Sequence record: OM456492.1
Length of the DNA stretch: 64,000 nt
Direction: 5' to 3' (one strand)
The notes under the pieces were generated by a model that had not been told where the DNA came from, searched no databases, and saw only the letters and a list, made by a program, of their open reading frames with translations. Positions within the stretch are counted from its first letter, which is position 1. Every line of letters starts with the position of its first letter. Below, one piece after another: positions 1-64,000 of this stretch. The translations under genes and the position numbers were made by a program.

Positions 1-204
1 CTTACGCGCATTGCACCAGAATGGCTTATCATTAAGATTGATGGTGCGGGTATATGCTGGAATGCTGCCGTTAATACTGCCCTGGAACCCGCTGAATTCG
101 TCAGCGCGTGCCTTAGAAATCCGTAGCCCAACAACAAGTGCCATCAACAGCACAGTAAAAAGCACCACTTTGGCCAAGTGGCGATTAACGTTATTGCATT
201 TCAT
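1..204 (-). CDS. Exported/membrane hypothetical protein, N-terminal part (runs off the window)
   Basis: Manual translation from ATG at 204: MKCNNVNRHLAKVVLFTVLLMALVVGLRISKARADEF..., open to base 1. Hydrophobic stretch with an A-x-A type site; overlaps the stop of the upstream gene. Confidence 0.65.
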   Translation of the reverse strand, partial: MKCNNVNRHLAKVVLFTVLLMALVVGLRISKARADEFSGFQGSINGSIPAYTRTINLNDKPFWCNARK

Positions 205-592
205 TTTTAATATCTCCACGATTAAGGGTGATGCGACCGACGAGCACATCGTTGTGATAAAAGCTCACAGCAACCAAATTCGGTAATTCCAGTGGCGATA
301 CACTGACCGAGGTGACTTTTGGTTGATTGCACGATATGTCGATTAACCGCTGATACATTTTCAATTTCTTATCAGCGATAACCAGCCCTGTGCAGTTCTT
401 ACCGTCCGTCAGTCTGTAGATTTGTAACTGTTCGACCTCACGCATCAGTTCCGGTTTTTCATTCGGTGCAATGGCATAATCCGAATCAGCTGATGTGTAT
501 TCAGTCACGTCTGGCTTATCGAAAGCATAAGTTGCTGCAATACCACATGCGGCCAGAACTACTACTGCTTGTAAGAACTTCTTGATAGTCAT
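191..592 (-). CDS. Hypothetical protein with signal peptide
   Basis: 133-aa ORF, N-terminus MTIKKFLQAVVVLAACGIAATYA (basic, hydrophobic, A-x-A). Confidence 0.75.
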   Translation of the reverse strand: MTIKKFLQAVVVLAACGIAATYAFDKPDVTEYTSADSDYAIAPNEKPELMREVEQLQIYRLTDGKNCTGLVIADKKLKMYQRLIDISCNQPKVTSVSVSPLELPNLVAVSFYHNDVLVGRITLNRGDIKNEMQ

Positions 593-617
593 GTTTTGCT
601 CTATAGTCGATTGGTTT

Positions 618-646
618 AAAAAAGAATAGGCTACCCGAGGGTAGCC
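618..646 (-). terminator. Intrinsic terminator
   Basis: Stem GGCTAC...GTAGCC (629-646) followed on the minus strand by a U-rich tract. Confidence 0.65.
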
Positions 647-667
647 AGTTGAGTTAATCTCTTAACT

Positions 668-690
668 CTCACCTAGGTAATATATATCTG
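668..690 (-). promoter_or_regulatory. Putative early (virion RNAP) promoter, copy 1
   Basis: Minus strand CAGATATATATTACCTAGGTGAG contains TATATTAC, the phiKZ early-promoter consensus; near-identical copy at 51942-51964. Confidence 0.7.
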
Positions 691-697
691 AGATATT

Positions 698-1294
698 TTA
701 CAATGTGAAGGTTGTGTTAAGAATACGAAAACCCAATGCACGCTTAGCGATTTGCATATTTGCAGGCGTGAAGTCCACCAGTTTGATTTGAACGATCGAT
801 AAATCGTAAAGCTTGTGAAGCACTTCGATTTTGTGCCGCCAATCTGTTTTTTGGTGCAGCTCTATCGTCGTTGGTATCTCGCCTAGTCTCGGCAACTGTG
901 CCCCAAGTAAACGATGATGGACTTTACCGTTTATAGTTGGGGTACCTTCCGTAACCATCAGTCGTGCATCGATGTAGTTATTTCGCTTAGCGTACTCCAT
1001 AAAAGTTTTGACATTTATCTTTTCCTCGTATAGAATGCTGCGAAAGTATTCGTAAATGATGTGTCCTGCCTCCCTACCGCTTTCCGAGTCTGGAATAACC
1101 TTATCGATGAAAATCGCAGAGACCACTTCGCTCCGACGCGAATGCATTGTAATGACCCTATCCCCGTGCTGTGCGGCAGTTAATAATCCACTCACATCAA
1201 GCCCCACCGGAAACAAGCCACGACTACGCATTACGTGCAGGTCTTCTAACTTGTTCTCTTGCAGTCGTAAAATACGTTCTGTCATATACCACAC
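698..1294 (-). CDS. Hypothetical protein
   Basis: 198-aa ORF in a co-oriented gene run; no motif recognised. Confidence 0.75.
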   Translation of the reverse strand: MWYMTERILRLQENKLEDLHVMRSRGLFPVGLDVSGLLTAAQHGDRVITMHSRRSEVVSAIFIDKVIPDSESGREAGHIIYEYFRSILYEEKINVKTFMEYAKRNNYIDARLMVTEGTPTINGKVHHRLLGAQLPRLGEIPTTIELHQKTDWRHKIEVLHKLYDLSIVQIKLVDFTPANMQIAKRALGFRILNTTFTL

Positions 1295-1318
1295 CTCAAA
1301 TTAATTTGAGTTAAGTGT

Positions 1319-1359
1319 AAAAAATAAGAGGACTCCAGTAACCACGAGGGTTACTGGAG
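1319..1359 (-). terminator. Intrinsic terminator
   Basis: Stem CTCCAGTAACC/GGTTACTGGAG plus minus-strand U tract just after the stop at 1365. Confidence 0.75.
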
Positions 1360-1364
1360 ATAAA

Positions 1365-1892
1365 CTACACACTCAACGTTTCAATGAATTTGATGCGCGC
1401 TGGGTGAAATGTGTGATAAACAGTTACCGGCGTGTGCGCGCCTTCTGCTGCGTGTATTGCACCATCGTATCCGTTCAGCAATAGATGGTCGTATATCGTA
1501 CTGCAGTTATACGCCACCGATGCCCACAGAGGTAACTTGTCAAACTCTTTAGGGTGTTGGTGGTAAACCTCCATCAAACCCTTTTCAGGATGACGCTCTC
1601 GGATACGCTCCCACTCATTTGTTTCAATGAGCAAGTTCCCTTTCTTCTGTGCAACAGTCTGGTATTGGTGCGGGGAAAGAATCTCGCGGAAATCACCGAT
1701 ATCGACGAACGGGTCAGTAGGATCGTTGATAAACGGATTGGTGATTTCCAAAGAAACGTGGTTGATTAGCCAGCTGGGATTCGCTTTAACAATTTCAGCA
1801 GGGACATCGATGTCTTTATAGACAACTTGAGAACGTGAAAGGTTAGCCTCAACAAACGGCTTATCAGTAACAATATAACCTTCGAGTTTCAT
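1365..1892 (-). CDS. Possible ADP-ribosyltransferase-fold (ART-PolyVal-like) protein
   Basis: Contains VSLEITNP and a C-terminal GYDGAI...VYHTFHPARIK, resembling the ART-PolyVal pattern; the N-terminal H-G motif is not evident. Confidence 0.4.
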   Translation of the reverse strand: MKLEGYIVTDKPFVEANLSRSQVVYKDIDVPAEIVKANPSWLINHVSLEITNPFINDPTDPFVDIGDFREILSPHQYQTVAQKKGNLLIETNEWERIRERHPEKGLMEVYHQHPKEFDKLPLWASVAYNCSTIYDHLLLNGYDGAIHAAEGAHTPVTVYHTFHPARIKFIETLSV

Positions 1893-2455
1893 TATAAGGC
1901 TCCTTTAAAGTGGTATGTCATGCTTTCCACGAGGTGAGAAGTCTGGCTTTCAAAGAAGTGTAAAACGGGTTCGAGCGGTACACCACCGAGATTATAAATA
2001 GTGACGTCCTGCTTTAATCCCGCATTAATTTCACTAAGAAAAGACTCGATTGCCTGTTCGCTGTTCGTTGTGGTGAGGGTGATCGTTGTTTCACCCTCTT
2101 CGCTAAAACCTGACGCATCTTGTAAACGTAAAACAGTTGGCACAGTTTTACTAATACGGATGTCTGGCGGAAGGACGACCTCCAATTGTGGCGTACGTAC
2201 TTTACGCGCAAGGTAATTAACAAACAGATTGACATCAAGCTCACTGACTCCGCAGCAAATGCAGTTTAGAACCGTTACCAAATTCGTTGTCTTCCGTTCA
2301 AAAATTCCCTTGATCTGTTTAGCTTTATCGCTGTAAAGGAACACCAGTAGTTGGTCGGGATTATCTGGTAAATCCTTTTCCACACCCTCCCATTCCGGAT
2401 CGTCGCGGACATGTTCTTGCCAGATATCGTTACGTATTTCTAACAAGCGGAACAT
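1892..2455 (-). CDS. Hypothetical protein
   Basis: 187-aa ORF, stop overlaps the next start. Confidence 0.75.
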   Translation of the reverse strand: MFRLLEIRNDIWQEHVRDDPEWEGVEKDLPDNPDQLLVFLYSDKAKQIKGIFERKTTNLVTVLNCICCGVSELDVNLFVNYLARKVRTPQLEVVLPPDIRISKTVPTVLRLQDASGFSEEGETTITLTTTNSEQAIESFLSEINAGLKQDVTIYNLGGVPLEPVLHFFESQTSHLVESMTYHFKGAL

Positions 2456-2464
2456 ATACCCTCC

Positions 2465-3046
2465 TTACGCAACGTAAACCGCACGATGGTTGCGGAAGCC
2501 GTGTTCTTCGGTAAGGTAGCGGGCGTAGGTGTGTTCAATAGACGGAGTATAACAAAGCAGATGCAGTTCCTGCCCTTCAGCTAGGCCAGGCAACATCACA
2601 CTCAACCAGTCCATTCCACCGTTCTGTTGAAGCATGTCTTGAGTTAGCGTTAGCGGTTGAACAATATGTTCCGGACTGCTATCGTCTTCACTTTTTGTAA
2701 AACGAAGAATTCCCGGACGAGAACCCTCCACCAGTACCGTGCGCGGTAAGTCAAACGCGACCACTTTCGCTTTCTGTTCGTAGGACGACTTATAACGACG
2801 TAGTAGTCCAATATCGGTATCCAGTACGGTAGCCATCACGTTATACAACATCACAAGACGGCCGTCGTTGTCGTTAGTGACATGTTTTACGAACACCAAC
2901 ATCGGAATACCTTCGCGTTGGAATACCACGAAGTCTGCTTCTTTGTATTTCTCGCAACCTTCTACTACCCGTGGGGCTTTCACGCGATAGCGGCGGGTCA
3001 GTTCTTCGTAGTTCATTTCATGTTGTTCAATAATTGGTTGTGGCAT
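2465..3046 (-). CDS. Hypothetical protein
   Basis: 193-aa ORF followed by GGAGG RBS for the next gene. Confidence 0.75.
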   Translation of the reverse strand: MPQPIIEQHEMNYEELTRRYRVKAPRVVEGCEKYKEADFVVFQREGIPMLVFVKHVTNDNDGRLVMLYNVMATVLDTDIGLLRRYKSSYEQKAKVVAFDLPRTVLVEGSRPGILRFTKSEDDSSPEHIVQPLTLTQDMLQQNGGMDWLSVMLPGLAEGQELHLLCYTPSIEHTYARYLTEEHGFRNHRAVYVA

Positions 3047-3067
3047 GGTTATATACTCTTTACGGTT

Positions 3068-3096
3068 AAAAAATAAGAAGGGGGTACAAGACCCCC
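3068..3096 (-). terminator. Intrinsic terminator
   Basis: GGGGGT-acaag-ACCCCC stem with minus-strand U tract after the stop at 3107. Confidence 0.65.
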
Positions 3097-3106
3097 GATG
3101 ACGAGA

Positions 3107-4345
3107 TTACAGTAAACGCAAATCTGCGACAAACAGCAGTTGACGGCCGTACTTAGTCACTTCTTTCCAGCCATTGTTAACACCCCATTTGATGATAGCG
3201 TCGTAATGCCACTGTTTCAGTTCGCTGGTACCCCACGCATCCCGTACCGCCTTCGCCGACATCAAATACGCAGGTTCGGCAACGGAGCGCATTTCAGAAT
3301 CTGGCAGGCGTGAAACAACGGAACTGTTCACGCGCCGCAGCGTTCCTGACACTTGTATCCAGAACGCAGGCGATATTGTATTTGTCGGTCGACAGTCAAA
3401 TACCCACGCCGTGTCATTTTCACTGGCCGGGGTCTTGCGTTTATAGATGCTTAACAGTATTTCTGACTGGATAACTTCGCGGAAAACAGCAAGAAGTGCG
3501 ATGACTTTCTCATTAACCACCTCACCCTTTTCGACCTTATAGTAATCTTTAAGGTTTCCTGGCTCTGTTATCGGCATTACTGACCAAACATCGGCGTCTA
3601 ACATCTCACCGAAATAATGGTTAGCGTTTTCATCAGATGTCCAGAACATCGTATTGCCGTCGTTGGCTATGGTGACTAGATCACGCAGTGCTTCCTTGGT
3701 GTCTTCGTCAATTTCCACAGGTTTGGCTGCTTCACGCGGTGCGTTTTTCGTGTAGAATCTGCGCTTGCTTACCGCTCTATTCCATACGGTAGTAATTTGG
3801 TACGCAGTGAATTCGGGGAACTGCTGCACCAACACTTCCGCATCAACATCGAGTCGCTCTGAATTAAAGTTTTGTAATTTCTCATTAAACCCTGTATTCA
3901 GCTCTCCGCCAGTCCACCAGTTGCTATCGCTTAGTGCAGGCATGTCAGGTGTTAACTCGAACACCGGTTTACCGGTCAGCAGAGTAAGAATGTAGTGCAC
4001 CCACATTGTGTTACCCTCAGCAATGGCGCGTCCGATGTTTTGATTACCCGATAGGTAAGTTACTCGCGAATCCCCTTCGAACGTCATGGTTAACTCAACC
4101 CACGGCGCTAAGTCGGAGACGTGGTGGCCTAAACGGCACTTTACTTCCCCTTTGTCAAGCAGCCGTTTTTCGACAACGGTTGAGAGCTTTTGTGGCAGGC
4201 ACGCACAATCCTGCCACGTTACGTCGCTGTAAGCCATACTCCGAATATTGAACTGCATTCCCAACAGTACAATTGAGTTAGTAATTACTGCATTAAAGAA
4301 TGCTTCTTTCGGTGTCTGGTAAACTAATTCGTATTCGTTATACAT
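3107..4345 (-). CDS. Hypothetical protein
   Basis: 412-aa ORF with RBS; no motif recognised. Confidence 0.8.
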   Translation of the reverse strand: MYNEYELVYQTPKEAFFNAVITNSIVLLGMQFNIRSMAYSDVTWQDCACLPQKLSTVVEKRLLDKGEVKCRLGHHVSDLAPWVELTMTFEGDSRVTYLSGNQNIGRAIAEGNTMWVHYILTLLTGKPVFELTPDMPALSDSNWWTGGELNTGFNEKLQNFNSERLDVDAEVLVQQFPEFTAYQITTVWNRAVSKRRFYTKNAPREAAKPVEIDEDTKEALRDLVTIANDGNTMFWTSDENANHYFGEMLDADVWSVMPITEPGNLKDYYKVEKGEVVNEKVIALLAVFREVIQSEILLSIYKRKTPASENDTAWVFDCRPTNTISPAFWIQVSGTLRRVNSSVVSRLPDSEMRSVAEPAYLMSAKAVRDAWGTSELKQWHYDAIIKWGVNNGWKEVTKYGRQLLFVADLRLL

Positions 4346-4435
4346 TTGGTATTTCCTTTAAAGTACACTAAAGTGACCAAAAACTGTTACTAAAGAACAG
4401 TTGGTGTTTAAGCGACTGTGGGTTTATACACAATG

Positions 4436-4458
4436 CTCACTAAGATGACATCTATCTG
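4436..4458 (-). promoter_or_regulatory. Putative promoter, variant class (copy 3)
   Basis: Minus strand CAGATAGATGTCATCTTAGTGAG aligns without gaps to the TATATTAC-containing 23-mers; intergenic, upstream of 4345. Confidence 0.55.
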
Positions 4459-4465
4459 TAAAAAC

Positions 4466-4783
4466 TTAGTATACGACCAGGACGATGCAGTCATCGATAG
4501 CCAGATTCAGTAATGAGTAGTCGTTACTTAACCGCTGGTAACGCATCCCTTTTTCAAACTGACTTAATTGTTCAGTCGGCATGGCGTATACCGCGCTTTG
4601 CACTACCCCTGTAAACAGTTCGTCGTAGAACTGGTCTACTTCCCCGACTTTGTAAAAGCGCATTCTTTGATTGTTAGCAAAGACGCTGTCTAGCTTCCCG
4701 TTACTGGCTTTCTGTAACGCAGTAAAGGCACTGTCTGCATCATTACGCTCTAATGCACTTTTAATGGTTTGAAATAAAGACAT
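4466..4783 (-). CDS. Hypothetical protein
   Basis: 105-aa ORF with GAGGAG RBS. Confidence 0.75.
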   Translation of the reverse strand: MSLFQTIKSALERNDADSAFTALQKASNGKLDSVFANNQRMRFYKVGEVDQFYDELFTGVVQSAVYAMPTEQLSQFEKGMRYQRLSNDYSLLNLAIDDCIVLVVY

Positions 4784-4943
4784 GGTACTGCACTCCTCGT
4801 TAGGTTAAAAGTCAAGGTCAACTACAAAAAGGATGTCGGTATCCTACGGATACCTCCGTTTATGTTCGCATCCAATACATAAACCCCCTTACCCCCGTAC
4901 TCTCCTCGATTGTCAAACGATGAGATCGAAACGTAAAAAAGTG

Positions 4944-4950
4944 TAGTATG
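4944..4950 (+). promoter_or_regulatory. Putative late promoter (TATG)
   Basis: TAGTATG immediately upstream of the RBS of the spike gene; TATG is the phiKZ non-virion RNAP late consensus. Short motif, so weak evidence on its own. Confidence 0.45.
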
Positions 4951-4963
4951 AGAGGAGGGTGGT

Positions 4964-5896
4964 ATGAACAAATCTAAGTCAGGGTTGCACATCTTCTCGA
5001 TAGGCATCGTCGCGGAAGATAAACCACGTGGTGCCACTCGAGTTAAAGTCATCCCTATCGAAGTTAATTTTATTAACCCAACAGCTGTCGATGCAACAGA
5101 GACACCTGTAGAAAAGCAACACAACAGTTTAAGTGGTACTGACAACCTTACTGTAAAGCAAGGTAATGCCATCACCGCAAAATGGATGAAGTCCAACAGC
5201 AACCGGGTTAACCCTCCGGATGTGAAAAAAGAAGACTACGTAAGAATCTGGCGTATCGGTGAAACCGATATGTACTTCTGGGAAGATTTAAACAACAGTA
5301 ACGTTAAGCGACTGGAAGATGGGGTATACGCCTGGTCTGCTGACCCAGTAAACCAGATGGCCGATGACCTCTCTAACGCCTACGTACTGAATATCTCCCC
5401 GATGGATGGTCACATCACCTTACGTACCAGTATGACCAACGGTGAGAAAAATGCGTATTTGCTCCAGCTGAATACCCGTGACGGACTTTGCCAGTTAGTG
5501 GATGACGAAGGGCGTAAGTTCTACCTCAATTCTCCAGAGGATGACTTAGGGTTTGAAAACGCCTGCCGGTCGAAGATTAATATCAATAAAGAGGACGCTT
5601 TCATTTATGCTAAACGTTCTATTAATCTCGAGACAAAGACGATTAACGAGAAGTGCGAAACTCGCAACTCTACAGCGTCGAAAAACATGGCATGGACGAC
5701 TGAAGACTGGAAGACCACATGCCCAACGAATCTATTTACCGGTAACCTGGAAGTAGGTAAAGATTTCCTCTATAACGGCAAGGGTGAAGGTAAGGGCACA
5801 TTCACAGTTACCGAATCGGTTATCGGCGGCATCACCTTTACTCTTCACGTACATACTGGCCATGGTCCGGGCAACGACACCAGTACACCACACTAA
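4964..5896 (+). CDS. Baseplate central spike (gpV/gp138-like)
   Basis: N-terminal OB-fold-like GIV...RVKV segment, beta-rich body, C-terminal H-x-H (LHVHTGH) as in the metal-binding apex of P2 gpV and phi92 gp138. Confidence 0.75.
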   Translation: MNKSKSGLHIFSIGIVAEDKPRGATRVKVIPIEVNFINPTAVDATETPVEKQHNSLSGTDNLTVKQGNAITAKWMKSNSNRVNPPDVKKEDYVRIWRIGETDMYFWEDLNNSNVKRLEDGVYAWSADPVNQMADDLSNAYVLNISPMDGHITLRTSMTNGEKNAYLLQLNTRDGLCQLVDDEGRKFYLNSPEDDLGFENACRSKININKEDAFIYAKRSINLETKTINEKCETRNSTASKNMAWTTEDWKTTCPTNLFTGNLEVGKDFLYNGKGEGKGTFTVTESVIGGITFTLHVHTGHGPGNDTSTPH

Positions 5897-6103
5897 GTTA
5901 TTTACGTGTGTGGGGTATAATGTGACAATAAACCCCTAACTGTAACGATAACCCGAATCGCTTGTGCACAGTTAGCCACTTTTTTCGCACAAAAGCCGGT
6001 TTATTGTCAACTAATTTACGAGTCGGGGCAGTTAATATGCCTCGAAGTACAAGTAGTTGAACATAGGGTTCTTCTGCTATCATTTGTTAATGGAGATAAG
6101 TAA

Positions 6104-6313
6104 ATGAGCATTCGTGAAATCACCGCAGGCAGCGACGTTTCTGGTCTGGTAGAAGCAGGCACCGTTCAGGTTTCTGGACTGAGCACCGTTACCGAAGTTA
6201 CCGAAGCGCTGGCTAAGAAAGCCGAAGCTGAAGGCGGCGTAGCATTCAAAGTTACCGCTTGTGGCGGCAACAACAAAATGTTCGGCAACGCGATCTATTA
6301 CGTAAACGCGTAA
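6104..6313 (+). CDS. DUF1471 (YdgH/BhsA/McbA-like) domain protein lacking a signal peptide
   Basis: GTVQVSGLST...LAKKAEAEGGVAFKVT...NNKMFGNAIYY closely follows the BhsA/YhcN domain pattern. Confidence 0.75.
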   Translation: MSIREITAGSDVSGLVEAGTVQVSGLSTVTEVTEALAKKAEAEGGVAFKVTACGGNNKMFGNAIYYVNA

Positions 6314-6326
6314 TCAGCCTGCAGGC

Positions 6327-6384
6327 AAAAAAAGATATAGGTACCCTACTCCCGTTGGGAGTAGGGTTTACCTTTTATTTTTTT
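6327..6384. terminator. Bidirectional intrinsic terminator
   Basis: CCCTACTCC/GGAGTAGGG stem flanked by A and T tracts between convergent genes. Confidence 0.8.
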
Positions 6385-7637
6385 CGTGCTTTGTAGCGAT
6401 GCATTTCAACAAATGGCTTACCCCAAGCCCCGAAAGGCCCGACGATCGCCTGCGCGTCGTTTACCAAATTCTGGTTATACCAACGTGCGTTCCCCAACAA
6501 AAAGTTTTCCCGGTCGAAGAATGTGGTATTGAAAACCCACTCCCCTTCTTCCCAGGTCGGCCAGTACCCTACACATTTACCAATACGGTTAAAGATAGGA
6601 CCTAGCGTTTTCTTCCCATCTGGGTCAGTCGGGTCTTTTAAATAGAACCGGCCCCAGATAGCGTTGTGGCTTATTCCGTGAATCTCTTTTTCGAGATACG
6701 GGTTGTCTATCGTAAAGATAAACGAGGATTCGTGCGTCAGCAACGCTTTTAACGTTTCTGAGTTACGAATACGTTGAACGGACGTAGGCGTACTTAAATC
6801 ACCTACACCGATGGCGTCCCAATCGTAATAGCGACGGGTTTCCAATACAATCTTCGCCACGCTAAGGTTTGGCAGACTCAGCATAATCGCACGGTCGCTG
6901 AAATAGCCCTGCGGCGGCAACCAATGCAGAATACCTCCGATGACGAACCCAACGGTTTTCCCTGTAATGGAATCGGGTAAGGTCAACATTAACGAAGAAT
7001 AGTAATCTCGCGTAGTATCGAGTTTGTTCATCGTTAAACCGGATATGGGGTAAGTCTTCACTTTACCAATATTCGCCATCACTAGACAGCCGATGTCGGG
7101 TGTGTTGGCACGCCGCACGATATTACCAGCGCCGGTTAAGCGAACACCCGCAGGGTCAGATTGGTGAGGTACCCATTGACCGTTGATGTTGTACAGTACC
7201 CCGGTACGGTATTTCTCTTTCCACTCATCGTCGCAGACTACAACAACGTCGTGCGCATCATCAGGATTGAAGTCCTGGGTGTAGTGGTACCCAGGAGGGC
7301 ACAGGTGCGTTTCTACGGGCACGTCGGCATTAATAGACTGGTAGTGTGCCTCAACGAATTCGAGCTTCGGTAGGCCTTTCCCAAGCGTTGGAATCGCCGT
7401 TCCTGACTTGGTATTCAACCAATCCTGCAGGGTGTCCGTACGGTTTTGTAAATCTGCCAGGTGATACTGGCTATAGAAGGTATATTCAGCACCTAGTGCT
7501 TCTAGTCCTACTTCGAAAAAGTGGTAGTTAGCACAAAGGGTATTTAAGGGCTGCGTGACATCGATGGTTCCCCAAGTTCGGGTGTCTCGAGAGAAGCCAA
7601 AAGCGCTGTCGGCCCGCACTTGATAAGCAGTAGTCAC
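6375..7637 (-). CDS. Hypothetical protein, probably virion structural
   Basis: 420-aa ORF divergent from the tail-fibre operon; function inferred from context only. Confidence 0.6.
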   Translation of the reverse strand: MTTAYQVRADSAFGFSRDTRTWGTIDVTQPLNTLCANYHFFEVGLEALGAEYTFYSQYHLADLQNRTDTLQDWLNTKSGTAIPTLGKGLPKLEFVEAHYQSINADVPVETHLCPPGYHYTQDFNPDDAHDVVVVCDDEWKEKYRTGVLYNINGQWVPHQSDPAGVRLTGAGNIVRRANTPDIGCLVMANIGKVKTYPISGLTMNKLDTTRDYYSSLMLTLPDSITGKTVGFVIGGILHWLPPQGYFSDRAIMLSLPNLSVAKIVLETRRYYDWDAIGVGDLSTPTSVQRIRNSETLKALLTHESSFIFTIDNPYLEKEIHGISHNAIWGRFYLKDPTDPDGKKTLGPIFNRIGKCVGYWPTWEEGEWVFNTTFFDRENFLLGNARWYNQNLVNDAQAIVGPFGAWGKPFVEMHRYKARKK

Positions 7638-7663
7638 TGGCTGTTTCCTCTAAGGATTCGGGT

Positions 7664-7672
7664 CATAGTATG
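7664..7672. promoter_or_regulatory. Putative back-to-back late promoters (CATAGTATG)
   Basis: TATG on both strands in the 67-bp divergent gap between 7637 and 7705. Confidence 0.45.
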
Positions 7673-7704
7673 AACTCGACGCCCTCAGAGAAAAGGAGTG
7701 TAAA

Positions 7705-10700
7705 ATGGCTGTCGTCCCTGACCCGCACTATCAAGAACCGGGGAATATGCAGACCGGTGAAGCGGTAACGCCGATCGGTACTAAGTACCGGATGCTGTTC
7801 CCCGCCCACGCCCCCTTTTATACCACATCCCTGGTGGTCAAGAGTGGCGGCAAGAAATTAACATTAGGTGATGATTACGTCATCACCCATGCGTACGTTA
7901 CGGGCATGGCCCGCACTGGTCATGTTTGTCACGGCGGCGTGTGGATTACCAACCCGAAATACCAGAGTGGCTTTACACTCGATTACCATGCAATTGGTAT
8001 CGGCGAAGCCACTGCAGAAATGATCGCCGCAGAACGAGAAGCGAATAAAGATCGCTATCCCGTAGACTGCCAATGGGATAACGTCATTGGGGATTTATAT
8101 TTCCCACCGGTCGATATTAAGTTCGACTGGGAAAACTGGCGTGGCGAATCCGAGTTGATGGAAGCCATTGTTGCAGTTGGTGCTAAACTCGGTGAAGCGA
8201 TCAGTCGTGTTGACCCGATTGCTCGTAACACGCTAGACCTTCAATATCGCGCCGGTGTCGCACTTATCACATCCGAGCAGTATGCGACGTACGACGGTAC
8301 TGGCGGCTACACGTATAACGCGCCACGTCGTCGTTATTCGTTATCTTACCAGAACACGACATTCGATGCGTATTCGTTAGCGGTAAAATACCGTTTACCG
8401 AGCATTCCACCGGAAACAACGTTGAACCCAGGCGAGTTGATCGATTGGATGCTCTGTTACGCAAACGGTGGGGCAAGTATCCTGCGTCTTCAGTTGAAGC
8501 AACGCGCGATTTATCTTACCTTAACGACAGCGGTTGGTTCCGGTTCGTCTAATTACAGCTATACGTTGACGACTGGCCTGACCGATACCGAGTTGGCGGG
8601 TGAGGTTGAGTTTAGCGTGGTCAGACGCGAAGGTAACGGCGTTTACGACATCACCGTTAAAACAAGCAAGCAAACCGTTAACTACAGCTTTAACGTTGAC
8701 AACCCACCGAGCGAATTTGCGCCAGGGTATCAGAAAACTGATGTCGCAAAATGGTTGAAGTTTAAATCGGGCGTCAACCTAAACTGGTGGGCAGGTGAGA
8801 ACGATTACGTCCAGATTCGTTCATTACCAGGCGCACCGGCACCTGACGTTAACAATGACGTGTACCAGCTGCTGGTAAAATATCACCAGATTGTCGATAA
8901 ACTGTACCGTGATGCACCGGCACATGCACACGTGCCGCGCAAGGATAACCCACATCGCGATTCGTGGGGCGCAATCCGTGCTTTGGAGAATAACGGTATT
9001 GCTTCGGACGCGACACTGGTATACGGAAAAACGCAACCGCAGCTGACAGATTACGTTAACAATCTGTTGCCGAAACTGTCAACGCTGGCGAATAAGCTTT
9101 TACGTTTACCGGCGGCTGCACAGTCTATCAACGGCACGTTCGGCATGAAGCCTGGCCTGACTTCGATAACGTCAGCAGTGGGTACCGATGAGTCTGAAGG
9201 CGTGGGCGCACAATTCACGGTTGACCCGAGGGTTATCCGTTTTATTGGACGCGATTCGCAAACCGTTAATGCTGGGAACAACCCGATTACATGGCAAGGT
9301 GGGGCTAACCAACTCATCCTTTATCCGGATTCCCGTGGATTGGAGTTCAACGGTAAGAAACTGTTGGACCCTACTACGGTCGGGCCGTACCTGCCGGGCA
9401 ACGAGTCAGGTGGCGATGGACTGTTTTACGGAGCTTCCACAGCTACTGTAACTATTAACGGTAACGGTATTCAGTCTGTTCCGTTCATTTGTACTTTTGT
9501 TCCACCACAGTCCGATGACCTTGGCCTGATGGCTGTCCGTTTGTTGGCTACTGAATTCGGTGATCGTGAGGACTTGGCCGCAACGCCGGCACTCATCAAG
9601 AAATTGGATCAGCAGTTTACGGGCAAGTTGGTTGCCGTTAAATCGTACATCAACGACATGCCACTGACGAGTTCTATTTACATCGATAAAACTAACTTCG
9701 GCTTATCGAACGTACAGAACATCCCAGATGTACAATTGCCGATTTCCCCGCTCCAACAAGCTGAGCTGGACAAGTATGCAGTCGTCGGTCACAAACACAC
9801 TTCTGCTGCGTTCGGGATTAAGCGTGCAACAACGACGGAGTTCGGTTTAGTACAGTTCGGCACCGCGGTTGACGATGCCACTCTGGCATTAGACGGCGGT
9901 GAGGTCATCCGACAGGCGGACGCCATCACAGAGATAGAGAAGGTTGCGAAGACAGTCGACTCTGGTGCTTCAATCAACATTATTCGTTACGGTTTACCCG
10001 GCACGGATATCATTGAAAACGGCATCACTTACACCGACTGGATGGTTACTATTAAAGCGAACGATTATTTCGTTGGTCGCGGGTACAAAGTACCTCTCTC
10101 CACATTTAACTTGGCGGAGCTATTCCCAGCGACGCACGAAGATGCTGAGTTTGGCGTGTATGTTGACGTGGCGGGAGATGATGGCAAGTACATTATCTAC
10201 GAAAATCCAAACACGGCAGAAACTGAGACGATGACCAAAATAGGTTCCATCATCACCAGTGAAACCGGTGTGGTGTTTGTAGAAATCCGCAACGTGACGC
10301 GTTTAGGTGAGTTCCGTGAATTAGGCGAGCACATCGAGGATGATAACGCCCATATTCGTCGGGGTATGACGCAAGCTGAATTCGGATTTACTTACGGTAC
10401 GGGCGGGCCTGTGTGGTCCACGGGTGCACCGGGTACAAAACGTATAGATGCTGATTGGCGTTACGCGCAGGCTAGCGGCTATACGCCTATGTTGAAAGCG
10501 GACTACGATCCGGCTGCTGATAAATGGACGTTTAAAACAACCAGTTTATCTGTAGCCGATTATCGTTTTGTCCACAACACATTCCCGATGTTCCAGAATA
10601 ACGGCATTACCGCGACGTGGACACCTTTAACCGCAACAGCGGACAGTGTGCTAGAAACGGTAATTGGCTGTTGCCATCACTCGGCCACGTTCATGCACCG

Positions 10701-11418
10701 TATATCTGTACTCGTCGCACGCACCGCAGGGCGTATTACCACTCCAGGCGGCGTGAGCACGTATGCGGGAATCGCGGTTAACTACGGACGTGCTGCACAG
10801 GTTGTTATTGGCCTGAATGGTGTCACTGGTTCTGGCCGAGACTGGACGGCACTTAATCCATCGGTGCGTTTCAGCCACACGCGAACAGCGGACGGTATTT
10901 CGTTCGAGGGAACGATTAACATCGATTCCAAAACGATCAACTTTGAGTTGACGCTAACCGCGACAACAAAGACGCTGAAATACACCTTGCAGTCGACCGG
11001 CGAGTCGTGGACTGAAGATTTGTCTACCCGTCTCCGTCCTGACTATATTGACTTGACGAAACTGATTACCGATCCGAGTACGCCGATTTATCACGGCATG
11101 GGTGGTTTGTTTAGTTCCGACACAGAAGCGCGTTTGACTTACGCTAATCTGAACACGATGCCGATAAGGTATTGTTATTACGCCACGTTCCTTGATTATG
11201 CGATTAACTATTCCGGCTTAAACCGCGCAAGATTCTTTACTGGCGAGGTGGATGCAGGTTCAACGATTAATGAGATGAACAGCGCGATGTGCAACTATTC
11301 ATACAGTTCGTTCCGACCAGTGGATACAGGTAAAATTCCGCCGGCGGCACACCCATCCAAGATGATGACGTTCAATCCGCAAAGCACGTCAGGTCGAACA
11401 CTTATTATTCGTGATTAA
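7705..11418 (+). CDS. Tail fibre / baseplate-attached virion protein
   Basis: 1237 aa. N-terminal domain shared with the next three genes, H...NPH motif, fibre-repeat-like ATTTEFGLVQF. Confidence 0.7.
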   Translation: MAVVPDPHYQEPGNMQTGEAVTPIGTKYRMLFPAHAPFYTTSLVVKSGGKKLTLGDDYVITHAYVTGMARTGHVCHGGVWITNPKYQSGFTLDYHAIGIGEATAEMIAAEREANKDRYPVDCQWDNVIGDLYFPPVDIKFDWENWRGESELMEAIVAVGAKLGEAISRVDPIARNTLDLQYRAGVALITSEQYATYDGTGGYTYNAPRRRYSLSYQNTTFDAYSLAVKYRLPSIPPETTLNPGELIDWMLCYANGGASILRLQLKQRAIYLTLTTAVGSGSSNYSYTLTTGLTDTELAGEVEFSVVRREGNGVYDITVKTSKQTVNYSFNVDNPPSEFAPGYQKTDVAKWLKFKSGVNLNWWAGENDYVQIRSLPGAPAPDVNNDVYQLLVKYHQIVDKLYRDAPAHAHVPRKDNPHRDSWGAIRALENNGIASDATLVYGKTQPQLTDYVNNLLPKLSTLANKLLRLPAAAQSINGTFGMKPGLTSITSAVGTDESEGVGAQFTVDPRVIRFIGRDSQTVNAGNNPITWQGGANQLILYPDSRGLEFNGKKLLDPTTVGPYLPGNESGGDGLFYGASTATVTINGNGIQSVPFICTFVPPQSDDLGLMAVRLLATEFGDREDLAATPALIKKLDQQFTGKLVAVKSYINDMPLTSSIYIDKTNFGLSNVQNIPDVQLPISPLQQAELDKYAVVGHKHTSAAFGIKRATTTEFGLVQFGTAVDDATLALDGGEVIRQADAITEIEKVAKTVDSGASINIIRYGLPGTDIIENGITYTDWMVTIKANDYFVGRGYKVPLSTFNLAELFPATHEDAEFGVYVDVAGDDGKYIIYENPNTAETETMTKIGSIITSETGVVFVEIRNVTRLGEFRELGEHIEDDNAHIRRGMTQAEFGFTYGTGGPVWSTGAPGTKRIDADWRYAQASGYTPMLKADYDPAADKWTFKTTSLSVADYRFVHNTFPMFQNNGITATWTPLTATADSVLETVIGCCHHSATFMHRISVLVARTAGRITTPGGVSTYAGIAVNYGRAAQVVIGLNGVTGSGRDWTALNPSVRFSHTRTADGISFEGTINIDSKTINFELTLTATTKTLKYTLQSTGESWTEDLSTRLRPDYIDLTKLITDPSTPIYHGMGGLFSSDTEARLTYANLNTMPIRYCYYATFLDYAINYSGLNRARFFTGEVDAGSTINEMNSAMCNYSYSSFRPVDTGKIPPAAHPSKMMTFNPQSTSGRTLIIRD

Positions 11419-11430
11419 GGAGATTTTTGA

Positions 11431-14400
11431 ATGAAAACGTATCCTTACGATCCTCGGGGTGTAAATCCCGAGTGTCACTTCATCGAGGAACGTATCATCG
11501 ACTCCGACAATCCTAACGATCGGGTGGTGATGCTAGATCATCGCCCATTTTTCGAAGGATTGGTGGTAACGCTCGCCGGCTCGTCCATACCGCTTACCCG
11601 CGGGACGGACTATGAGCTGGAGTATGCTTTAACACCGTTGGACGACTCGGTGACGACCCCGGTGTTCTGTGGGGTGCATCTTATTAACCCTAAACTGCGT
11701 GGTGCAGTGGTCTTTGAAGGCCAGATGCTCGGGGGTACGTTTTACAGTGGTCTGATTGAGATGTTGGATGAGCTAATTAAGGCTCTCAACAATCCAACGG
11801 CTGCAGATTGGCTGCTTTTAGGTAATCGTCCTTCCCTGTACCCAGCCACCCCTGCAGCGGTAGCTTGGTCAGACATGCTGAATAAAAAGTATGTTGCCTC
11901 TGCAGTGCATGATGTGGAGTTAGATGCCGGGGCGGCCAACGAGCAGATTCGTGAAAAGCTTACCGAGCTGAAAGATACGGTTCTGGCCTTAGGAACTGAA
12001 ATCGCCACATTTAACTACCCCGGACACATTGCGTCCACTAACCCACATGGGACTACCGCGGCGCAGGCCGGGGCGCAGCCAGTCAACCTGAAAACGCCAG
12101 ATACTTTCCTGGCGTATGGAAAGACGTTGCGTCAGTTAACCAGCGAAGTCCGTGCACTGGGCCTGCAACAATCGGATATCGACAAGTACATTTCTAAATG
12201 GGTATCGAAAGAATCCAAAGGGGTGTTTAACGCGACGATATCTGGTACTCGTGCCCTGTTCCGTTCTCCTGCTGGCGAATCCGAAATTGTGTTCTCTGCT
12301 GAGGCATTCACTCTTAAATCTAATGGCTCTGTTGTGTTGGCGTGTGGGTATGCCGACACTACTGAAACCGTCCGGTTTATGGAGTGGAAAGCAGGCATCA
12401 ATACGCTACGTATTGAGTCAACCGGCAGTGCCTTGGGGATGGATAAGCTGACGCTTAACGGAACAACGTTGCTGACCACCACCGCTCTCATGGGCTATCA
12501 ACAAGACCCTGGTGCCGGCGGTGGTACCGGCGGTGGTACCGTAGACCCGGATGACAATAAACTGTACATTAGCGGGGTGAACGGCATTACTTTCACGGGC
12601 AAAGGGTCAAAAGCTGATCCCGTCACCGGGAAGGTCACAGCCAAACCTGCGACGACCTCTGAACCAGGCGTTGTGACGCTAACTGATAAGCCGAGCGATG
12701 TAGTCAAAGGACAAGCAGCCACCCCAGCTTCGCTCTTACCGTACGAGGGTGATCTGTCTTCGTACGTCAGGAAGACAACACTGCTGAATAACCAGCCGAT
12801 GGACACTGGTAGCCGAACGCTAACGAAAAAGGATTTGGGTCTGGACTTGGCTGATAACACAGCTGACGTCGATAAACCACTTTCTGATTCGTTGGCAGAA
12901 GCAGTTACTGGTCTTAGTGATAAAGGCCACCATCACAACTTCGCCGATTTACAGATCCCAACGGCTTCTCAAACAGTGCCCGGCATCTCTCGATACTCTA
13001 CCAACCTAAACGGGTTGGCGGATAATCGCGGCGTTACTCCGAACGTTCTGAACGATTTGTCAAAACGTTTAGACGTAGTTGCAGCTGCACTAGCAAACGC
13101 GAAAGAGGATTCCGTGACTGATTTTGCCGCTGTGCGCGGTAAGACTTGGACTGTGGGGTCTTCACGTACCACCCTCGCCGTAACGGATTTGAATTATTTC
13201 TATCTGTTAAATGGTGCACGTAAAGAGGGGACGGTATCCGGTTCGATAGACCTGCAAACCACGCCGATGTTCCAGTGGTTCTCTCCAGATAACCGTATGG
13301 AGACAACGTGGCAGAACGCGGTAATTAATATCGGTGCTGGTGTTGATTTTAGTGGGTTTGAGGTTGCCGTCCCGGAAACGAACTACGGTGCGCAGATTGG
13401 TTTAACGACAACTGGAATGGGTGATTTGTCGGTCGTTAACCTCTTAGCGAAAACGTGGGTTCGTTGCGACTCTGGTAAGCTGCGGATTTGGGTTCGTGGC
13501 GGTGGTGCTGTTTCTGTTTATCTGGACGGTGAAATTATCGGTGCGGGTATTACAGAAGCGGGGTATCTGGAGGCGACTGTCAAGGAGGGGTGGAAGCAAC
13601 ACTGCTTAGCATTCCGTGCCGAGTGTAACGATAGCGCTAAAGCAGCCGCAATTCGTTTCACAATTTACGACGGTGACTTTGCGGTTGGGGCCTCGGATAA
13701 AAACACCAAAGTTGCCCGCCTGCAGGAGTTTGTTAAGACGCCGAATGGTTTAAGGCATTACCTCTATGTGAACATGATAACCGATGCGTTATATTCGCGC
13801 GCCGAACCTATTGTGGACACGGAAGGTATTAACTTGGAACGCGGCTATATCGGACATATTGATGTACCCGAGACGGGATTGGTTGCAGGTACGACTTACG
13901 AGTTTGAAACGACGTTTGATTTTGGCATGGCGTCCGAACTTAAACGGCACTTCGAAACACGTCTGGCGCACGGAGTGAGTAATGCCGACTGGTCGTTGAC
14001 GGATAACCCAAAAATGTTACCGCTAAACAAAGTCGATCCGTTGCCTAAACAGTGGCTTTATGCGTACCCTAATAGTCCAGTTTCTGGTAACCACTATATT
14101 CGATTAGACCGAGGGTTATTCGATTATAAATTTGATAGTACCATTTCAAGCCTAGTGTTTGTTGGAGCGGTTGTCTCCACAGAAAGCGCATCACCGTACT
14201 GCTGGTTTACACCAAGCAACCCGAAAGAAAAAGGGATGGCGACGTTTGAAGGTTCTGTGGTGGTCGATGTTGATTTGTCGGAAGCACAAACAGTTCGCGT
14301 TCGCGATATCACATTAAACTTCATGGCCCCGTCTGCAGATGATAAAAGCATGACTAGGGTACTGGGATGGAGTAGCAATCGTCCAGAATTGAATTGTGGC

Positions 14401-15573
14401 TTCATCAGGTCTCCTTATAACCAAGCAACTGGAGGCATCATCTCGACCACGCAGGGCAGTGTTACAAATAAGGTGCTTGAAAATCCGAGGGTAATTAAAA
14501 ACCTGACGAGCCAATCTACCGAGTGTTTAGATTTTCTTTCGGTTCATACCGATAGTGAGCTTGCGCCGCTTGGAGATCGTTGGCTTGTACGTTATCGATA
14601 CATTGTTGATACGCAGGTACTGCGCATCTCAATGGTTTCTAAGTTGATAGCCAATCCGCTGGTGCAGGTTTACGAAATGGAATACGACATTCCGTTTGAT
14701 GCGATCGATTACTTTAAAGGTGGGGCGTTAGCCATCCACGTTTCCGGTATTGAAACTCGAGACAACGTGACTATTAACCACGGTTTGATGCAGCCGATCA
14801 TCTCAGATGTGGATATAAATCGTTTCCATTATTTACGTTCACTGTTTGAGTCGTATATTGAAAGGACGCCAGATAGACAGTCTTCCGACCACGAGGAGAT
14901 GACAGTAACAACGGTACCTTTTGCGTCATTTGGAGATAACGTTGATCACCCGGTTACGGAATACATCACGATGTCTGCTGCAAGTGAGGGATATCCGGAA
15001 CTTGCACCGAACGGTAAACTCCCCGCGCCGTTTTATAAAGGGCTGCAGAAACGTGGTGCTCCGCTACTTGAGTCGGCTCCTGCCGACTATACGTCTAACG
15101 GTGGTGAATGGAAGTACGGCCTTATGCGGACTTATCGCCCGACTCAAACTGAGCGTTTTGTGTCGGTAAATGGGACAATGCTCTCTAACTACCCTGGATA
15201 TATCGTCGTGGGTAGTGAGAAAATTCCGGGTAATGTTATACCTTTCAGTGCGTCGACAACAGCTGTTCAGATATCCAGGACTCTTGCCCGCACGAAACCG
15301 ATGCAGCCAATTCACATCGTGTTCGTGCCTCCGGAAGGTTCTGTGCCGCCGTTGCAAGCGAAGTTCACTATTAATGGCGTAGGTAGTAGTGGTAATCCGA
15401 TGTTCGTGATTACTGAAACGACACCGTTAGAACTTCGCACTGGAGGCGAGACGATTCTCATTGAGAAGCGTAATCCATTCCACATCCCCACCAGGACATG
15501 GGATTGGATTTTACAAACGTTGGATACTGAACGTAGAAACGAAGGCAACAACTCGGGTGAGTGGGCCTCTTAG
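11431..15573 (+). CDS. Tail fibre protein
   Basis: 1380 aa. NPHGTT motif, two tail-fibre-repeat-like segments (ATTSEPGVVTL...ATP and ASQTVPGISRY...VTP). Confidence 0.7.
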   Translation: MKTYPYDPRGVNPECHFIEERIIDSDNPNDRVVMLDHRPFFEGLVVTLAGSSIPLTRGTDYELEYALTPLDDSVTTPVFCGVHLINPKLRGAVVFEGQMLGGTFYSGLIEMLDELIKALNNPTAADWLLLGNRPSLYPATPAAVAWSDMLNKKYVASAVHDVELDAGAANEQIREKLTELKDTVLALGTEIATFNYPGHIASTNPHGTTAAQAGAQPVNLKTPDTFLAYGKTLRQLTSEVRALGLQQSDIDKYISKWVSKESKGVFNATISGTRALFRSPAGESEIVFSAEAFTLKSNGSVVLACGYADTTETVRFMEWKAGINTLRIESTGSALGMDKLTLNGTTLLTTTALMGYQQDPGAGGGTGGGTVDPDDNKLYISGVNGITFTGKGSKADPVTGKVTAKPATTSEPGVVTLTDKPSDVVKGQAATPASLLPYEGDLSSYVRKTTLLNNQPMDTGSRTLTKKDLGLDLADNTADVDKPLSDSLAEAVTGLSDKGHHHNFADLQIPTASQTVPGISRYSTNLNGLADNRGVTPNVLNDLSKRLDVVAAALANAKEDSVTDFAAVRGKTWTVGSSRTTLAVTDLNYFYLLNGARKEGTVSGSIDLQTTPMFQWFSPDNRMETTWQNAVINIGAGVDFSGFEVAVPETNYGAQIGLTTTGMGDLSVVNLLAKTWVRCDSGKLRIWVRGGGAVSVYLDGEIIGAGITEAGYLEATVKEGWKQHCLAFRAECNDSAKAAAIRFTIYDGDFAVGASDKNTKVARLQEFVKTPNGLRHYLYVNMITDALYSRAEPIVDTEGINLERGYIGHIDVPETGLVAGTTYEFETTFDFGMASELKRHFETRLAHGVSNADWSLTDNPKMLPLNKVDPLPKQWLYAYPNSPVSGNHYIRLDRGLFDYKFDSTISSLVFVGAVVSTESASPYCWFTPSNPKEKGMATFEGSVVVDVDLSEAQTVRVRDITLNFMAPSADDKSMTRVLGWSSNRPELNCGFIRSPYNQATGGIISTTQGSVTNKVLENPRVIKNLTSQSTECLDFLSVHTDSELAPLGDRWLVRYRYIVDTQVLRISMVSKLIANPLVQVYEMEYDIPFDAIDYFKGGALAIHVSGIETRDNVTINHGLMQPIISDVDINRFHYLRSLFESYIERTPDRQSSDHEEMTVTTVPFASFGDNVDHPVTEYITMSAASEGYPELAPNGKLPAPFYKGLQKRGAPLLESAPADYTSNGGEWKYGLMRTYRPTQTERFVSVNGTMLSNYPGYIVVGSEKIPGNVIPFSASTTAVQISRTLARTKPMQPIHIVFVPPEGSVPPLQAKFTINGVGSSGNPMFVITETTPLELRTGGETILIEKRNPFHIPTRTWDWILQTLDTERRNEGNNSGEWAS

Positions 15574-15575
15574 GA

Positions 15576-15601
15576 CGGACTGCCTGCGGGCGGGTAGTCC
15601 G
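15576..15601 (+). other. Intercistronic 26-nt hairpin CGGACT-N14-AGTCCG, no U tract
   Basis: Directly visible; twin with the same outer stem and length at 22116-22141. Confidence 0.6.
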
Positions 15602-15668
15602 TAGGTAAACCGCCCTTCCGTTATTGGGAGGGCGGTCTCCGTTTTATTACAGATTAGGAGTGTTTGCA

Positions 15669-18600
15669 ATGCCGAGAGAAGATGCGGCGCAGTTTAACGG
15701 TACGCTCAGTACCGCTACTTACCCGAACCGTTATTCGGCGGTCATTCCCGTCGAAGCACCGTTCTATCGCATCGGGTTAACGTTAACCGTTACCGATAAA
15801 ACAACCGGAACCAAACGCAAGTTAATAGAAGGTCTTGATTATTTCTTAGGACATTACTTCCAGGAATTAGCCGAGGCTGAGAACGATGCAATATACGGCA
15901 GCATAATGCTGCTGAACGCCACAGAGGTAGAATACGAGTTACTGTCGGTTGGTCGACGGTATCGCATCCCTGCTTCTGAAATCGGCAAGTATCTGGTTAA
16001 GACAGATATGAAAGACCCGCGTAACTGCGATTGGTCTGAGCTGATGAAATACCCGCCGATTATCTCGCCAATCGATCCGCCAAAAGACCTCGAAGAAGCG
16101 ATTCTTCGCGATGAAATCGTAAAGGCGTTGGAAGATATCCGTCTGGGTATTTTAGAGCGCGCCCACGAGCTGGATGAGGCTTTTGCCGAAGTTACCGACT
16201 TGATTTATCAGAACGGTAAGCAGGTGTTTGATGACGAAATGTATCAACACCATCTGATTAAAAATGCACATGGTTACACCTGCGGCGACATTGGCGCTCT
16301 CCCGGTACTCGGCAAAGCCGTAGATGCGACCAAAGCGTTTGGACGTACCCTGGCAGAGTTAGTGACGTTAATGTCTACCAGCGGCATCCAACAGAAACAC
16401 GTTGACATGCTTCTGGATAATACCCTGGGTGATTTACTGGGCCGTATGCGTGTTCTGAATAACGACGCGATTACGTTCCAAACAACGTCTGGTCACGTTA
16501 TCAGCATGAAAGGTGAGAAGTTCATCATCACCTCGACAAAACCGCTGGTATTAAAAGCCGATCAGGATAACAACGAACCGGGTATCGCTACGGAGTTCAG
16601 TGCTGGTCTGAACACGCTTTGGGTTCACTCGGGTAAAGCAGGTGACAAGTGGGGCGCTTATGATGCAGGTGTGCTTGCACCTGTGTATAACGGCGTGTAT
16701 CTCGTTACACCGGATATGGTTAAGATGTACTTGACCTCGGTGAAGATACTTCCAGCAAACGCCTACTTCAAGTCCAGCGACACGTTGAAGATTTATGGCT
16801 CTGGTAAAGAAACAAACAAAGTTTACATGAATGCGGAGCTGCCTGCAGCAACCACAACTGTGCAGGGTTTGTTTGCGATTACTAACCTTTCGGCGTCCGC
16901 TGCATCGTCCACAGCGATTTCCCAAAAAGCTGTTACTGACTTGAAGAACAAACTCGACGGATATGTGGACGACACGTATACGGTCAACGGTAAGGGGTTT
17001 GTGTTAGACGAAAACGGTCAAATGCATTTAACCTTAACCGCGCTGGATTTCGGTATTGAGAAGATGAACAATACCGGACCGCTGGAGAAACCGGTTACTA
17101 ATGCGTTGCGCACCGTGCTATCAGGCAAGGCACTCTCAACACATACCCACACCATTGCTGATCTCGATAACGTGCCGTACGCATCCACGTCTGTTACAGG
17201 TTTGGCTAAACTGTGGGATGCTATTGACACCACAACAGATAAGATGGTTACTGCCCGCCAGGGTTTCTTGCTCGAACAGAAGATCGGTACACTGAACGAC
17301 AAGATTGCTACGTTGTTGCCAGCATGGACCGTTGGCGGATCATCGTACGGCAACAATAACTTCTTGCCTATACCTGTCCAGGGGAACTACGAAGGGTACA
17401 CCAAAAACCAAACCTGGCAAAAAGGACTGGCGCGTTACGAGGCTGGTAAGGTTTACTCGTTGCGTAATGGTTCCAACGGGAACCCGCCAGGTGACTGGGC
17501 TATCTATTACGCTTACGTGGATGTAACCGCGGACAACACGCTGACGAACATGCAGCAGACGTCCGTACGTTACCGTCCCGTTGGAATGTCGGCGTATCCT
17601 GGGGTGGATCTGGTTGCTATTGTGATTACCGGTACAGATGCAATGATCTGCTTAGGCAGTGACGGTGCGTATTACCTGGTCATCTTTGACGGCACCATTG
17701 ACCATGCAAAACATCATCGTGTTGTTAAAGTTTACTTGGGCGATTATCGATATGGTAATGCCGCGGGCACAGTAACGACGGCACCGTGGGCTCCAAACGT
17801 TTCTACAGACGATTTGATCGTTTGTAATGAACGTATCTACCTGTTGCGTACGGTGCTTACCTCCGGTGACTATTTCGTGAGTATGCGTAGCATCGCGCTC
17901 AACGAACTTAATCTGGGCGGTAGCAACACGTTTGTGGCGGATGCGTTAACGGGCGGGATATTAACGTCGGGTGAAAACGTTTATCTGCGACAGGGACAGA
18001 AACGTGCACCTTCCGATGCGCTCCCAGCACCAGTTACACAGATCTACGCAGACGCGTTAGCGAAGTGGAACAATGCAACCAACTTTGTACATGGTCCTGA
18101 GTGTAATCACGCGATTGGTGTTGATGGGCTGAAATTTCGTGTTGGTTTAACGCCAACAGTCTGGTTTGCCTCCAGCACAGGGCAGACGATTAGCTTTAAA
18201 CAATGGGTGTCAAGCTTTGTTGTCGATTGTAGCGCATTAACGGTAACGCTGGAAGGGGCTGATCGATTCCCTATTGTGGCTGATCTTACCGCGGTTCGTT
18301 ATAACGGTGGTGCTGAGATTGGGATTCCGAGCCGGAAGTGGGGCGAAGGTCAAGCTAATAACCAAACCTTTGCAACATCGCAAGACAAATATATCGTTTC
18401 GCAAGGACATGCCGGCGATCGTGACCTAATGCCAATTGTCGTGATTACAACGTTAGATGACGGTGTGAGTTGGTACGAGTACCTGTCGTGCGACTACAAC
18501 TTCACTGCCAGAAGGTTTAGTGCGGTAACGTTAAACCAGGGACGTGGTTCTATCTACGAGCTGGGTATGGCGTATCCGCTGACTCTGGGAGCGGATTCCA

Positions 18601-20852
18601 GACTTATCTGGTTGTCACAGCCGCGTTCCCGCTTGGCAATTGAAGTTGAGTTTGATCCGAACACCACTTACTCAGGTAAGGCGGGGTATGGCCCAACTAA
18701 CAATCGTCGTCTAGTAGATTCTATCACGTATGAGAATCTGTCGCAGATGTGCCACATTGTTACACCGGCGTCGCCTGGTACAGAGTTAAACGGCTGGTAT
18801 TGCACAGGACCAGAAACATTCCCTTACCACAACGTTTCCGGCACTTTCACGATTCATGCCGATCGATTGACGCTGTCACAAGCTGAATGGAATAAGATGA
18901 AGCAGATGATCATCGACGGAGCACCGGCAGGCGCTGCGAATGGTTATGCTTCGGAATATATCCTTGCCGCAAATAACGCAGGAAAGGCACTGTTCTCCGT
19001 TTGGTTCATCGGTATCGGTACAGCCACGCCGCTCACGTTAGCACAAGTAGCATGTACGCGTACTGTGAACAATGTTAACGTGTTGGATATCTACTACTTT
19101 ACACTGAAACCAACAATCAGCAACGGGCAGGTAACATTCCCCGCGGCGATTTTGGCACTGTTTGACTTCTATAACAACCTCGACTATGGCTTGAAGTACG
19201 CTACGTTGGGTGAGATAACGGGAGGAAAAACACGCCGGCCGGGACAACCTACCTTGGTGTCGGTAGATGGTACGCAGTTCGGGTTGTATCTTCCACACAC
19301 GTTAACTTTGCAGCAGATTGGCGACTTGGGTGCGCTTAACTACGCTGTTGGTCTTACGCTGTCTAATGGTACCTGGACGCGTTCTTCTGCACCACACGGC
19401 GTTGGACGTATGGCACCGTCACACACTCCAGTCAGCCCAGCTTATCTGGCTCATCGTGATCAGGTGATGCTACACAACTCATCTCTCAACTACGTCTACT
19501 GTGGTGGTATCGCAACGTCGTCGAGAGATTTTGTTACGGCTCCTAATTTTAGTGGCCCGACTGAATCGGTCGTCATTGCTGGTGTGGAAACAGCCGAAGG
19601 TTGGCTGGTATATGTGACTGAGGAAGTTAACCTGCGGTTCGGCTCGAGCACTTATAAGCTGCCTACGTGGTATATTGACCTCAGCGAAGCATTTCCAACA
19701 AACCATCAGAACCGGACATTCTACCTGCACGCTAAGGTAGAAAATGGTACACCGAAGTACGTAATGGACGTGATTCAACATCCAGACACTGAAACGGAAC
19801 TCTATATCGGGTATGTTAAAACGGACTCGTCTCGAGTCGTCGAGACTAATGTCGTGCATGTTAAGCGCTTGGGTGCGGTGAAACAGCTGTTGGAACACGC
19901 AGCAGTTGAGAATAAGCATGATGTGGAAGTGGGAAGGGATGCAGCAACGGGCAGACTGGCACCATTACGTAAAGAAGGGATGGGTCCTTTGTCTATCGAT
20001 GGCAAGAAAGGCTATCTGGATAGTCAGTTGCTTTATACCGTATCTGACGCACAGCGTCGCGGTAAAGCGATGGTGTCCAAACGTTTCGAAGGCTTGAAAA
20101 CCTTGCCGGCGTTTACTCAGGCAAACAAGTCGGGGGCGTTTTGGAAACATCCTACAACAATTGCGACGGTAACGGCCGATGAGAACGGTGAAGCGGCATC
20201 GTTGGGAATGGAGTGGGTAGGTATTCCAACGCCCGCCTTCTCTCCGACCTCAACAGCCATGATGGTGGTGATACAAAGTAAATTCGTCGTCCCAGGTACA
20301 CCTGGAGTGGAAACAACCTTTAATGTCAACATCGCCCCATGGGAGACGGTAGATATGTTTCTCTACAACGTCGAGGCGGAAGGTAAGGATGTTAACATTG
20401 ATGAAAGTTCAGAACTGTTAATGCCGACACCACATACCGTGTATCACAAACAGCACTCTCTGCCCGCAGGCGTGCCATGTACGTTTACTTTCGTTGGTGC
20501 GTTGAGTTCCTCAGCGCTTGAGATGGCCAACCAGCGTATTTGCTCTTGGCTTTTCACGGACGCGGGGGGACTACCAATCACCACCGATCTTTCGGATAGT
20601 AAGATTCAAATCTTACCAGCGGCGGGAGAGACCAACGGCACACCAGTTGTTTTTAACAGCCGTAGCTACACGTTTGTGGATGTGGCGGGTGCAATTCCGG
20701 TTGTTACCACGGGCGCTCAGGGTTTATTCCCACCACCGATCGTGGCGTGGGATGGCGATGATCTTACGTTAACGATTGCGCACGATTGGGTGAACGAGAG
20801 AGGATGGCAACAGGCTGATGTTATCCAGGTCAATCTTATGTTCCGTACCTAA
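15669..20852 (+). CDS. Long tail fibre protein
   Basis: About 1727 aa from the ATG with GGAG RBS (track start 15624 is probably too early); fibre repeats ATTTVQGLFAI...AISQKAV and ASTSVTGLAKL. Confidence 0.75.
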   Translation: MPREDAAQFNGTLSTATYPNRYSAVIPVEAPFYRIGLTLTVTDKTTGTKRKLIEGLDYFLGHYFQELAEAENDAIYGSIMLLNATEVEYELLSVGRRYRIPASEIGKYLVKTDMKDPRNCDWSELMKYPPIISPIDPPKDLEEAILRDEIVKALEDIRLGILERAHELDEAFAEVTDLIYQNGKQVFDDEMYQHHLIKNAHGYTCGDIGALPVLGKAVDATKAFGRTLAELVTLMSTSGIQQKHVDMLLDNTLGDLLGRMRVLNNDAITFQTTSGHVISMKGEKFIITSTKPLVLKADQDNNEPGIATEFSAGLNTLWVHSGKAGDKWGAYDAGVLAPVYNGVYLVTPDMVKMYLTSVKILPANAYFKSSDTLKIYGSGKETNKVYMNAELPAATTTVQGLFAITNLSASAASSTAISQKAVTDLKNKLDGYVDDTYTVNGKGFVLDENGQMHLTLTALDFGIEKMNNTGPLEKPVTNALRTVLSGKALSTHTHTIADLDNVPYASTSVTGLAKLWDAIDTTTDKMVTARQGFLLEQKIGTLNDKIATLLPAWTVGGSSYGNNNFLPIPVQGNYEGYTKNQTWQKGLARYEAGKVYSLRNGSNGNPPGDWAIYYAYVDVTADNTLTNMQQTSVRYRPVGMSAYPGVDLVAIVITGTDAMICLGSDGAYYLVIFDGTIDHAKHHRVVKVYLGDYRYGNAAGTVTTAPWAPNVSTDDLIVCNERIYLLRTVLTSGDYFVSMRSIALNELNLGGSNTFVADALTGGILTSGENVYLRQGQKRAPSDALPAPVTQIYADALAKWNNATNFVHGPECNHAIGVDGLKFRVGLTPTVWFASSTGQTISFKQWVSSFVVDCSALTVTLEGADRFPIVADLTAVRYNGGAEIGIPSRKWGEGQANNQTFATSQDKYIVSQGHAGDRDLMPIVVITTLDDGVSWYEYLSCDYNFTARRFSAVTLNQGRGSIYELGMAYPLTLGADSRLIWLSQPRSRLAIEVEFDPNTTYSGKAGYGPTNNRRLVDSITYENLSQMCHIVTPASPGTELNGWYCTGPETFPYHNVSGTFTIHADRLTLSQAEWNKMKQMIIDGAPAGAANGYASEYILAANNAGKALFSVWFIGIGTATPLTLAQVACTRTVNNVNVLDIYYFTLKPTISNGQVTFPAAILALFDFYNNLDYGLKYATLGEITGGKTRRPGQPTLVSVDGTQFGLYLPHTLTLQQIGDLGALNYAVGLTLSNGTWTRSSAPHGVGRMAPSHTPVSPAYLAHRDQVMLHNSSLNYVYCGGIATSSRDFVTAPNFSGPTESVVIAGVETAEGWLVYVTEEVNLRFGSSTYKLPTWYIDLSEAFPTNHQNRTFYLHAKVENGTPKYVMDVIQHPDTETELYIGYVKTDSSRVVETNVVHVKRLGAVKQLLEHAAVENKHDVEVGRDAATGRLAPLRKEGMGPLSIDGKKGYLDSQLLYTVSDAQRRGKAMVSKRFEGLKTLPAFTQANKSGAFWKHPTTIATVTADENGEAASLGMEWVGIPTPAFSPTSTAMMVVIQSKFVVPGTPGVETTFNVNIAPWETVDMFLYNVEAEGKDVNIDESSELLMPTPHTVYHKQHSLPAGVPCTFTFVGALSSSALEMANQRICSWLFTDAGGLPITTDLSDSKIQILPAAGETNGTPVVFNSRSYTFVDVAGAIPVVTTGAQGLFPPPIVAWDGDDLTLTIAHDWVNERGWQQADVIQVNLMFRT

Positions 20853-20899
20853 CAGATAGCGCTATGGGGCAAGGAAGCCCCAATCAAAGGAGTTTGGCA

Positions 20900-22102
20900 A
20901 TGGCCGAAATCATTTATCAGTACCCGCTCGACCTTACCGGGACATTAACGTCGAACGCCGTTACGCGGCGTATTACGTTAGGTTCTGGTAAAGTTAACCG
21001 GGCTTTTGCATTTCCTGACGGAGCTTTCTACGCGGATACTTTCCGCTTAGCGGCTGCGAACAAACCGGGTGTCTACCCGTACAAACGTGGTACAGACTAC
21101 GAGCTGATTTTTGCACATACTGCATATCAGAAAATGACCAAGAACCGCGAAGTGGTCATGGGTGTGGTGGTAACTAACTCGGCCATTCCTACTGATATCG
21201 AAGTCTCTGCGCAAGTCGTTGGTGGTTTTCAGTCTGCGAACGTCGAAGGCATCCGACAAGCGATTGCGTCGTTGAAAATTGAAGACCGTGTGGTGGACTT
21301 CAAGGATCTTCGAAACGTGCCCGATACGTTCCCGTCCGCACCGACGTATAAAGACCTTGGCGATATCTACGGTTTTGAGTATATCATTACCGTGCTCGCG
21401 GGGATTAAAGATGCGATTAACTCCGGCTCTGCAGTACAGCTGGAAGAAATTAAAGGTATTCTGGACGGTCTGAAAAACGACTTCCTCGATGCCTTAAATA
21501 CCCACATCAACGCCGAAGGTAACGTACACAATCTCGACATTCATCAGGTTAATGGCCTGACGGAGACGGAGATTCGTGCTTTGATTCAAAGTGTACAGAC
21601 TGCCATTGACGCCACTATCAGAGATATCGGCGACTTAAGAGCAGCAGACACGGCGTTGGGGCAACGCATCGATGCAATTGTGGCTTCGTTAGCCGCGTGG
21701 AACGACCAGCTTAATGTGGTTGCGCAAAACTACCAGAAGATGTCGTTAGCATTAGCTAACCTTAATTCTCTGGTGTTGCAATTACAGAAGAAGGTTAACG
21801 ATCTGCAGTCTGCGCTGAATGAAACAAATCAGCGTGTCACGGATCTTGAGAATCAGGGCAAAGACTTCCAACAGCAAATTGATAACCTGCAAGGACAAAT
21901 CAACAGTCTTAAAACTCAGGTTGTAAACAACACCAACGCAATTTCGCAGGCAAACCAGAATCTGGCGAACCATGCGGCTGCGGATAACCCACACCCGAAT
22001 TACCTCCATAAACAGTATGGCGGTGTTGTGCAGGCTGCTGTTCACGTCAACAACAACCTCACCTCGCGCGACGACGTTCAAGCTGAAGCGGGTACTAAGT
22101 AA
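20900..22102 (+). CDS. Coiled-coil virion/tail-fibre-associated protein
   Basis: Start reassigned to the ATG with AGGAG RBS; shared N-terminal domain, long heptad region, HAAADNPH motif. Confidence 0.7.
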   Translation: MAEIIYQYPLDLTGTLTSNAVTRRITLGSGKVNRAFAFPDGAFYADTFRLAAANKPGVYPYKRGTDYELIFAHTAYQKMTKNREVVMGVVVTNSAIPTDIEVSAQVVGGFQSANVEGIRQAIASLKIEDRVVDFKDLRNVPDTFPSAPTYKDLGDIYGFEYIITVLAGIKDAINSGSAVQLEEIKGILDGLKNDFLDALNTHINAEGNVHNLDIHQVNGLTETEIRALIQSVQTAIDATIRDIGDLRAADTALGQRIDAIVASLAAWNDQLNVVAQNYQKMSLALANLNSLVLQLQKKVNDLQSALNETNQRVTDLENQGKDFQQQIDNLQGQINSLKTQVVNNTNAISQANQNLANHAAADNPHPNYLHKQYGGVVQAAVHVNNNLTSRDDVQAEAGTK

Positions 22103-22115
22103 CTTGTTTACGAGC

Positions 22116-22141
22116 CGGACTATGTTTATGGACATAGTCCG
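22116..22141 (+). other. Intercistronic 26-nt hairpin CGGACT-N14-AGTCCG, no U tract
   Basis: Directly upstream of the first Cys-rich peptide gene. Confidence 0.6.
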
Positions 22142-22167
22142 CTCATTCTACTTTTTAAGGAAGCGTA

Positions 22168-22560
22168 ATGGCGATATCTATTAAAGACGTCAGAAACCGC
22201 GTCCAGATAGTCGAAGCTAACATGGCGACAGGCCCCCGTATCGACGCGCAAGTGGCCTCTAAAGCCCATAACGCGGCAGACCGATTTGGGGGTTGGACGA
22301 AAACACAGCTAGATTGCGGCGGGACATGTTCTTGGACGTGCTCTAACGGTTGCTCGCATGGCTGTTCGAGCTGTTCAGGAAGCTGTTCTGCTTCTTGTAT
22401 CGGTAGCTGTTCTTCGACGTGTGGCGGTAACTGTTCTGGTTGTTCTGGTTGTTCTGGTGGTTGCAGTAGTAGCTGTACCGGTAACTGCACAGGTGGTTGC
22501 GGTGGCTCTTGTTCCGCAAACTGCTCCGGGGCCTGCTCCGGCGGCTGTTCAGGTCGCTAA
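22168..22560 (+). CDS. CxxxC-repeat radical SAM target peptide 1 (RiPP-like precursor)
   Basis: 49-aa Cys-free leader, then a core with 21 Cys in C-x2/3 repeats of Gly/Ser/Thr; adjacent to rSAM genes. Confidence 0.85.
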   Translation: MAISIKDVRNRVQIVEANMATGPRIDAQVASKAHNAADRFGGWTKTQLDCGGTCSWTCSNGCSHGCSSCSGSCSASCIGSCSSTCGGNCSGCSGCSGGCSSSCTGNCTGGCGGSCSANCSGACSGGCSGR

Positions 22561-22570
22561 GGGGGATTAA

Positions 22571-22975
22571 ATGGCAATTGGATTAAAAGAACTGAATAAC
22601 CGATTAAACACGATCGATGCAAACGCTCTAAAGAATACCACGAATGTGCAAAACTACATTCGCAATAAAGCTACGAATAACGCCGACTTGTTCGCAGGTC
22701 AAGGCCGTTCGCACTATGACTGTGGTGGCACATGCTCTTTTAGTTGCTCGAGTTGTTCTGGCGGATGTACTGGGTCTGCGACAGGTGGTTGTGGGTCGAC
22801 TTGTTCGGCAAACTGTGTATCAGGCTGTAGCAGCAGCTGCACGGGCTGTAGCTCTTCATGCTCTGGTGGTTGTAGCGGCACGTGCACAGGCAGCTGTTCT
22901 GGGGGTTGTGGTAAATCCTGCTCCGCAAACTGCTCAGGTGCGTGCTCTGGTGGTTGTTCAGGTCCTAACTCCTAA
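22571..22975 (+). CDS. CxxxC-repeat radical SAM target peptide 2
   Basis: 50-aa leader, core with 20 Cys; ends CSANCSGACSGGCSG as in peptide 1. Confidence 0.85.
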   Translation: MAIGLKELNNRLNTIDANALKNTTNVQNYIRNKATNNADLFAGQGRSHYDCGGTCSFSCSSCSGGCTGSATGGCGSTCSANCVSGCSSSCTGCSSSCSGGCSGTCTGSCSGGCGKSCSANCSGACSGGCSGPNS

Positions 22976-22990
22976 CTGACGGAGGCTTAT

Positions 22991-23197
22991 GTGATCAGTC
23001 TCAAGGCTATTCGAAACCGTCTCGTTACGGCAGAAGGCTACATTACAACCGCGCAGGCAAACAACTATATCGCTAACCAGGGCACCGTGTCGACCACAAA
23101 TAACCTGGCTGGCTTACCGCTTTCTCACTATAACTGTAATGGTGGGTGTAGCTGGTCCTGCAGCGGAAGCTGTAGCCGTGGAGCGGGGAATCGATAA
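22991..23197 (+). CDS. Short CxxxC-repeat target peptide 3
   Basis: GTG start with GGAGG RBS; leader homologous to peptides 1 and 2; core CNGGCSWSCSGSC (4 Cys). Confidence 0.8.
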   Translation: MISLKAIRNRLVTAEGYITTAQANNYIANQGTVSTTNNLAGLPLSHYNCNGGCSWSCSGSCSRGAGNR

Positions 23198-23219
23198 CAG
23201 AAAACGTTCGGAGTATTAA

Positions 23220-24107
23220 ATGAAAAACGATTTGCATCTTGCGTATAAAACCACATTCAACCACCCGCTGCATCTATCTTCCCCAGATTCGGTGCGTGCA
23301 CATCTCGCTGACAAAGTCAGACTGATTGCACAGATTCCTGGTGAGTGGCCAAAGGTTCGTGGTCGCTTCTTGACCGACAAGAAGAACTACACCGTAGAAA
23401 ATACGTTTAAGATCCGTGATATGGTTGCAGAGGCCATCGTTATCTTTAACGGCGATGGTAACTCTCGCGGCGTGTTGGTTGACGGTAAGTATTTCTTCAG
23501 TGAAGGGATTCTGAACAACAGTGTCGATTTAGAACTGATGTTTACACCGTTTGACGAACTCGAAGCAAAACCGATGGCGCGCCGTTGGTGGAGTCCGGAC
23601 TATCTGGGCTCGTTCCCTTACTACTTTGTACTGGTACCTGCCGATACGGAAACGTATTTCGACACCGAACCGTACATCGATATCGAGGGATATAAAGAAC
23701 TCGGCATCACCCGTTTAGCGGACATGATGGCGTATAGCTATAAGTTCGTGTGGGATAAAAAGCGTTCTGTCTGGTATGCGTTGACTGACGATTTTGAAAT
23801 CACCAAACGTATTCGTAAGCCGTGGATGCAACACCTGGTTCAAACCCGATATGGGGATTACCCGGCGACAGAAGCGGATTTGAGTAAGCTGGTAAGCTTC
23901 CTCTTAACGAAGGTGGATTTAACGAAAGAAGAAGCAGAAGCTGTTTCTGAGATTCGTAGTCGTTCGGTAACGTTGGCCGATTTGAAACGCTTGAACGAAA
24001 GACACGCCGACCTGAACAAAATTTTAGCTGCCTATCACGACCCGATGTTACTGGTGCCCGGCGCTAATGTAGACGAAGATCCTTTATTCGCCATTGATTA
24101 TATTTAA
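23220..24107 (+). CDS. Hypothetical protein in the rSAM cassette
   Basis: 295 aa, tightly packed between the peptides and the first rSAM gene. Confidence 0.8.
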   Translation: MKNDLHLAYKTTFNHPLHLSSPDSVRAHLADKVRLIAQIPGEWPKVRGRFLTDKKNYTVENTFKIRDMVAEAIVIFNGDGNSRGVLVDGKYFFSEGILNNSVDLELMFTPFDELEAKPMARRWWSPDYLGSFPYYFVLVPADTETYFDTEPYIDIEGYKELGITRLADMMAYSYKFVWDKKRSVWYALTDDFEITKRIRKPWMQHLVQTRYGDYPATEADLSKLVSFLLTKVDLTKEEAEAVSEIRSRSVTLADLKRLNERHADLNKILAAYHDPMLLVPGANVDEDPLFAIDYI

Positions 24108-24129
24108 AAATATACTGGAGCAACCTGCA

Positions 24130-25044
24130 ATGACAGATCAAGTAGAATCCAGGATCTCGTCTGAACTGTACGACAAACCGTCAATTCTGTCGGTTGTCGC
24201 AACTTCTAAGTGTAACTTAGACTGTAGCTTCTGTGGAGGGGCTTATTACATGGATAGAGAAGATACTTCTCGTGAGTTTCAACGTGAAGAGATTCTCTCG
24301 ATTTTAGAGAAGAATCCGGATATCGGTGAGATTCATTGGACGGGCGGTGAGCCGCTGTTAGCGCAGCGCAAGATTGAAGACTTCGTGAACGAGTTAAAGG
24401 AGTCTCATCCGAACCTCCGTCATCACATGTACACCAACGGTTTAAAGATGCGTAAATCACATCTGCCGTTGCTGAAACAGTTCGACCTTATCTTTGTGTC
24501 CATTGACGGCTACAAGAAGTCGGAACGTCCGTTTATGAACTTTGTAAACGGTGGTAATCACGAAGCGCTGGAAGTGCTGTACGAGCTGGACAACTATTAC
24601 ACCTGGGGTGTGATGACGCGTGACCAGTTAGGTGATAAACGCTGGTACGAAGATTTCATCGAGCTGCACCGAGCAATCTATCATTACCGTCCAGGTGGTA
24701 TGTCGTTGCTGTTTGATGCGATGATGCCGAAACCGTTATCGCCAGACCACGTCATGAACTTCATGTACGGGTATTGGAAAATACTCGACAATATCGAACG
24801 CCTTAACATGCAGAACGATTCTGAATGTGGGCTTGCGATCAGTAAAATGTTCGATACCGAGTGCAACACGTGCAGTGAAGTGCTGTGGCTTAACGCCGAC
24901 GGTACGCAGGAGCAAATTCAGAACGCCCCAGAGATATTGGAAGTCGGCTGTAATCGCCTGGCGCGTTCTATCGGCGTTGATGCGTATAACTACATCAACC
25001 GTGTAATTTCTGCTAAGCGTAAACGGGCGGCGAACAATGAGTAA
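24130..25044 (+). CDS. Radical SAM enzyme 1
   Basis: CNLDCSFC (CxxxCxxC), WTGGEP, YTNG and VSIDG motifs; short Cys-containing C-terminal extension. Start reassigned to the ATG with GGAG RBS. Confidence 0.92.
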   Translation: MTDQVESRISSELYDKPSILSVVATSKCNLDCSFCGGAYYMDREDTSREFQREEILSILEKNPDIGEIHWTGGEPLLAQRKIEDFVNELKESHPNLRHHMYTNGLKMRKSHLPLLKQFDLIFVSIDGYKKSERPFMNFVNGGNHEALEVLYELDNYYTWGVMTRDQLGDKRWYEDFIELHRAIYHYRPGGMSLLFDAMMPKPLSPDHVMNFMYGYWKILDNIERLNMQNDSECGLAISKMFDTECNTCSEVLWLNADGTQEQIQNAPEILEVGCNRLARSIGVDAYNYINRVISAKRKRAANNE

Positions 25045-26365
25045 CAGCGAACAGCAAATCCAGTACACACCACGCACGTATCAGGTTGTGACTAACCTGT
25101 CATGTAATCTGGACTGCGAATACTGCTACGAGCGTAAATATCCTCGTAACAACAAAGTAGCAGACGTGATTGATTTTATCCACGCTTGTTTCGAGCGTGA
25201 TAAAGATATCCCGAACGTCGAGGTCATCATCGATATCATCGGTGGTGAGCCGTTCATGCAGCCTAAACTTCTTTTGGCGGCCTTTGAAACCGCAGAGAAG
25301 TTATGCGCAGAACACAATCGCCCGTATATGTTCAGTATCTCCACGAACGGTACACTTCTGGACCGTCCGCTGAACAAAGAAATTATCGAGCGCTGGAAAG
25401 ACAAACTGTCTATTGGGGTCTCCATCGATGGTTTACCTGAAGTCCATGACAAATATCGTATCTTTACCACGACGCGTGAAGGGTCGTACGAAGCTGCGGT
25501 ACGCGGTTACAATTATCTGAAGAGTGTTGGCATCGCTGAACTGGGTGTAAAGGCGACGTTTACGATCGATACATTGCCGCACTATGCCGCCAGCATGAAA
25601 TCGTTAATTGACATGTCCGGCGGTGGTACCATTTCTGGTAACGTAACGTACGAAGATATCCTGCCGCGCCATATGGCGTTGGATATCGCGAACCAGATGA
25701 TGGACGTGATGGACTACTGGATTGAGAAGGGTCTGCACACCAACCCGCGTAACACGATTACACACATCATCCCGGATGGCCTGAACTTTATGGCAACTTG
25801 GGACCCGGATTGGCGTGACAAACTCTTACATGACGACTCTGTTCGTCTCGACCCAGAACGCCTGAAACCGTACTGCGGTACGTTGACGCACATGACCTGT
25901 CTCGGCTTTGATCGCAAGATTTACGGTTGTAACCGTTTCATGTCCACGGTAACTTCCCGTTCTGCTGTAGCAGAACTGGTCGGTCGTGAGTTTGTGAGCC
26001 TGGACGGTGGTAAGCTGTTAGAAGAGATTCAAACGCAGTACACCAACTACCCAGAAACCTGTTTAGGGTGTCCGATGAAACACAGTTGCGGTAGCTGCGC
26101 AGCAGCATCGTACGAAAACGGTGAAGGTACACTGGAAGACCGTAAAGCGTATCACGCCGAGCGTCGTCAGTGTGGTTGGACTACTGCGAAGCTGATGGCG
26201 GCGGAATATTGGTATCAGAAAACTGGTACGACCCGCGCATCAGATTTGCATGATAAATCCATGTGCTATTGTTCACGTTGTGTACGCCAACGTGCTGAAG
26301 CAGAAAAATTACAAAACGGAGCCCAGAATGAAGTCAATACTGATTCACAATTTTACGAAGCGTAA
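25037..26365 (+). CDS. Radical SAM/SPASM peptide maturase
   Basis: CNLDCEYC, GGEP, STNGT and SIDG motifs; SPASM-type Cys array (YCG...C...IYGC...CLGCPMKHSCGSC...C) plus an extra CYCSRC. Confidence 0.93.
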   Translation: MSNSEQQIQYTPRTYQVVTNLSCNLDCEYCYERKYPRNNKVADVIDFIHACFERDKDIPNVEVIIDIIGGEPFMQPKLLLAAFETAEKLCAEHNRPYMFSISTNGTLLDRPLNKEIIERWKDKLSIGVSIDGLPEVHDKYRIFTTTREGSYEAAVRGYNYLKSVGIAELGVKATFTIDTLPHYAASMKSLIDMSGGGTISGNVTYEDILPRHMALDIANQMMDVMDYWIEKGLHTNPRNTITHIIPDGLNFMATWDPDWRDKLLHDDSVRLDPERLKPYCGTLTHMTCLGFDRKIYGCNRFMSTVTSRSAVAELVGREFVSLDGGKLLEEIQTQYTNYPETCLGCPMKHSCGSCAAASYENGEGTLEDRKAYHAERRQCGWTTAKLMAAEYWYQKTGTTRASDLHDKSMCYCSRCVRQRAEAEKLQNGAQNEVNTDSQFYEA

Positions 26366-26894
26366 ACTGCACTTGGTCGATCGCTTCCTGCGCAAAAGCA
26401 AGCTGTACAATGTGCACGCAATTGTGGCAGGGGAAGACTTCACTGATGAAATCCAAAGCCTGTTGATTAAATACGGGCTGAACGTGATGATCCCGGTCTA
26501 CTGCGTTGAGAAAGGACACGAGTCTGTCGCGGAAATCGAAAAGCGCAACCCTGGCTTTGAGAAGCGACTGCTTGCATACCCACGCCACAAAATCGAACTG
26601 CTACGTCACTCTATTGATGAAGCCAGTCCTGAAAGTTTAGTGGCTTTGGGCTTGTCTTTCCCGCGGATGCGTATTCGTAACTTACGCTCCAATAACCCGG
26701 TTGACGCTTATTACACAGAGCGTCAAATCTTCGAAGAACACCTGCTCCCGCAGTTGGAAGAAGAAGAGCAACACAACATTTCTCTGTTGTGGGCCGGTAA
26801 CCTCGATCAGGACTTCCAGATGCTGGACTTCGGTTTGTTGTTAGAACTTGGCCTGATTGAGGAGGACGAATGTCTGTTACTGACAAAAGCTTAA
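26328..26894 (+). CDS. Hypothetical protein in the rSAM cassette
   Basis: 188 aa from the ATG with GGAG RBS, overlapping the rSAM stop. Confidence 0.75.
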   Translation: MKSILIHNFTKRKLHLVDRFLRKSKLYNVHAIVAGEDFTDEIQSLLIKYGLNVMIPVYCVEKGHESVAEIEKRNPGFEKRLLAYPRHKIELLRHSIDEASPESLVALGLSFPRMRIRNLRSNNPVDAYYTERQIFEEHLLPQLEEEEQHNISLLWAGNLDQDFQMLDFGLLLELGLIEEDECLLLTKA

Positions 26895-27541
26895 CGAACG
26901 AAGAGATCCGCGCCCGTTATTTCCAGCGTGATTTGCCGATTGATCGTCACGGTAATTTCATGGAACGAATCGGTGCGCAGGATCAGGGCCGTACAGGCTT
27001 TTGCGCTCTGCTCCATTATCATCTCATCGAAGGGATGTCTGATAAAGAAGCCCTGGCACGCATGAAGCTGTATGAGATGTCGGAGATTGAAGCTAACTTC
27101 ACATTGAAACGCACGAAAGAGTTTATTGCTAATGTGCTGGAGATTGATCTCGACGAAATTCGCGGGAATCTAAAATCTACCGCACGTTACATTTACGAAG
27201 ACGTGCAGAAGATGCTGTTGGAACTTGACCACCGCTACGAAGATGAGCGTCATGGTTATATCGAGTTTGAAGGTAGTCACTTTCAAGCCGATGAATCGTC
27301 GCGTACCATCCTCGGTCAATACATTCAGGCAGATACCGCACCAGAATACTGGCTCGATACGCTGAATACTAAGCACAGTCCGTTTACAGTAGACCAATGT
27401 AAAGCGTTGTTGGGCGCTATTGTTGCACGCGACCAAGTGTTGCACTCAGCAATGGCAGATAACAAACGTCAAATCCGTGAGTTAGCTGAAAAGCGCGATT
27501 ACACTGGATTAAAAACATTGTCCGAATCTCTCGGCATGTAA
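26870..27541 (+). CDS. DUF4376-domain tail-fibre-assembly-type protein
   Basis: C-terminal half G..FQADESSR...YWLDTLN...FTVDQCKAL...NKRQIREL matches the DUF4376 pattern of tail-associated phage genes. Confidence 0.6.
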   Translation: MSVTDKSLTNEEIRARYFQRDLPIDRHGNFMERIGAQDQGRTGFCALLHYHLIEGMSDKEALARMKLYEMSEIEANFTLKRTKEFIANVLEIDLDEIRGNLKSTARYIYEDVQKMLLELDHRYEDERHGYIEFEGSHFQADESSRTILGQYIQADTAPEYWLDTLNTKHSPFTVDQCKALLGAIVARDQVLHSAMADNKRQIRELAEKRDYTGLKTLSESLGM

Positions 27542-27544
27542 GCA

Positions 27545-27599
27545 AAGAAAATAAAGGCCCTACCTCCCTTCGGGGAGGTAGGTACCTTTATTTTATTTC
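27545..27599. terminator. Bidirectional intrinsic terminator
   Basis: CCTACCTCCC-TTCG-GGGAGGTAGG with flanking A and T tracts; ends the tail-fibre/rSAM operon. Confidence 0.85.
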
Positions 27600-27622
27600 T
27601 TAGAAACTACTAAGTTGTTTTG

Positions 27623-28150
27623 TTAAACGAATCCGTCCAGTTCACCGTTGGTGGTGCTCAGGTCAGTTTTAACGACTGGCTGCGTTACAGTATAAACTGC
27701 AAGGCTGGCAGGTTGGTATTTAATGTGGCCTTCTTTCACCTTAACAGTGATGATTTTCTCACCACTGCTGCCGTCCTCGCGTGTAATGGTGAGTTCAGAC
27801 AATGCAAACGCATCTTCCGTTTTACCGGCGGCAATTAGATCTGCGTTGACAAAAGCAAGCACTTCTTCATCGGTATCCCATTCTGCCTGGTCAGCGGTCA
27901 CTGCTTTCGCACCGATGATGTTCAATGAATTGAGGCGGGTATAATGCAGCTCTTTCTCGCCAGTAAAGTTAGCGGATTCCGCAGTGGCGGTGATGGTAAG
28001 TTTGGAGTTGCGTGTGTCTCCGTGATCGGCTGGTGAATAGTCAGCAACAGCGCCGAATGTAACGTCAGCAGCAGTTAACGGACTAGACAGTCCGCTGTTT
28101 GCAGCATTAAACAGCGCGACGAGTTGGTCTTTTGCAGAGATGACTGCCAT
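27623..28150 (-). CDS. Virion structural protein of the paralogous tail family
   Basis: RNSK...G...YTRLN domain and C-terminal TTNGELDGFV motif. Confidence 0.75.
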   Translation of the reverse strand: MAVISAKDQLVALFNAANSGLSSPLTAADVTFGAVADYSPADHGDTRNSKLTITATAESANFTGEKELHYTRLNSLNIIGAKAVTADQAEWDTDEEVLAFVNADLIAAGKTEDAFALSELTITREDGSSGEKIITVKVKEGHIKYQPASLAVYTVTQPVVKTDLSTTNGELDGFV

Positions 28151-28179
28151 GGTTGTTTCCTTATAGTAGGTTTGTGGTG

Positions 28180-28186
28180 CATACTA
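28180..28186 (-). promoter_or_regulatory. Putative late promoter (TATG)
   Basis: Minus-strand TAGTATG about 30 nt upstream of the structural gene start at 28150. Confidence 0.4.
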
Positions 28187-28276
28187 AATCATTCTAAAAA
28201 AATACATAGTGGGCTTAATATGACAGTAAAGTTGGCTGTTAAACGAGAAAATTTTTTACCACCGAAAGGATACCTT

Positions 28277-28768
28277 ATGAAACGTCTATTTATCGTATTC
28301 GCGTTTATAAGCCTGTTGACCGGTTGCGTCCAGTCACCAAGCAACATCGGACAATTTAGCAGCACACCGGTAAAGAATCACGACTTGGTGATTTATACAT
28401 GCACAGGGACACAGGAGAAGTTTGTAGACTACCGTCCGGTTCTGGACAACCTACAAATGATGCCGCGGTCAGTAACAGTATTGGATGTGGGTGCAAGCTG
28501 GGTAGCAACGTGGGACGGTGGCAAACTTGAGTCACCGATGATGTTTAAAGATGTGGTTGGCAAAATCGACGGGAATGTTAACACCACCACGGGCGAGCGT
28601 TATTACCGTATTAATAAAACCGTAAACGATGGCCCCACTTATTCTTTTTCGGATGTGAACCCGCATACCGGGGAAGGTAAAGGGATGACGTTCTTTCGCT
28701 GCAATGGCGGCCTTATTGACGAAGTTCCTACCCCGATTACGATTGTTCCGTTAGAAGAAAATAAATAG
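28277..28768 (+). CDS. Lipoprotein
   Basis: MKRLFIVFAFISLLTGC lipobox; AAGGA RBS; start reassigned from 28124. Confidence 0.8.
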   Translation: MKRLFIVFAFISLLTGCVQSPSNIGQFSSTPVKNHDLVIYTCTGTQEKFVDYRPVLDNLQMMPRSVTVLDVGASWVATWDGGKLESPMMFKDVVGKIDGNVNTTTGERYYRINKTVNDGPTYSFSDVNPHTGEGKGMTFFRCNGGLIDEVPTPITIVPLEENK

Positions 28769-28771
28769 TGT

Positions 28772-28810
28772 TTACCCACTCCCGTAAGTGGAGTGGGTAA
28801 GGGCTTTATT
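28772..28810 (+). terminator. Intrinsic terminator
   Basis: TTACCCACTCC/GGAGTGGGTAA stem directly after the lipoprotein stop. Confidence 0.65.
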
Positions 28811-28893
28811 TACCCTCTAAAACGCTCTGTAACGCTCTCTAAAAGCGCTAAACGTATTAGATGATAAATTATATTACTTTTGATTAAAGTAGC

Positions 28894-29409
28894 TTAGATT
28901 TTAACTAGCTTGCTCCAATCGATGGGTTGTTGTTTTACCACTTTAACGGTACCACGCGTTGGTGACCAGAAGGTGATATCAGGTTGGTTGCGTACGTCAA
29001 CATGTAGCCAGGTAATATCGCACTCGATAAAGTGAATAAATGGAAACTCGTCAGGGTTCGCGGCAATATAGTCGTGTACTTTCTGCAACGGAGTATCAAG
29101 CATTGTTGCATCAAACGCATTACCGAATTTATGCATACTGCCCGATTCGGCGTACAGTTTGTTTGCACGAGTTTGCCAATCGCCACCCTTTGGTTTCTCT
29201 TGATTAATAAAGAACTGCAGAGTACGCAGACTACGCTGTTGCTGGGAACTGGTTAAAATCACCATCCGCCCAAAACGATTACGAATCTGTTGGAGCGAGA
29301 TTAGCAGTAACGGATTAAGGAAACGAATAGCACCTTCACCGTATTTCGCGATGTACTCCTGCGGCATCAACTCTTTTAACGCGAAGTTGGCAGGATTCGG
29401 ATGAAACAT
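28894..29409 (-). CDS. Peptidase M15 family Zn peptidoglycan peptidase
   Basis: SMHKFGNAFD (S-x-H-x2-G-x-A-x-D) and WLHVD motifs. Confidence 0.85.
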   Translation of the reverse strand: MFHPNPANFALKELMPQEYIAKYGEGAIRFLNPLLLISLQQIRNRFGRMVILTSSQQQRSLRTLQFFINQEKPKGGDWQTRANKLYAESGSMHKFGNAFDATMLDTPLQKVHDYIAANPDEFPFIHFIECDITWLHVDVRNQPDITFWSPTRGTVKVVKQQPIDWSKLVKI

Positions 29410-29418
29410 TTTCTCTCC

Positions 29419-30060
29419 TTAAGGGGCAGTCAGGAACGCACGTTTGATATTCAAATACTGTACGTTTACCGGTTGCCCATTAGTGATGTCAACACGTTCG
29501 TGTTCAGGAATCGCTAACATACGCGACGTTCTAAAGAACAGGTAGTTGCGATTATAGGACAGCGTCTTTTCTACCGGCCGACTATAAACCACCTTAGAGT
29601 TATCGTCTACATAGGACGGCCAACCAAACTCGTGAACGGCACGGTAGAAGGACTTACGAATAAAGGTGTCAACGCCTAACGCCTCCATGATGCGTAAGAA
29701 CATCAGGTCAGCGAATGTTTTGTCGCAAGCACGAGATAGATTACCTTCAACGGTGTCAGGGTAAAAGCCTACCGATGAACGTTTCTGGTAAAACAAATCA
29801 TGCACACAAGCGGCAGCAGCCCAAGGGCCATCCGGATGCAGGATAGGACGTAACGCTTCTGGAATACTTGCCAGGTCCGTTACAAATCCTTTCGGCACCG
29901 TTACCCATAACGGAGTATCCGGATGTACACCTGATAATGCTACCATCGCATCCATTCCGGTGTGTTCACGATACAAGCTGCGCAACGTAAACTCGAAATG
30001 GAAATCATCCGTGAGAATAAACCACGGCTTCTCTAACAACTTATACTTAAGTGCTTCCAT
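29419..30060 (-). CDS. DUF1353 domain protein
   Basis: VPKGFVTDLASIP...AACVHDLFY...ADLMF...ALGV pattern. Confidence 0.85.
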   Translation of the reverse strand: MEALKYKLLEKPWFILTDDFHFEFTLRSLYREHTGMDAMVALSGVHPDTPLWVTVPKGFVTDLASIPEALRPILHPDGPWAAAACVHDLFYQKRSSVGFYPDTVEGNLSRACDKTFADLMFLRIMEALGVDTFIRKSFYRAVHEFGWPSYVDDNSKVVYSRPVEKTLSYNRNYLFFRTSRMLAIPEHERVDITNGQPVNVQYLNIKRAFLTAP

Positions 30061-30067
30061 ACTGGCC

Positions 30068-30160
30068 TCACGTCATATAACGCACGAGCATCGTGAGCGC
30101 CATCAATCCCAGTAAAATGGGTATTAAGCCTTTCGGCCAGTCGTCGTTGTCGTATTGCAT
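30068..30160 (-). CDS. Small single-pass membrane protein (30 aa, below track cutoff)
   Basis: GGAGG RBS 8-9 nt before ATG; MQYDNDDWPKGLIPILLGLMALTMLVRYMT; stops 7 nt before the DUF1353 start. Confidence 0.6.
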   Translation of the reverse strand: MQYDNDDWPKGLIPILLGLMALTMLVRYMT

Positions 30161-30276
30161 GGCTTTACCCTCCGACAGAAGATCGCACGTAATAGTTTGA
30201 AGAACCCAGAATCGTAATACGTTTCCGGAACGGTTTGTACTTCAGGGAACTTAGGCGGAGTTGGACGGTGGGTCAT
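30124..30276 (-). CDS. Small hypothetical protein (50 aa)
   Basis: AGGAG RBS before the ATG at 30276. Confidence 0.55.
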   Translation of the reverse strand: MTHRPTPPKFPEVQTVPETYYDSGFFKLLRAIFCRRVKPCNTTTTTGRKA

Positions 30277-30348
30277 TACGTTTTCTCCTTGCGGCAAACA
30301 CAAGGGCACGCCAGATAGCTTTCATTAAGGTAGCAAACCAATTCTGTT

Positions 30349-30966
30349 TCATTTGCACATCCCCAACTTAGCCGCGTAGTCTGGCATTTCCTGATAGACG
30401 CGCCCATACCAGCCGTAAGTAAACTCTTCGTTATCCTCACGCCTTTCACTGATTTCCGTGTAGTACGCTACCTGATGACAGGTTAAAGCGAACATCAGTC
30501 GATTCAGGCCCTCTTCCCCACGAGCTTTGATAAAGCCTTCTAACGCTGTTAACGTACGTGGACCAATACCGCCATCTGCTTCGATGTCGTCGTACAGTTT
30601 ACCCTGACGGTTTAATACGTTCAGAATACGCTGCAGGGACTTGATACAGTTGCCACGACCTGCGTTGATGCCGAAATCAAACATCCGGTCAGCTAGCAGG
30701 ACATTCATTTTCATAATCTGGTCTAAGCGCATCCGCTGCCACCAGAGCTTGTTGTAAATGTCTAACGCGGTTTCTAGGCTCAGGTCACGCATATCCCCTT
30801 TATAGCCATATTCACGCGCCGTGAGTTCGGTGACACCACGGTTCGTTGCTTTACCCAAATCTTTCGGGTTATTAACGTAACCGGCTTCGATGTTTACTTT
30901 GGCACGAATAATGCCCTCTTTACTCCAACGATCGACCACGATAACCTCCTGCGTTGATAGGGTCAT
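30349..30966 (-). CDS. Glycoside hydrolase family 108 endolysin with C-terminal peptidoglycan-binding domain
   Basis: EAGYVNNPKDLGKATNRGVT catalytic motif, FDFGINAG, DGGIGPRT, FTYGWYGR. Confidence 0.88.
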   Translation of the reverse strand: MTLSTQEVIVVDRWSKEGIIRAKVNIEAGYVNNPKDLGKATNRGVTELTAREYGYKGDMRDLSLETALDIYNKLWWQRMRLDQIMKMNVLLADRMFDFGINAGRGNCIKSLQRILNVLNRQGKLYDDIEADGGIGPRTLTALEGFIKARGEEGLNRLMFALTCHQVAYYTEISERREDNEEFTYGWYGRVYQEMPDYAAKLGMCK

Positions 30967-30998
30967 AAAAAGAAAGCCTCTTCCCCGTGGGGAAGAGG
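30967..30998 (-). terminator. Terminator-like hairpin overlapping the endolysin RBS
   Basis: CCTCTTCCC-N4-GGGAAGAGG then CTTTCTTTTT, followed immediately by ATG. Confidence 0.7.
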
Positions 30999-31033
30999 GC
31001 ATGGGTTATCCTCAGGCTTTAACCCCGTCTAAA

Positions 31034-33211
31034 TTACGATAACGATATCTTTGGCCGCACCCACGGTTTAGGGGCGGATTTGGTATACGGATTACATTCC
31101 ATCATCTTACCGAGGTAGGCATCGTAATACACGAAGCGATCGACATAGAACTTCTCCACCGGTGCACTACTGGTAGCCGATTTCACCCGGTTGCGTTCCA
31201 CAGCGAGGTTAATCGTCCCGGTAGGCGCGGGTTTTAGCGTGAACATCACCGCACGGTTGTAACGCCAAGTGTCGTGCACAATATCAAACTCCGATACACA
31301 GTGTGCCATGATACCAAACAATGTGGTGCTTGGTAAGTTGGCTACAGCATCGCCGTATGGTGTTCCCACCAAACCGCCGGGTAAGTTTTGCTTTTTGAAC
31401 AGCGTACCTGAAATAATCGTACCTAAGAACTCCACAACTACAGGCTTGGTTGGGTCGGTGACTTTATCTATCCCATCCGCACTGGCCAGTCGGTTGGCAT
31501 CTAAATCTGCGAGGTAGTCGAGGAACTCTTGGTACTCGTCGGTAACATTCGGTTTCACCGTTCCGACGGATACCCAGTTGACGATACTTTTATTCCCACC
31601 GACGGCTTCGCCTGCCATCCCAGGGCGAGTCCATGACATCCCGTCTTCACGACCGTAGACATAGACTGGTGAGCCGGTAGCCGGGGTGTTCCATTGCTCG
31701 AACGCTGTATATCGTCCCGGCTGGCCCCAATCCCCACCCGGACCGCCATAGTAGCGACTCTGGTAGCCGGTAAATTGTGCGACGACTAACTGGGTAGCAC
31801 CGCCTTTGTCACGGGACCCAGCTAAGCCGTTACGGTTATTGGTGCCGCTGGGTACCGCCGCGCCTGGCCCGAGTGGCGCACCACCAGCTCCACCGATCTT
31901 GGTGGTGCTAAACGCATAGTAGTCGCCCCCGCCCCCACCCCCGGCGATGGTGCCGTAGTTTTCGATGGTGACTTTGCCACGGAAGGCATCGGTAATGTGA
32001 ATTGCGTCAGCTCCGTCCGCTGATGTGTTCGCAGGCATAGAGTAGACCACACCCGAACCACCACGACCAAGAATGGTTCCCCGGTTAACGAAGTTCCAAA
32101 CCACCTCGCCGATTTGCGGCAATTCGTCGATAACGAACGTCGGTTTCAGGTTGCTGTCGCGATAAACGAAAGCCCCCGCATCTACGGTCACGTTAACAAA
32201 CAAACGCCCGCACGCCGCATGGTTGGTCAACGTTGTGGCCCAGTAGCTGTCCGAAACTTGCGACGTAGTTGTGTAGTTCAGGTTAAGGGTTTGCTCGTTA
32301 TCTTGATAGCGTGCCACATTCAACGTGGCGTTGCCCATGACTTTGTACGAACCCTCTACGGGTGCCAATTGCACTTGTCTTGGCCACTCGCCTTCCAGGT
32401 TCTCTACAGGAGCAATTTCGTTTACATCAAAAACACCCCGAATGCCGAGTGTCTCGATGGCCAGAGCATCATGCAGGCTACCGGTGAAATCGTCCGGGAC
32501 GTATGTGGTTTTGCCCGCATATGTCTCGAGTTTGTTACGTGAATAGAACACATATTTCGTTCCAAACATCCCGCTCCCCGGTCTAGCGGTCAATGCCACG
32601 ACGCTGTTATACGCAGAGGTTTGGCCTATATCCTCCGGGGACATCGGGGCGCTGACATCGACTTTATCAAGATCCACGATCCGTTTGGTTGCATTAGAGT
32701 AGAAGTTAATCCACTGCTGTTTATTCGCAGCCTTTAGCGTGAGAATGATATTGGTAACGGTGTAGACGGTGTTGATATCCACGTCACCGTTTATCACATC
32801 TAGCGTTTGGCTGCCGTACCAAATAAGACTTGTCTGTTTCGCCTGGAACGTGATGCGCGCAGCATTGTTTGTCCAAGTGATAGGCAGGTCTTCAAAGTCG
32901 TCGGTTAAAAAGGTAATCCCTAGTAGAGTGTCTAAATGCGGCAACAGTTCGTGGATGGACGCACAAGTGGGAATGGCATCCAACTTAACCTTGGCGAAAT
33001 AATCAGCAATATTTTGCTTCGTGACTTGGGCCGTAATTTGACCGTAACTTGAATACCCCGGACCCCCTGTCAGTGTGACGTCTAGGGTTTTTTCGTCACG
33101 ATGCGCCACGGAGACCAGGCGTACGTTAGCGGGGTCTACTGCTTTGGCGACCGCGTTTTTACGGTTGAGCGACCGAATCACGGTCGCCACTAAATCGGGA
33201 GTGTATGACAT
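31034..33211 (-). CDS. Tail protein with internal T-even gp38-like Gly-rich adhesin domain
   Basis: Paralogous N-terminal domains, then NRGTILGRGG...NYGTIAGGGGGG...GGAGGAPLG...GGPGGDWG...AGEAV...W..VG, the motif order of the T2/T6/S16 gp38 adhesin. Confidence 0.75.
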   Translation of the reverse strand: MSYTPDLVATVIRSLNRKNAVAKAVDPANVRLVSVAHRDEKTLDVTLTGGPGYSSYGQITAQVTKQNIADYFAKVKLDAIPTCASIHELLPHLDTLLGITFLTDDFEDLPITWTNNAARITFQAKQTSLIWYGSQTLDVINGDVDINTVYTVTNIILTLKAANKQQWINFYSNATKRIVDLDKVDVSAPMSPEDIGQTSAYNSVVALTARPGSGMFGTKYVFYSRNKLETYAGKTTYVPDDFTGSLHDALAIETLGIRGVFDVNEIAPVENLEGEWPRQVQLAPVEGSYKVMGNATLNVARYQDNEQTLNLNYTTTSQVSDSYWATTLTNHAACGRLFVNVTVDAGAFVYRDSNLKPTFVIDELPQIGEVVWNFVNRGTILGRGGSGVVYSMPANTSADGADAIHITDAFRGKVTIENYGTIAGGGGGGDYYAFSTTKIGGAGGAPLGPGAAVPSGTNNRNGLAGSRDKGGATQLVVAQFTGYQSRYYGGPGGDWGQPGRYTAFEQWNTPATGSPVYVYGREDGMSWTRPGMAGEAVGGNKSIVNWVSVGTVKPNVTDEYQEFLDYLADLDANRLASADGIDKVTDPTKPVVVEFLGTIISGTLFKKQNLPGGLVGTPYGDAVANLPSTTLFGIMAHCVSEFDIVHDTWRYNRAVMFTLKPAPTGTINLAVERNRVKSATSSAPVEKFYVDRFVYYDAYLGKMMECNPYTKSAPKPWVRPKISLS

Positions 33212-33225
33212 GGTGACACCTTAGT

Positions 33226-34545
33226 CTATAACGCTGGATACCAAGGGACCGGGGCAGTTTTGCTATATGGACTGTAGACCATATAGCCGCCTTTGCTTGG
33301 GTCGTAATAGATGAAATAGTTACAGTAATTCGAGTAGAGGCTCGTCATTTGTTTGGATTGGTATCCGTTACGGTATAGTCCCTGGTAAGTAATAGCTGAT
33401 GACGTGGTGGTGTAAGCAGTGTGGTACAGTACCCGACGTCGGTTAGCAATACTTTCTTGGAACATCTCTTCGGTCGGAAACGCGTGTTGCATCAGCCGTC
33501 GAATACTCCCGGTACAGTATCGAGTGCCATACGGGGAACCCGTTAAATCATCCGCAGTTTCAGGCGCTTCTGCCCGAGTCAACACGTACTCGTTTTGATA
33601 CAACGTGACGCTCATCGAATTTGGGCTGGTTTCCCGGAAACTCATGTAACGCGCATAACGTTCGACGTCCTCTTCCTGCGCCAAATAGGCCACGTTATTT
33701 TTCGGACCAAAGTGCAAGAAGAACGGACGGCGGAGATTACCCATATCCTCAGGTGGCGTCAACTTCACGCAGTAATTGTACCCCCCACGCATATCCGGGT
33801 CTAAGCCTGGGTTGTTATTGCGTGTAGCGACATACCCATAGAGGTCATACGGGTTATCGGTGGCAGCATTACCGATAGTGAACGGGATGCCCGACCATGC
33901 TGACAGCGCCGCGATGAACTGGGTCATGTACGAGTTACTGTTTAGTCGCAGCGGGGTACCCATTGGGATATTGATTATCTGTTGAGTGTACATGCTCCAG
34001 TCGAGTCGATAGACCGTGCTGTAAACATCCATGGGTTCCCAAGCCCCAGTTTCGGTGATGTGGTACAAGTCGGCGAAGCTGGGCTCTTCACGAATAAAGC
34101 TAATAGGAATATAACCCGTGAATGCGGGGTTATCCGATTTAATCGCCACCGTCCGATCGCCCGTTGCCACAGTGATCATTGCAAACTGGCTGTCAGGATA
34201 CGTTAAATCGTCAGCAGTAAGCACCAACCCACAAGCTGCGGAAATTCGGTCGATGATGTCGCGGTAGACCGTCGCCCGATAAGGTACTTTAACCGGTACG
34301 CTGACGCCTTTAAAATACTGCGAAAGGTTTAAGCGGTCGTAGTAGATGTCCATCTTACCGCTGTAACCGCCACCCTGTAATCCGTTTACCACGATACGGC
34401 TGTTGCGGCCATCGCGCAAGGCATTGGTTAAAGGACCTTGTAATAACGCCACGTTGGTTGCGTTGAGTGGTTTCTTGAGCTGCGGGTTATCACGATTAAT
34501 CTGATCCCAAACCAGCTGCATGACAGGTTTGTTATAGTTGATCAT
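33226..34545 (-). CDS. Virion structural protein of the paralogous tail family
   Basis: N-terminal INRDNP...RNS...G..G...YYDRLNL domain. Confidence 0.8.
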   Translation of the reverse strand: MINYNKPVMQLVWDQINRDNPQLKKPLNATNVALLQGPLTNALRDGRNSRIVVNGLQGGGYSGKMDIYYDRLNLSQYFKGVSVPVKVPYRATVYRDIIDRISAACGLVLTADDLTYPDSQFAMITVATGDRTVAIKSDNPAFTGYIPISFIREEPSFADLYHITETGAWEPMDVYSTVYRLDWSMYTQQIINIPMGTPLRLNSNSYMTQFIAALSAWSGIPFTIGNAATDNPYDLYGYVATRNNNPGLDPDMRGGYNYCVKLTPPEDMGNLRRPFFLHFGPKNNVAYLAQEEDVERYARYMSFRETSPNSMSVTLYQNEYVLTRAEAPETADDLTGSPYGTRYCTGSIRRLMQHAFPTEEMFQESIANRRRVLYHTAYTTTSSAITYQGLYRNGYQSKQMTSLYSNYCNYFIYYDPSKGGYMVYSPYSKTAPVPWYPAL

Positions 34546-34556
34546 TGCAACGTCCT

Positions 34557-34591
34557 AAAAAAAGAAAATAGGCCCTTCAGGGCCTATTTTT
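34557..34591. terminator. Intrinsic terminator (potentially bidirectional)
   Basis: AAAATAGGCCC-TTCA-GGGCCTATTTT. Confidence 0.75.
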
Positions 34592-34619
34592 AGCTGTTAT
34601 GGTGAAGTACGCTATCCCT

Positions 34620-34712
34620 TTAACTCCAGCTGATTCGACCTGCGTGTTGGGGATTATCCCGCTGAATGAGCCGACACAACAGCTCAAGTGCAGTGGATGA
34701 GTAAAACCCCAT
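34620..34712 (-). pseudogene. Truncated remnant of a fourth cassette A gene
   Basis: GGAG RBS then MGFYSSTALELLCRLIQRDNPQHAGRISWS*, matching the A-gene starts MGLYSAPELELLCQQVVRDNPELAGKIT and MGLYTEPSMELLCQQIVRDNPGLAGKIT. Confidence 0.8.
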
Positions 34713-34723
34713 ATTAGCTCCTG

Positions 34724-35626
34724 TTAGCTAAGAACCAGTTCGATAACGTGGACTACCGACGCGCTATTGGTCGAAGAGGTGTACGATGGTGTGTCTGGTG
34801 AGTTGCTGCGATAGTACCAGGGGGTGGCGTTGTCATAACCGTTGGCAAACAATGTTGCGCTTGAATCGGTTGGACTACCGCCGGAGCGCGTCGGTAAGTC
34901 GCCAAAACGTCTTACGACGCCCGCGTAGCGGAACAAGCTTGCGAACGTGTTGTGCCACTCGCCATCTTGAAAATAACCACCGCTGCTTAGGTAGGTGCTG
35001 TGCCCATAACTGTAGTCTCCGAGTCGAGGCAAACGTACCACATACTCGTAACCGTCTTTATTAAATGTCCGACGCTGGTTAGTGGTAGCGACGCCCCGTG
35101 GCGGGAAACCGTAGTCATCTGTTCCCCAGGCCAGACCTTGCTGGTATTGTTCGTTCCACGTCGTCCCTAAACGGGTCACCGTGTCAGGAATGAACAGAAT
35201 GCGTCCTTTGAAAACGAATTTATGGAACAATGTTGGAGCTTGGTTCCAGGCATTAAAGCCAATTAAACCATTCAGCTCGGCATGGTTAAGAATAAATTCT
35301 TCGTTTGTCAGTGTGCCAAAGTAGCCACGATGCCAGTCGCCACGAATAAGTTCCTGTGGGCCGGGTCCTGTCATTGGAAAGTCGCCCTGTACAATCGGCA
35401 GCCCCATAACCTTTTCAGTGCCCTTTACCGCCACGATGCGATATTGATACGTTTTATACGCTTCGGTGGTCTTGTCCTCGTACGTCGTTGTGTTACCTGG
35501 TAGTGTTACAATAGGTTCCCCCGGTGCTACTGGGTTAACACTTTGTCTAGGGTTGTCGTAACGATAGATTTCAATGGAATCTAAAGTCTGGCCTGGCTGT
35601 TGTTTCCAGTTTAAGATAATCGACAT
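34724..35626 (-). CDS. Cassette gene C3: FN3-like domain plus GPGP..GYFG domain virion protein
   Basis: W..Q...L.SIEIYR...Y.D.T...Y.Y, then GPGPQELIRGDWHRGYFG; paralog of 38093 and 41507. Confidence 0.8.
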   Translation of the reverse strand: MSIILNWKQQPGQTLDSIEIYRYDNPRQSVNPVAPGEPIVTLPGNTTTYEDKTTEAYKTYQYRIVAVKGTEKVMGLPIVQGDFPMTGPGPQELIRGDWHRGYFGTLTNEEFILNHAELNGLIGFNAWNQAPTLFHKFVFKGRILFIPDTVTRLGTTWNEQYQQGLAWGTDDYGFPPRGVATTNQRRTFNKDGYEYVVRLPRLGDYSYGHSTYLSSGGYFQDGEWHNTFASLFRYAGVVRRFGDLPTRSGGSPTDSSATLFANGYDNATPWYYRSNSPDTPSYTSSTNSASVVHVIELVLS

Positions 35627-35629
35627 GTT

Positions 35630-36628
35630 TTACTCCACTAACTCGATAACGAATGCGTACAAACCGACCTTCTCAGCACTGTCAATTAACGTAACTTGAG
35701 AGAGGTTACGTTTCGACGTATTGGTTGTGCTTGAATCGATAGGCGCAGACCCACGAACCAGAACTAATCCCGATTCAGGATCACGTTCCTGGCACAAGAA
35801 ACCTTTGCCTTGGTAAGCGCTACCGCTCCCATAAATGTACGCCGGACTGGTATTAGTCCAGTTGGGGAGCATTTGTTTGTTAGGGATGCAATCCGCGAAC
35901 GGATAAACAAAGTCGTTATATTCGCAGCGACCATATTCCAAGTCATCATGGTCTGCGTTTCGTAACGATTCATCCAACGTCATTACTGTCGGTTCGTCCC
36001 CGTCGGTTAAACCGCGCAGCAATCGCATCCGATAGGTGTCGCCTTGCCATTCAAACAACCCACTCTGGTCAACACCCGCCAAATCACCACGTCCGTTATC
36101 AGGGCCAAATCCATCAACGCCGTACACAAGCCCCGCGTTATAAATGTCATTCCACGAGTAAAGTGTAGAGTTAAATCGTCCGCCGTTGTTCATCATGTAG
36201 TAAACTTTACCATGACGATAAAACTTGTTCATGATTAGCGTGCCCGTGCCCGATATCCCTGTTAATGCACGAAAGCCTGCAGGCAACGCGTCATAGGTCA
36301 TCTGTTCTTCGAACGGCAACTGCCCCAGAAACGCCAAGTCGTCAGTATCGGAATAGTTAATCTGGTCGACGCCACCCACACCACGACGGTTTTTAATGAC
36401 AATGGATTTTTGTGGACTACCTACGGTACGACCGTTAACAGTTACTGTTAAAAGATACCAGTAACGGGTGTTAAGAATAACGGTTTCGTCCGTCCATTCC
36501 GTTTCGCCATTACTTAAAGTTGCAATAGGGGCTGGTAATGCGGCTGTATTTATTTTAGCCGTGCCCCGATAAATGTTAACAATTGAACCTGCCGGATTTT
36601 CATTTTTCCAGCGTAGTGTGAAAGCCAT
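35630..36628 (-). CDS. Cassette gene B3: FN3-like domain virion protein
   Basis: MAFTLRWKN.NP start; paralog of 38995 and 42440. Confidence 0.8.
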   Translation of the reverse strand: MAFTLRWKNENPAGSIVNIYRGTAKINTAALPAPIATLSNGETEWTDETVILNTRYWYLLTVTVNGRTVGSPQKSIVIKNRRGVGGVDQINYSDTDDLAFLGQLPFEEQMTYDALPAGFRALTGISGTGTLIMNKFYRHGKVYYMMNNGGRFNSTLYSWNDIYNAGLVYGVDGFGPDNGRGDLAGVDQSGLFEWQGDTYRMRLLRGLTDGDEPTVMTLDESLRNADHDDLEYGRCEYNDFVYPFADCIPNKQMLPNWTNTSPAYIYGSGSAYQGKGFLCQERDPESGLVLVRGSAPIDSSTTNTSKRNLSQVTLIDSAEKVGLYAFVIELVE

Positions 36629-36638
36629 CTGTTACTCC

Positions 36639-38081
36639 TTAGAAGCCGTTCAACTCACCGTTCGCGGTTGCTAAATCTGTTTTAAGTGGAGGTTCTGCCT
36701 GAGTAGGCGGTAGTGGACGCGGTGCGTCGACGCGTGGTTCAAGTACAACCATCGGCCTAACTGTACCTACGCTGTTCGACACTGTCGATAACGGCAGCGC
36801 AGTATCGACGTTTGGTTCACCCACCACAATCGGGCTGATAGGTTCTTCCACCTGTTCCGCAGTTGTTGCTAGAGGTCTCGGCGCATCTGTTGTCGCAACC
36901 TCGACTGCAAGAGGGCGAATGCTATCAGGTTGTGGTGATGGTACATTAGGAATAACCCTAACGCGCCACACAACATCCCCTTCCACATCAGCTAAAGGTA
37001 AGACGATGTCGTCCTTATTGATTTCCTCTAAAACAGGCCACCAGTAAGTGGTATCTGTGAGGGTTACCCATTCAACTGAGCCACCGCGCATATTGCAACG
37101 TTGTACTTTAACAGGGTTACCCCCGGTTAACAGTTGTTGCGTGAAGAAGACGGTGGTTCTGGTTAACGTGGTGTCATTTGCCCAGTCGCCGCCCGTAGAA
37201 CCGTCACCGAGTTGTGAAATAAGCCACAACGGTGTGGCATTTGATAAATCAGGGCTAACCGGAACGGAGACGCGGTAATAATGCGTCTTGTTATTCTCAG
37301 TTTTCGTGACAATCAAAGCCTGGTCAACAGGTTCGATACCGTCTGGATACGGACCAGTGTCACCTGTACCGAAAATGGCACCCGCTTGATAAAGGGCCGT
37401 CCAGGTTGCTGTTAACGTTCCGGTAGTCGGTAGATAAACAATCTTACCATCCTTGAAAAATTTCAACCATTCGAAAGTCATTTTCGTTGGGGCAACATCA
37501 GGACGAATTAGGTTGTTTAATTCAGCAAAGGTAAATAACTCTTGCTGAGAAACGTGGCCGAAGTATCCGTTTGTGCTGTCCCCTGCCAACAAATATTTAT
37601 TGCCTGGCCCAGAATCTGGATAGTAGCCCACGGCTTCATTCAAATAATCGACCGGGATATAGCCGCGATAGCATACGCTATTATACGCGGTTAAATTAAT
37701 ACGTGTTGGCGTTGCCAGCGATTTGATAGGCGCGTCTACCGACTGTACACTGCTATCAGATAACCAAACACCGTATAAATCGCGTAGAGCTGGGAGAAGA
37801 TCCCGCACGGTCTTGGCCGTTTGTGGTACGTAGACGCGCGGAGCTATTTTAAATAGATCTGATAATGTTAAACGGTCGTAATAAACCGTGCACTCCCCAG
37901 CAAATCCTTTACCGGGTTTTCCTACCAACGTAATTACCGTGTTACGACCATTCTTAGTGGTCTCGGCAGGAATGCCCCTCACCCCAATCGAATCAGCGGT
38001 GATTTTTCCTGCGAGTTCAGGGTTATCCCTTACGACTTGTTGGCAGAGTAATTCCAGTTCGGGTGCGCTATACAATCCCAT
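36639..38081 (-). CDS. Cassette gene A3: tail-family protein
   Basis: RDNP/YYDRL domain, YPDSGPG...GYFG domain, Pro/Thr-rich repeats, C-terminal NGELNGF. Confidence 0.8.
   Translation of the reverse strand: MGLYSAPELELLCQQVVRDNPELAGKITADSIGVRGIPAETTKNGRNTVITLVGKPGKGFAGECTVYYDRLTLSDLFKIAPRVYVPQTAKTVRDLLPALRDLYGVWLSDSSVQSVDAPIKSLATPTRINLTAYNSVCYRGYIPVDYLNEAVGYYPDSGPGNKYLLAGDSTNGYFGHVSQQELFTFAELNNLIRPDVAPTKMTFEWLKFFKDGKIVYLPTTGTLTATWTALYQAGAIFGTGDTGPYPDGIEPVDQALIVTKTENNKTHYYRVSVPVSPDLSNATPLWLISQLGDGSTGGDWANDTTLTRTTVFFTQQLLTGGNPVKVQRCNMRGGSVEWVTLTDTTYWWPVLEEINKDDIVLPLADVEGDVVWRVRVIPNVPSPQPDSIRPLAVEVATTDAPRPLATTAEQVEEPISPIVVGEPNVDTALPLSTVSNSVGTVRPMVVLEPRVDAPRPLPPTQAEPPLKTDLATANGELNGF
37894..37934. 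repeat. 41-bp exact direct repeat, copy 1 (copy 2 at 41306-41346)
   Basis: TCCCCAGCAAATCCTTTACCGGGTTTTCCTACCAACGTAAT is identical in genes A3 and A2. Confidence 0.85.
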
Positions 38082-38092
38082 GAAGTCTCCTG

Positions 38093-38992
38093 TTAAGGCA
38101 GAACAAGTTCAAGTACCGCAATGGAGCGTATTGTAGTGGTACCGTAGTTACTCCACGACGGCGACTCAGGGTAAGGTAGACGGTTGTACCACTGACTGGA
38201 CGTGTTATTCATAGCCGCAAAGAATGCAGATTGTTGGGCAGTAACCGAATCGATTGGACCGACCGGAATGTCGTCAAAGCGCGGAAACTGCCCACTGTAG
38301 TTGTACAGGCGCGCGAAGGTGTTAAACCACTCACCGTCGAGATACAACTCAGTGTTACCGCTTCCAACGTAAGACGTCCAGAATTTGTAGTCGAACAAAT
38401 ACGGCAAGCGCACCACGTATTCGTAACCGTTTTTCGTCACCGTGCGGCGTTGGTTACGTGCAGTAGCCCAGCCCGGTACATATCCGTTGCCATCCTGGCC
38501 GTACATCAGCCCCTGGTTATAAATGAACTGCGGGCTAGCGTATATTATCGAGTTATCGGACATAAACAGAATACGGTTTTTGTAAATGAACTTATGCCAG
38601 GCACCAACGGCGGAACTGAACATATTCACCACGAGGCTGTTCAGTTCCGTGTTAGTGAATAACTCTGCTGGCGTTACTGTTCCAAAGTATCCAGCGTGCC
38701 AGTCGCCGTATAACAGCTTCTGGGGGCCAGGCCCGGTGTCTAAAAAGAACCCTTGGGCGGTAGGGGTGTTGAAGACACGCTCACCGTCTTTAACCGCAGC
38801 TATCCAATAACGGTAAGTGGTGTTGTTTTCCACAGCGTTGTCTTCGTACGATGTAGCGTCACCCGGAAGGGTTGCCAGAGGCGTTCCCGGTGCATTAACA
38901 TCAATGGTGGCGTTGCCCGGCGTCTTGCGATAGATTTCAATGTTATCGAGCGCCTGTGGCTTCCGTTGTGCAAAGTTTAATGTAATAGGCAT
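38093..38992 (-). CDS. Cassette gene C2
   Basis: Start reassigned to MPITLNF by comparison with paralogs and spacing. Confidence 0.8.
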   Translation of the reverse strand: MPITLNFAQRKPQALDNIEIYRKTPGNATIDVNAPGTPLATLPGDATSYEDNAVENNTTYRYWIAAVKDGERVFNTPTAQGFFLDTGPGPQKLLYGDWHAGYFGTVTPAELFTNTELNSLVVNMFSSAVGAWHKFIYKNRILFMSDNSIIYASPQFIYNQGLMYGQDGNGYVPGWATARNQRRTVTKNGYEYVVRLPYLFDYKFWTSYVGSGNTELYLDGEWFNTFARLYNYSGQFPRFDDIPVGPIDSVTAQQSAFFAAMNNTSSQWYNRLPYPESPSWSNYGTTTIRSIAVLELVLP

Positions 38993-38994
38993 GA

Positions 38995-39984
38995 TTAATC
39001 CTCGATAAGCTCGATTACTGGAATCCAAATACCGCCCACGGTCGCACCAGGGACATGTTGTATACGCTGGAGGTTATCCACGGTATCAGTGGAATCCGCC
39101 GCCGCCCATCCGCGCGTCAGCCCCAACTTACTGTCTGGGTCAAACTCCTGACAATGCGCCCCACGGCCTGCCACCAGCGATCCACTTCCGAATATGCTGG
39201 TGTTCGACCACTTTATCAGGGACATCACTTTTTTCTTTTCTGGGAACCAGCTACTTATCCCATAGATGAGTCGGTTGTATTCGCTATCGGCAGTATACGG
39301 CGACTCGTCATGGAGTTTACCGTTCCACTGTGCGTCGAGTGTCATGACCGGGCTTTCACTGTCGAGTGTTAAACCGCGCAGCAGGCGCATCCGATAGCGG
39401 TCACCCAACCACGTAAACTCCCCAGCCTGGTCAACGTCAGGTAAATCGCCATGACCGCCTTCCGGACCAGGTCCCGCCACACCGTACAGCAAACCCGCGT
39501 TATAAATCGCATCACGGCTATACAGCGTGTTGCCGTTCGCACGAAGACCACTAAACAGATACAGAATTTTACCGTCTAGCTGGAACTTCATCAAGCCCGG
39601 CTTAACAGTTGGGTCGTATCCAGAAAGGGCCACAAACCCTGGCGGATAATCACCCGCGCTAGGTAATTCACCGTACGTCACGTACCCGTAATACGCAAAG
39701 CGGTCATCACCGTACTGTGGAGCCACGATGCCGATACCGCGACGGTTCTGAATCAGAATTGATTTCTGCGGACTGAACAGTGTCCGACTTCCCACTGTCA
39801 CGGTGGTCATGTAGTAATACGTTGTCCCCAGTATCGCTGTTCGGTCAGTATACTCAGTTTCCCCGTTAGTGAACGTTGCCAGGGGTTCAGGTAATGCCGT
39901 ACGCACCAGAGGTTTGGTGTCGCGGTACAGCTTCACGGTCGAAGCCCCAGGGTTATTGTTCGTCCAACGAATTGTAAAAGCCAT
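38995..39984 (-). CDS. Cassette gene B2
   Basis: MAFTIRWTNNNP start; paralog of B1 and B3. Confidence 0.8.
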   Translation of the reverse strand: MAFTIRWTNNNPGASTVKLYRDTKPLVRTALPEPLATFTNGETEYTDRTAILGTTYYYMTTVTVGSRTLFSPQKSILIQNRRGIGIVAPQYGDDRFAYYGYVTYGELPSAGDYPPGFVALSGYDPTVKPGLMKFQLDGKILYLFSGLRANGNTLYSRDAIYNAGLLYGVAGPGPEGGHGDLPDVDQAGEFTWLGDRYRMRLLRGLTLDSESPVMTLDAQWNGKLHDESPYTADSEYNRLIYGISSWFPEKKKVMSLIKWSNTSIFGSGSLVAGRGAHCQEFDPDSKLGLTRGWAAADSTDTVDNLQRIQHVPGATVGGIWIPVIELIED

Positions 39985-39996
39985 TGTCGTTACCTC

Positions 39997-41493
39997 TTAT
40001 TGGAATCCATCCAACTCACCGTTAGTATCGCCCAGAGTAATTTTTGAAGGTTGGGCGATTTGGTCAGTCGTGAGAATAATCGGTCTAATCTTAACGCTAG
40101 CCATGCCTGTTACCGCGACGGAATATGCACGTTCATCATTGTCCGTCGCGGCAAGCAGAGGACGTGGTGAGTCTGATGACGCTTCCCGCAGCCAGGCAGG
40201 GGTGGCAGTTTCGGTGTTGTCGGTGTTGAAAACTAACGGACGTGGATTCGCTGCAGCGGAGGTTTCCGTAATAGGCACCACACGAAGCGATTCATTTTGG
40301 TCGATGTCCGTCAGAGTAACCACGGACGGTGCCCATGTTAATTCTGCACCTTCGTCAATCAACGGCACAGGTTCATTGGCAACATCAAACATCTCCAGGA
40401 TTGGCCAAAAGCCAGAAGAGGTGTAGATGTAGGTGTTTGAACGATAGCTCCCACTGATAGACTGGTAATACGCTTGGTCGGCACCGAACTGGTGTCGTAA
40501 CCACACGTAATCCAGGAAGTTAGCATCAGTCGTGCTAAGAGTTCCCCACTCCCCATATACGTTCACCGACCCCAATTTGCTGGTCAGTGACAGGATAGAG
40601 GTGATTGACGGCGGTTTACTCCAATCAGGCGCGGCGGCGTTCTCGGTGTAATACGGGATAGACATTCTGAAATAATGCGTTCCTTCATCGTCCCGTTTTA
40701 CCATGTATTTCAACTGTTCAACATCGACAGGTGTGTAAGTCGACTTCGGGCGAGGTCCTGCGTCTCCGGAATCAAATATTGCACCCTTGTTGTACAGGTC
40801 TGCCCAGGTAACGTTGCAAATCGCACGGGTCGGAACAAACACTACCGCCCCATTCAGAAAGAATTTGAGCCACTTGATAGCGTAGCGGTTAGGCCAGGTG
40901 GTGCCGTTATAGAGGGCATACACCATTTCATCAGATGTGAATAACTCTTCCGCGCTTACCAGCCCAAAGAATCCGTATAACTCATTACCAGCCATTAATC
41001 CTTTTGGCCCAGGACCCGACTTCGGATACATCGCAATCGGTTCGTAAACATAGGTCATCTTGCATGACCCGGTATAACACAAGGAGTTAGCGTGCGCCTT
41101 CAGAGTTACAGTTTCCGGCGTAGCGTATTTCATTAATGCAACGTTTGGACTGGTGATATCGCTCGCGGTTAAGTTCAACCCGTTCAATTCATTGAACGCC
41201 GGTAACGCTTCCGCATGGGTTTGTGCGCTACGTGGAATACTCACCATATTTGGGCCAGACTTAAATAGACTGGCCAGATTCAACCGGTCGTAATATACCG
41301 TTATTTCCCCAGCAAATCCTTTACCGGGTTTTCCTACCAACGTAATCTGTGTGTTTCGTCCGTTAACGTTTTTCGCAACAGGAACACCCCTGACCCCAAT
41401 GGAGTCAGGGGTGATTTTTCCTGCTAAACCGGGATTGTCACGCACAATTTGTTGGCAGAGCAGTTCCATTGAAGGTTCTGTATACAACCCCAT
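39997..41493 (-). CDS. Cassette gene A2
   Basis: Same architecture as A3; ends NGELDGFQ. Confidence 0.8.
   Translation of the reverse strand: MGLYTEPSMELLCQQIVRDNPGLAGKITPDSIGVRGVPVAKNVNGRNTQITLVGKPGKGFAGEITVYYDRLNLASLFKSGPNMVSIPRSAQTHAEALPAFNELNGLNLTASDITSPNVALMKYATPETVTLKAHANSLCYTGSCKMTYVYEPIAMYPKSGPGPKGLMAGNELYGFFGLVSAEELFTSDEMVYALYNGTTWPNRYAIKWLKFFLNGAVVFVPTRAICNVTWADLYNKGAIFDSGDAGPRPKSTYTPVDVEQLKYMVKRDDEGTHYFRMSIPYYTENAAAPDWSKPPSITSILSLTSKLGSVNVYGEWGTLSTTDANFLDYVWLRHQFGADQAYYQSISGSYRSNTYIYTSSGFWPILEMFDVANEPVPLIDEGAELTWAPSVVTLTDIDQNESLRVVPITETSAAANPRPLVFNTDNTETATPAWLREASSDSPRPLLAATDNDERAYSVAVTGMASVKIRPIILTTDQIAQPSKITLGDTNGELDGFQ
41306..41346. repeat. 41-bp exact direct repeat, copy 2
   Basis: Identical to 37894-37934. 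Confidence 0.85.
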
Positions 41494-41506
41494 GGCTTTT
41501 ACTCCG

Positions 41507-42430
41507 TTACGGTAAGACTAATTCAAAAGCAAAGAACATCGTGGTCGAGTTCCCGACACCTGAGGTGTTACTAATCCCTGTAGGCGCATAACCGTACGCA
41601 TAAGCGAAAATGTTGTTGCTCCATAAAGGGGCTAATGCAGCAGCACCTGTTTCGTTAGGCTGGGATGTTGAACCTTGCGGCGGTATTGAATCGATGGCAC
41701 CAAGACCAATGGGCGGGAACTGTGCACTGACAGGATACAAACGGCCCATTGTGTTTCGCCATTCGCCGTTGTTGTAATCCTGTCCTGAGAGAGCCGCATC
41801 GTACGGGACTGCGTAAGGTAACCGGATACGGTACGTACGACCATCCTTCGTGACCTTACAATCTTGTTTGGTGGCCGTGGCTCCCAGCGGAACAATACTT
41901 CCGACATCATCGGTCCCGTACATCATACCGTACTGATACGCCATTTGTACCGAGTTGGTTTTCGAATGCATCGACGCTGGGAAGAACACAATTCGCCCAC
42001 GGAAAATAAACTTGTGCCATTCCTGAGGGTCGTAGATAAACATGTTTCCCTGCTGCGCAGTTAACATGAGTTTTAACTCGGCTGTATTAAAGAACTCTGT
42101 ATTCGGTACTGTACCGAAATAACCTGAAGCCCAGTCACCACGCAAAATAGTTTGCGGACCCGGCCCGGTGTCCGGATAGAATCCTTGCGTAATCGGATTG
42201 CCGATAAGTCGTTCACTGTCTTTTACAGCAGCTACCCAGTAACGATAGGTTGTATTCTTCGTCAGGGTATCGATATTATCTACAAACTCTACCGCGTTGC
42301 CAGATAAAGTTGCGTGGGGCGTGCCAGGATTGTAAACGTCGATTGTTGCGTTCCAGCCTTCTTTGCGATAGATTTCAATCGCGGTAAGACCTTTACTGGC
42401 TTGAGACGGCCAGCTTAACCGTATAGTCAT
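41507..42430 (-). CDS. Cassette gene C1
   Basis: IEIYRK...GPGPQTILRGDWASGYFG. Confidence 0.8.
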   Translation of the reverse strand: MTIRLSWPSQASKGLTAIEIYRKEGWNATIDVYNPGTPHATLSGNAVEFVDNIDTLTKNTTYRYWVAAVKDSERLIGNPITQGFYPDTGPGPQTILRGDWASGYFGTVPNTEFFNTAELKLMLTAQQGNMFIYDPQEWHKFIFRGRIVFFPASMHSKTNSVQMAYQYGMMYGTDDVGSIVPLGATATKQDCKVTKDGRTYRIRLPYAVPYDAALSGQDYNNGEWRNTMGRLYPVSAQFPPIGLGAIDSIPPQGSTSQPNETGAAALAPLWSNNIFAYAYGYAPTGISNTSGVGNSTTMFFAFELVLP

Positions 42431-42439
42431 GACTGCCCC

Positions 42440-43438
42440 TTACTCAACCAGTTCAAAGATAGGGTAGTAACGCCCTTTCGTGGTGGGTGATAAATAGTTT
42501 ATACGCTGAATCGTGGATACGGATGTTCCACCGGCATTGTTAAAAATACCACGATGGAGCACACGGTCTTCCGTGGTGTCGTGTTCCATACAGAGAACAC
42601 CACCGCCGAAATACGTTGCCGAGGTTCCCAAAGTACCCTGCCCCAGATAATTATAACTGTACGTTGCCCAGTTAGCCCAACGCTGTTTCTTCGGCACCTC
42701 GTTAACCATCGTGTAAAGTAAATCGTTATACTCACACGGGTTGGTTAGAGAAACGATTTCATCATGGGTTTTCCCATTATAGTCAGCTACGAAAGGATAC
42801 GCAGGGGGCTCGCTAGACGTCGTCAGGCCGCGAGGAAGACGCATAATGTACGTATCCCCTTTGTGGACTATCTTAGCGTCTTGTGGAGTGGCCGGTAGCG
42901 TTCCATGGCCGTTCTCTGGGCCAGCATCGCCCGTACCATAGACTAAACCAGCTTGATAGAGGGAAGCCCAGTCCACAGGCGTATTCGGGAACTGTGACGT
43001 GTTAGATAGCATGTAATAGATCTTCCCGTTTCGGGTAAATTTATACAACGCTACACGATCGGTTAATAGATTAGGGAACATCGCCAAAAAAGCAGGCGGC
43101 ATTTGCGACGGAAGCCATTGTTCGTCGTAAGGAACCGCACCCATAAACCCTAAACGGTCGTTACCGTTTAGAATAGTCATTGGGCCTATCCCGCGTTTTA
43201 CCTCAACGGTATATTTCTGGCTAGGCGACGCCACTGTTTTACCGTTGGCGGTTACCGTCAGAAGGTAATAATAGGTTGCGCCTGGTGTGGCGGTGGTATC
43301 ACGCCATTCTGTCTCGCCATTTGAGAGCGTTGCAATCGGTTCAGGCAAAGCGCTTGGTGTGATATCTTTAACATCACGGTAGATTTTTACTACCGTAGAG
43401 ATTACGTTTGGATTTTTCCAACGCAAAGTAAAAGACAT
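42440..43438 (-). CDS. Cassette gene B1
   Basis: MSFTLRWKNPN start. Confidence 0.8.
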   Translation of the reverse strand: MSFTLRWKNPNVISTVVKIYRDVKDITPSALPEPIATLSNGETEWRDTTATPGATYYYLLTVTANGKTVASPSQKYTVEVKRGIGPMTILNGNDRLGFMGAVPYDEQWLPSQMPPAFLAMFPNLLTDRVALYKFTRNGKIYYMLSNTSQFPNTPVDWASLYQAGLVYGTGDAGPENGHGTLPATPQDAKIVHKGDTYIMRLPRGLTTSSEPPAYPFVADYNGKTHDEIVSLTNPCEYNDLLYTMVNEVPKKQRWANWATYSYNYLGQGTLGTSATYFGGGVLCMEHDTTEDRVLHRGIFNNAGGTSVSTIQRINYLSPTTKGRYYPIFELVE

Positions 43439-43474
43439 GGATGGTACCTCTACTTAAAGCCGTCCAGTTCACCG

Positions 43475-44860
43475 TTAAGAGACGTTAACGTTGTCTTGTC
43501 GGGGGGTATACATTTCAGCGGTGGCCGCAATAGGTTGGAAGTCGACTGTCTTCGGCAGCATTAAAGCAGGCGGATGCAGTGCGAAACTGTTTTCTGAAGT
43601 AACAACTACCGGTTCGAAATCGGTAGTATCTGGATTACCGAGCACTAACGGCTTGAGACTAAATGTGTTTTCTGCGGACACGCTGCACGGTTGGAGACTG
43701 TAATCTGCCGTACCATGGATGTCTTCTAAACCCAAGGTAACTGTGGACTTATCCACCAACTCTAGCACCGGGAACCAGTAGTAGTTGCCTGCACTCGATG
43801 ATTTTTCTAAGTTTGTCCAACTTGCTCCAGACAACGTCGCCATGCGATGATAGGCGACGTTGGTTTTCAGTGTATCTTTCAATAAACAGAACAGCGTCCA
43901 GTAACTGTTAATCGGTTTGTCCCACGTTCCATTATACAGAAAGTTGAACATCTCAAACTCACTACCTGCTAACTCAGCGGCAGTTGGGGTGCCGCTGACG
44001 TATGGGTCTTTCCCAGCACTAGGTAGACGAACGCGGAAGTAAAACCTTTTGTTGTCTGCGCCTGTAAAGCTGATGATGCGTCCCTGGTTAACGGGCGTCG
44101 CCGCAGGGTATTTACCATTATCGTCTGTTCCGTAAACGAGTCCGTTTGTATATAACGTATTCCAGGAGATAGAGCTAGCGACCGGACTGATCGGGAGGTA
44201 AATAACCCTACCCTGGTAAAAGAACTTGTACCAACCTTCGGCACCAGAATGTACCGGTGGTAACGCACCGGCCGATATAGTGGCATTAAGAAGTTGAGAG
44301 TGTGTAAACAACTCTGCAATTGTGGTTGTTCCGAAATAACCCGCGATAGTGTTACCTTGCAGCAACGTTTTAGGGCCAGGTCCAGAATCGGGGTAAATTG
44401 CGCCGCTCGGGACGGTATAACGTATCGTTAAGCTGCCTGTAAACGCAGGGCAATTACCTGAGATATTTAATTTCAACGTCTGCGGCGAAGCGCTCGGTTT
44501 AGGTAGACTTGCGTCAGGTGACTGCAAATCAGAAGCAACTAATGTAAGCCCCAATGCGTCGTTTATTGCAGGTAGCGCGTCTCGCACCGTTAAGACTGTG
44601 TCTTTGATAGCCACAGTCGGCACAAAATTAAATAAAGTGGCCAGGTTAATCCGGTCGTAGTACACGGTAACATTACCTTGTACACCTGTCCCTGGATACC
44701 CGGTGAAAACAGCTTTGGTGTTACGTTGGTTTAACGTAACTGAAGTTGGGCCGCCGGTTAAAGCAGCGATAGCCGGCGTCAGCTTAACAACTAAATCAGG
44801 GTTATCCCGATTGACTTGGTCGTATACAAGCAGTGCCGACTCCTTCGAGTAAAATAGCAT
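43475..44860 (-). CDS. Cassette gene A1 (C-terminus frameshifted; +1 frame continues to 43450)
   Basis: Same architecture as A2 and A3, but the conserved NGELDGF end lies in another frame after a C6 run. Confidence 0.8.
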   Translation of the reverse strand: MLFYSKESALLVYDQVNRDNPDLVVKLTPAIAALTGGPTSVTLNQRNTKAVFTGYPGTGVQGNVTVYYDRINLATLFNFVPTVAIKDTVLTVRDALPAINDALGLTLVASDLQSPDASLPKPSASPQTLKLNISGNCPAFTGSLTIRYTVPSGAIYPDSGPGPKTLLQGNTIAGYFGTTTIAELFTHSQLLNATISAGALPPVHSGAEGWYKFFYQGRVIYLPISPVASSISWNTLYTNGLVYGTDDNGKYPAATPVNQGRIISFTGADNKRFYFRVRLPSAGKDPYVSGTPTAAELAGSEFEMFNFLYNGTWDKPINSYWTLFCLLKDTLKTNVAYHRMATLSGASWTNLEKSSSAGNYYWFPVLELVDKSTVTLGLEDIHGTADYSLQPCSVSAENTFSLKPLVLGNPDTTDFEPVVVTSENSFALHPPALMLPKTVDFQPIAATAEMYTPRQDNVNVS

Positions 44861-44876
44861 AGGGACTCCGCATCGC

Positions 44877-44902
44877 CAAAAGATGGGGCTCCGAAGAGCC
44901 CC
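44877..44902 (-). terminator. Possible terminator
   Basis: GGGGCTC-CGAA-GAGCCCC with a short U tract. Confidence 0.5.
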
Positions 44903-44907
44903 TAGAC

Positions 44908-45738
44908 TTAGCTGTTATAGTGGTAGTACGCCACGCCTTTCACGCCTTCCTCATCGATACCCGTTTGGATAACCACGCGGTCGTACGATTTGTTAGCGAA
45001 CTGTGCGGTGGAAGTCGGCACATCCTGAACGGTGTTGCTGTTCAGTGGCCCCGCGTAGTTCGGGATGCCCAGGTCATCCAACACCTTACGCAAACCAGCC
45101 CACTGCGGTAAGCCGGAAGCATCTACTGTCAGTAGGTTTTTATACGCGGTAAAGTCAATACCGTACGTCAACAAATCAATACACTTCTTACCGAGAGACG
45201 GCGAAATAGGCTCTTGAATCGCATTCAAAACATCCGATTTCACCGAAGTGTCTAGTACCGGTAAACCGCGGTTATAACGCAACGTCGCAGAACCGATATA
45301 CGCCGGGGATGTCGATAGCGCTGCGATGGTCTGTGTATTGGTGTAATTTGGGGTATTGGCACCCGCCAGTGAGTAGTTTTGGATATCGATTGCGGAGAAG
45401 TTTACTCCGTAAGTATCCAAGAGCACCGAAAAGGCTGAGTGGAGGTTGGGCGCGTCAAACGTGACGAACTGCGCCTGTACACTAGGACCCCAGGGTAATA
45501 ACCGCGCTAAGTTCACACGGTCGTAGTAAACGGTGATTGCGTCTCGAAATCCAGAACCCTGAATACCGCGCAAACGTGCCGACGTATTGCGGTTGTTGGA
45601 AGCTGCATTAACGGGAACCTGTGTCACTTTCTCCACGTAGCAGTTTGCCGGCGACGCTTTAATAGGTAGGTTTGGGTTATCCCGGTTAATGAGGTCAAAG
45701 ACCAACTCGTTTGACGGCTTAGCATAGTTGATCATCAA
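44908..45738 (-). CDS. Virion structural protein of the paralogous tail family
   Basis: INRDNP...RNT...YYDRVNL; C-terminal YGIDF...YYHYN domain. Confidence 0.8.
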   Translation of the reverse strand: MMINYAKPSNELVFDLINRDNPNLPIKASPANCYVEKVTQVPVNAASNNRNTSARLRGIQGSGFRDAITVYYDRVNLARLLPWGPSVQAQFVTFDAPNLHSAFSVLLDTYGVNFSAIDIQNYSLAGANTPNYTNTQTIAALSTSPAYIGSATLRYNRGLPVLDTSVKSDVLNAIQEPISPSLGKKCIDLLTYGIDFTAYKNLLTVDASGLPQWAGLRKVLDDLGIPNYAGPLNSNTVQDVPTSTAQFANKSYDRVVIQTGIDEEGVKGVAYYHYNS

Positions 45739-46626
45739 TTATACCTCGCTTGGATCGTCCAGATCGTTGAACTGGAGATACAACGTTCCGACGATGGTGG
45801 TACAGGTAACAGGTAGTTTCAGCACCAGCGCATACTTGTACTTCGCGTTTGTCGGCATTGCAACAGGGTCATTCAAACCAACGCTGATAACCTCCGCACC
45901 CGCCAAACCGTAGGAACCGGAGGTGGTCGCTAACCATGCAGTACCCGTAATATCTTTCAGCAGGTTAACCATATCCGTCAACGGCTGTCCGGACAGAATA
46001 CCTGGCGTGTATGCCAGCAGAGCATCACGGTACTTGGTGAAGTTATACGGGTAGGAATAAACCTCTGCAATGACCGCAGTAACGGTTTCGGAACCCATCT
46101 GACCGTTCGGGTATTTCAGACCGGTCAGGACGTTAGTGGTGACTGCAGAGACTAACGACTCATCACCTTTCACGACTTTAAATGTCGCCTGTCCAACCCA
46201 ACCGATAGACTCTGGATGTGCAACAATACGCACAGTTCCCTCAGTCTTATCGCCGTTCCATTCGATATCTGCGTCCTGCAGGTCAGCTTCTTCCAGAACA
46301 AAACCGTAACGTTGGTTCAGTCCAGGAATGGCAGCATACAAGGTTTCGTTGGATGGGCCGATCGCCAGCGTGTCGCCAATCAGCACTAACAAGTCTTCGA
46401 CTTTCATGCGATTGTAGAAGATATTTTTCTTACCCGACCAGGTAGAGCCCGTTACCCCATCTGCCGTAATTTTAATTTGCGTGTTACGGTTAGTCAGCGT
46501 TTCCTTCTCCGTACCACGGATGTCCTTTGGCGCGGACCAGGTGATGTCAGTCATCTTAACAGCAAGCGAGTTCTGTGCGTTCACTGCTGCCAACAGGACG
46601 TCTTTAGAAGGTTGATAAATAGCCAT
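45739..46626 (-). CDS. Virion structural protein of the paralogous tail family
   Basis: RNT...FYNRM; LTGLKYP linker; ends LYLQFND. Confidence 0.8.
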   Translation of the reverse strand: MAIYQPSKDVLLAAVNAQNSLAVKMTDITWSAPKDIRGTEKETLTNRNTQIKITADGVTGSTWSGKKNIFYNRMKVEDLLVLIGDTLAIGPSNETLYAAIPGLNQRYGFVLEEADLQDADIEWNGDKTEGTVRIVAHPESIGWVGQATFKVVKGDESLVSAVTTNVLTGLKYPNGQMGSETVTAVIAEVYSYPYNFTKYRDALLAYTPGILSGQPLTDMVNLLKDITGTAWLATTSGSYGLAGAEVISVGLNDPVAMPTNAKYKYALVLKLPVTCTTIVGTLYLQFNDLDDPSEV

Positions 46627-46636
46627 TCGCTAATTC

Positions 46637-47476
46637 CTAGTTGTTGTAGTGCAACATACACTCGCCGATTACTTTCGGGTCGTTCTGAATGCCGGTAATC
46701 AGCAATACGTTATCGTACGCTTTATTGGCGGTCGCCAACTCACTCGTTTTGTAGCGGGTAATTGTGCAGTTCGTCGGATCAAACGACGGTACCCCACGTG
46801 CGACCAATGTGGCCATCAGGTTGGACGTGTAACCCAAATCAAAGTTACTTCCCACGTCCATTCGCCCGTTCTTAAACGAGGCCATAACCTGCACTTCATC
46901 AGTAAAGTCTTCCCCGTACGTCAAGAAGCCCATGTATTTCTTACCAGTGCTTGCTGCTGCAGGGTGGTTCAAAGCCAACAAGATGTCGTTTACCACGAGG
47001 TCTTCGAGGTTATTCTTACCCCGGACAGACATAAAGGTGATACTGCCAGTGTATTGGATACAGCTAGCGTTAATACGCATCGTGTTGTTTACGTTCAGAT
47101 AAACGTATTGTTCTGGGATATCATCCGCAACCAGGTTTAATCCATAACGACCGTTCAGGTTCTGCGCAAACGCAGTACGTTTCGACTCCACGTTCAACCA
47201 ACCGTAGGCATTCGGTGCAGTTACCTGAGGTGTCATGTTCTTAAATAAGTCGTTCAGCGACAAGCGCTTATAACGGAACGTCTGGGGACCGATATAGCCA
47301 CGACCTTGACGACCACGAATGATAATCTCAGTGTTGGCACCGCTTGCTGTCGGTGTGATTGCTTTCGGCGTACCGATGATAGCATTGTCTAAACCCATCG
47401 GTAGCACAGCATCCGGGTTTTCGGCATTAATCGCATCGTACAGATATTGTCGCTGAGACAGACTATATAAAGCCAT
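46637..47476 (-). CDS. Virion structural protein of the paralogous tail family
   Basis: Start reassigned to MALYS (GAGGAGG RBS); YKRLSL; ends LHYNN. Confidence 0.8.
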   Translation of the reverse strand: MALYSLSQRQYLYDAINAENPDAVLPMGLDNAIIGTPKAITPTASGANTEIIIRGRQGRGYIGPQTFRYKRLSLNDLFKNMTPQVTAPNAYGWLNVESKRTAFAQNLNGRYGLNLVADDIPEQYVYLNVNNTMRINASCIQYTGSITFMSVRGKNNLEDLVVNDILLALNHPAAASTGKKYMGFLTYGEDFTDEVQVMASFKNGRMDVGSNFDLGYTSNLMATLVARGVPSFDPTNCTITRYKTSELATANKAYDNVLLITGIQNDPKVIGECMLHYNN

Positions 47477-47492
47477 AATAGCCTCCTCGGCC

Positions 47493-47532
47493 AAAAAAGA
47501 AAGGAGTAGCCAGGAGGAGGATTTCCTCCTCC
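47493..47532 (-). terminator. Intrinsic terminator
   Basis: GGAGGAGG/CCTCCTCC stem with a downstream U tract on the minus strand. Confidence 0.6.
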
Positions 47533-47545
47533 CAGCGAGGCCTAA

Positions 47546-48457
47546 TTAGGCATTAAAGTGCAGGTACATGATACCCTGGAAGTTGGTGCACAGAGTGTTA
47601 TCCAGCTGCAGCAGCAGAACCTGGGTGTAAGCAGTGTTTGCACCTTCAACCGGTTTCTTAGGATCATCGCCTGTAGCAGTGCCATCGTCAGTAGTAGAAC
47701 CAACGTACAACACGTTAGCACCTTTCAGGTTATAATCCGCAGGCTCATCAGATGCAACCCACAGTTCCGGCACAACTTTATTCAGCTCAACCGCGAATGC
47801 AGTGTCGGCAGCGATAACACCTTTCGTCTGTACTTTCAGGAATGCTGCGATTGCTGTGCAGTCTACACCGTAAGAGTAGATGTAACCCTGACCCTTCGCT
47901 TCGCTTGCACCATCTGGGTAAACCAGGCCGTCGAGCTTGGTTTGTGTTACCACCAGATTCAGACGTTCACCAACCTGAGGCTTAGCACCGATTTTAACCG
48001 GGATGCTGCCCAGATAAGCATAGCAGTCTTCTTTGAAGGTAATGACGTGGTCAACCGGTGCTGGGTCCGGATCGTTCGGGTTAGTCAGCGGCGGGTTGGT
48101 ATTTTCCGGAATAGCCGCCGGAACGATATCGTCTTCGGTCAGCTTCAATCCGTATTGGGTGTTCAGGGCCGTCAGCAGGTCTGTGGTGGTTTTCGGCAGT
48201 TTAACGTCGAGGTATGCTGTTACATTACGGAACAGCGCACTGCCTTCCAGGCGATTATAAGTCACGTCCTGAGTACCGATGTACCCGGAGTTCTTTTTCG
48301 CAGTCAGGGTCATGCTGGTATTGCGATCAGCACCTCCACCGCTAATAGGGGTCGGTGTGCCGAGCGTTATTTTAGAAAGTTCCAGTTCTGCGTCTGGGTT
48401 TTTCTCATTAATAAAATCCAGAACCAGCTGATCGGACGTTTTGTTTAAAGGTTTCAT
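47546..48457 (-). CDS. Virion structural protein of the paralogous tail family
   Basis: RNT...YNRL; LDGLVYP; YSYGVD; ends YLHFNA. Confidence 0.8.
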   Translation of the reverse strand: MKPLNKTSDQLVLDFINEKNPDAELELSKITLGTPTPISGGGADRNTSMTLTAKKNSGYIGTQDVTYNRLEGSALFRNVTAYLDVKLPKTTTDLLTALNTQYGLKLTEDDIVPAAIPENTNPPLTNPNDPDPAPVDHVITFKEDCYAYLGSIPVKIGAKPQVGERLNLVVTQTKLDGLVYPDGASEAKGQGYIYSYGVDCTAIAAFLKVQTKGVIAADTAFAVELNKVVPELWVASDEPADYNLKGANVLYVGSTTDDGTATGDDPKKPVEGANTAYTQVLLLQLDNTLCTNFQGIMYLHFNA

Positions 48458-48478
48458 TCTTACTTCCTTTACTCAGGA

Positions 48479-49324
48479 TTAATCAGGGTCGTTGTAATGC
48501 AAATACAAACGCCCGCCAAAATTCAGACAGTACAACGACAGCTCCACAATCAGCACGTTGTCGACTGCTGGGTTGGTTGGTAATTCCGCTTTGTTACGCC
48601 CGTTATAGACGACGACGGCTTCACGAAGGTTAAAGTCGATTGGGTTACGGTACGTTGTCCAGTTATCACCGGTGACCGTTTTGAGAATCTGCGCCAGACG
48701 TTCTGCGGTTATCGCAACACCTAGTCGTTGAAATTCCTCCGCGAAATTGTCAAAGCGCCAGGGATACGAATAAACTGCACCTTGACCGACCTTGATGTTG
48801 AAATACGGATACTCGTAAGGTGTCACTGTTAACGGTTCGAAGTTTGCAGGAAGCAAGGCATCGCCTGGTAACAGCTGTACCTGTTGTTGCCCTATCCAAC
48901 CTAAAGAAGTGGGCGTGGCAATCAGATCCACACGCCATGTCTTCCTGTCGATTTCGGTATTCACCACATCTGCGGGTTTAAGGCTGAGACCGTAATACTG
49001 GTTAATTAACCCGACCACGTCATGCATCTGGTAAACAGCATCGAGACGTGCAGGAACACGTAAAGGTTGAATCCCATCCGGATCGGTAAACATGTCTGCG
49101 AAGTCAACACGATCGTAGTACACGGTAGTGGCACCGATAGCATTAGCCGTGGCCAATGCCTGAATGCGCACCATCGCGTTGTGACCGTTAGCTTTTGCCA
49201 GGTCTTCGTCAGACGTCGGAATCGCAGGGACACCAAAAACAACATCTTCGACTTTTAAATCGAGATTGTTTTCGACGTTAACTTCCGCGATAATAATCTT
49301 TTCAGCTGTGGCTAAAAGTGGCAT
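48479..49324 (-). CDS. Virion structural protein of the paralogous tail family
   Basis: YYDRV; YSYPW; ends YLHYND. Confidence 0.8.
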   Translation of the reverse strand: MPLLATAEKIIIAEVNVENNLDLKVEDVVFGVPAIPTSDEDLAKANGHNAMVRIQALATANAIGATTVYYDRVDFADMFTDPDGIQPLRVPARLDAVYQMHDVVGLINQYYGLSLKPADVVNTEIDRKTWRVDLIATPTSLGWIGQQQVQLLPGDALLPANFEPLTVTPYEYPYFNIKVGQGAVYSYPWRFDNFAEEFQRLGVAITAERLAQILKTVTGDNWTTYRNPIDFNLREAVVVYNGRNKAELPTNPAVDNVLIVELSLYCLNFGGRLYLHYNDPD

Positions 49325-49334
49325 GTCAAAATCC

Positions 49335-50177
49335 TTATATCGGGAGATAATGAAGGATGAGATTACCGGCGTAGTTGCTGTCTGCAGCTAGCTTGATAAT
49401 CGCCACACGCTGATAATCGGGGTTGTAACTATCGTTCGGTGTGACTGAAGTTATCCCCATAAATCGTGCACCTTGAAGCGCAATTTGTTCAGGTTGCGCA
49501 TTCGCCCCCGTCACATATGCAAACTTTAATGGCACCACTTCATTCAGCAACTCAACATCCGCTGCAGTGATTGCACGGTTGTAAGCCCAATCGGTAGTGA
49601 ACTGTTTTTGCAGTTCAGTCCAATCGTAGCCATATGCCACATATTCAGCCTGCGGTTTATCGGCAACCACGAACGGTGCGATAATTGCGCTGAGGTCAAC
49701 ATCCGTCACCACATCCGCCAAGTTCGGGAAGAACTTCGCAAAGCGTAAACGGAAACCACCTTGCCAGGCCAAGCAACCAGGCTTAATAGTCACATCGATT
49801 AACCAGCTTTCTCCCAAATCTTTTACTGACTGGTCAACGATATCGTCGGCAGCTAAAGACAAGCCGTATTTCGCATTCAGAAACGGCAACAACTCAGAGA
49901 GTTTATTTACCGGGTCGGCAACGACTACTGGTATTACGTTCCTGAACAGAATTTCCATTTCGATACGGTCGTATTCGAGCGTAACGTTGCCTTTGTAGCC
50001 TTTGCCGTTCAACCCGTATAAGAGCACACGTGTATTCCGGTCAGCGCCAGGCGTTTGGACAGACTCAGGGAAGCCAGTTGCAACCTGCTCCCATGTGAGT
50101 GGATTGGCCGTTAATCCGTTCTGTCGGTTAATAGCATCTAACAACATCTCTTTCGAGGGCTTATCGTAAATAGACAC
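49335..50177 (-). CDS. Virion structural protein of the paralogous tail family
   Basis: RNT...YDRI; AYGYDW; ends ILHYLP. Confidence 0.8.
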   Translation of the reverse strand: MSIYDKPSKEMLLDAINRQNGLTANPLTWEQVATGFPESVQTPGADRNTRVLLYGLNGKGYKGNVTLEYDRIEMEILFRNVIPVVVADPVNKLSELLPFLNAKYGLSLAADDIVDQSVKDLGESWLIDVTIKPGCLAWQGGFRLRFAKFFPNLADVVTDVDLSAIIAPFVVADKPQAEYVAYGYDWTELQKQFTTDWAYNRAITAADVELLNEVVPLKFAYVTGANAQPEQIALQGARFMGITSVTPNDSYNPDYQRVAIIKLAADSNYAGNLILHYLPI

Positions 50178-50187
50178 CTATACCCTC

Positions 50188-50985
50188 CTAGTTGTTAAAG
50201 TGTAAGTTGAGGTTGCCCTGGAAGTTCGTGCATTTATCGGTCAGTTGCACTGACACGACTTTCGCGAACGCCGTATTTGCTCCCGGTAAGTCTGCAGGTA
50301 CGCCGTCGAATACGACAGTGGCACCACGCAAGTTATACGGGGATGGGGCATCTTCAGCCACCCAAATCTCAGGAACACATTTGTTGAGTTCGACTGCTAA
50401 CGCCGTGTCATCTACCTCGATACCGACCGCTAAGAGGCTCAGGAAACGAGAGATGTGGCTGCAATCGATGTCACGCGAATAGATATACGCCTGACCCAAC
50501 TGGATGTCCTGGTGATCCGGGTACAGAAGACCGCTCAACTCTGTATTGGTTATTACTTCTGCCAGAGGTGTAGCAGGTTTCAGCTCGATGACCGCTTGAC
50601 TTCGCCACTCGTGGGAAGTCTCAACAGCAACGACTGTGTGAGTCTGTCCATCGATGGGGTTATCTTCGATATCCTCAGGTAAGATAGACAGATTAAAACG
50701 CTCGTTAATCGCCGCGAGTAAGTCGTGCGTGGTATGCACGTCCTCATCGCCAAAGGCAACATCGCCTTTAAGGTAGTCCTCTAATGGACGACGATGATAG
50801 TCCACAATCACTTGCGTACCTTCATCACCGCGCATTTTCGAGGTTAGTACCACCTCAGAATCACGACCGTCTACTGACACAACCTCCGGCAGTCCGATAT
50901 CAACATCGTCAAAGGTAAGCGGTGGGCTTATCTTATTCTCTTCGTTGATGAGTTTTAGCAGATTCTGTTTTGAAGTAAAAGACAT
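50188..50985 (-). CDS. Virion structural protein of the paralogous tail family
   Basis: YHRR; LSGLLYP; YIYSRD; ends LHFNN; C-terminal half closely similar to 47546..48457. Confidence 0.8.
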   Translation of the reverse strand: MSFTSKQNLLKLINEENKISPPLTFDDVDIGLPEVVSVDGRDSEVVLTSKMRGDEGTQVIVDYHRRPLEDYLKGDVAFGDEDVHTTHDLLAAINERFNLSILPEDIEDNPIDGQTHTVVAVETSHEWRSQAVIELKPATPLAEVITNTELSGLLYPDHQDIQLGQAYIYSRDIDCSHISRFLSLLAVGIEVDDTALAVELNKCVPEIWVAEDAPSPYNLRGATVVFDGVPADLPGANTAFAKVVSVQLTDKCTNFQGNLNLHFNN

Positions 50986-51105
50986 CGCGTTAACTCGAGT
51001 TAAGGGATTATTGAGGTCGTAAGATTTTTAGACCTCCTGCCAGCATATTAAAAGGTTAGTACGTACCAGAATTTGAACAAGAGCAAACAAAAAAGAAAAG
51101 GAAAC

Positions 51106-51139
51106 AAAAAAAGAAGGGGAGCCGAAGCTCCCTTTTCTT
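51106..51139 (-). terminator. Intrinsic terminator
   Basis: GGGAGC-CGAA-GCTCCC with long A tracts on the + strand. Confidence 0.75.
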
Positions 51140-51163
51140 CACAACTTTATCACCAATCGCCGA

Positions 51164-51382
51164 TTAACAGACCCACACAAGGCCGTTATTCTTTGGGCGG
51201 TCTTTAACACCGTAGGTTACTTCAACATTATCAATCGTTTTCTCGCCGTCTTTCATTGTCTTCATGAAAGCTTTGGCTTCTGCTGCAGACATTTTCAGCA
51301 GCAGGTCAATCATGTCTGGCTTACGTTTGGCTGCGGTTTCAACAACAGGTTTGATTTCAGATTTGGAGAACAGGTTGCGCAT
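51164..51382 (-). CDS. Hypothetical protein
   Basis: 72-aa ORF with AAGGA RBS. Confidence 0.7.
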   Translation of the reverse strand: MRNLFSKSEIKPVVETAAKRKPDMIDLLLKMSAAEAKAFMKTMKDGEKTIDNVEVTYGVKDRPKNNGLVWVC

Positions 51383-51443
51383 GGGATATTCCTTTTTTGT
51401 AGATTGTAGGTGAATTGGCGGGACTTTGCCCGCCGGGTTATTA

Positions 51444-51890
51444 TTAGTGTACTTCTTTTTCTAAACGCAGGCGATGTGTTGCTAAGGCAACCGCGCGGTT
51501 TTCGAATTCAAGACTGAATGGGCTGATTTGTGCCATGTATTTCTTTACGACATCGTCAGAGACAACTTGACGACGATAATCACGAATCATTTCAGCAAAG
51601 CTGCTAGTAGGAAGTTCGTCGTATTCGATTTCCATACCACGTCTATTGATGTAGTACGAAGCAATCATGTCGTTAAACATTACATCGCCGGCTTCACCTA
51701 GAGGGAACTCGTCGCGAGTAGGTTCTGTGGTCTGGAACGTGGCTTCTTTGGCGTTAGCGATAATCTCTTCGAAGTCCTCAGTAGTGAATTCGCTAGGGTC
51801 TTGTTTGTTGGCCGCCATCACGATTAGGAAAGAAATCATAATCGGGTTTTTGCTAGCGTATTTAGTAAGTTCGTTATTCAGAATGTACAT
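51444..51890 (-). CDS. Hypothetical protein (probably early)
   Basis: 148 aa, AGGAG RBS, directly downstream of a TATATTAC promoter. Confidence 0.8.
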   Translation of the reverse strand: MYILNNELTKYASKNPIMISFLIVMAANKQDPSEFTTEDFEEIIANAKEATFQTTEPTRDEFPLGEAGDVMFNDMIASYYINRRGMEIEYDELPTSSFAEMIRDYRRQVVSDDVVKKYMAQISPFSLEFENRAVALATHRLRLEKEVH

Positions 51891-51941
51891 GTTAAAACTC
51901 CTTAAGATAATGGTCGATTAGATAAGAGTTAATTGTTAACT

Positions 51942-51964
51942 CTCACCTAAGTAATATATATCTG
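51942..51964 (-). promoter_or_regulatory. Putative early promoter, copy 2
   Basis: Minus strand CAGATATATATTACTTAGGTGAG, 22/23 identical to 668-690. Confidence 0.75.
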
Positions 51965-51988
51965 AAAATAATTGTAATCGGACTAGAC

Positions 51989-52025
51989 AAAAAAAGAAGA
52001 AACCCTACTCCCGAAGGAGTAGGGT
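51989..52025 (-). terminator. Intrinsic terminator
   Basis: ACCCTACTCC-CGAA-GGAGTAGGGT plus U tract. Confidence 0.8.
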
Positions 52026-52065
52026 GCTGCTTTATTGACCGCTTTTGGGATAAGTGCCTCTCAAG

Positions 52066-52506
52066 TCAATCGGCCACGTAATCGCGTAAGAGTTTCCGGG
52101 CTGCTACTGTAGCAGAAACTTGCTCTTTATTAGCGTTAATGCCGATGCCATTAAAACGTTTTAGTTTGTCTAAGAAAACGCTAATGTTTTCTTTCGGCAT
52201 AGGGCGTGGGAACTTACGCAGAAAATAAAGTTGTTCGCGGCCAGGCACCCAACTGAGTACCCAGCACGCTTTCAGTGTACGGAAGATATCACGGTAGGGT
52301 TTCTTCTCTTGAAAGAAGTCCCCTTTTAACTGACAACGGTCTTCAACCATTGCCTGGAGTTGGGTGGCTACGTTGGCCATTGCCGACCAGCTGATAAGAC
52401 GACTACGGTGTTTACCCACGTAGAGACGTCCACCTGTAACACGACGGGACTCCGGATGTACTATTTTGACAAACTGTAATCTTTTCTGTTTGCGTGGCTT
52501 TAACAT
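52066..52506 (-). CDS. Basic hypothetical protein
   Basis: 146 aa, AGGAG RBS. Confidence 0.7.
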   Translation of the reverse strand: MLKPRKQKRLQFVKIVHPESRRVTGGRLYVGKHRSRLISWSAMANVATQLQAMVEDRCQLKGDFFQEKKPYRDIFRTLKACWVLSWVPGREQLYFLRKFPRPMPKENISVFLDKLKRFNGIGINANKEQVSATVAARKLLRDYVAD

Positions 52507-52533
52507 TTAAATACTCCTTAAGGGGCTATGACA

Positions 52534-52866
52534 CTACGGCCGTACAGTTAACATTTCTCTCAGATCGGTCACATCGAGCTTAGCAATCATGGGTGACGTC
52601 GTGATGTGTGCGCAACGAGGCTGTACTCGGTACGCCTCAAGTGGAAAAGGTTTGTTAAATGCTTTTATCTGGTCGCGGCGGAGCTTCTCCATCGCACGTT
52701 TGGCTAATGTCCTTTTTAAAGGTGACCACTTCGCTGCTAAACCGAGAATGATAACATCGACGATTAGCTGGTTCTCTTGATACTCGAATGTACCAATGAG
52801 TTTCTTACCTTTATAGAGTCGCGCACGTCCCTGCTGGAACACGACTGACGTTCGTTTCGTTTTCAT
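52534..52866 (-). CDS. Hypothetical protein
   Basis: 110-aa ORF in the co-oriented run. Confidence 0.7.
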   Translation of the reverse strand: MKTKRTSVVFQQGRARLYKGKKLIGTFEYQENQLIVDVIILGLAAKWSPLKRTLAKRAMEKLRRDQIKAFNKPFPLEAYRVQPRCAHITTSPMIAKLDVTDLREMLTVRP

Positions 52867-52909
52867 TGCTTGTGGTTTCCATGGTTAAAGGGAAAACGAA
52901 CTGTTATTT

Positions 52910-53311
52910 TTACTCATCTTTTACCTCGAAACCGTGACTACGAAAATACTCGATGGCCGCAGAACGTTTACCTACGCAGGAGAGTTTTTCATAGAGTAAC
53001 TCAAGGAGTGTCTTTGGTTCCCAACGCTGCTCTATGAAATAGATTAGGGCACCCAGGTTCCATCCCAACATCTTATCACGCAGATCCGCATCTCGTCGGG
53101 CATCCCGTAGCTCGTCTTCGAGTTTCCGGTTCTTAGACTGTTCCTCAGAAAGTAATCGCGTAAGCTTGCGGCGTTCTTCGAAAGATTCATCGAGATTTCT
53201 TTTCCACGCTTCTTTCGAAATTTCCAACTCAGTCTTTGATAGGCTGAGTTCCAATTCCAGTATTTCTAATTGGCGGCGCAACTGTTTTTTCTCCTGAAAC
53301 AGGCCGAACAT
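52910..53311 (-). CDS. Coiled-coil hypothetical protein
   Basis: Start reassigned to MFGLFQ (AGGAG RBS); heptad-rich. Confidence 0.7.
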   Translation of the reverse strand: MFGLFQEKKQLRRQLEILELELSLSKTELEISKEAWKRNLDESFEERRKLTRLLSEEQSKNRKLEDELRDARRDADLRDKMLGWNLGALIYFIEQRWEPKTLLELLYEKLSCVGKRSAAIEYFRSHGFEVKDE

Positions 53312-53387
53312 GTTTTCTCCTTGCAATAGCTCTATCGATTCTGTTACGAACTTCTGCTAACGATAATGGTTCCAACTTAAAATCCAT
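53229..53387 (-). CDS. Possible small overlapping protein (52 aa)
   Basis: GGAGG RBS before MDFKLEPLSL, but it overlaps the next gene by about 80 nt. Confidence 0.4.
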   Translation of the reverse strand: MDFKLEPLSLAEVRNRIDRAIARRKHVRPVSGEKTVAPPIRNTGIGTQPIKD

Positions 53388-53697
53388 TGCGACCTCCCTG
53401 TGCGATGTATAACGCACATTTCGCATTGAGTGCTTCGATATTAGCGATAAGTATCATCACCCCGCCGAGTGTGCGCGGTACGCGAACTGCTTCGTATTCA
53501 CGCCCTTGCGTGCGGACACAATATTCATCGCCCAGGAACGCGATTTCGTAATACTCAGCACGTAACGGTACAAATGACTGTAGCAACATATCTGCGGTTT
53601 GATAGTCGTCAGTCAGTTTCCCGCCCTCGAGTAAATATTTCTGAATCTCGTGAATAGTCAGTCCCCGTAATGAAATAGACACCGGCTTCTCCTTCAT
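53377..53697 (-). CDS. Hypothetical protein
   Basis: 106-aa ORF. Confidence 0.7.
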   Translation of the reverse strand: MKEKPVSISLRGLTIHEIQKYLLEGGKLTDDYQTADMLLQSFVPLRAEYYEIAFLGDEYCVRTQGREYEAVRVPRTLGGVMILIANIEALNAKCALYIAQGGRNGF

Positions 53698-54034
53698 GGT
53701 CGATTAATAACAGTTCAGGTGGTACGTCGTAGTCGATGGGTGCGGACTCCTCCATCGCGCCATACAATCGCTGATAGAACTCTCTGGAAGTTTCCAGGTG
53801 CCCTCTTGACACGTGTTCGATATGCGGTACTTTAGGATGATAAAACTCGCCATAAGTTATCGCTAACTCGACAAACCATAGACATAGTTCTCTTGGCCCG
53901 TACCGGTTATAAAACTTCATCACCCCAACATCAAACATCTTGTTGTAATGCGGTAAATCACGATAACGAAGTTTTAGTGTACCTACACCGATGCGTTGAA
54001 GCTCGATAGAGATAGCTACGTCTATGGTTACCAT
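53609..54034 (-). CDS. Hypothetical protein
   Basis: 141-aa ORF, overlapping the next gene. Confidence 0.65.
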   Translation of the reverse strand: MVTIDVAISIELQRIGVGTLKLRYRDLPHYNKMFDVGVMKFYNRYGPRELCLWFVELAITYGEFYHPKVPHIEHVSRGHLETSREFYQRLYGAMEESAPIDYDVPPELLLIDHEGEAGVYFITGTDYSRDSEIFTRGRETD

Positions 54035-54057
54035 TCACAGTCACCCTTATCCGCCGA

Positions 54058-54441
54058 TCAGTTAAATCCGCTGTATTCGTCAATGGTGCCGTCTTTGATG
54101 TACACGCCCGGCGTCAGTGCGACTTTACGCGGATCTTTATCAGCACGCTCGCCGTTACACTGGACATTCCATTCGTTGGTTAAACGTTCCATTTCACGAC
54201 TTGCATACAGCCGCACATTCGTAACTAACTCGCTGGCTTCGCCCAGGTGCGACGCATGGAGCACGCTGTTTTCCAGCCCGTAAAGTTTAGCGAGTAGAAT
54301 CTTGTTAAGTTCTAACGCTGCTTTTGCAACGAGCGCATACCCTTGACGTTGCCCTTCTGTGCTTGCATTCAGTAACGTCAGCTGATGGTTTTTCATGTGT
54401 TCGATTGCCAGTGCTAAGTCGGTGTTCGTTGGCATTTCCAT
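54058..54441 (-). CDS. Hypothetical protein
   Basis: 127 aa, translationally coupled. Confidence 0.7.
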   Translation of the reverse strand: MEMPTNTDLALAIEHMKNHQLTLLNASTEGQRQGYALVAKAALELNKILLAKLYGLENSVLHASHLGEASELVTNVRLYASREMERLTNEWNVQCNGERADKDPRKVALTPGVYIKDGTIDEYSGFN

Positions 54442-54761
54442 TAGTATTTATCCTCACGGTTGCTAAACTCTTCTAACATCTCGTCGTACGCATTCCTGGT
54501 ATCTTTTAATCCCTGGACGGCCGCGTCATAGACGCGACGCGCAGGAGACGTAAGATGGTAGTGTCCAATACGTTCGATAATATCGTGGCACCGGCTAATG
54601 TGCGTACAAAGCCTACTCGCGTTAACACCCAGTTTCGCGAGGTCGTGTCTTAACTGCAAGTTATCGGCCTGTACACGACGGATAGCGGCAGCCAATTCTC
54701 GGTTTTCTTCGTACAGTTGTTTTTGTCGCTTGTTAATCAGCGCAAGTAACCAGTTCAACAT
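54441..54761 (-). CDS. Hypothetical coiled-coil protein
   Basis: 106 aa, GGGGGAGG RBS. Confidence 0.7.
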   Translation of the reverse strand: MLNWLLALINKRQKQLYEENRELAAAIRRVQADNLQLRHDLAKLGVNASRLCTHISRCHDIIERIGHYHLTSPARRVYDAAVQGLKDTRNAYDEMLEEFSNREDKY

Positions 54762-54770
54762 CCTCCCCCC

Positions 54771-55289
54771 TTAACGCTTCAGATAGATAACGTTATGGTT
54801 TTCGTATTCCGCATCTACCCAGGAAAATTCCCAGTAGTGGCGAGGCCGATCAGCAATTTTCATGTCCAGTTCCAGGATACCATCTAAAGGTACCTGTCTG
54901 AGCACTTCTACGATGCTTTGCAGCTCGTTACGAGGACGGTCGTGGATTAACCCCAGATAACGCTCCAAACGCTCAGGCGTCGCTACAGTGCGAATATGTG
55001 TGCGTTTATCGTCATCGTGTAAGTAGAGGAAGTTTGGGGTGCGTGGGACGTACCAGTGCCAGGTACCGATGTACGGGCCAGGCTGATAATCAGACAGTTG
55101 TTTGATTGCATTCAATACCGACGAACAACGGAAATACCAGATGTCCCATTCATCACGAGGGAACAGTTCCGCGACTTTCACTTTCAGTGGGTCGATACTA
55201 ATATCCCCCGCAGCCAATACTTCTGGGGCAACGCCTGATTCTAAAACGTTACGTTCCCGTTTGGTGTACAGGTTCATGGTAATATTCAC
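54771..55289 (-). CDS. Hypothetical protein
   Basis: 172 aa, AGGAG RBS. Confidence 0.75.
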   Translation of the reverse strand: MNITMNLYTKRERNVLESGVAPEVLAAGDISIDPLKVKVAELFPRDEWDIWYFRCSSVLNAIKQLSDYQPGPYIGTWHWYVPRTPNFLYLHDDDKRTHIRTVATPERLERYLGLIHDRPRNELQSIVEVLRQVPLDGILELDMKIADRPRHYWEFSWVDAEYENHNVIYLKR

Positions 55290-55316
55290 TTAATGCTCCT
55301 TAGGATTTAAAATAGC

Positions 55317-55652
55317 TTATTGTTTAGCCCAGTATTCGGCCAACGTTTGGTCACCTTTACCGACGCGAGCATGAGTGCCCATTTTACGCAGGCGGTACAG
55401 TTCAAGGGACATGGTGTTAAGTTTGATAAGATTTACGTCCGTTGGGCTCTTAAGGCAATCGTCTAATACATTAACGAATTTATCCAGCGCCTCTTGCGGA
55501 ACTTTGCCTTCTGGGTAGTCGTACAGTGTTATCACTTTAAAGGTGTAACCGTCGATATTCGACAACTGTTTTACAGCTTCACTGATATCACGATTTATCA
55601 TTGGCGTCCTATTGAGACGCATTGGTCTGGCAACACGGATTACTCTACCCAT
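55317..55652 (-). CDS. Hypothetical protein (possible paralog of 55645..55977)
   Basis: 111 aa. Confidence 0.7.
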   Translation of the reverse strand: MGRVIRVARPMRLNRTPMINRDISEAVKQLSNIDGYTFKVITLYDYPEGKVPQEALDKFVNVLDDCLKSPTDVNLIKLNTMSLELYRLRKMGTHARVGKGDQTLAEYWAKQ

Positions 55653-55977
55653 TAACCACCCCCAAACCGTTTACAATGGATGTTGCGGGAGCATCCAGGT
55701 TATTCATCCATAACGACAGTTTGTTCATCTTCGCCGCGGTTTCAGGACTAGGGTTATTACGCAAGTCACTTAAAGCCATCGCATACTGGGTTGCCAGTAT
55801 TTGACTGCCGTAGAAAGCATTACGGCTTACAGGCAGCGCCTCGAAGCGTGCATCGAAATTGTTTGCTTGGTTAAGTTCTTTAACGGTGCTCAGAATGGCT
55901 TCCTGCATTCGAAGTTCACCGTCGCCTTCAAGGTCAGTTGCCTGACGCAATACCGCAATGTGATAGACTTTAGACAT
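55645..55977 (-). CDS. Hypothetical protein
   Basis: 110 aa, AGGAG RBS, downstream of promoter copy 4. Confidence 0.75.
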   Translation of the reverse strand: MSKVYHIAVLRQATDLEGDGELRMQEAILSTVKELNQANNFDARFEALPVSRNAFYGSQILATQYAMALSDLRNNPSPETAAKMNKLSLWMNNLDAPATSIVNGLGVVNG

Positions 55978-56033
55978 TTTAATTGCTCCTTAATACATGA
56001 CATAAGCTCTGATTGAAACGTAAATTTCAGAGG

Positions 56034-56056
56034 TTCACTGAGATAACATCTATCTG
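56034..56056 (-). promoter_or_regulatory. Putative promoter, variant class (copy 4)
   Basis: Minus strand CAGATAGATGTTATCTCAGTGAA, 20/23 identical to 4436-4458. Confidence 0.55.
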
Positions 56057-56100
56057 AAATAAAATAAAGCGTACCAGCCACCCCGAAGGATAGCTGGTAT
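56057..56100 (-). terminator. Possible terminator
   Basis: Imperfect TACCAGC...GCTGGTA stem plus U-rich tract after the 1005-aa gene. Confidence 0.5.
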
Positions 56101-56104
56101 ACAC

Positions 56105-59100
56105 TTAATTAGTTTCGAGCGGATCGTCTGGGATAGTAAACGTTATATCGAGTGAAGCTGTTGTGTGGTCGGGTATTGCCAAGTCACGATAAATATCATG
56201 TCCTGGGCCGTGTTCTTTATAGAGGAGATACAACCCGATTGCGCGCATCGCTTCTCCAGTATAAAACCCAAAAGCCTGACCGTTATCCGTGGTAGGATTT
56301 GCCCACGGAGACCAGGCACCGTTAATGGCTTTTCCTGGAATGTCGGTGACGGTGAAGTTGTCACCCATCTCCTTCATCCCCATGTCCATAATACGGCTCA
56401 ACCCTTCCACTGTACAGCCAGCCATTGCCGCATAAGCGCTGCCTGCTATCCAGAGCGCACACATATGTGCTGTGAAATCGTTCTCTACCCATACCGGTTT
56501 ATTTGGTGCCGTAGGGAATTCATTCGGAGTGTGGTTGTCAAAGCGGTCTAAGAACCCTACGAGCCACTTAGCCCAATTTTCAACGTACTCTACTAACTCT
56601 GGTGGAACCTCTTTTCCACGCACAACTAATTCGTACCAGCAACGCGCAGCGGCGTTATACGCGCGTGGCTGATAACCTGCCCACGGATGCCCATCGCCCC
56701 AATGGAACGTTGTCCACGTATCTGCCGGACCGTAAGAGTAGTTATCCCAACGGTTCCAAATATACGCCGCACAACCTGGACCTAACTCACCTAACTGCGC
56801 CTGGTAGTTGGTTTGTGAATCGTGCATAAACCGAATCTGATTTAAGAGCCAGACTTTGTAGCGATCATCGGTGTGTATGGCGTACATAAACGGATACTGA
56901 TAGCCAGGATACGGCATCCCGTGCCATGCACCTAGCTGATACGTTCCTTCCGAATAAATGTTCGAGAACGGTATCGTTCCTGGACAATACGCGAGCGAGT
57001 CAAGACGGTAATCTTTTATCGTACAATCGCCCACTTTACCCGTAAATGCAGAACCTCCCCGAATTACGATGCGAAACGTTAATGTCCAGCCATCGTCCGC
57101 ATTAAACAGTGGCGGAACATCGTTTACGCAATACCAGCTAAAGTGCGCATTCTCCACAGCCGAATCGGGCAGTATGGTTACCTGATCGATAGTTGTATAG
57201 TTTGGCGCAGCCGGTTTTGGTTCGACGTCGGTATCGTGGTCAGGTTGATAGCCCGAGAGTGTTGCGTCTTCAGGGCGAATAATAACCTGTTTCCATTCCC
57301 CGTTAGTCGCGGGCAGCATCCACCACCAACGCCACTTGTCGGTATCTTCGAAACGGAAGTTGAAATCAGCATCAGCACGATAGACAATTGACTGTGGGGG
57401 TGCAACTCCGGCATCGGTTAACCAGAAACCGATAATGAAACCCGCGTCGTCGTTCGGGAATAACGCTTCTACGATTGTGCCTGAACGTCCATCGTAAATG
57501 TTGTTCTCAAACTTCTCCTGCCAAGTACACCCACCGTAGTCCGAACATGCTCGCGCATCGGCAATGATGTAATCTTCGCCGTTGGCCGGATTAGTCATTC
57601 TGGCCAGATGCCCTAAACCGATGTCATGCTGTTCTACCTCCATCGATGTTGATCCCGGAAGCGTACAGCCGTACCAGTTTACTTCTTCAGTATCCGCTTT
57701 AACGGGGTTAATATCCACCATCACTTTACACGCAAGTGCATCGCCGTTGTCGCAAACACCGCCATACGTCACACGTAACTTCGATTGACTGTTTATCCTG
57801 AAACGCACGGCTTGCTGTTCCATAAAGTTCTGCACAGCTTCCTCAGAACGGAACACAATGTCACCATTTTCATCACGACTGTAAGCGACCTCAACGGTGC
57901 TGGGGTATTTATAGTCGTACGAGATACCATCTGTAAATGGTGTTTCGGCTAGCTTAGAACGTCGGAAAAACTTGTCCTTCGCATCGATATACGTGTATTC
58001 GTGCGCTGTATAGAACACCGAGTCTAGTGCGGTTTTATAGCGCGGTTCACCTGTGATACGCCAGAGTAGATAACAGGCATCAATAAACCACACTTCTGCA
58101 TCTGCCGCGTTACCCATCTGGTTAACAGACCCTTTTAACGGGGTATGAACCGGACGGTTGTGCCACGGCTCATTGCGGTCAAACAAATATCCGCCGTGCT
58201 CTACAGGTACCTGGGAAGCGTAGTTAATCAAATATACACCGTTAATACTGGTGTCCTTTAATTGTACGGTTCCTTTCTGGACATCAGGTAAACCGGATTC
58301 GATGACTTCGCCGTCTTGAACCTTCTCACCCGTCCACACAACAAACCAGTCAGGTTCGTACAGCGGACCTTTCGAGGTAGAACCACCCCATATTGGGGTA
58401 TATCCAGTTGGGTCGTTTAACATCCTGTTCCAGTCCACCCACGCTTTTACATCGTAAGGTTTCTCTGGATTGGTGATTAAGTAATCAGGGACTTTAGACC
58501 AGTCAATTAACCCGTTTTCCGATTCCTTAATTTTCTGTACGTCGGCATTAACCGCACCCCAGGTAGGATGGCCACGATGCGCAGAAAAGAAATTGTTCAG
58601 ATATTCACCAAAGAACGGTGCGCCTTGGGGTATCTGACAACGTCCGTTCGTAAACGTTACCGGCACGCATTTATAACCACCGTGGGTTGGCTCGGTCGGA
58701 TGCACCGGATAGTCTGCCAGCACCGGTTCTTTACCGTTAACTAGCCAGTTACAAATCCAACGTTGCGGTGAATCGGGAATGGCCTGACCTGCGTAATAGT
58801 AGGTAGCGTACGCTTCCCATGCATGAATCGCCGCATCTAACCACATCTGGTTTTTGGTAGCGATGTACATGTGACAGTAGCCAATAATCAGCAACGATTG
58901 ACCTTCTGTGGTGGCGTCACCGTTAGGTTGATACACTGCCATGGAGTCAGCAATGAAATGCCGGTTATTAGATAGCACCCCTTCTGGGTTAATCAGATAA
59001 TGGTCATTGTGGGCGTCGTTAGTTAAGCCGGTGTTTCGACGAACAAAGTCCTGATGTCCGTAAGCCAGCGACAGTGCGTAGTTCAACGCATGTCGTTTGG

Positions 59101-59122
59101 CAGAGATTTTAAATTTGCGCAT
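56105..59122 (-). CDS. Virion-associated glycoside hydrolase, GH8-like (alpha/alpha)6 fold with inserted beta domains
   Basis: ATTEGQSLL resembles GH8 (T/S)EGQ (catalytic Glu); NAADAEVWFIDACYLLWRITGEPRY resembles the GH8 A-x-D-x-D/E helix; aromatic-rich central inserts. Confidence 0.6.
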   Translation of the reverse strand: MRKFKISAKRHALNYALSLAYGHQDFVRRNTGLTNDAHNDHYLINPEGVLSNNRHFIADSMAVYQPNGDATTEGQSLLIIGYCHMYIATKNQMWLDAAIHAWEAYATYYYAGQAIPDSPQRWICNWLVNGKEPVLADYPVHPTEPTHGGYKCVPVTFTNGRCQIPQGAPFFGEYLNNFFSAHRGHPTWGAVNADVQKIKESENGLIDWSKVPDYLITNPEKPYDVKAWVDWNRMLNDPTGYTPIWGGSTSKGPLYEPDWFVVWTGEKVQDGEVIESGLPDVQKGTVQLKDTSINGVYLINYASQVPVEHGGYLFDRNEPWHNRPVHTPLKGSVNQMGNAADAEVWFIDACYLLWRITGEPRYKTALDSVFYTAHEYTYIDAKDKFFRRSKLAETPFTDGISYDYKYPSTVEVAYSRDENGDIVFRSEEAVQNFMEQQAVRFRINSQSKLRVTYGGVCDNGDALACKVMVDINPVKADTEEVNWYGCTLPGSTSMEVEQHDIGLGHLARMTNPANGEDYIIADARACSDYGGCTWQEKFENNIYDGRSGTIVEALFPNDDAGFIIGFWLTDAGVAPPQSIVYRADADFNFRFEDTDKWRWWWMLPATNGEWKQVIIRPEDATLSGYQPDHDTDVEPKPAAPNYTTIDQVTILPDSAVENAHFSWYCVNDVPPLFNADDGWTLTFRIVIRGGSAFTGKVGDCTIKDYRLDSLAYCPGTIPFSNIYSEGTYQLGAWHGMPYPGYQYPFMYAIHTDDRYKVWLLNQIRFMHDSQTNYQAQLGELGPGCAAYIWNRWDNYSYGPADTWTTFHWGDGHPWAGYQPRAYNAAARCWYELVVRGKEVPPELVEYVENWAKWLVGFLDRFDNHTPNEFPTAPNKPVWVENDFTAHMCALWIAGSAYAAMAGCTVEGLSRIMDMGMKEMGDNFTVTDIPGKAINGAWSPWANPTTDNGQAFGFYTGEAMRAIGLYLLYKEHGPGHDIYRDLAIPDHTTASLDITFTIPDDPLETN

Positions 59123-59125
59123 GGC

Positions 59126-59596
59126 TTAGTATCCTGTTCCGCAAATGGCCCCTTTCCAGGTTGTGCCGCCATCCGTAGATGACAACGACAGAACGTCTTC
59201 GGCGTCTAGCGTGTACGATAACGGGGGTTCTGCGCCATTAGGCCATTTAACCGACGCAGGCCAGGTAATTTTGTTTGCACCGGTGCCCTGTCGCAACGTC
59301 AGTAATAACTCGTAGCGTGTTCCTGGAACCGGGTCGGTAATAGGTGTGATGGAAAGCGCAGTGGTGGGGTCACCTAAACGGATAATGAAGTCGTCCGCAA
59401 TATTAGGATCTATTTCAACGACACCGCCAGCACCGGATAAGTTTTGGATAGGGTTTGCATCTGCCCCGCCGCCGATTTCACTGAGAGGAAGTTTGTACTC
59501 CTTTTCATCAACGCTGATAAGCGCTACTGCGCTCGACTTATCACCGTCGTAAGAATCGAGTTCATGCAAACGTTTCTTTTTGACTACAGTTGCCAT
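59126..59596 (-). CDS. Small tail-fibre-associated beta-sandwich protein
   Basis: LTLRQGTGANKITWPASVKWPNG..P......DVL...TDGGTTWKG pattern, common at the ends of phage tail proteins. Confidence 0.6.
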   Translation of the reverse strand: MATVVKKKRLHELDSYDGDKSSAVALISVDEKEYKLPLSEIGGGADANPIQNLSGAGGVVEIDPNIADDFIIRLGDPTTALSITPITDPVPGTRYELLLTLRQGTGANKITWPASVKWPNGAEPPLSYTLDAEDVLSLSSTDGGTTWKGAICGTGY

Positions 59597-60129
59597 TATG
59601 CATCGTCTCCGTAGGTTAACACTGCATCATCACCGATGCATAAAACAGTTTCTTCATCCAGACTTGCCACAGCTTCTTTTTCATTAAACGCCGTGAATGT
59701 AAAGGTAGCCGTCCAAGCCGGTGAATCGTCACTCATCGGTGCAATCAACGGCTCGTTTGTTGGTGTAATAACCCCAGTCGAGATGTCTTCACGTGACAAG
59801 TTTAAACCGCACAACTGGTTTACAACCGTCGCTAAATCAGCATAGGTGTCGCCGGGAGCTACAGTAACCAGTATCGGTCCTTGCGGGTCGATAATCTTAT
59901 TAGCGACTAGACGGTCGTAATAGACGGTAATCTTCTTACCGTTAGGTTTACGTGCTTTTGCAATGTACGCTTGCGAGGTACGGGCACTTTCAACGCCTAA
60001 GTCGATAGGTCCTACTCCGCTTATCACAATCTCGTCAGGCGATAATGTCAAGCCGTTATCGTGATTAATTAACGCCACGACAAGCGCTTTCGACGAGAGT
60101 GTTAGGTCGGGCTGATAGCGGTCTGCCAT
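59596..60129 (-). CDS. Virion structural protein of the paralogous tail family
   Basis: Start reassigned to MADRYQ (GGAGG RBS); LINHDN...VYYDRL domain. Confidence 0.75.
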   Translation of the reverse strand: MADRYQPDLTLSSKALVVALINHDNGLTLSPDEIVISGVGPIDLGVESARTSQAYIAKARKPNGKKITVYYDRLVANKIIDPQGPILVTVAPGDTYADLATVVNQLCGLNLSREDISTGVITPTNEPLIAPMSDDSPAWTATFTFTAFNEKEAVASLDEETVLCIGDDAVLTYGDDA

Positions 60130-60145
60130 TAACGCCTCCAGAAAC

Positions 60146-60186
60146 AAAAAAAAAATAAGCTACCACACATATGATCGTGTGGTAGC
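60146..60186 (-). terminator. Intrinsic terminator
   Basis: GCTACCACAC/GTGTGGTAGC stem plus long U tract. Confidence 0.8.
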
Positions 60187-60200
60187 CTACTCGTACGCTG

Positions 60201-60596
60201 TTAGTGCAATGTGGCGTTGTGTACAACAGTTAACCCGCGACGTTTGATCTCATCCGCGATGGATTGCAACAGCTTATCGTAACCCACCTTTACAAATTCA
60301 GGTAAGCCACGGTCAACCATCTCCATCTCGGTGATTTCTTCACGGAAAACTTGACAACAGCCTTCTAAATAACGTTTAGCTTCTGTCACGTCATCGACAT
60401 ACCGCGCATAACTCAGGGCGATCGCGTAACCTTCTGCAATAAACGCATACTTCATGAAGACTTCAGGGTCGAGTTCTTCAACTGCCACGTCTAGACGTGA
60501 AGCGGTCTGACGTACAGAGTTGCGTAATGATTCAGAAAACAGTGTAGTCGTAACCATATCCTGATTAGGAACGGTTTTAGGCATAATCAATTTCAC
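60201..60596 (-). CDS. Hypothetical protein
   Basis: 131-aa ORF. Confidence 0.7.
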   Translation of the reverse strand: MKLIMPKTVPNQDMVTTTLFSESLRNSVRQTASRLDVAVEELDPEVFMKYAFIAEGYAIALSYARYVDDVTEAKRYLEGCCQVFREEITEMEMVDRGLPEFVKVGYDKLLQSIADEIKRRGLTVVHNATLH

Positions 60597-60607
60597 GAGG
60601 ACTCTCC

Positions 60608-60991
60608 TTACGATAACTCGCCCATGTAAATTACTTCATAACCGAACCACTCACCAATTTCAATAAGGTAAGAAACTAACAAATGGCGATGACAGAATTT
60701 CCCCGATGGGCAATAACACATTAGCACGACCTCGCCCTGGCGGAGAATCTCTATCAACTTATCAGTGTCTTCATCAAACAACCGACTAAGTTTCTGCAGG
60801 TAGCGTTTGGTATACGCAGCTTCTGCGTCGGGGCCTTTGTCAGACTTCTTGTAGTCCATCAGAAAGTCCCAGTCGGGTGCCAAATATTTCAGCCCCGACT
60901 TAACTGTTATATCCAGCTTTGGCAAATTCCGTTTTTCAGCTATCCGCCACTTCGCCAGTTGGAGCGTCCACAGCTTTACTTGCTTTGGCAT
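60608..60991 (-). CDS. DUF488-like protein
   Basis: LAPDW...Y..RY...VVLMCYC....CHRHLL pattern. Confidence 0.7.
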   Translation of the reverse strand: MPKQVKLWTLQLAKWRIAEKRNLPKLDITVKSGLKYLAPDWDFLMDYKKSDKGPDAEAAYTKRYLQKLSRLFDEDTDKLIEILRQGEVVLMCYCPSGKFCHRHLLVSYLIEIGEWFGYEVIYMGELS

Positions 60992-61937
60992 TATTCGCTC
61001 TCTCTTTCTCCTGAAGCGCTTTAAAATGCGGTGCATATTCGCACCACTCTTCTGCTGTAAATGACGTGATAAACAGTCTTTCGGTATCTTCAGTTACCGT
61101 AAAGGTTGTGTGATTTCTTTTCGGGTCCTTAAAGTTAGCAAAAGTCGGTACGTCCAAACCCATAGCAGAAATAGCACCACCAAGAGCAGAGCACCATACC
61201 CGTCTGTAAGCATCGTTGATTTTAATCTCCCATCCCACAGACGGTGTAATACCAAGACTACGATAATTCTGCGACTTTGCCGACGGATGGGCGTAAACGA
61301 TGAGCATGTTATTCTCACGGTCTATCGCGAATTCGTAGTTGTTGTAGTTACTGACCTGCACCAATCTACGAATGTCTTCCGGCAACTCCTGCCACATTTC
61401 CAGTTTCTCTTTATCCCACGCAGGTGTTAGAAGCGGTGGAACGCGGCCGGCGTGATCTTGGAAATACATCAGTTCGCTATAAAGGTTCTTTAAGCGAGCG
61501 TACTCGTCTAATGTCCAATCTCCCAGCTCTAGACTATTCTCCAACGCATCTAGCTTATTCCAGCCAACAACTGCATAAGCGTGGTGCTGTTTGCGTGTAA
61601 TGTCGCACATCAGTTTAGCGAGGCCGTTAACAACATTGCCTTGCTGAACCAGAGGCGACCAGCCGTTAGCGTAGCCGGCGCTAACGACAGGCGGAAAGTT
61701 CTCTTCCCCGAGCACCGCCCATGTAACACGATCGGTTTGTGCGTGGTATCTGTCCATTAACCGTTCAACAATGGCCACACTACAAAGAATTTCCATGAAG
61801 TTCGCGTTACCTCCATTCCACATGGAGAAATATGCAGGACGGACATGTCGTGCTTCATTGGCCGGTGCTTTGCACAACAGCTGATACATTATCCAGGTGG
61901 AATCCAACCCTGCTGAAAACGAAACAAGCTTTGTCAT
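60936..61937 (-). CDS. PP-loop ATP pyrophosphatase (QueC-like N-terminus)
   Basis: VSFSAGLDST at the N-terminus (SGGLDS-type PP-loop); start reassigned using the ATGA overlap with the upstream stop. Confidence 0.65.
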   Translation of the reverse strand: MTKLVSFSAGLDSTWIMYQLLCKAPANEARHVRPAYFSMWNGGNANFMEILCSVAIVERLMDRYHAQTDRVTWAVLGEENFPPVVSAGYANGWSPLVQQGNVVNGLAKLMCDITRKQHHAYAVVGWNKLDALENSLELGDWTLDEYARLKNLYSELMYFQDHAGRVPPLLTPAWDKEKLEMWQELPEDIRRLVQVSNYNNYEFAIDRENNMLIVYAHPSAKSQNYRSLGITPSVGWEIKINDAYRRVWCSALGGAISAMGLDVPTFANFKDPKRNHTTFTVTEDTERLFITSFTAEEWCEYAPHFKALQEKERANNAKASKAVDAPTGEVADS

Positions 61938-62419
61938 TGTTTCACCGTATGTAGAAATTGATAACGTGGGGTTTCTTCTGCCACAACATCGAAAGATGGG
62001 ATGCAAACAATCTTCCCATATCCATCGAGTTCTATACGTGGAGAAATCGTGATGGTGCCTGCACGCATCACTTCAATCGCTAACGCTTTGAGTGGGCCGT
62101 GTGGTGTGAATTCACCGCGGAGTTGAAAGTAACCATCGACAACGCCATAGCAGACGTTCGATACATAACCGCAAACGCGTACGAGTTCAATACAACGTAT
62201 CCGATCAATGGCGGCCTTTACTTCCCCGAACGATTGACACGGTTTAATCACAGGCGCGTCGAATTCACAGAAAACGTGTCCGCGACGTAATGCTAACGAT
62301 ATCGTTTCGTCGGGACGGGCCGAGTCTTTAAATTCGTCGCACGGTATAGACAGTATCAGTCCACTCGCGGATGCCACGGTTTGTGCGGGTATTTCCTTAA
62401 CCTCGGTTTGTAGTTTCAT
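61934..62419 (-). CDS. Hypothetical protein
   Basis: 161-aa ORF. Confidence 0.7.
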   Translation of the reverse strand: MKLQTEVKEIPAQTVASASGLILSIPCDEFKDSARPDETISLALRRGHVFCEFDAPVIKPCQSFGEVKAAIDRIRCIELVRVCGYVSNVCYGVVDGYFQLRGEFTPHGPLKALAIEVMRAGTITISPRIELDGYGKIVCIPSFDVVAEETPRYQFLHTVKQ

Positions 62420-62509
62420 TTATTCACTCGATAATTAATGGGGTTAAAATCAAATCCATGTAACCTAGGGTCAATAGCGCCACTATCTCAATCGGCGTTA
62501 AATTCTCCA

Positions 62510-62719
62510 TTAATTTTCCTCTTTGAGTATCATGGCAACCGCTTTACGACACGCATCCACCGCATCAGGATAAGTGTCACTGTTCGGGTCCACACGGTCA
62601 ATGCACATCCTGAACGTGCTGGTTGCGGTCTCTCGACGTTCCGCAGTACGAGTGCTGGTACTGATTGCGATATAAATACAAAACAGCACCGCCGCGGCGA
62701 TAGGCCAACGTAAGTTCAT
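62510..62719 (-). CDS. Small membrane-anchored protein
   Basis: N-terminal hydrophobic helix; coupled to the upstream stop. Confidence 0.7.
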   Translation of the reverse strand: MNLRWPIAAAVLFCIYIAISTSTRTAERRETATSTFRMCIDRVDPNSDTYPDAVDACRKAVAMILKEEN

Positions 62720-63417
62720 CAGTAATCCCCCGTTGCCCCTATTGCAGTCGCTACTTTACTGACAACCTCGTCAACCGGAAGCACCACCTCGTCTTTCTTG
62801 CTCACAATCTCTGGTACTTCTTTGACATGTTCAACGGTCACGTCAAACTTCCGAGTATAACCGACAAGTAACTTTGCCATATCTGCACGACTAACGAACT
62901 GTTGTTCTTCCGACAGATGTAACGACGTATCAAGTAGTCCAGAATGCATGAAGTTTTCAATGAGCTGGTCTTCTTCCGCTTTGAAGTCGTACCGCTCGTT
63001 CGGTGCAGCCACAAATGCATAACCGAAATACTTCCCCTCTTCCTGTTCAGGGCGTAACGATTTAACTAACTCCTCAGCGTGTTCGCAGAAGTCCGCCAAA
63101 GTATAATCGTCAAGTGTGGCAACTGCGGTTTCTGTTACAATTTCACCGGTGTCGAGTTCAGTGAGGTGCATCACCCAAAGATGCCATGGTCGCGGTTGGT
63201 CGAACAGCCCACCGACTAACATATCTGTGGCGATGGCACGAATACGAGGACTTGCCGTAAAGTGAAAACCACGGCCCGCGTACGGCCCGAGGCGACGAAT
63301 CGAACTGCCGATAAACGTGATACGATTCAGAGCGTTTTCAGCGACGGTGTGTGCCGTACGTTCTGTGGCAACTTTCGGGTTATACTTTTTGTTACGGGGT
63401 TTCTTTTGCTTAGCCAT
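62719..63417 (-). CDS. Hypothetical protein
   Basis: 232 aa with basic N-terminus MAKQKKPRNKKYNPK. Confidence 0.75.
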   Translation of the reverse strand: MAKQKKPRNKKYNPKVATERTAHTVAENALNRITFIGSSIRRLGPYAGRGFHFTASPRIRAIATDMLVGGLFDQPRPWHLWVMHLTELDTGEIVTETAVATLDDYTLADFCEHAEELVKSLRPEQEEGKYFGYAFVAAPNERYDFKAEEDQLIENFMHSGLLDTSLHLSEEQQFVSRADMAKLLVGYTRKFDVTVEHVKEVPEIVSKKDEVVLPVDEVVSKVATAIGATGDY

Positions 63418-63887
63418 TAGTTAAAAACCTTTTTGCAAACTGTGTGGAATACTTTACGAACTTCACGAAGGGATTGTTCGGTGTGCAGATAACGATACGT
63501 TATCTTCCACGCGTTATACGTGTTTTTCAGGGTGATTTCGCTGAGGTCATAAACGAAATCATCATCAGGGTACATGAGTCTCGCCATGGATAAATCCCAC
63601 AATGGTGGAATATCCGCTTTCATTAACTCAGCAACTAGCTCATGCGCTTTGTGCTCAAAGCCAACACCAAGAACAAACACTACATGGAACTCCCCTGGCG
63701 AGTTCTTTTTAGAATATGGTCCGTGTCCATGACATGACCACATTGTCGTCGCGCCGGGGTAACGGCAAATAACTTCACACGCATCCCGTACCCCACGCTC
63801 AACCCAACCGTTTACGAGCGCTTCGGATGCCCGTAGTTTAAACCGATCCAAAACTTTCAGATCCACGCCACCGTATAAAACTGGCAT
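63417..63887 (-). CDS. Hypothetical protein
   Basis: 156 aa, AGGAG RBS. Confidence 0.75.
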   Translation of the reverse strand: MPVLYGGVDLKVLDRFKLRASEALVNGWVERGVRDACEVICRYPGATTMWSCHGHGPYSKKNSPGEFHVVFVLGVGFEHKAHELVAELMKADIPPLWDLSMARLMYPDDDFVYDLSEITLKNTYNAWKITYRYLHTEQSLREVRKVFHTVCKKVFN

Positions 63888-63915
63888 CTTTAATTCTCCT
63901 TAAGGGTGTCTTCAT

Positions 63916-64000
63916 TTAATGGTTGTGTTCTGTAAAAATTGCAAGTGCGAGCCAGTGCTCCATCACGCTTTCCATCACATCTGGGTCAGGCCGATAGTTG
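63916..64000 (-). CDS. C-terminal fragment of a gene entering from beyond the window
   Basis: Open frame ...NYRPDPDVMESVMEHWLALAIFTEHNH* from the window edge. Confidence 0.45.
   Translation of the reverse strand, partial: NYRPDPDVMESVMEHWLALAIFTEHNH

Follow-up and report, generated by a model that had tools for sequence, protein, structure and literature searches.

Behind the tail-fibre genes of a Salmonella jumbo phage lies a run of genes for three cysteine-rich proteins and two radical SAM (rSAM) enzymes, and the locus raises the question of what such peptide-modifying enzymes would do in a structural operon. The genes occupy positions 22168-27541 of the window, the 64,000-nucleotide stretch of record OM456492.1 that was analysed; it belongs to phage SaP7, of the SPN3US species, and the locus is the counterpart of SPN3US gp166-gp161. 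A sequence-only reading had proposed the Cys-rich peptides as the targets of the rSAM enzymes and a part of the virion, rather than a secreted bacteriocin, as the product. Comparison with related loci favors both proposals, the first through the co-occurrence of enzymes and peptides, including at loci reached by way of gp165, and the second through fusion of the Cys repeat to fibre proteins and the lack of protease, exporter and immunity genes. The locus is thus probably a phage tail-fibre maturation module in which rSAM thioether stapling would yield a product mounted on the virion. What the sequences establish is the gene set with its reading frame, the families of the enzymes, the strict co-occurrence and the fibre fusions; that the enzymes act on these substrates, that they form thioethers, what gp165 does and that the product enters the virion are inferred from this evidence.

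The genes of the module are all co-oriented on the plus strand, with ends that overlap or nearly abut, and each gene listed in the earlier reading was found in its place. The first three encode Cys-repeat proteins A (22168..22560; 130 aa, 21 Cys), B (22571..22975; 134 aa, 20 Cys) and C (22991..23197; 68 aa, 4 Cys, GTG start), which match phrog_6085 with E = 9e-40, 3e-41 and 3e-24, respectively. These are followed by a gp165-like protein (23220..24107; 295 aa), the small rSAM enzyme gp164 (24130..25044; 304 aa), the rSAM/SPASM-type maturase gp163 (25037..26365; 442 aa), the alpha/beta protein gp162 (26328..26894; 188 aa, phrog_7988) and the DUF4376 protein gp161 (26870..27541; 223 aa). The upstream neighbours, previously described as four tail-fibre genes, correspond to SPN3US gp170-gp167, all of them identified in the virion by mass spectrometry. 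More specifically, the homologue of gp167 (20900..22102, plus strand), a fibre-type protein detected by mass spectrometry in the SPN3US virion, lies directly 5' of the module and is conserved alongside it, with full-length homologues in 64 phage records, the same count as for gp163. In its N-terminal half this protein is homologous to the same part of Goslar gp25, a fibre protein that has been detected in Goslar virions and ends in a Peptidase_S74 chaperone domain. The context of the module is that of a late structural operon, with translational coupling and a terminator at its end.

Public records place wrong frames or the wrong strand over the Cys ORFs; the frame of protein A is unannotated in the SaP7 and SPN3US records, and protein C is called a 'hypothetical protein' in many assemblies. 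The Cys-rich frame is nevertheless the true coding frame. A Shine-Dalgarno site stands before each of the three Cys/Gly/Ser-rich ORFs, and their order and frame are kept in four genera. Of the 81 differences between protein A and its counterpart in an 80%-identical Erwinia phage, 58 fall at third codon positions, and in the same comparison the Cys frame has dN/dS values of 0.07 (A) and 0.05 (C), as against 1.6-2.5 in the other two frames; by this measure the long repeats are under strong purifying selection. Protein A consists of a 49-residue N-terminal stub and then 21 Cys mostly three residues apart, protein B is its paralogue, and protein C has the same stub and junction with four Cys only and no long tail. 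The repeat unit is a Cys followed by Ser/Thr (about 78% of units), Gly (about 60%) and a small residue, and the tails are made up of Cys, Ser, Gly and Thr, virtually without Asp or Glu. Domain scans and sequence comparison revealed no recognisable fibre domain in these mini-proteins of the window, only stub and junction. TIGR04114 is the sole NCBIfam family that they match, at 18.5, 17.1 and 13.7 bits and thus under its cut-off of 20, and precomputed PF27846 matches exist for a fused relative (locus L010) and, weakly, for locus L057.

Both rSAM genes, first recognized by their cysteine motifs, pass the PF04055 cut-off of 29.5 (55.6 bits for gp163 and 58.6 for gp164), and the CX3CX2C motif is conserved in either family. 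The 'full SPASM Cys array' attributed to one of them stands as to its cysteines, since the seven auxiliary Cys of gp163 are invariant in 19 relatives of 32-100% identity, but not as a domain match: PF13186 (SPASM) was unmatched in a Pfam scan at E up to 0.1, which gave only PF04055 and PF13353. The top NCBIfam matches of gp163 are peptide maturases (TIGR04115, PapB, geopeptide and HxsB), and it aligns full-length to the SPASM maturase models PapB and TIGR04115 (for PapB, NF047865, over residues 22-357, nearly full length). Its scores of 125.6 bits for TIGR04115 (cut-off 350) and 113.6 for PapB (cut-off 340) show that, though nearest to TIGR04115, PapB and CteB, gp163 falls under the cut-off of every curated maturase family. 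The TIGR04114/TIGR04115 pair named in the earlier reading is thus the closest family on both the peptide and the enzyme side, but membership fails on both. Three relatives of gp163 (P0085, P0093 and P0111) likewise score 140-157 bits against the TIGR04115 cut-off of 350, whereas two controls on viral contigs, both beside Cys-repeat proteins, pass it (L033, 416 bits; L036, 352 bits). The best PDB match of gp163 is CteB (5WGG, E = 3e-10), in which the rSAM motif starts at about residue 106, as against residue 23 in gp163, which has no N-terminal RRE domain. The gp164 ORF opens at TTG 24094, with a ribosome-binding site before ATG 24130, from which the 304 residues are counted; besides CX3CX2C it contains a C-terminal set of three conserved Cys that is reminiscent of a twitch domain.

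The remaining products are less familiar. An AF2 model of gp165 (pLDDT 88, pTM 0.84) has no relative in PDB or BFVD except its own orthologue, the same structure search found no RRE-like fold in it, and the protein matches only 47 clusters among 1.84 billion representatives; gp165 is an obligate partner in the module with what is predicted to be a new fold. gp162 is restricted to the SPN3US-like group, and its AF2 model (pLDDT 90.6) gives weak fold matches, among them an rSAM core, with an hhalign probability of 48% against the small-rSAM family. gp161 matches PF14301 (DUF4376) with 36.9 bits (cut-off 25), and a DUF4376 gene also adjoins the module in the unrelated locus L057. Among the eight module products, Pfam, NCBIfam and PHROG scans detected no protease, exporter or immunity gene, which agrees with what had been read from the sequence, and no RRE, S74 or known chaperone family.

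Taken as a Cys-repeat protein, a gp165-like protein, a small rSAM and a SPASM rSAM, the four-part module is present in all 24 of the SPN3US-like loci, which span four genera, and also in phages or prophages of 11 unrelated lineages (L009/L050, L010/11/31, L012, L032, L051-L054, L055, L056 and L057), with a gp165-like gene detected in every lineage except L010. Wherever an examined locus has a gp163 relative with 32% identity or more, it also carries a Cys-repeat ORF and a second rSAM, so that the predicted co-occurrence of such enzymes with such peptides is complete within that set. In reciprocal fashion, the three loci reached through the gp165-like marker alone (L055, L056 and L057) each possess a Cys-repeat ORF and two rSAM genes.

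A further pattern concerns what the repeat is attached to. Proteins of 245-568 aa match phrog_6085 at their C-termini, and in several lineages a tail-fibre-type protein of 257-568 aa ends in the Cys repeat. Such tails end the proteins of L009 (302 aa), L010 (568 aa) and L054 (475 aa); the L012 protein (271 aa) matches PF12571 (24.2 bits, cut-off 23) and, weakly, a tail-fibre PHROG, that of L032 (401 aa) is collagen-like with tail-fibre PHROG matches, and that of L051 (257 aa) has a weak match to a tail-fibre PHROG. In L052, L053 and L056 the repeat is instead a separate small ORF after a T7-type fibre gene, which in L052, just upstream of the peptide, matches PF03906 (29.8 bits, cut-off 25.2). 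The junction that precedes the repeat is common to protein B (residues 37-59), L009, L010, L032, L051, L054 and L055. Because the repeat is fused to tail-fibre proteins in many unrelated phages, it is probable that phages build a part of the virion by the chemistry of peptide antibiotics.

In the mechanism that we propose, the substrates would be the proteins with a Cys-repeat tail, which in SPN3US-like phages are the three mini-proteins with their N-terminal stub of about 49 residues and elsewhere full tail-fibre proteins that end in the tail. The tail would be modified in the cytoplasm of the infected cell by gp163, of SPASM type with a predicted three Fe-S clusters, and by gp164, with one putative auxiliary site. 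gp165 probably holds or presents the substrate, because gp163 is without an N-terminal recognition domain, although this adaptor role is a guess. The chemistry would most likely be iterative Cys-to-carbon thioether stapling, in which a neighbouring residue loses a hydrogen to the 5'-deoxyadenosyl radical and its carbon radical is then trapped by the Cys sulfur. A floppy Gly/Ser/Thr-rich tail could in this way become a covalently laddered rod or solenoid, stable outside the cell, with staples substituting for disulfides, which cannot form in the cytoplasm. The matured proteins would then join the virion, with the distal end of the gp167 fibre as a plausible site, and gp161 and gp162 may be lineage-specific assembly helpers. 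Several observations count against this model. The core is without Asp/Glu, the usual acceptors in ranthipeptides, gp163 scores under every maturase cut-off, the mini-proteins of the window bring no fibre domain of their own, and gp165 does not resemble an RRE. In addition, gp161-gp166 are missing from the virion proteome of SPN3US (86 proteins), in which gp167-173 are listed.

This last absence would also be expected if the Cys-repeat tails were transient devices for folding the fibre, acting as an intramolecular chaperone or as a trimerisation or metal scaffold before being removed or left behind, with the rSAMs, gp165, gp162 and gp161 as fibre-assembly factors. The tail is C-terminal, where the auto-chaperone domains of fibres sit and where the Goslar homologue of the gp167 N-terminal half carries Peptidase_S74, and genes for DUF4376 and 'tail assembly chaperone' proteins are close by. 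However, the annotated SPN3US gene set on which virion proteomics drew is without the true Cys ORFs, and a later SPN3US study set Cys carbamidomethylation as a fixed modification, under which stapled peptides would be hidden. The module also has neither a protease nor a self-cleaving domain, a chaperone in the shape of three separate mini-proteins would be unusual, and the strong purifying selection on the long repeats does not suit a disposable scaffold; a transient role is accordingly unlikely.

More doubtful still is a classical RiPP system, in which the stub would be a leader and the modified cores, released at lysis or active within the cell, would serve as an antimicrobial, a signal or an anti-defence factor, the adjacency to tail genes being incidental. 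The leader-plus-core-like layout, the three paralogous precursors typical of RiPP clusters and the kinship of the enzymes with RiPP maturases speak for it, as does a more distant relative, L034, which belongs to a classical peptide cluster where ABC-transporter genes and a Cys-rich peptide of 49 aa are also encoded. Yet a leader peptidase, exporter or immunity gene is absent from the locus and from all 11 other lineages, the supposed leader is a tail-fibre protein of 200-450 residues in several of them, and the module always lies inside tail or lysis gene blocks. It is very improbable that the rSAMs modify some other target (the fibres gp167-170, a cofactor or a nucleotide) and that the Cys-repeat proteins are metal-binding or Fe-S-carrying accessories, since, although gp164 has only weak and generic NCBIfam matches, including MoaA-, QueE- and viperin-type models, and Cys every three to four residues could bind metals, the Cys-repeat tail is the sole substrate-side feature kept in every lineage while the fibre proteins differ completely, and the families closest to gp163 are peptide maturases with Cys-rich targets.

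Several known systems resemble the proposed fibre-maturation module in part. The TIGR04115/TIGR04114 pair, for which, to our knowledge, no product or function is defined and no paper was found in the open literature, likewise joins a SPASM-type rSAM to an adjacent protein with Cys at every fourth residue. In contrast, members of the gp163 clade are always accompanied by a second small rSAM and, outside L010, by a gp165-like protein, and they lack the roughly 20-30 extra N-terminal residues carried by true TIGR04115 members. PapB and CteB install Cys thioethers using SPASM auxiliary clusters and are, respectively, the second-best family and the best solved-structure relative (5WGG/5WHY) of gp163; they differ in that the phage core is without acidic acceptors, gp163 is without an RRE, and the substrates are fibre-tied proteins of 68-568 aa rather than short exported peptides. 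Neither the PapB score of gp163 nor the composition of the tails is thus that of a PapB-type ranthipeptide, and the peptidase, transporter and RRE families of a general RiPP cluster are lacking from the eight products. What marks a tail-fibre system, a fibre domain or fusion within a tail gene block, is found in the relatives L012 and L032, and in L052 the T7-type fibre gene is the immediate upstream neighbour.

Fibre-tip systems (Peptidase_S74, as in Goslar gp25, and T4-type chaperones and adhesins) are similar in that genes dedicated to building or capping the distal end of a fibre follow directly on the fibre gene, but they act by folding or self-cleavage and not by radical chemistry. The isopeptide 'chainmail' of the HK97 capsid is a case of covalent post-translational crosslinks that stabilise a virion; those crosslinks are autocatalytic and in the capsid, whereas the crosslinking proposed here would fall to dedicated enzymes from outside the virion, with proteins associated with the fibre as their targets. 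The CrpA/CrpC system of Methanococcus voltae (TIGR04463), in which an rSAM forms thioether crosslinks on a large Cys-rich protein (PMC13692751), is a precedent that speaks for the proposed chemistry; it also pairs a SPASM rSAM with a repeat-rich Cys protein whose paralogues share a conserved N-terminal region of about 47 residues, with no obvious export or cleavage and a beta-helix predicted for the CrpA repeat region (PMC13692751). That system, however, is archaeal, cellular and linked to growth on pyrite (PMC13692751), and uses one enzyme without a gp165-like partner or virion context; its rSAM belongs to a different family, for which gp163 scores only 57.6 bits.

We found no description in the open literature of a link between an rSAM/Cys-repeat module and phage fibres. 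In its widest form the proposal is that at least four bacterial phyla have phages with a virion part made as an enzymatically stapled Cys-ladder, at fibre ends or on small capping proteins, built in the cytoplasm by two dedicated rSAM enzymes and a partner of new fold; this would be the first radical-SAM (RiPP-type) chemistry to build a virus particle and a new fibre-tip architecture, and it is a serious possibility that stops just short of an even chance. So far, radical-SAM peptide chemistry has been associated with antibiotics, with cofactors and with a small number of cellular proteins. If true, the proposal would join this chemistry to virion assembly, two fields so far apart, and would define a new and chemically unusual fibre-tip module. 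It would also supply the orphan 'CXXX-repeat' maturase families, which were predicted from genomes, with a function and a natural setting, and would account for three conserved genes that the annotation of SPN3US, a well-used model jumbo phage, omits or places in the wrong frame.

The transcriptional layout of the operon contains more signals than had been supposed. The sequence-only reading saw no U-tailed terminator between 7705 and the one at 27559, but a terminator-like hairpin of 12 bp (8 GC) lies between gp169 and gp168 (15609-15636), and RNA folding reveals a stable hairpin between gp167 and the first Cys-repeat gene (22112..22145, plus strand; -20.8 kcal/mol, z = -3.55), without an adjacent U-tract. 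The terminator at 27559..27582 was confirmed as a bidirectional intrinsic one that closes the operon: 7 of the pairs in its 10-bp stem are GC, and both strands have T-runs.

The cassette at 22168-27541 opens with three Cys-rich genes on the plus strand: A (22168-22560), B (22571-22975) and C (22991-23197). All eight open reading frames that the sequence-only reading had described across this interval are found in the sequence. A, B and C are paralogues that share an N-terminal stub of about 49 residues, each is preceded by a Shine-Dalgarno site, and A and B continue into a long tail in which cysteine mostly recurs at every fourth residue. The repeat unit of this tail begins with Cys, followed in order by Ser or Thr (77-78% of units), Gly (about 60%) and finally Gly, Ser or Thr. 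More than one frame is open across these repeats. The frames were compared with those of the Erwinia phage pEa_SNUABM_29, which is 80% identical: in peptide A, 17, 6 and 58 substitutions lie at codon positions 1, 2 and 3, and in the Cys frame A has a dN/dS of 0.07 and C one of 0.05, as against 1.6-2.5 in the other two frames. The Cys frame is the sole frame kept, and the three genes occur in unchanged order in Seoulvirus, Erskinevirus, Derbicusvirus and Wellingtonvirus. The peptides belong to PHROGs family phrog_6085, which is annotated as function unknown. The exact sequence of C is present in a collection of 15 billion proteins, those of A and B were not found there, and a search of the rest of the window for a further copy of the stub found none.

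Public annotations place other genes over the repeats. Those of SaP7 and SPN3US (gp166) carry off-frame ORFs at 22358-22570, 22644-22979 and 22716-22979, and those of pEa_SNUABM_29 and Phobos carry ORFs on the opposite strand; none of the four annotations includes the genuine genes A and B. The off-frame ORFs and the opposite-strand ORFs of the Erwinia record were rejected as genes because their length and position are not conserved and their dN/dS is about 2.

Downstream of the peptides, gp163 and gp164 both score over the Pfam threshold as radical SAM proteins, and gp161 is assigned by Pfam as a DUF4376 protein. The gp163 protein has a CX3CX2C motif at residues 23-30. The SPASM Cys array that had been read in one of the two enzymes is borne out in gp163, which has seven further cysteines that are invariant in 19 relatives down to 32% identity. 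Membership of TIGR04115 is not borne out: this is the best curated family for gp163, but at 125.6 bits the match falls short of the cut-off of 350, and the PapB model gives 113.6 bits (cut-off 340). Among proteins of solved structure, gp163 comes closest to the thioether synthase CteB. Together, the Cys arrays, the ranking of TIGR04115 and PapB as best families and the likeness to CteB identify gp163, on sequence grounds, as a SPASM-type peptide or protein maturase that lies outside every curated family. Its sequence opens directly with the radical SAM core and it therefore lacks an N-terminal recognition (RRE) domain. The smaller enzyme gp164 has three conserved C-terminal cysteines, sufficient for one auxiliary site. 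A third radical SAM gene, encoding a 303-aa paralogue of gp164, lies between Cys-repeat genes A and B in two SPN3US-like metagenomic phages (L014, 3542-4453; L029, 3543-4454).

The structure of gp165 is predicted with confidence (pLDDT 88, pTM 0.84), and a fold search of the PDB and of predicted viral structures returned no relative except its own orthologue. Roles for gp165 as an RRE, a protease or a known chaperone were rejected for want of any Pfam or NCBIfam match, PDB sequence match or fold match. The gp162 protein (26328-26894) is predicted as an alpha/beta structure (pLDDT 90.6), with weak fold matches to alpha/beta and TIM-like proteins that include the radical SAM core of PDB 9gm3 (probability 0.95, TM 0.45). 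In hhalign it reaches 48% against the small radical SAM family and returns nothing against the gp163 family. It has no Cys motif and may be a degenerate remnant of a radical SAM core. A reductase or flavodoxin was rejected for gp162, as the model is confident yet its matches are only weak alpha/beta and TIM-like ones.

The distribution of the module among other lineages ties it to tail fibres. In a protein search with gp163, the matches fell into a phage clade that shares 47-100% identity with it and a second tier that shares 32-39%, and the loci inspected were second-tier contigs, IMG/VR relatives and bacterial genomes. All of them possess a Cys-repeat ORF, a small radical SAM gene and a gp163-like radical SAM gene; a gp165-like gene is also present in all except a 213-kb phage contig (L010), in which none was detected. 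All inspected module loci sit among tail or lysis genes, and in several lineages the Cys repeat is joined to a fibre protein. In a Deferribacter prophage (L009, 302 aa) and a Desulfoluna prophage (L051, 257 aa) it is fused after phage-tail repeats. It forms the end of a 568-aa protein in L010, where a T4 gp13-like neck gene adjoins, of a 401-aa collagen-like protein matching tail-fibre PHROGs (locus L032), of a 271-aa protein (locus L012) with an N-terminus that scores above the cut-off of the Pfam tail-collar-fibre model, and, at locus L054 of a Synergistaceae genome, of a 475-aa coiled-coil protein with a lysin gene downstream. In two Thalassospiraceae genomes and at locus L056 a separate Cys-repeat ORF of 76-79 aa follows a T7-type fibre gene; that of L056 was missed by the gene finder. 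Family phrog_6085 also matches the C-termini of the fused proteins, and about 25 residues before the first Cys, together with the first three Cys and an intervening Trp, are common to the window peptides and 6 of 11 other lineages. The tie between module and tail fibres extends to phages of Pseudomonadota, Deferribacterota, Desulfobacterota and Synergistota, the phyla being read from sequence-record titles.

An independent test of the module is provided by the gp165 profile, which matched 47 clusters and no more among 1.84 billion representative proteins. All three of the distant clusters looked up have a Cys-repeat ORF before the gp165-like gene and two radical SAM genes after it, and one of the three also has a DUF4376 gene.

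The window matches Salmonella phage SaP7 (OM456492.1) exactly, at unchanged coordinates, and shares 99% identity with SPN3US, the model jumbo phage. The cassette corresponds to gp166 to gp161 of that phage, with the genes for gp170, gp169, gp168 and gp167 as its upstream neighbours. The published virion proteome of SPN3US lists gp167-gp173 and gp160, and names gp168-170 as baseplate or tail-fibre candidates (PMC5694885). Full-length gp167 and full-length gp163 are each found in 64 phage records, a comparison of record counts rather than of record lists. In more distant jumbo phages, namely Goslar, PhiPA3, RSL2 and Serratia phages, the likeness to gp167 is limited to its N-terminal 55-65% or so, and none of these phages is among the gp163 matches; the Goslar homologue, gp25 (L058), is a fibre protein of the Peptidase_S74 type that has been detected in virions. 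Thus, the C-terminal half of gp167 appears to travel with the cassette, and for this reason we infer that it is the docking partner of the cassette products. Within the window, gp167 occupies 20900-22102, and only phages of the cassette-bearing group have its C-terminal part.

The proteins gp161-gp166 were undetected in the published SPN3US virion proteome (PMC5694885), which is weak evidence against their incorporation. This absence counts little because the SPN3US annotation lacks the true ORFs, Cys carbamidomethylation was a fixed modification in a later SPN3US study, and tryptic sites are nearly absent from the Cys tails. The convergent neighbour of the cassette, gp160 (27623-28150, minus strand), shares a bidirectional terminator with it; gp160 is among the most abundant SPN3US head proteins, at an estimated >300 copies per capsid (PMC5694885).

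The terminator at 27559-27582 is confirmed, but the claim that none precedes it from 7705 onward needs correction, as a strong terminator-like hairpin (12 bp, 8 GC) separates gp169 from gp168 at 15609-15636. Transcription of the fibre genes as one uninterrupted unit is therefore in doubt. A further stable hairpin (-20.8 kcal/mol, z = -3.55) at 22112-22145 closely follows the stop codon of gp167 and precedes peptide A; no U-run adjoins it, and it could adjust relative expression or the stability of the transcript. A scan for sigma-70 promoters is uninformative, because matches are rarer than in shuffled sequences and SPN3US-like phages use their own polymerases.

The closest enzymes of known activity serve as the model for the proposal that gp163 and gp164 staple the Cys tails by thioether chemistry. 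Thioethers would be formed iteratively along the tail, with gp165 presenting the substrate to the radical SAM enzymes, and the two enzymes might either form two kinds of link or handle the junction and the repeats separately. Such stapling would yield a rod or solenoid with a covalent ladder, which would form in the reducing cytoplasm and remain stable outside the cell.

Genome-based family definitions had already introduced the enzyme type and the notion of a Cys-repeat target, and recent work on archaeal CrpA/CrpC demonstrated thioether crosslinks in a large protein rich in Cys (PMC13692751). True TIGR04115 members likewise lie next to Cys-repeat proteins on viral contigs. A more distant relative of gp163 (737 aa, 27% identity over the aligned segment) on viral contig L034 (5345-11459) belongs to a classical peptide cluster, in which a 49-aa Cys-rich peptide is accompanied by ABC-transporter genes; the contrast shows what is absent from the phage module. 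In the open literature no paper was found that links radical SAM/SPASM enzymes to tail fibres, nor any description of CXXX families. What is new is the four-part module, which includes a second radical SAM enzyme and a partner of new fold, the consistency with which it is tied to tail fibres in phages of four phyla, and the fact that it sits unannotated in a phage used as a genetic model.

On viral contig L033 (about 5900-6925), two in-frame stop codons break the Cys-repeat ORF that precedes a true TIGR04115 maturase (416 bits), which could be stop-codon recoding or sequence errors. In 11 SPFM phage records (LR535903, LR535905, LR535911-13 and others) identity over the region is about 99%, yet the alignment is split into at least 40 pieces, and the annotated radical SAM and neighbouring ORFs are fragmented, which looks like a problem of sequence quality. 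In the protein collection, many isolate assemblies of Salmonella enterica and E. coli include contigs of 239-244 kb with exact cassette-phage proteins; SPN3US-like phage genomes are therefore often carried along when bacterial isolates are sequenced.

Follow-up and report, generated by a model that had tools for sequence, protein, structure and literature searches.

Why should the fiber operon of a jumbo phage carry three small cysteine-rich genes alongside genes for two radical-SAM enzymes? The genes in question lie in a 64,000-nucleotide stretch of DNA (hereafter the window) from Salmonella phage SaP7 (OM456492.1), an SPN3US-like jumbo phage. The trio (pep1, pep2, and pep3) directly follows four paralogous genes for fiber-like virion proteins and stands ahead of a tail assembly chaperone gene; the trio and its cassette sit inside the fiber operon with gaps of 10–22 nt. 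An original prediction, made from the DNA letters, took the three products to be precursor peptides, each with a leader and a core. Our analysis supports a different answer, in which the peptides are probably tips of tail fibers. The features of the locus are as follows.

20864–22102, plus strand: fiber-like virion protein, homolog of SPN3US gp167 (412-residue ORF; GenBank start at 20900)
22112–22144, plus strand: RNA hairpin between the fiber gene and pep1 (minimum free energy –22.9 kcal/mol, z = –2.9)
22168–22560, plus strand: pep1 (130 residues; ATG start; 21 Cys; leader, residues 1–49; core, 81 residues)
22315–22341, plus strand: first unit of pep1, C-G-G-T-C-S-W-T-C (residues 50–58)
22571–22975, plus strand: pep2 (134 residues; ATG start; 20 Cys; leader, residues 1–50)
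22721–22747, plus strand: first unit of pep2, C-G-G-T-C-S-F-S-C (residues 51–59)
22991–23197, plus strand: pep3 (68 residues; GTG start; 4 Cys; leader, residues 1–48; core, 20 residues)
23135–23161, plus strand: first unit of pep3, C-N-G-G-C-S-W-S-C (residues 49–57)
23220–24107, plus strand: accessory protein, homolog of SPN3US gp165 (295 residues; phrog_8030)
24130–25044, plus strand: small radical-SAM enzyme (304 residues; ORF open from a TTG at 24094; PF04055 at 1.1e-15)
25037–26365, plus strand: large radical-SAM/SPASM enzyme (442 residues; start overlaps the stop of the small-enzyme gene by 8 nt)
26250–27541, plus strand: two downstream proteins, homologs of SPN3US gp162 and gp161, the latter with DUF4376

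Several deposited records place other genes over the trio, in different frames or on the opposite strand: GenBank calls cover 22358–22570 and 22716–22979 in SaP7, gp166 in SPN3US, and minus-strand genes in other phages. Were these ORFs the true ones, the trio would be a GC-rich DNA repeat that does not code in the cysteine frame, a reading to which we give almost no credence. The cysteine frame was the sole stop-free frame of six across pep1 and pep2 in each of the ten SPN3US-like phages compared, and the other five frames each contain stops in nine or more of these phages, for pep1 and pep2 alike. Codon changes in the cores were predominantly synonymous (36–48 synonymous and 2–13 non-synonymous overall). 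Between SaP7 and STsAS, for example, the pep1 core differed by 43 synonymous and 2 non-synonymous codons, with eight cysteine codons changed synonymously and no cysteine lost, compared to a ratio of 13:14 in the leader, showing that cores evolve more slowly than leaders. The cysteine frame is under strong purifying selection, and stop codons together with this synonymous pattern reject the deposited calls in other frames and on the other strand. Strong, purine-rich ribosome-binding sites lie 5–9 nt upstream of all three starts; the full length of each protein, leader and core, matches phrog_6085, a family of phage proteins of unknown function (E = 9e-40, or 8.9e-40 before rounding, for pep1; 3e-41 for pep2; 3e-24 for pep3); and the Machina record annotates all three peptides in the cysteine frame. 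The trio, in the same gene order, is present in ten of ten SPN3US-like phages compared. SPN3US gp166 is a wrong-frame call, and the trio is absent from that record (JN641803). Thus, pep1, pep2, and pep3 are genuine genes that are mostly missing from deposited annotations. At the DNA level, repeats within the cores are only 60–80% alike and draw serine codons from both the TCN and AGY boxes, indicating that the repeat is maintained at the protein level; these properties and the synonymous divergence led us to reject recent DNA slippage as its origin.

The three proteins share a leader of ~49 residues, which ranges from 46 to 50 residues across the ten phages, so the leader conservation among homologs that the original prediction anticipated was recovered. 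The strings that it quoted for the three leaders and the three core starts were exact, as were its counts of 21, 20, and 4 cysteines, its single aromatic residue per core, and its identical C-terminal string in pep1 and pep2, which is 15 residues long. Leaders 1 and 2 were clearly related in BLASTP (E = 2e-9), with an E value of only 0.04 for leaders 2 and 3. Of the proposed leader motif, the conserved hydrophobic 3-4-3 spacing survived wider comparison, but the R/N-N-R element is not kept in Derbicus-like phages. The leader had also been proposed to form a helix for enzyme recognition or oligomerization. An AlphaFold2 model of the pep2 monomer placed helices at residues 5–21 (pLDDT ~80) and 24–33 and left the core as a low-confidence coil; only these leader helices are credible in the model, which predicts no autonomous fold for the core. 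No docking partner for the leader emerged, as a leader profile searched against all ORFs in the window matched pep1, pep2, and pep3 alone, with no fourth copy.

Each core opens with a first unit of the form C-x-G-x-C-S-(W/F), in which the C, G, C, and S positions are invariant in all 30 peptides from the ten phages. The aromatic is the one F/W/Y residue of each core, being Trp in pep1 and pep3 and Phe in pep2; pep1 also has one His in its core and a second Trp, which lies in the leader. Phe in the aromatic column is confined to pep2 of Seoulvirus, with Trp elsewhere. No other part of the family is as well conserved as the first unit with its aromatic; among 35 representative proteins with pairwise identities of 50% or less, 34 had Trp in this column. 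The residue two places farther on, by contrast, can be Cys, Ser, or Ala. A conserved [A/G]-G pair lies 8–9 residues before the first Cys.

Overall, the cores consist of 25% Cys, 30% Ser, and 25% Gly, and those of pep1 and pep2 contain no Asp or Glu. Successive cysteines are spaced four residues apart in 166 of 200 intervals in the pep1 set and 165 of 196 in the pep2 set. Relatives of pep1 have 21 cysteines in ten of ten cases. Cysteine numbers in pep1 and pep2 vary together from phage to phage (21/20, 21/21, 21/23, and 31/35), and these matched numbers suggest assembly in register. The short pep3 is the one-unit member of the trio, as had been proposed, and recurs in each of the ten relatives, as well as in three other loci from metagenomes; in Derbicus-like phages it has just two cysteines. 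The computed masses of the unmodified proteins, with Met1, are 12,487.7 Da for pep1, 12,821.9 Da for pep2, and 7,110.9 Da for pep3.

The nature of these proteins is suggested by relatives in which the same sequence ends a much longer protein. A profile search over 1.84 billion representative proteins gave 363 matches. Among the best 150 of these 363, 42 had a junction and a first unit opening a Cys run, which in most of the 42 stops within about 6 residues of the C-terminus. The shared module comprises an amphipathic helix, a fiber-type junction ending in Y-x-C-x-x-x-C-S-W, and a CXXX run that continues to the C-terminus. Within the junction, [N/D]-[A/S]-x-x-L-x-G lies 8–14 residues before the first Cys, with Tyr two residues before that Cys; the first unit, C-x-x-x-C-S-W-x-C, is then followed by C-[S/T]-G-x units. 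The junction Gly is kept in 32 of the 35 representatives, preceded by Ala, Asn, Gly, or Asp. Junction, first unit, and CXXX run are arranged in this way at the C-termini of a 302-residue Deferribacter prophage protein and a 568-residue protein of a T4-like phage. The module-bearing tail-fiber proteins have about 185–560 residues, and the N-terminal parts of module-bearing proteins match tail-fiber PHROGs, collagen repeats, the T4 collar fiber, and the N-terminal domain of the T7 tail fiber. As judged by these profile comparisons, the leader and first unit of the trio correspond by homology to the end of the shaft plus the junction in full-length tail-fiber proteins. Both homology to proteins with tail-fiber domains and a location in a fiber/baseplate gene block were found, and the trio most likely represents free-standing fiber-tip modules rather than secreted RiPPs. 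The distal tips and adhesins of T-even long tail fibers are likewise small, low-complexity, Gly/Ser-rich modules that are sometimes encoded by a separate small gene after the fiber gene, although they are not rich in cysteine and need chaperones, not radical-SAM enzymes. We found no sequence relationship between them and the SaP7 trio.

The gene directly upstream encodes a candidate shaft for such tips. Its 412-residue product matches phrog_2163 (5.8e-109) and coiled-coil Pfam families and consists of an N-terminal domain, which is common to three giant fiber proteins encoded farther upstream (7705–11418, 11431–15573, and 15624–20852), followed by a long coiled coil. Between this gene and pep1, the hairpin is followed by a U-rich stretch and then by the pep1 ribosome-binding site. 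Single-sequence folds placed a hairpin at the same position in ten of ten relatives, with differing stem letters and a common TATG loop; a consensus fold computed from the alignment gave no structure, and these ten individual folds are the support for the element. It may be a terminator or attenuator, or an element for processing or stabilization.

Homologs of the products of this locus have been sought in SPN3US virions, where gp167 was found and was not counted among the head proteins (PMC5694885, Suppl. Table 1). The virion proteome contained gp167–gp173, and none of gp161–gp166 was listed (PMC5694885). The absence of gp161–gp165 fits enzymes and helpers that are kept outside the particle. 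For the trio itself, non-detection is uninformative because the three proteins are not in the SPN3US annotation used for the search and, in addition, because each core is a single tryptic piece of 53–85 residues; the leaders yield tryptic peptides of 6–13 residues.

The two radical-SAM enzymes encoded downstream differ in architecture. The small enzyme has a CX3CX2C motif at residues 28–35 and three conserved C-terminal cysteines that look like a twitch-type domain; its NCBIfam matches were generic only. In the large enzyme the CX3CX2C motif occupies residues 23–30 (Cys23, Cys27, and Cys30), and with just 22 residues preceding it the protein has no N-terminal recognition domain. Eight further cysteines (280, 288, 298, 342, 345, 351, 354, and 379) are present in ten of ten sequences, are invariant in A3 too, and imply two auxiliary clusters. 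The best NCBIfam match of the large enzyme was TIGR04115 (125.6 bits; cut-off 350), followed by PapB NF047865 (113.6 bits; cut-off 340), and its best PDB match was CteB (5wgg, 3e-10), in an alignment that starts at CteB residue 106. All NCBIfam scores of both enzymes fall far below the curated cut-offs. The cyclophane-forming families YhhB, AmcB, FxsB, and GrrM/OscB gave 28.5–59.2 bits against cut-offs of 310–445, which reflects the generic radical-SAM core only.

The accessory protein is, by profile comparisons, the conserved third component of this cassette. It had no sequence match in Pfam, NCBIfam, or the PDB, but hhalign related it with 95–97% probability to the proteins at the same position in four other loci (L013, L014, L018, and L019); its profile showed no similarity to the 224-residue protein at this position in a T4-like locus (L015). 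AlphaFold2 modeled it confidently (pLDDT 88.8). A fold search with the model found nothing in the PDB (best E = 0.19, TM no higher than 0.18) and only its own ortholog in BFVD, and the protein as modeled is thus not recognizable as a RiPP recognition element, a protease, or a fiber chaperone.

The same order of genes (target, accessory protein, small enzyme, large enzyme) recurs in a prophage (L013), in an integrase-bearing contig of temperate-phage type (L018), in a phage of 41 kb whose terminase is T7-like (L019), and in a metagenomic contig (L102); a second metagenomic contig (L014) is rearranged, and at one locus an ORF of 686 residues encodes the two enzymes as a fusion. Relatives of the large enzyme occur in more than 400 viral contigs in IMG/VR. 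An ORF with a Cys run lay within 7 kb on the same strand in 77 of 80 viral contigs encoding such a relative. Loci with an aromatic first unit had both radical-SAM genes in 19 of 19 cases and the accessory protein in 17 of 19; conversely, the first unit contained Trp, Phe, or Tyr in 20 of 22 loci with a small enzyme, the exceptions being L031 and L035. Sixty-four single-enzyme loci had no small enzyme, no accessory protein, and no aromatic first unit, and a gut-phage variant likewise combines a Cys run and one enzyme with no aromatic first unit. In these genome comparisons the cassette is conserved with tight co-occurrence of its parts, some of which may reflect common descent of one enzyme clade. 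The gp162 and gp161 homologs are syntenic in SPN3US-like phages and missing from the cassettes of other phages, identifying them as neighbors and not core parts. No protease, exporter, or immunity gene was found in the window operon or in the cassettes of L013–L016, L018, L019, and L102; leader cleavage by a host enzyme is possible.

We consider it probable, though by no means assured, that the trio is a free-standing tail-fiber tip module that is matured by the cassette and probably cross-linked. A module that is fused to the distal end of the fiber in many phages would have been split off in SPN3US-like jumbo phages as a trio, with a pair of long peptides matched in length and a single short peptide. 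Maturation would occur in the cytoplasm by the combined action of the accessory protein, the small radical-SAM enzyme, and the large SPASM enzyme. The large enzyme would convert the cysteine thiols into a ladder of covalent cross-links, for which thioethers are our best guess, given that this enzyme lies closest, at scores below every cut-off, to TIGR04115 and to the thioether-forming PapB and CteB. As the pep1 and pep2 cores have no Asp or Glu, the chemistry may be something else entirely. A tip cross-linked in this way would be rigid, and neither redox state nor proteases would affect it, a property that disulfides could not confer in the cytoplasm. The helix and junction would serve in assembly, by oligomerization or by docking to the shaft, might also be what the accessory protein or the enzymes recognize, and would probably be retained and not cleaved.

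In a classical RiPP pathway, the leaders would direct the radical-SAM enzymes before being removed, and the cores would be released as a bacteriocin-like or signaling compound to the benefit of phage or host. In favor of this reading, small peptide genes adjoin two maturases related to those of ranthipeptides, a conserved leader precedes a Cys-rich core, and the [A/G]-G pair before the first Cys looks like a double-glycine site. We nevertheless judge this reading quite improbable. The Gly of the putative double-glycine site corresponds to the fiber-junction Gly, whose preceding residue varies, and the equivalent of leader plus core forms the C-terminus of full-length tail-fiber proteins, so that there is no leader in those proteins. 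The genes lie within a late fiber operon; processing, export, and immunity genes are absent from the cassettes of all loci examined; the large enzyme has no recognition domain and the accessory model no fold counterpart in the PDB; and the cores have diverged more slowly than the leaders. The peptides are therefore probably not precursors with a disposable leader. A core so rich in Cys, Ser, and Gly, with one aromatic and no autonomous fold in the AlphaFold2 model, could alternatively bind metal. Some phage fiber tips are stabilized by metal ions on the trimer axis, and the CXXX run could form a metallothionein-like or iron–sulfur cluster needle along the fiber axis, with the radical-SAM enzymes acting elsewhere, for instance on the first unit, which one-unit pep3 indicates can be a target by itself. 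This explanation also seems improbable to us, as Cys runs of any length are near-obligately linked to a SPASM maturase in the viral loci, the gut-phage variant keeps that linkage with one enzyme and no aromatic first unit, the nearest enzyme families make thioethers from Cys, and the cassette contains no gene for metal handling.

A further reading assigns a separate product to each enzyme: cross-linking of the CXXX run would fall to the large SPASM enzyme, and the small enzyme and accessory protein would link the aromatic residue, for example by a cyclophane-type C–C bond, as the original prediction had suggested for the first unit. The near-universal Trp among diverse representatives, the restriction of the small enzyme and accessory protein almost entirely to loci with an aromatic first unit, their absence from the single-enzyme loci, and the survival in pep3 of little beyond the first unit all speak for this division of labor. 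Two small-enzyme loci without the aromatic (L031 and L035), the variable residue two positions past it, and similarity to known cyclophane-forming enzymes that extends to the generic core only speak against it, and the correlation itself could be phylogenetic, as the two-enzyme loci are also the closest relatives. We regard two distinct chemistries as unlikely but worth serious consideration.

The fiber-tip module that we favor has partial counterparts among known systems. The CXXX-repeat system of TIGR04114, TIGR04115, and PF27846, which was defined through comparative genomics, also combines tandem CXXX repeats with an adjoining SPASM enzyme, and in SaP7 the TIGR04115-like large enzyme lies 1.8 kb downstream of the trio on the same strand. 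TIGR04114 was the sole NCBIfam match of pep1 (18.5 bits) and pep2 (17.1 bits), below the cut-off of 20 as the large enzyme is below that of TIGR04115, and pep3 had none. A Pfam copy that may lack the PF27846 model gave no match for the trio and no PF27846 match for ten CXXX-ending fiber proteins; relatives carry precomputed PF27846 matches. SaP7 differs from this system in its target, which is a fiber-tip module with a particular junction and an aromatic residue in the first unit, and in the two further proteins of its cassette, the small radical-SAM enzyme and the accessory protein. A twin-arginine signal is present instead in many cellular members of the family (17 of the best 150 of the 363 profile matches). 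Searches of the open-access literature for the CXXX-repeat family, PF27846, TIGR04114/TIGR04115, or radical-SAM enzymes in phage fibers returned nothing beyond one incidental mention of TIGR04114/5.

The ranthipeptide systems PapA/PapB (freyrasin) and CteA/CteB (SCIFF/thermocellin) resemble SaP7 in pairing a SPASM radical-SAM enzyme with cysteines spaced four apart. PapB, the characterized enzyme whose NCBIfam score is closest, acts independently of the leader (PMC12715619), and its acceptors are Asp or Glu (PMC10739248), which occupy the position four past the Cys (C-x-x-x-D/E) and have no counterpart in the pep1 and pep2 cores; the SaP7 large enzyme also fails to reach the PapB cut-off and lacks the N-terminal domain of CteB. 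SaP7-type targets, moreover, are proteins of 68–134 residues or whole fiber proteins encoded in a virion operon. The closest analogy in concept is QhpC/QhpD of quinohemoprotein amine dehydrogenase, in which the radical-SAM enzyme QhpD forms Cys thioethers within the chain of a structural subunit and not of a secreted peptide (PMC11002830). Here too the acceptors are Asp or Glu, and the links are few, the modified protein is non-viral, and similarity to QhpD is low (TIGR03906, 55.5 bits; cut-off 453). His-Xaa-Ser systems (HxsA–D) share a short-period repeat peptide, large and small radical-SAM enzymes, and a fourth protein, but have an H-x-S repeat and no fiber context, and scores were again low (HxsB for the large enzyme, 75.1 bits, cut-off 370; HxsC for the small enzyme, 45.0 bits, cut-off 267.9). 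Triceptides and other three-residue cyclophanes, finally, involve an aromatic plus two residues in a peptide whose gene adjoins that of a radical-SAM enzyme; SaP7 shows no specific similarity to their enzymes, and the varying third residue and the two loci without the aromatic set it apart.

We infer radical-SAM modification of the fiber tip, and we tentatively propose, as a possibility with somewhat less than an even chance of being right in full, an undescribed and widespread class of phage fiber tips whose Cys repeats are cross-linked by a pair of radical-SAM enzymes, possibly through a new linkage. The SPN3US-like tip would then consist of two long peptides in register with a short cap, and would be the first virion protein modified by radical-SAM chemistry. 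Covalent modification of phage particles is known in few cases, and our search of the open-access literature found none that is due to a radical-SAM enzyme. If the proposal is correct, RiPP-type chemistry would build receptor-facing fiber tips within the reducing cytoplasm, and the orphan CXXX-repeat/radical-SAM family would acquire its first biological role. It would account for the two radical-SAM genes in the SPN3US-like fiber operon, supply about 60 deposited genomes with three genes that their annotations lack, and delineate a conserved accessory protein whose confidently modeled fold resembles no solved structure. With cores that lack PapB-type acidic acceptors, the cross-link itself may be new and, given the number of IMG/VR viral contigs that encode relatives of the enzyme, the phenomenon would be common.

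The Cys-rich genes pep1, pep2, and pep3, each encoding a leader and a core, lie in the fibre/baseplate block of a sequence that matches Salmonella phage SaP7 (OM456492) exactly; SaP7 belongs to Seoulvirus SPN3US, and the sequence shares 98–99% identity with SPN3US itself.

Features of the fibre/baseplate block, all on the plus strand
7705–11418, 11431–15573, and 15624–20852: three giant virion proteins (1237, 1380, and 1742 aa), head of the block
20864–22102: coiled-coil virion protein (412 aa), after the three giants and before pep1
22168–22560, 22571–22975, and 22991–23197: pep1, pep2, and pep3
23220–24107: accessory protein (295 aa)
24130–25044 and 25037–26365: small (304 aa) and large (442 aa) radical-SAM enzymes, followed by two small proteins

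Because deposited records often annotate other frames or the opposite strand, the reading frame of pep1–pep3 needed a test. The ORFs of the original prediction were confirmed at these coordinates (130, 134, and 68 aa; 21, 20, and 4 Cys), and its leader strings and core starts are exact. Each core does have a single Phe/Trp/Tyr residue, with one additional His in pep1, and the common ending ascribed to pep1 and pep2 is an identical 15-residue stretch near the end of each. Each gene has a good ribosome-binding site, and the intergenic gaps are 10–22 nt. In ten phages from five genera of the SPN3US-like clade, only the Cys frame is stop-free over pep1 and pep2. Core codons of SaP7 and two relatives differ by 36–48 synonymous and 2–13 non-synonymous changes, with no loss of Cys and 7–10 synonymous Cys-codon changes per long peptide, and the core DNA repeats are just 60–80% alike, with Ser drawn from both codon boxes. 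Thus, the sole open frame, the synonymous excess, and the diverged DNA repeats establish that the genes are real and that the repeat is under selection at the protein level; the open frame and the predominance of synonymous changes also refute the wrong-frame and other-strand readings.

In place of the Cys-frame genes, the SaP7 record annotates 22358–22570 and 22716–22979, SPN3US has gp166 in a wrong frame, and several Erwinia phage records put ORFs on the minus strand; only the Machina record, among those compared, annotates all three Cys-frame genes. Deposited annotations are wrong over 22168–23197 and 24130–26365 (the window and loci L001, L002, and L017): the SaP7 and SPN3US records carry wrong-frame ORFs and none of the three Cys-frame genes, and the large radical-SAM gene is annotated from 25256 in SaP7 and the small one from ~40 codons too late in SPN3US, both downstream of the CX3CX2C motif. 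In several SPFM records (LR535901–LR535913), radical-SAM, accessory, and pep2 matches are fragmentary or of low identity over short stretches, and near-identical sister genomes differ; assembly or frameshift problems may be responsible.

All ten phages carry pep1, pep2, and pep3 in the same order. Leaders are 46–50 aa long, with an N-terminal part that retains a 3-4-3 hydrophobic spacing and a middle part conserved separately within each paralogue; the leader motif originally proposed is kept in this spacing, but its R/N-N-R element is not conserved in Derbicus-like phages. In the first unit, C-x-G-x-C-S-(W/F) at the core start, the C, G, C, and S are invariant in 30/30 peptides, and the next residue is Trp in 27 and Phe in three, the latter confined to Seoulvirus pep2. 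Cys number 21 in every pep1 and 20–23 in pep2; pep3 has 4, or only 2–3 in Derbicus- and Wellington-like phages, and little beyond C-x-G-x-C-S-W therefore remains there. The long-long-short trio recurs in three more metagenomic loci (Cys 21/not counted/2, 21/20/5, and 31/35/5), and Cys counts across these and the ten phages indicate that pep1 and pep2 have similar lengths within one phage and different lengths between phages. Cores contain ~30% Ser, 25% Cys, 25% Gly, 7–9% Thr, and no Asp or Glu, with Ser at position 1 after Cys in two thirds of units and Gly at position 2 in more than half. Among cultured phages, the leader family was found in 62 records, all of them SPN3US-like jumbo phages, and many of these have no annotation under the match. 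AlphaFold2 places helices at residues 5–21 and 24–33 of pep2 and gives its core no confident fold, a model that fits a segment dependent on partners, cross-links, or metal.

A phrog_2163 N-terminal domain is common to the four consecutive fibre-like virion proteins of 7705–22102. Their SPN3US counterparts, gp170, gp169, gp168, and gp167, were all detected in purified virions, and gp168–170 were named as baseplate/tail-fibre candidates (PMC5694885). None of gp161–gp165 was detected in SPN3US virions (PMC5694885), as expected for enzymes and helpers. The 412-aa protein resembles the N-terminal third of the 1742-aa protein, followed by a coiled coil. Between its gene and pep1, a stable hairpin at 22112–22144 (10-bp stem, z = −2.9) is followed by a U-rich stretch and folds at the same spot in 10/10 relatives, with different stem letters and a common TATG loop, which points to a conserved RNA element that may act as an attenuator or processing site. 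A perfect GC-rich palindromic hairpin at 27559–27582, with a terminator score on both strands, separates the end of the plus-strand block from a convergent minus-strand gene.

The large enzyme has a radical-SAM cluster motif at residues 23–30 and eight conserved C-terminal Cys in a SPASM-type domain. In NCBIfam it scores highest against TIGR04115 ('radical SAM peptide maturase, CXXX-repeat target family'), with 125.6 bits for a cut-off of 350, and next against PapB, with 113.6 bits for a cut-off of 340; its closest solved relative is CteB. TIGR04114, the target repeat paired with TIGR04115, weakly matches pep1 (18.5 bits) and pep2 (17.1 bits; cut-off 20). Besides the cluster motif, the small enzyme has three conserved Cys in its C-terminal part; its family matches are all generic. 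Family and PDB sequence searches gave no match to the accessory protein. Its AlphaFold2 model is confident (pLDDT 88.8, pTM 0.84): the N-terminal half is beta-rich and the C-terminal half helical. A fold search with this model found no PDB relative and, in BFVD, only the protein's own orthologue. Its C-terminal 140 residues are the part conserved across distant phages.

Distant relatives of the large enzyme (33–47% identity) are also located in phage tail modules. A 302-aa protein of a Deferribacter prophage (locus L013), with typical fibre repeats, ends in the SPN3US-type junction (the fibre-type stretch just before the first Cys) and first unit and a long CXXX run, and a 568-aa fibre protein of a T4-like 213-kb phage (L015/L016), with a precomputed PF27846 match, ends in an SPN3US-type junction, first unit, and CXXX run. 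A module profile had 363 matches among 1.84 billion representative proteins; in the best 150, the junction and first unit open the Cys run in 42 mutually distant proteins of 60–560 aa, and in most of these the run stops within about 6 residues of the C-terminus.

Residue counts in the 35 proteins with spacing 4 (first Cys is position 0)
Junction: Leu at −10, 26; Gly at −8, 32; Tyr at −2, 28
First unit: Cys at 0 and +4, 35; Ser at +5, 35; Trp at +6, 34; Thr at +7, 31; Cys at +8, 33

In the longer proteins, the N-terminal part matches collagen-like tail fibres, T4 collar/proximal fibre families, or the T7 tail-fibre N-terminal domain, and the C-terminal part aligns with phrog_6085 beginning at profile position 8–35; the fibre C-termini thus include part of the 'leader'. 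As the module lies at the C-termini of fibre proteins, the SPN3US-type peptides are, judged by sequence, the bare module that forms the distal fibre end in other phages. The search also returned giant proteins (P0196, P0201–P0206, and others) of 1,460–1,800 aa with 103–168 Cys and CXXX runs up to 647 residues and, in 17 of the best 150 matches, short bacterial proteins with a twin-arginine signal ahead of the Cys run.

In four loci the genes run target, accessory protein (about 235–310 aa), small enzyme, large enzyme: L013; L018, a temperate phage-like contig that encodes an integrase; L019, a 41-kb phage whose terminase is T7-like; and L102. L014 has the identical gene set in changed order. 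Accessory proteins of other cassettes are homologous to the 295-aa protein (hhalign probability 95–97%). In IMG/VR, 429 contigs encode a large-enzyme relative, and in 77 of the best 80 a Cys-run ORF lies no more than 7 kb away on the same strand. An aromatic first unit occurs in 19 of 86 loci examined, with two radical-SAM genes in 19/19 and the accessory gene in 17/19. The other 67 are mostly gut-metagenome phages (25–27% identity), and almost every one has a single enzyme, lacks the accessory protein, and carries a Cys run that does not begin with the aromatic first unit. The exceptions are one C-T-W variant, two loci that have the small enzyme but lack the aromatic residue, and one locus with a fusion of both enzymes. 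In this fusion, on a 284-kb viral contig (L035, 6137–8194), the small and large enzymes form a single 686-aa ORF whose cluster motifs lie at residues 23 and 299, a hint that they act together. A large second variant, mostly from gut metagenomes (L037–L100 and L012), has a single radical-SAM enzyme and lacks the accessory protein. Its Cys-run proteins contain up to 92 Cys; in some the run sits close to the N-terminus, ahead of a 200–400-aa tail, and some begin with a helix resembling the SPN3US leader; in L012, the one case inspected, roughly 90 residues precede the matched region of the enzyme.

A secreted RiPP is disfavoured as an identity for pep1–pep3, as the module is fused to fibres in other phages, the cassettes inspected have no protease or exporter, the cores evolve more slowly than the leaders, and the large enzyme has no recognition domain. 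A metal-thiolate needle formed by the CXXX run fits the core composition but leaves unexplained why the run is almost always linked to radical-SAM enzymes that modify peptides. The co-occurrence of the first-unit aromatic residue with the small enzyme and accessory protein would fit the separate, cyclophane-type modification originally proposed at that residue, although two loci have the small enzyme and no aromatic residue and enzyme-family support is absent.

By analogy, the system would work in the manner of radical-SAM maturases that form thioethers in Cys-rich peptides. Its best matches place it nearest the genomics-defined CXXX-repeat system, but below every curated cut-off; it differs in that its target is a fibre module of the virion, marked by a specific junction, and its cassette adds a second radical-SAM enzyme and an accessory protein. 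QhpD, which acts on the QhpC subunit, a structural protein, is closest in concept. A search of the open-access literature found no papers about the CXXX-repeat family, nor any that link radical-SAM enzymes to phage fibres.

The analysis shows the homology, the gene order, and the co-occurrence, and each step of the following mechanism is an inference. The large SPASM enzyme probably cross-links the CXXX run covalently through its Cys. Our best guess for these links is thioethers, since the nearest characterised enzymes make them and disulfides would be unreliable for a phage assembling in the reducing cytoplasm; as the cores lack Asp and Glu, the PapB/QhpD link type cannot apply, and a different acceptor or even a different type of reaction may be used. 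Trimerisation or docking is the probable role of the helix and junction, which are probably not removed. That pep1 and pep2 match in length while pep3 is always short suggests that the three co-assemble in register, with pep3 supplying the first layer only, and the upstream 412-aa fibre-like protein, which ends soon after its coiled coil, is a candidate shaft. Most likely, pep1–pep3 are fibre-tip modules that are matured by the cassette in the cytoplasm.
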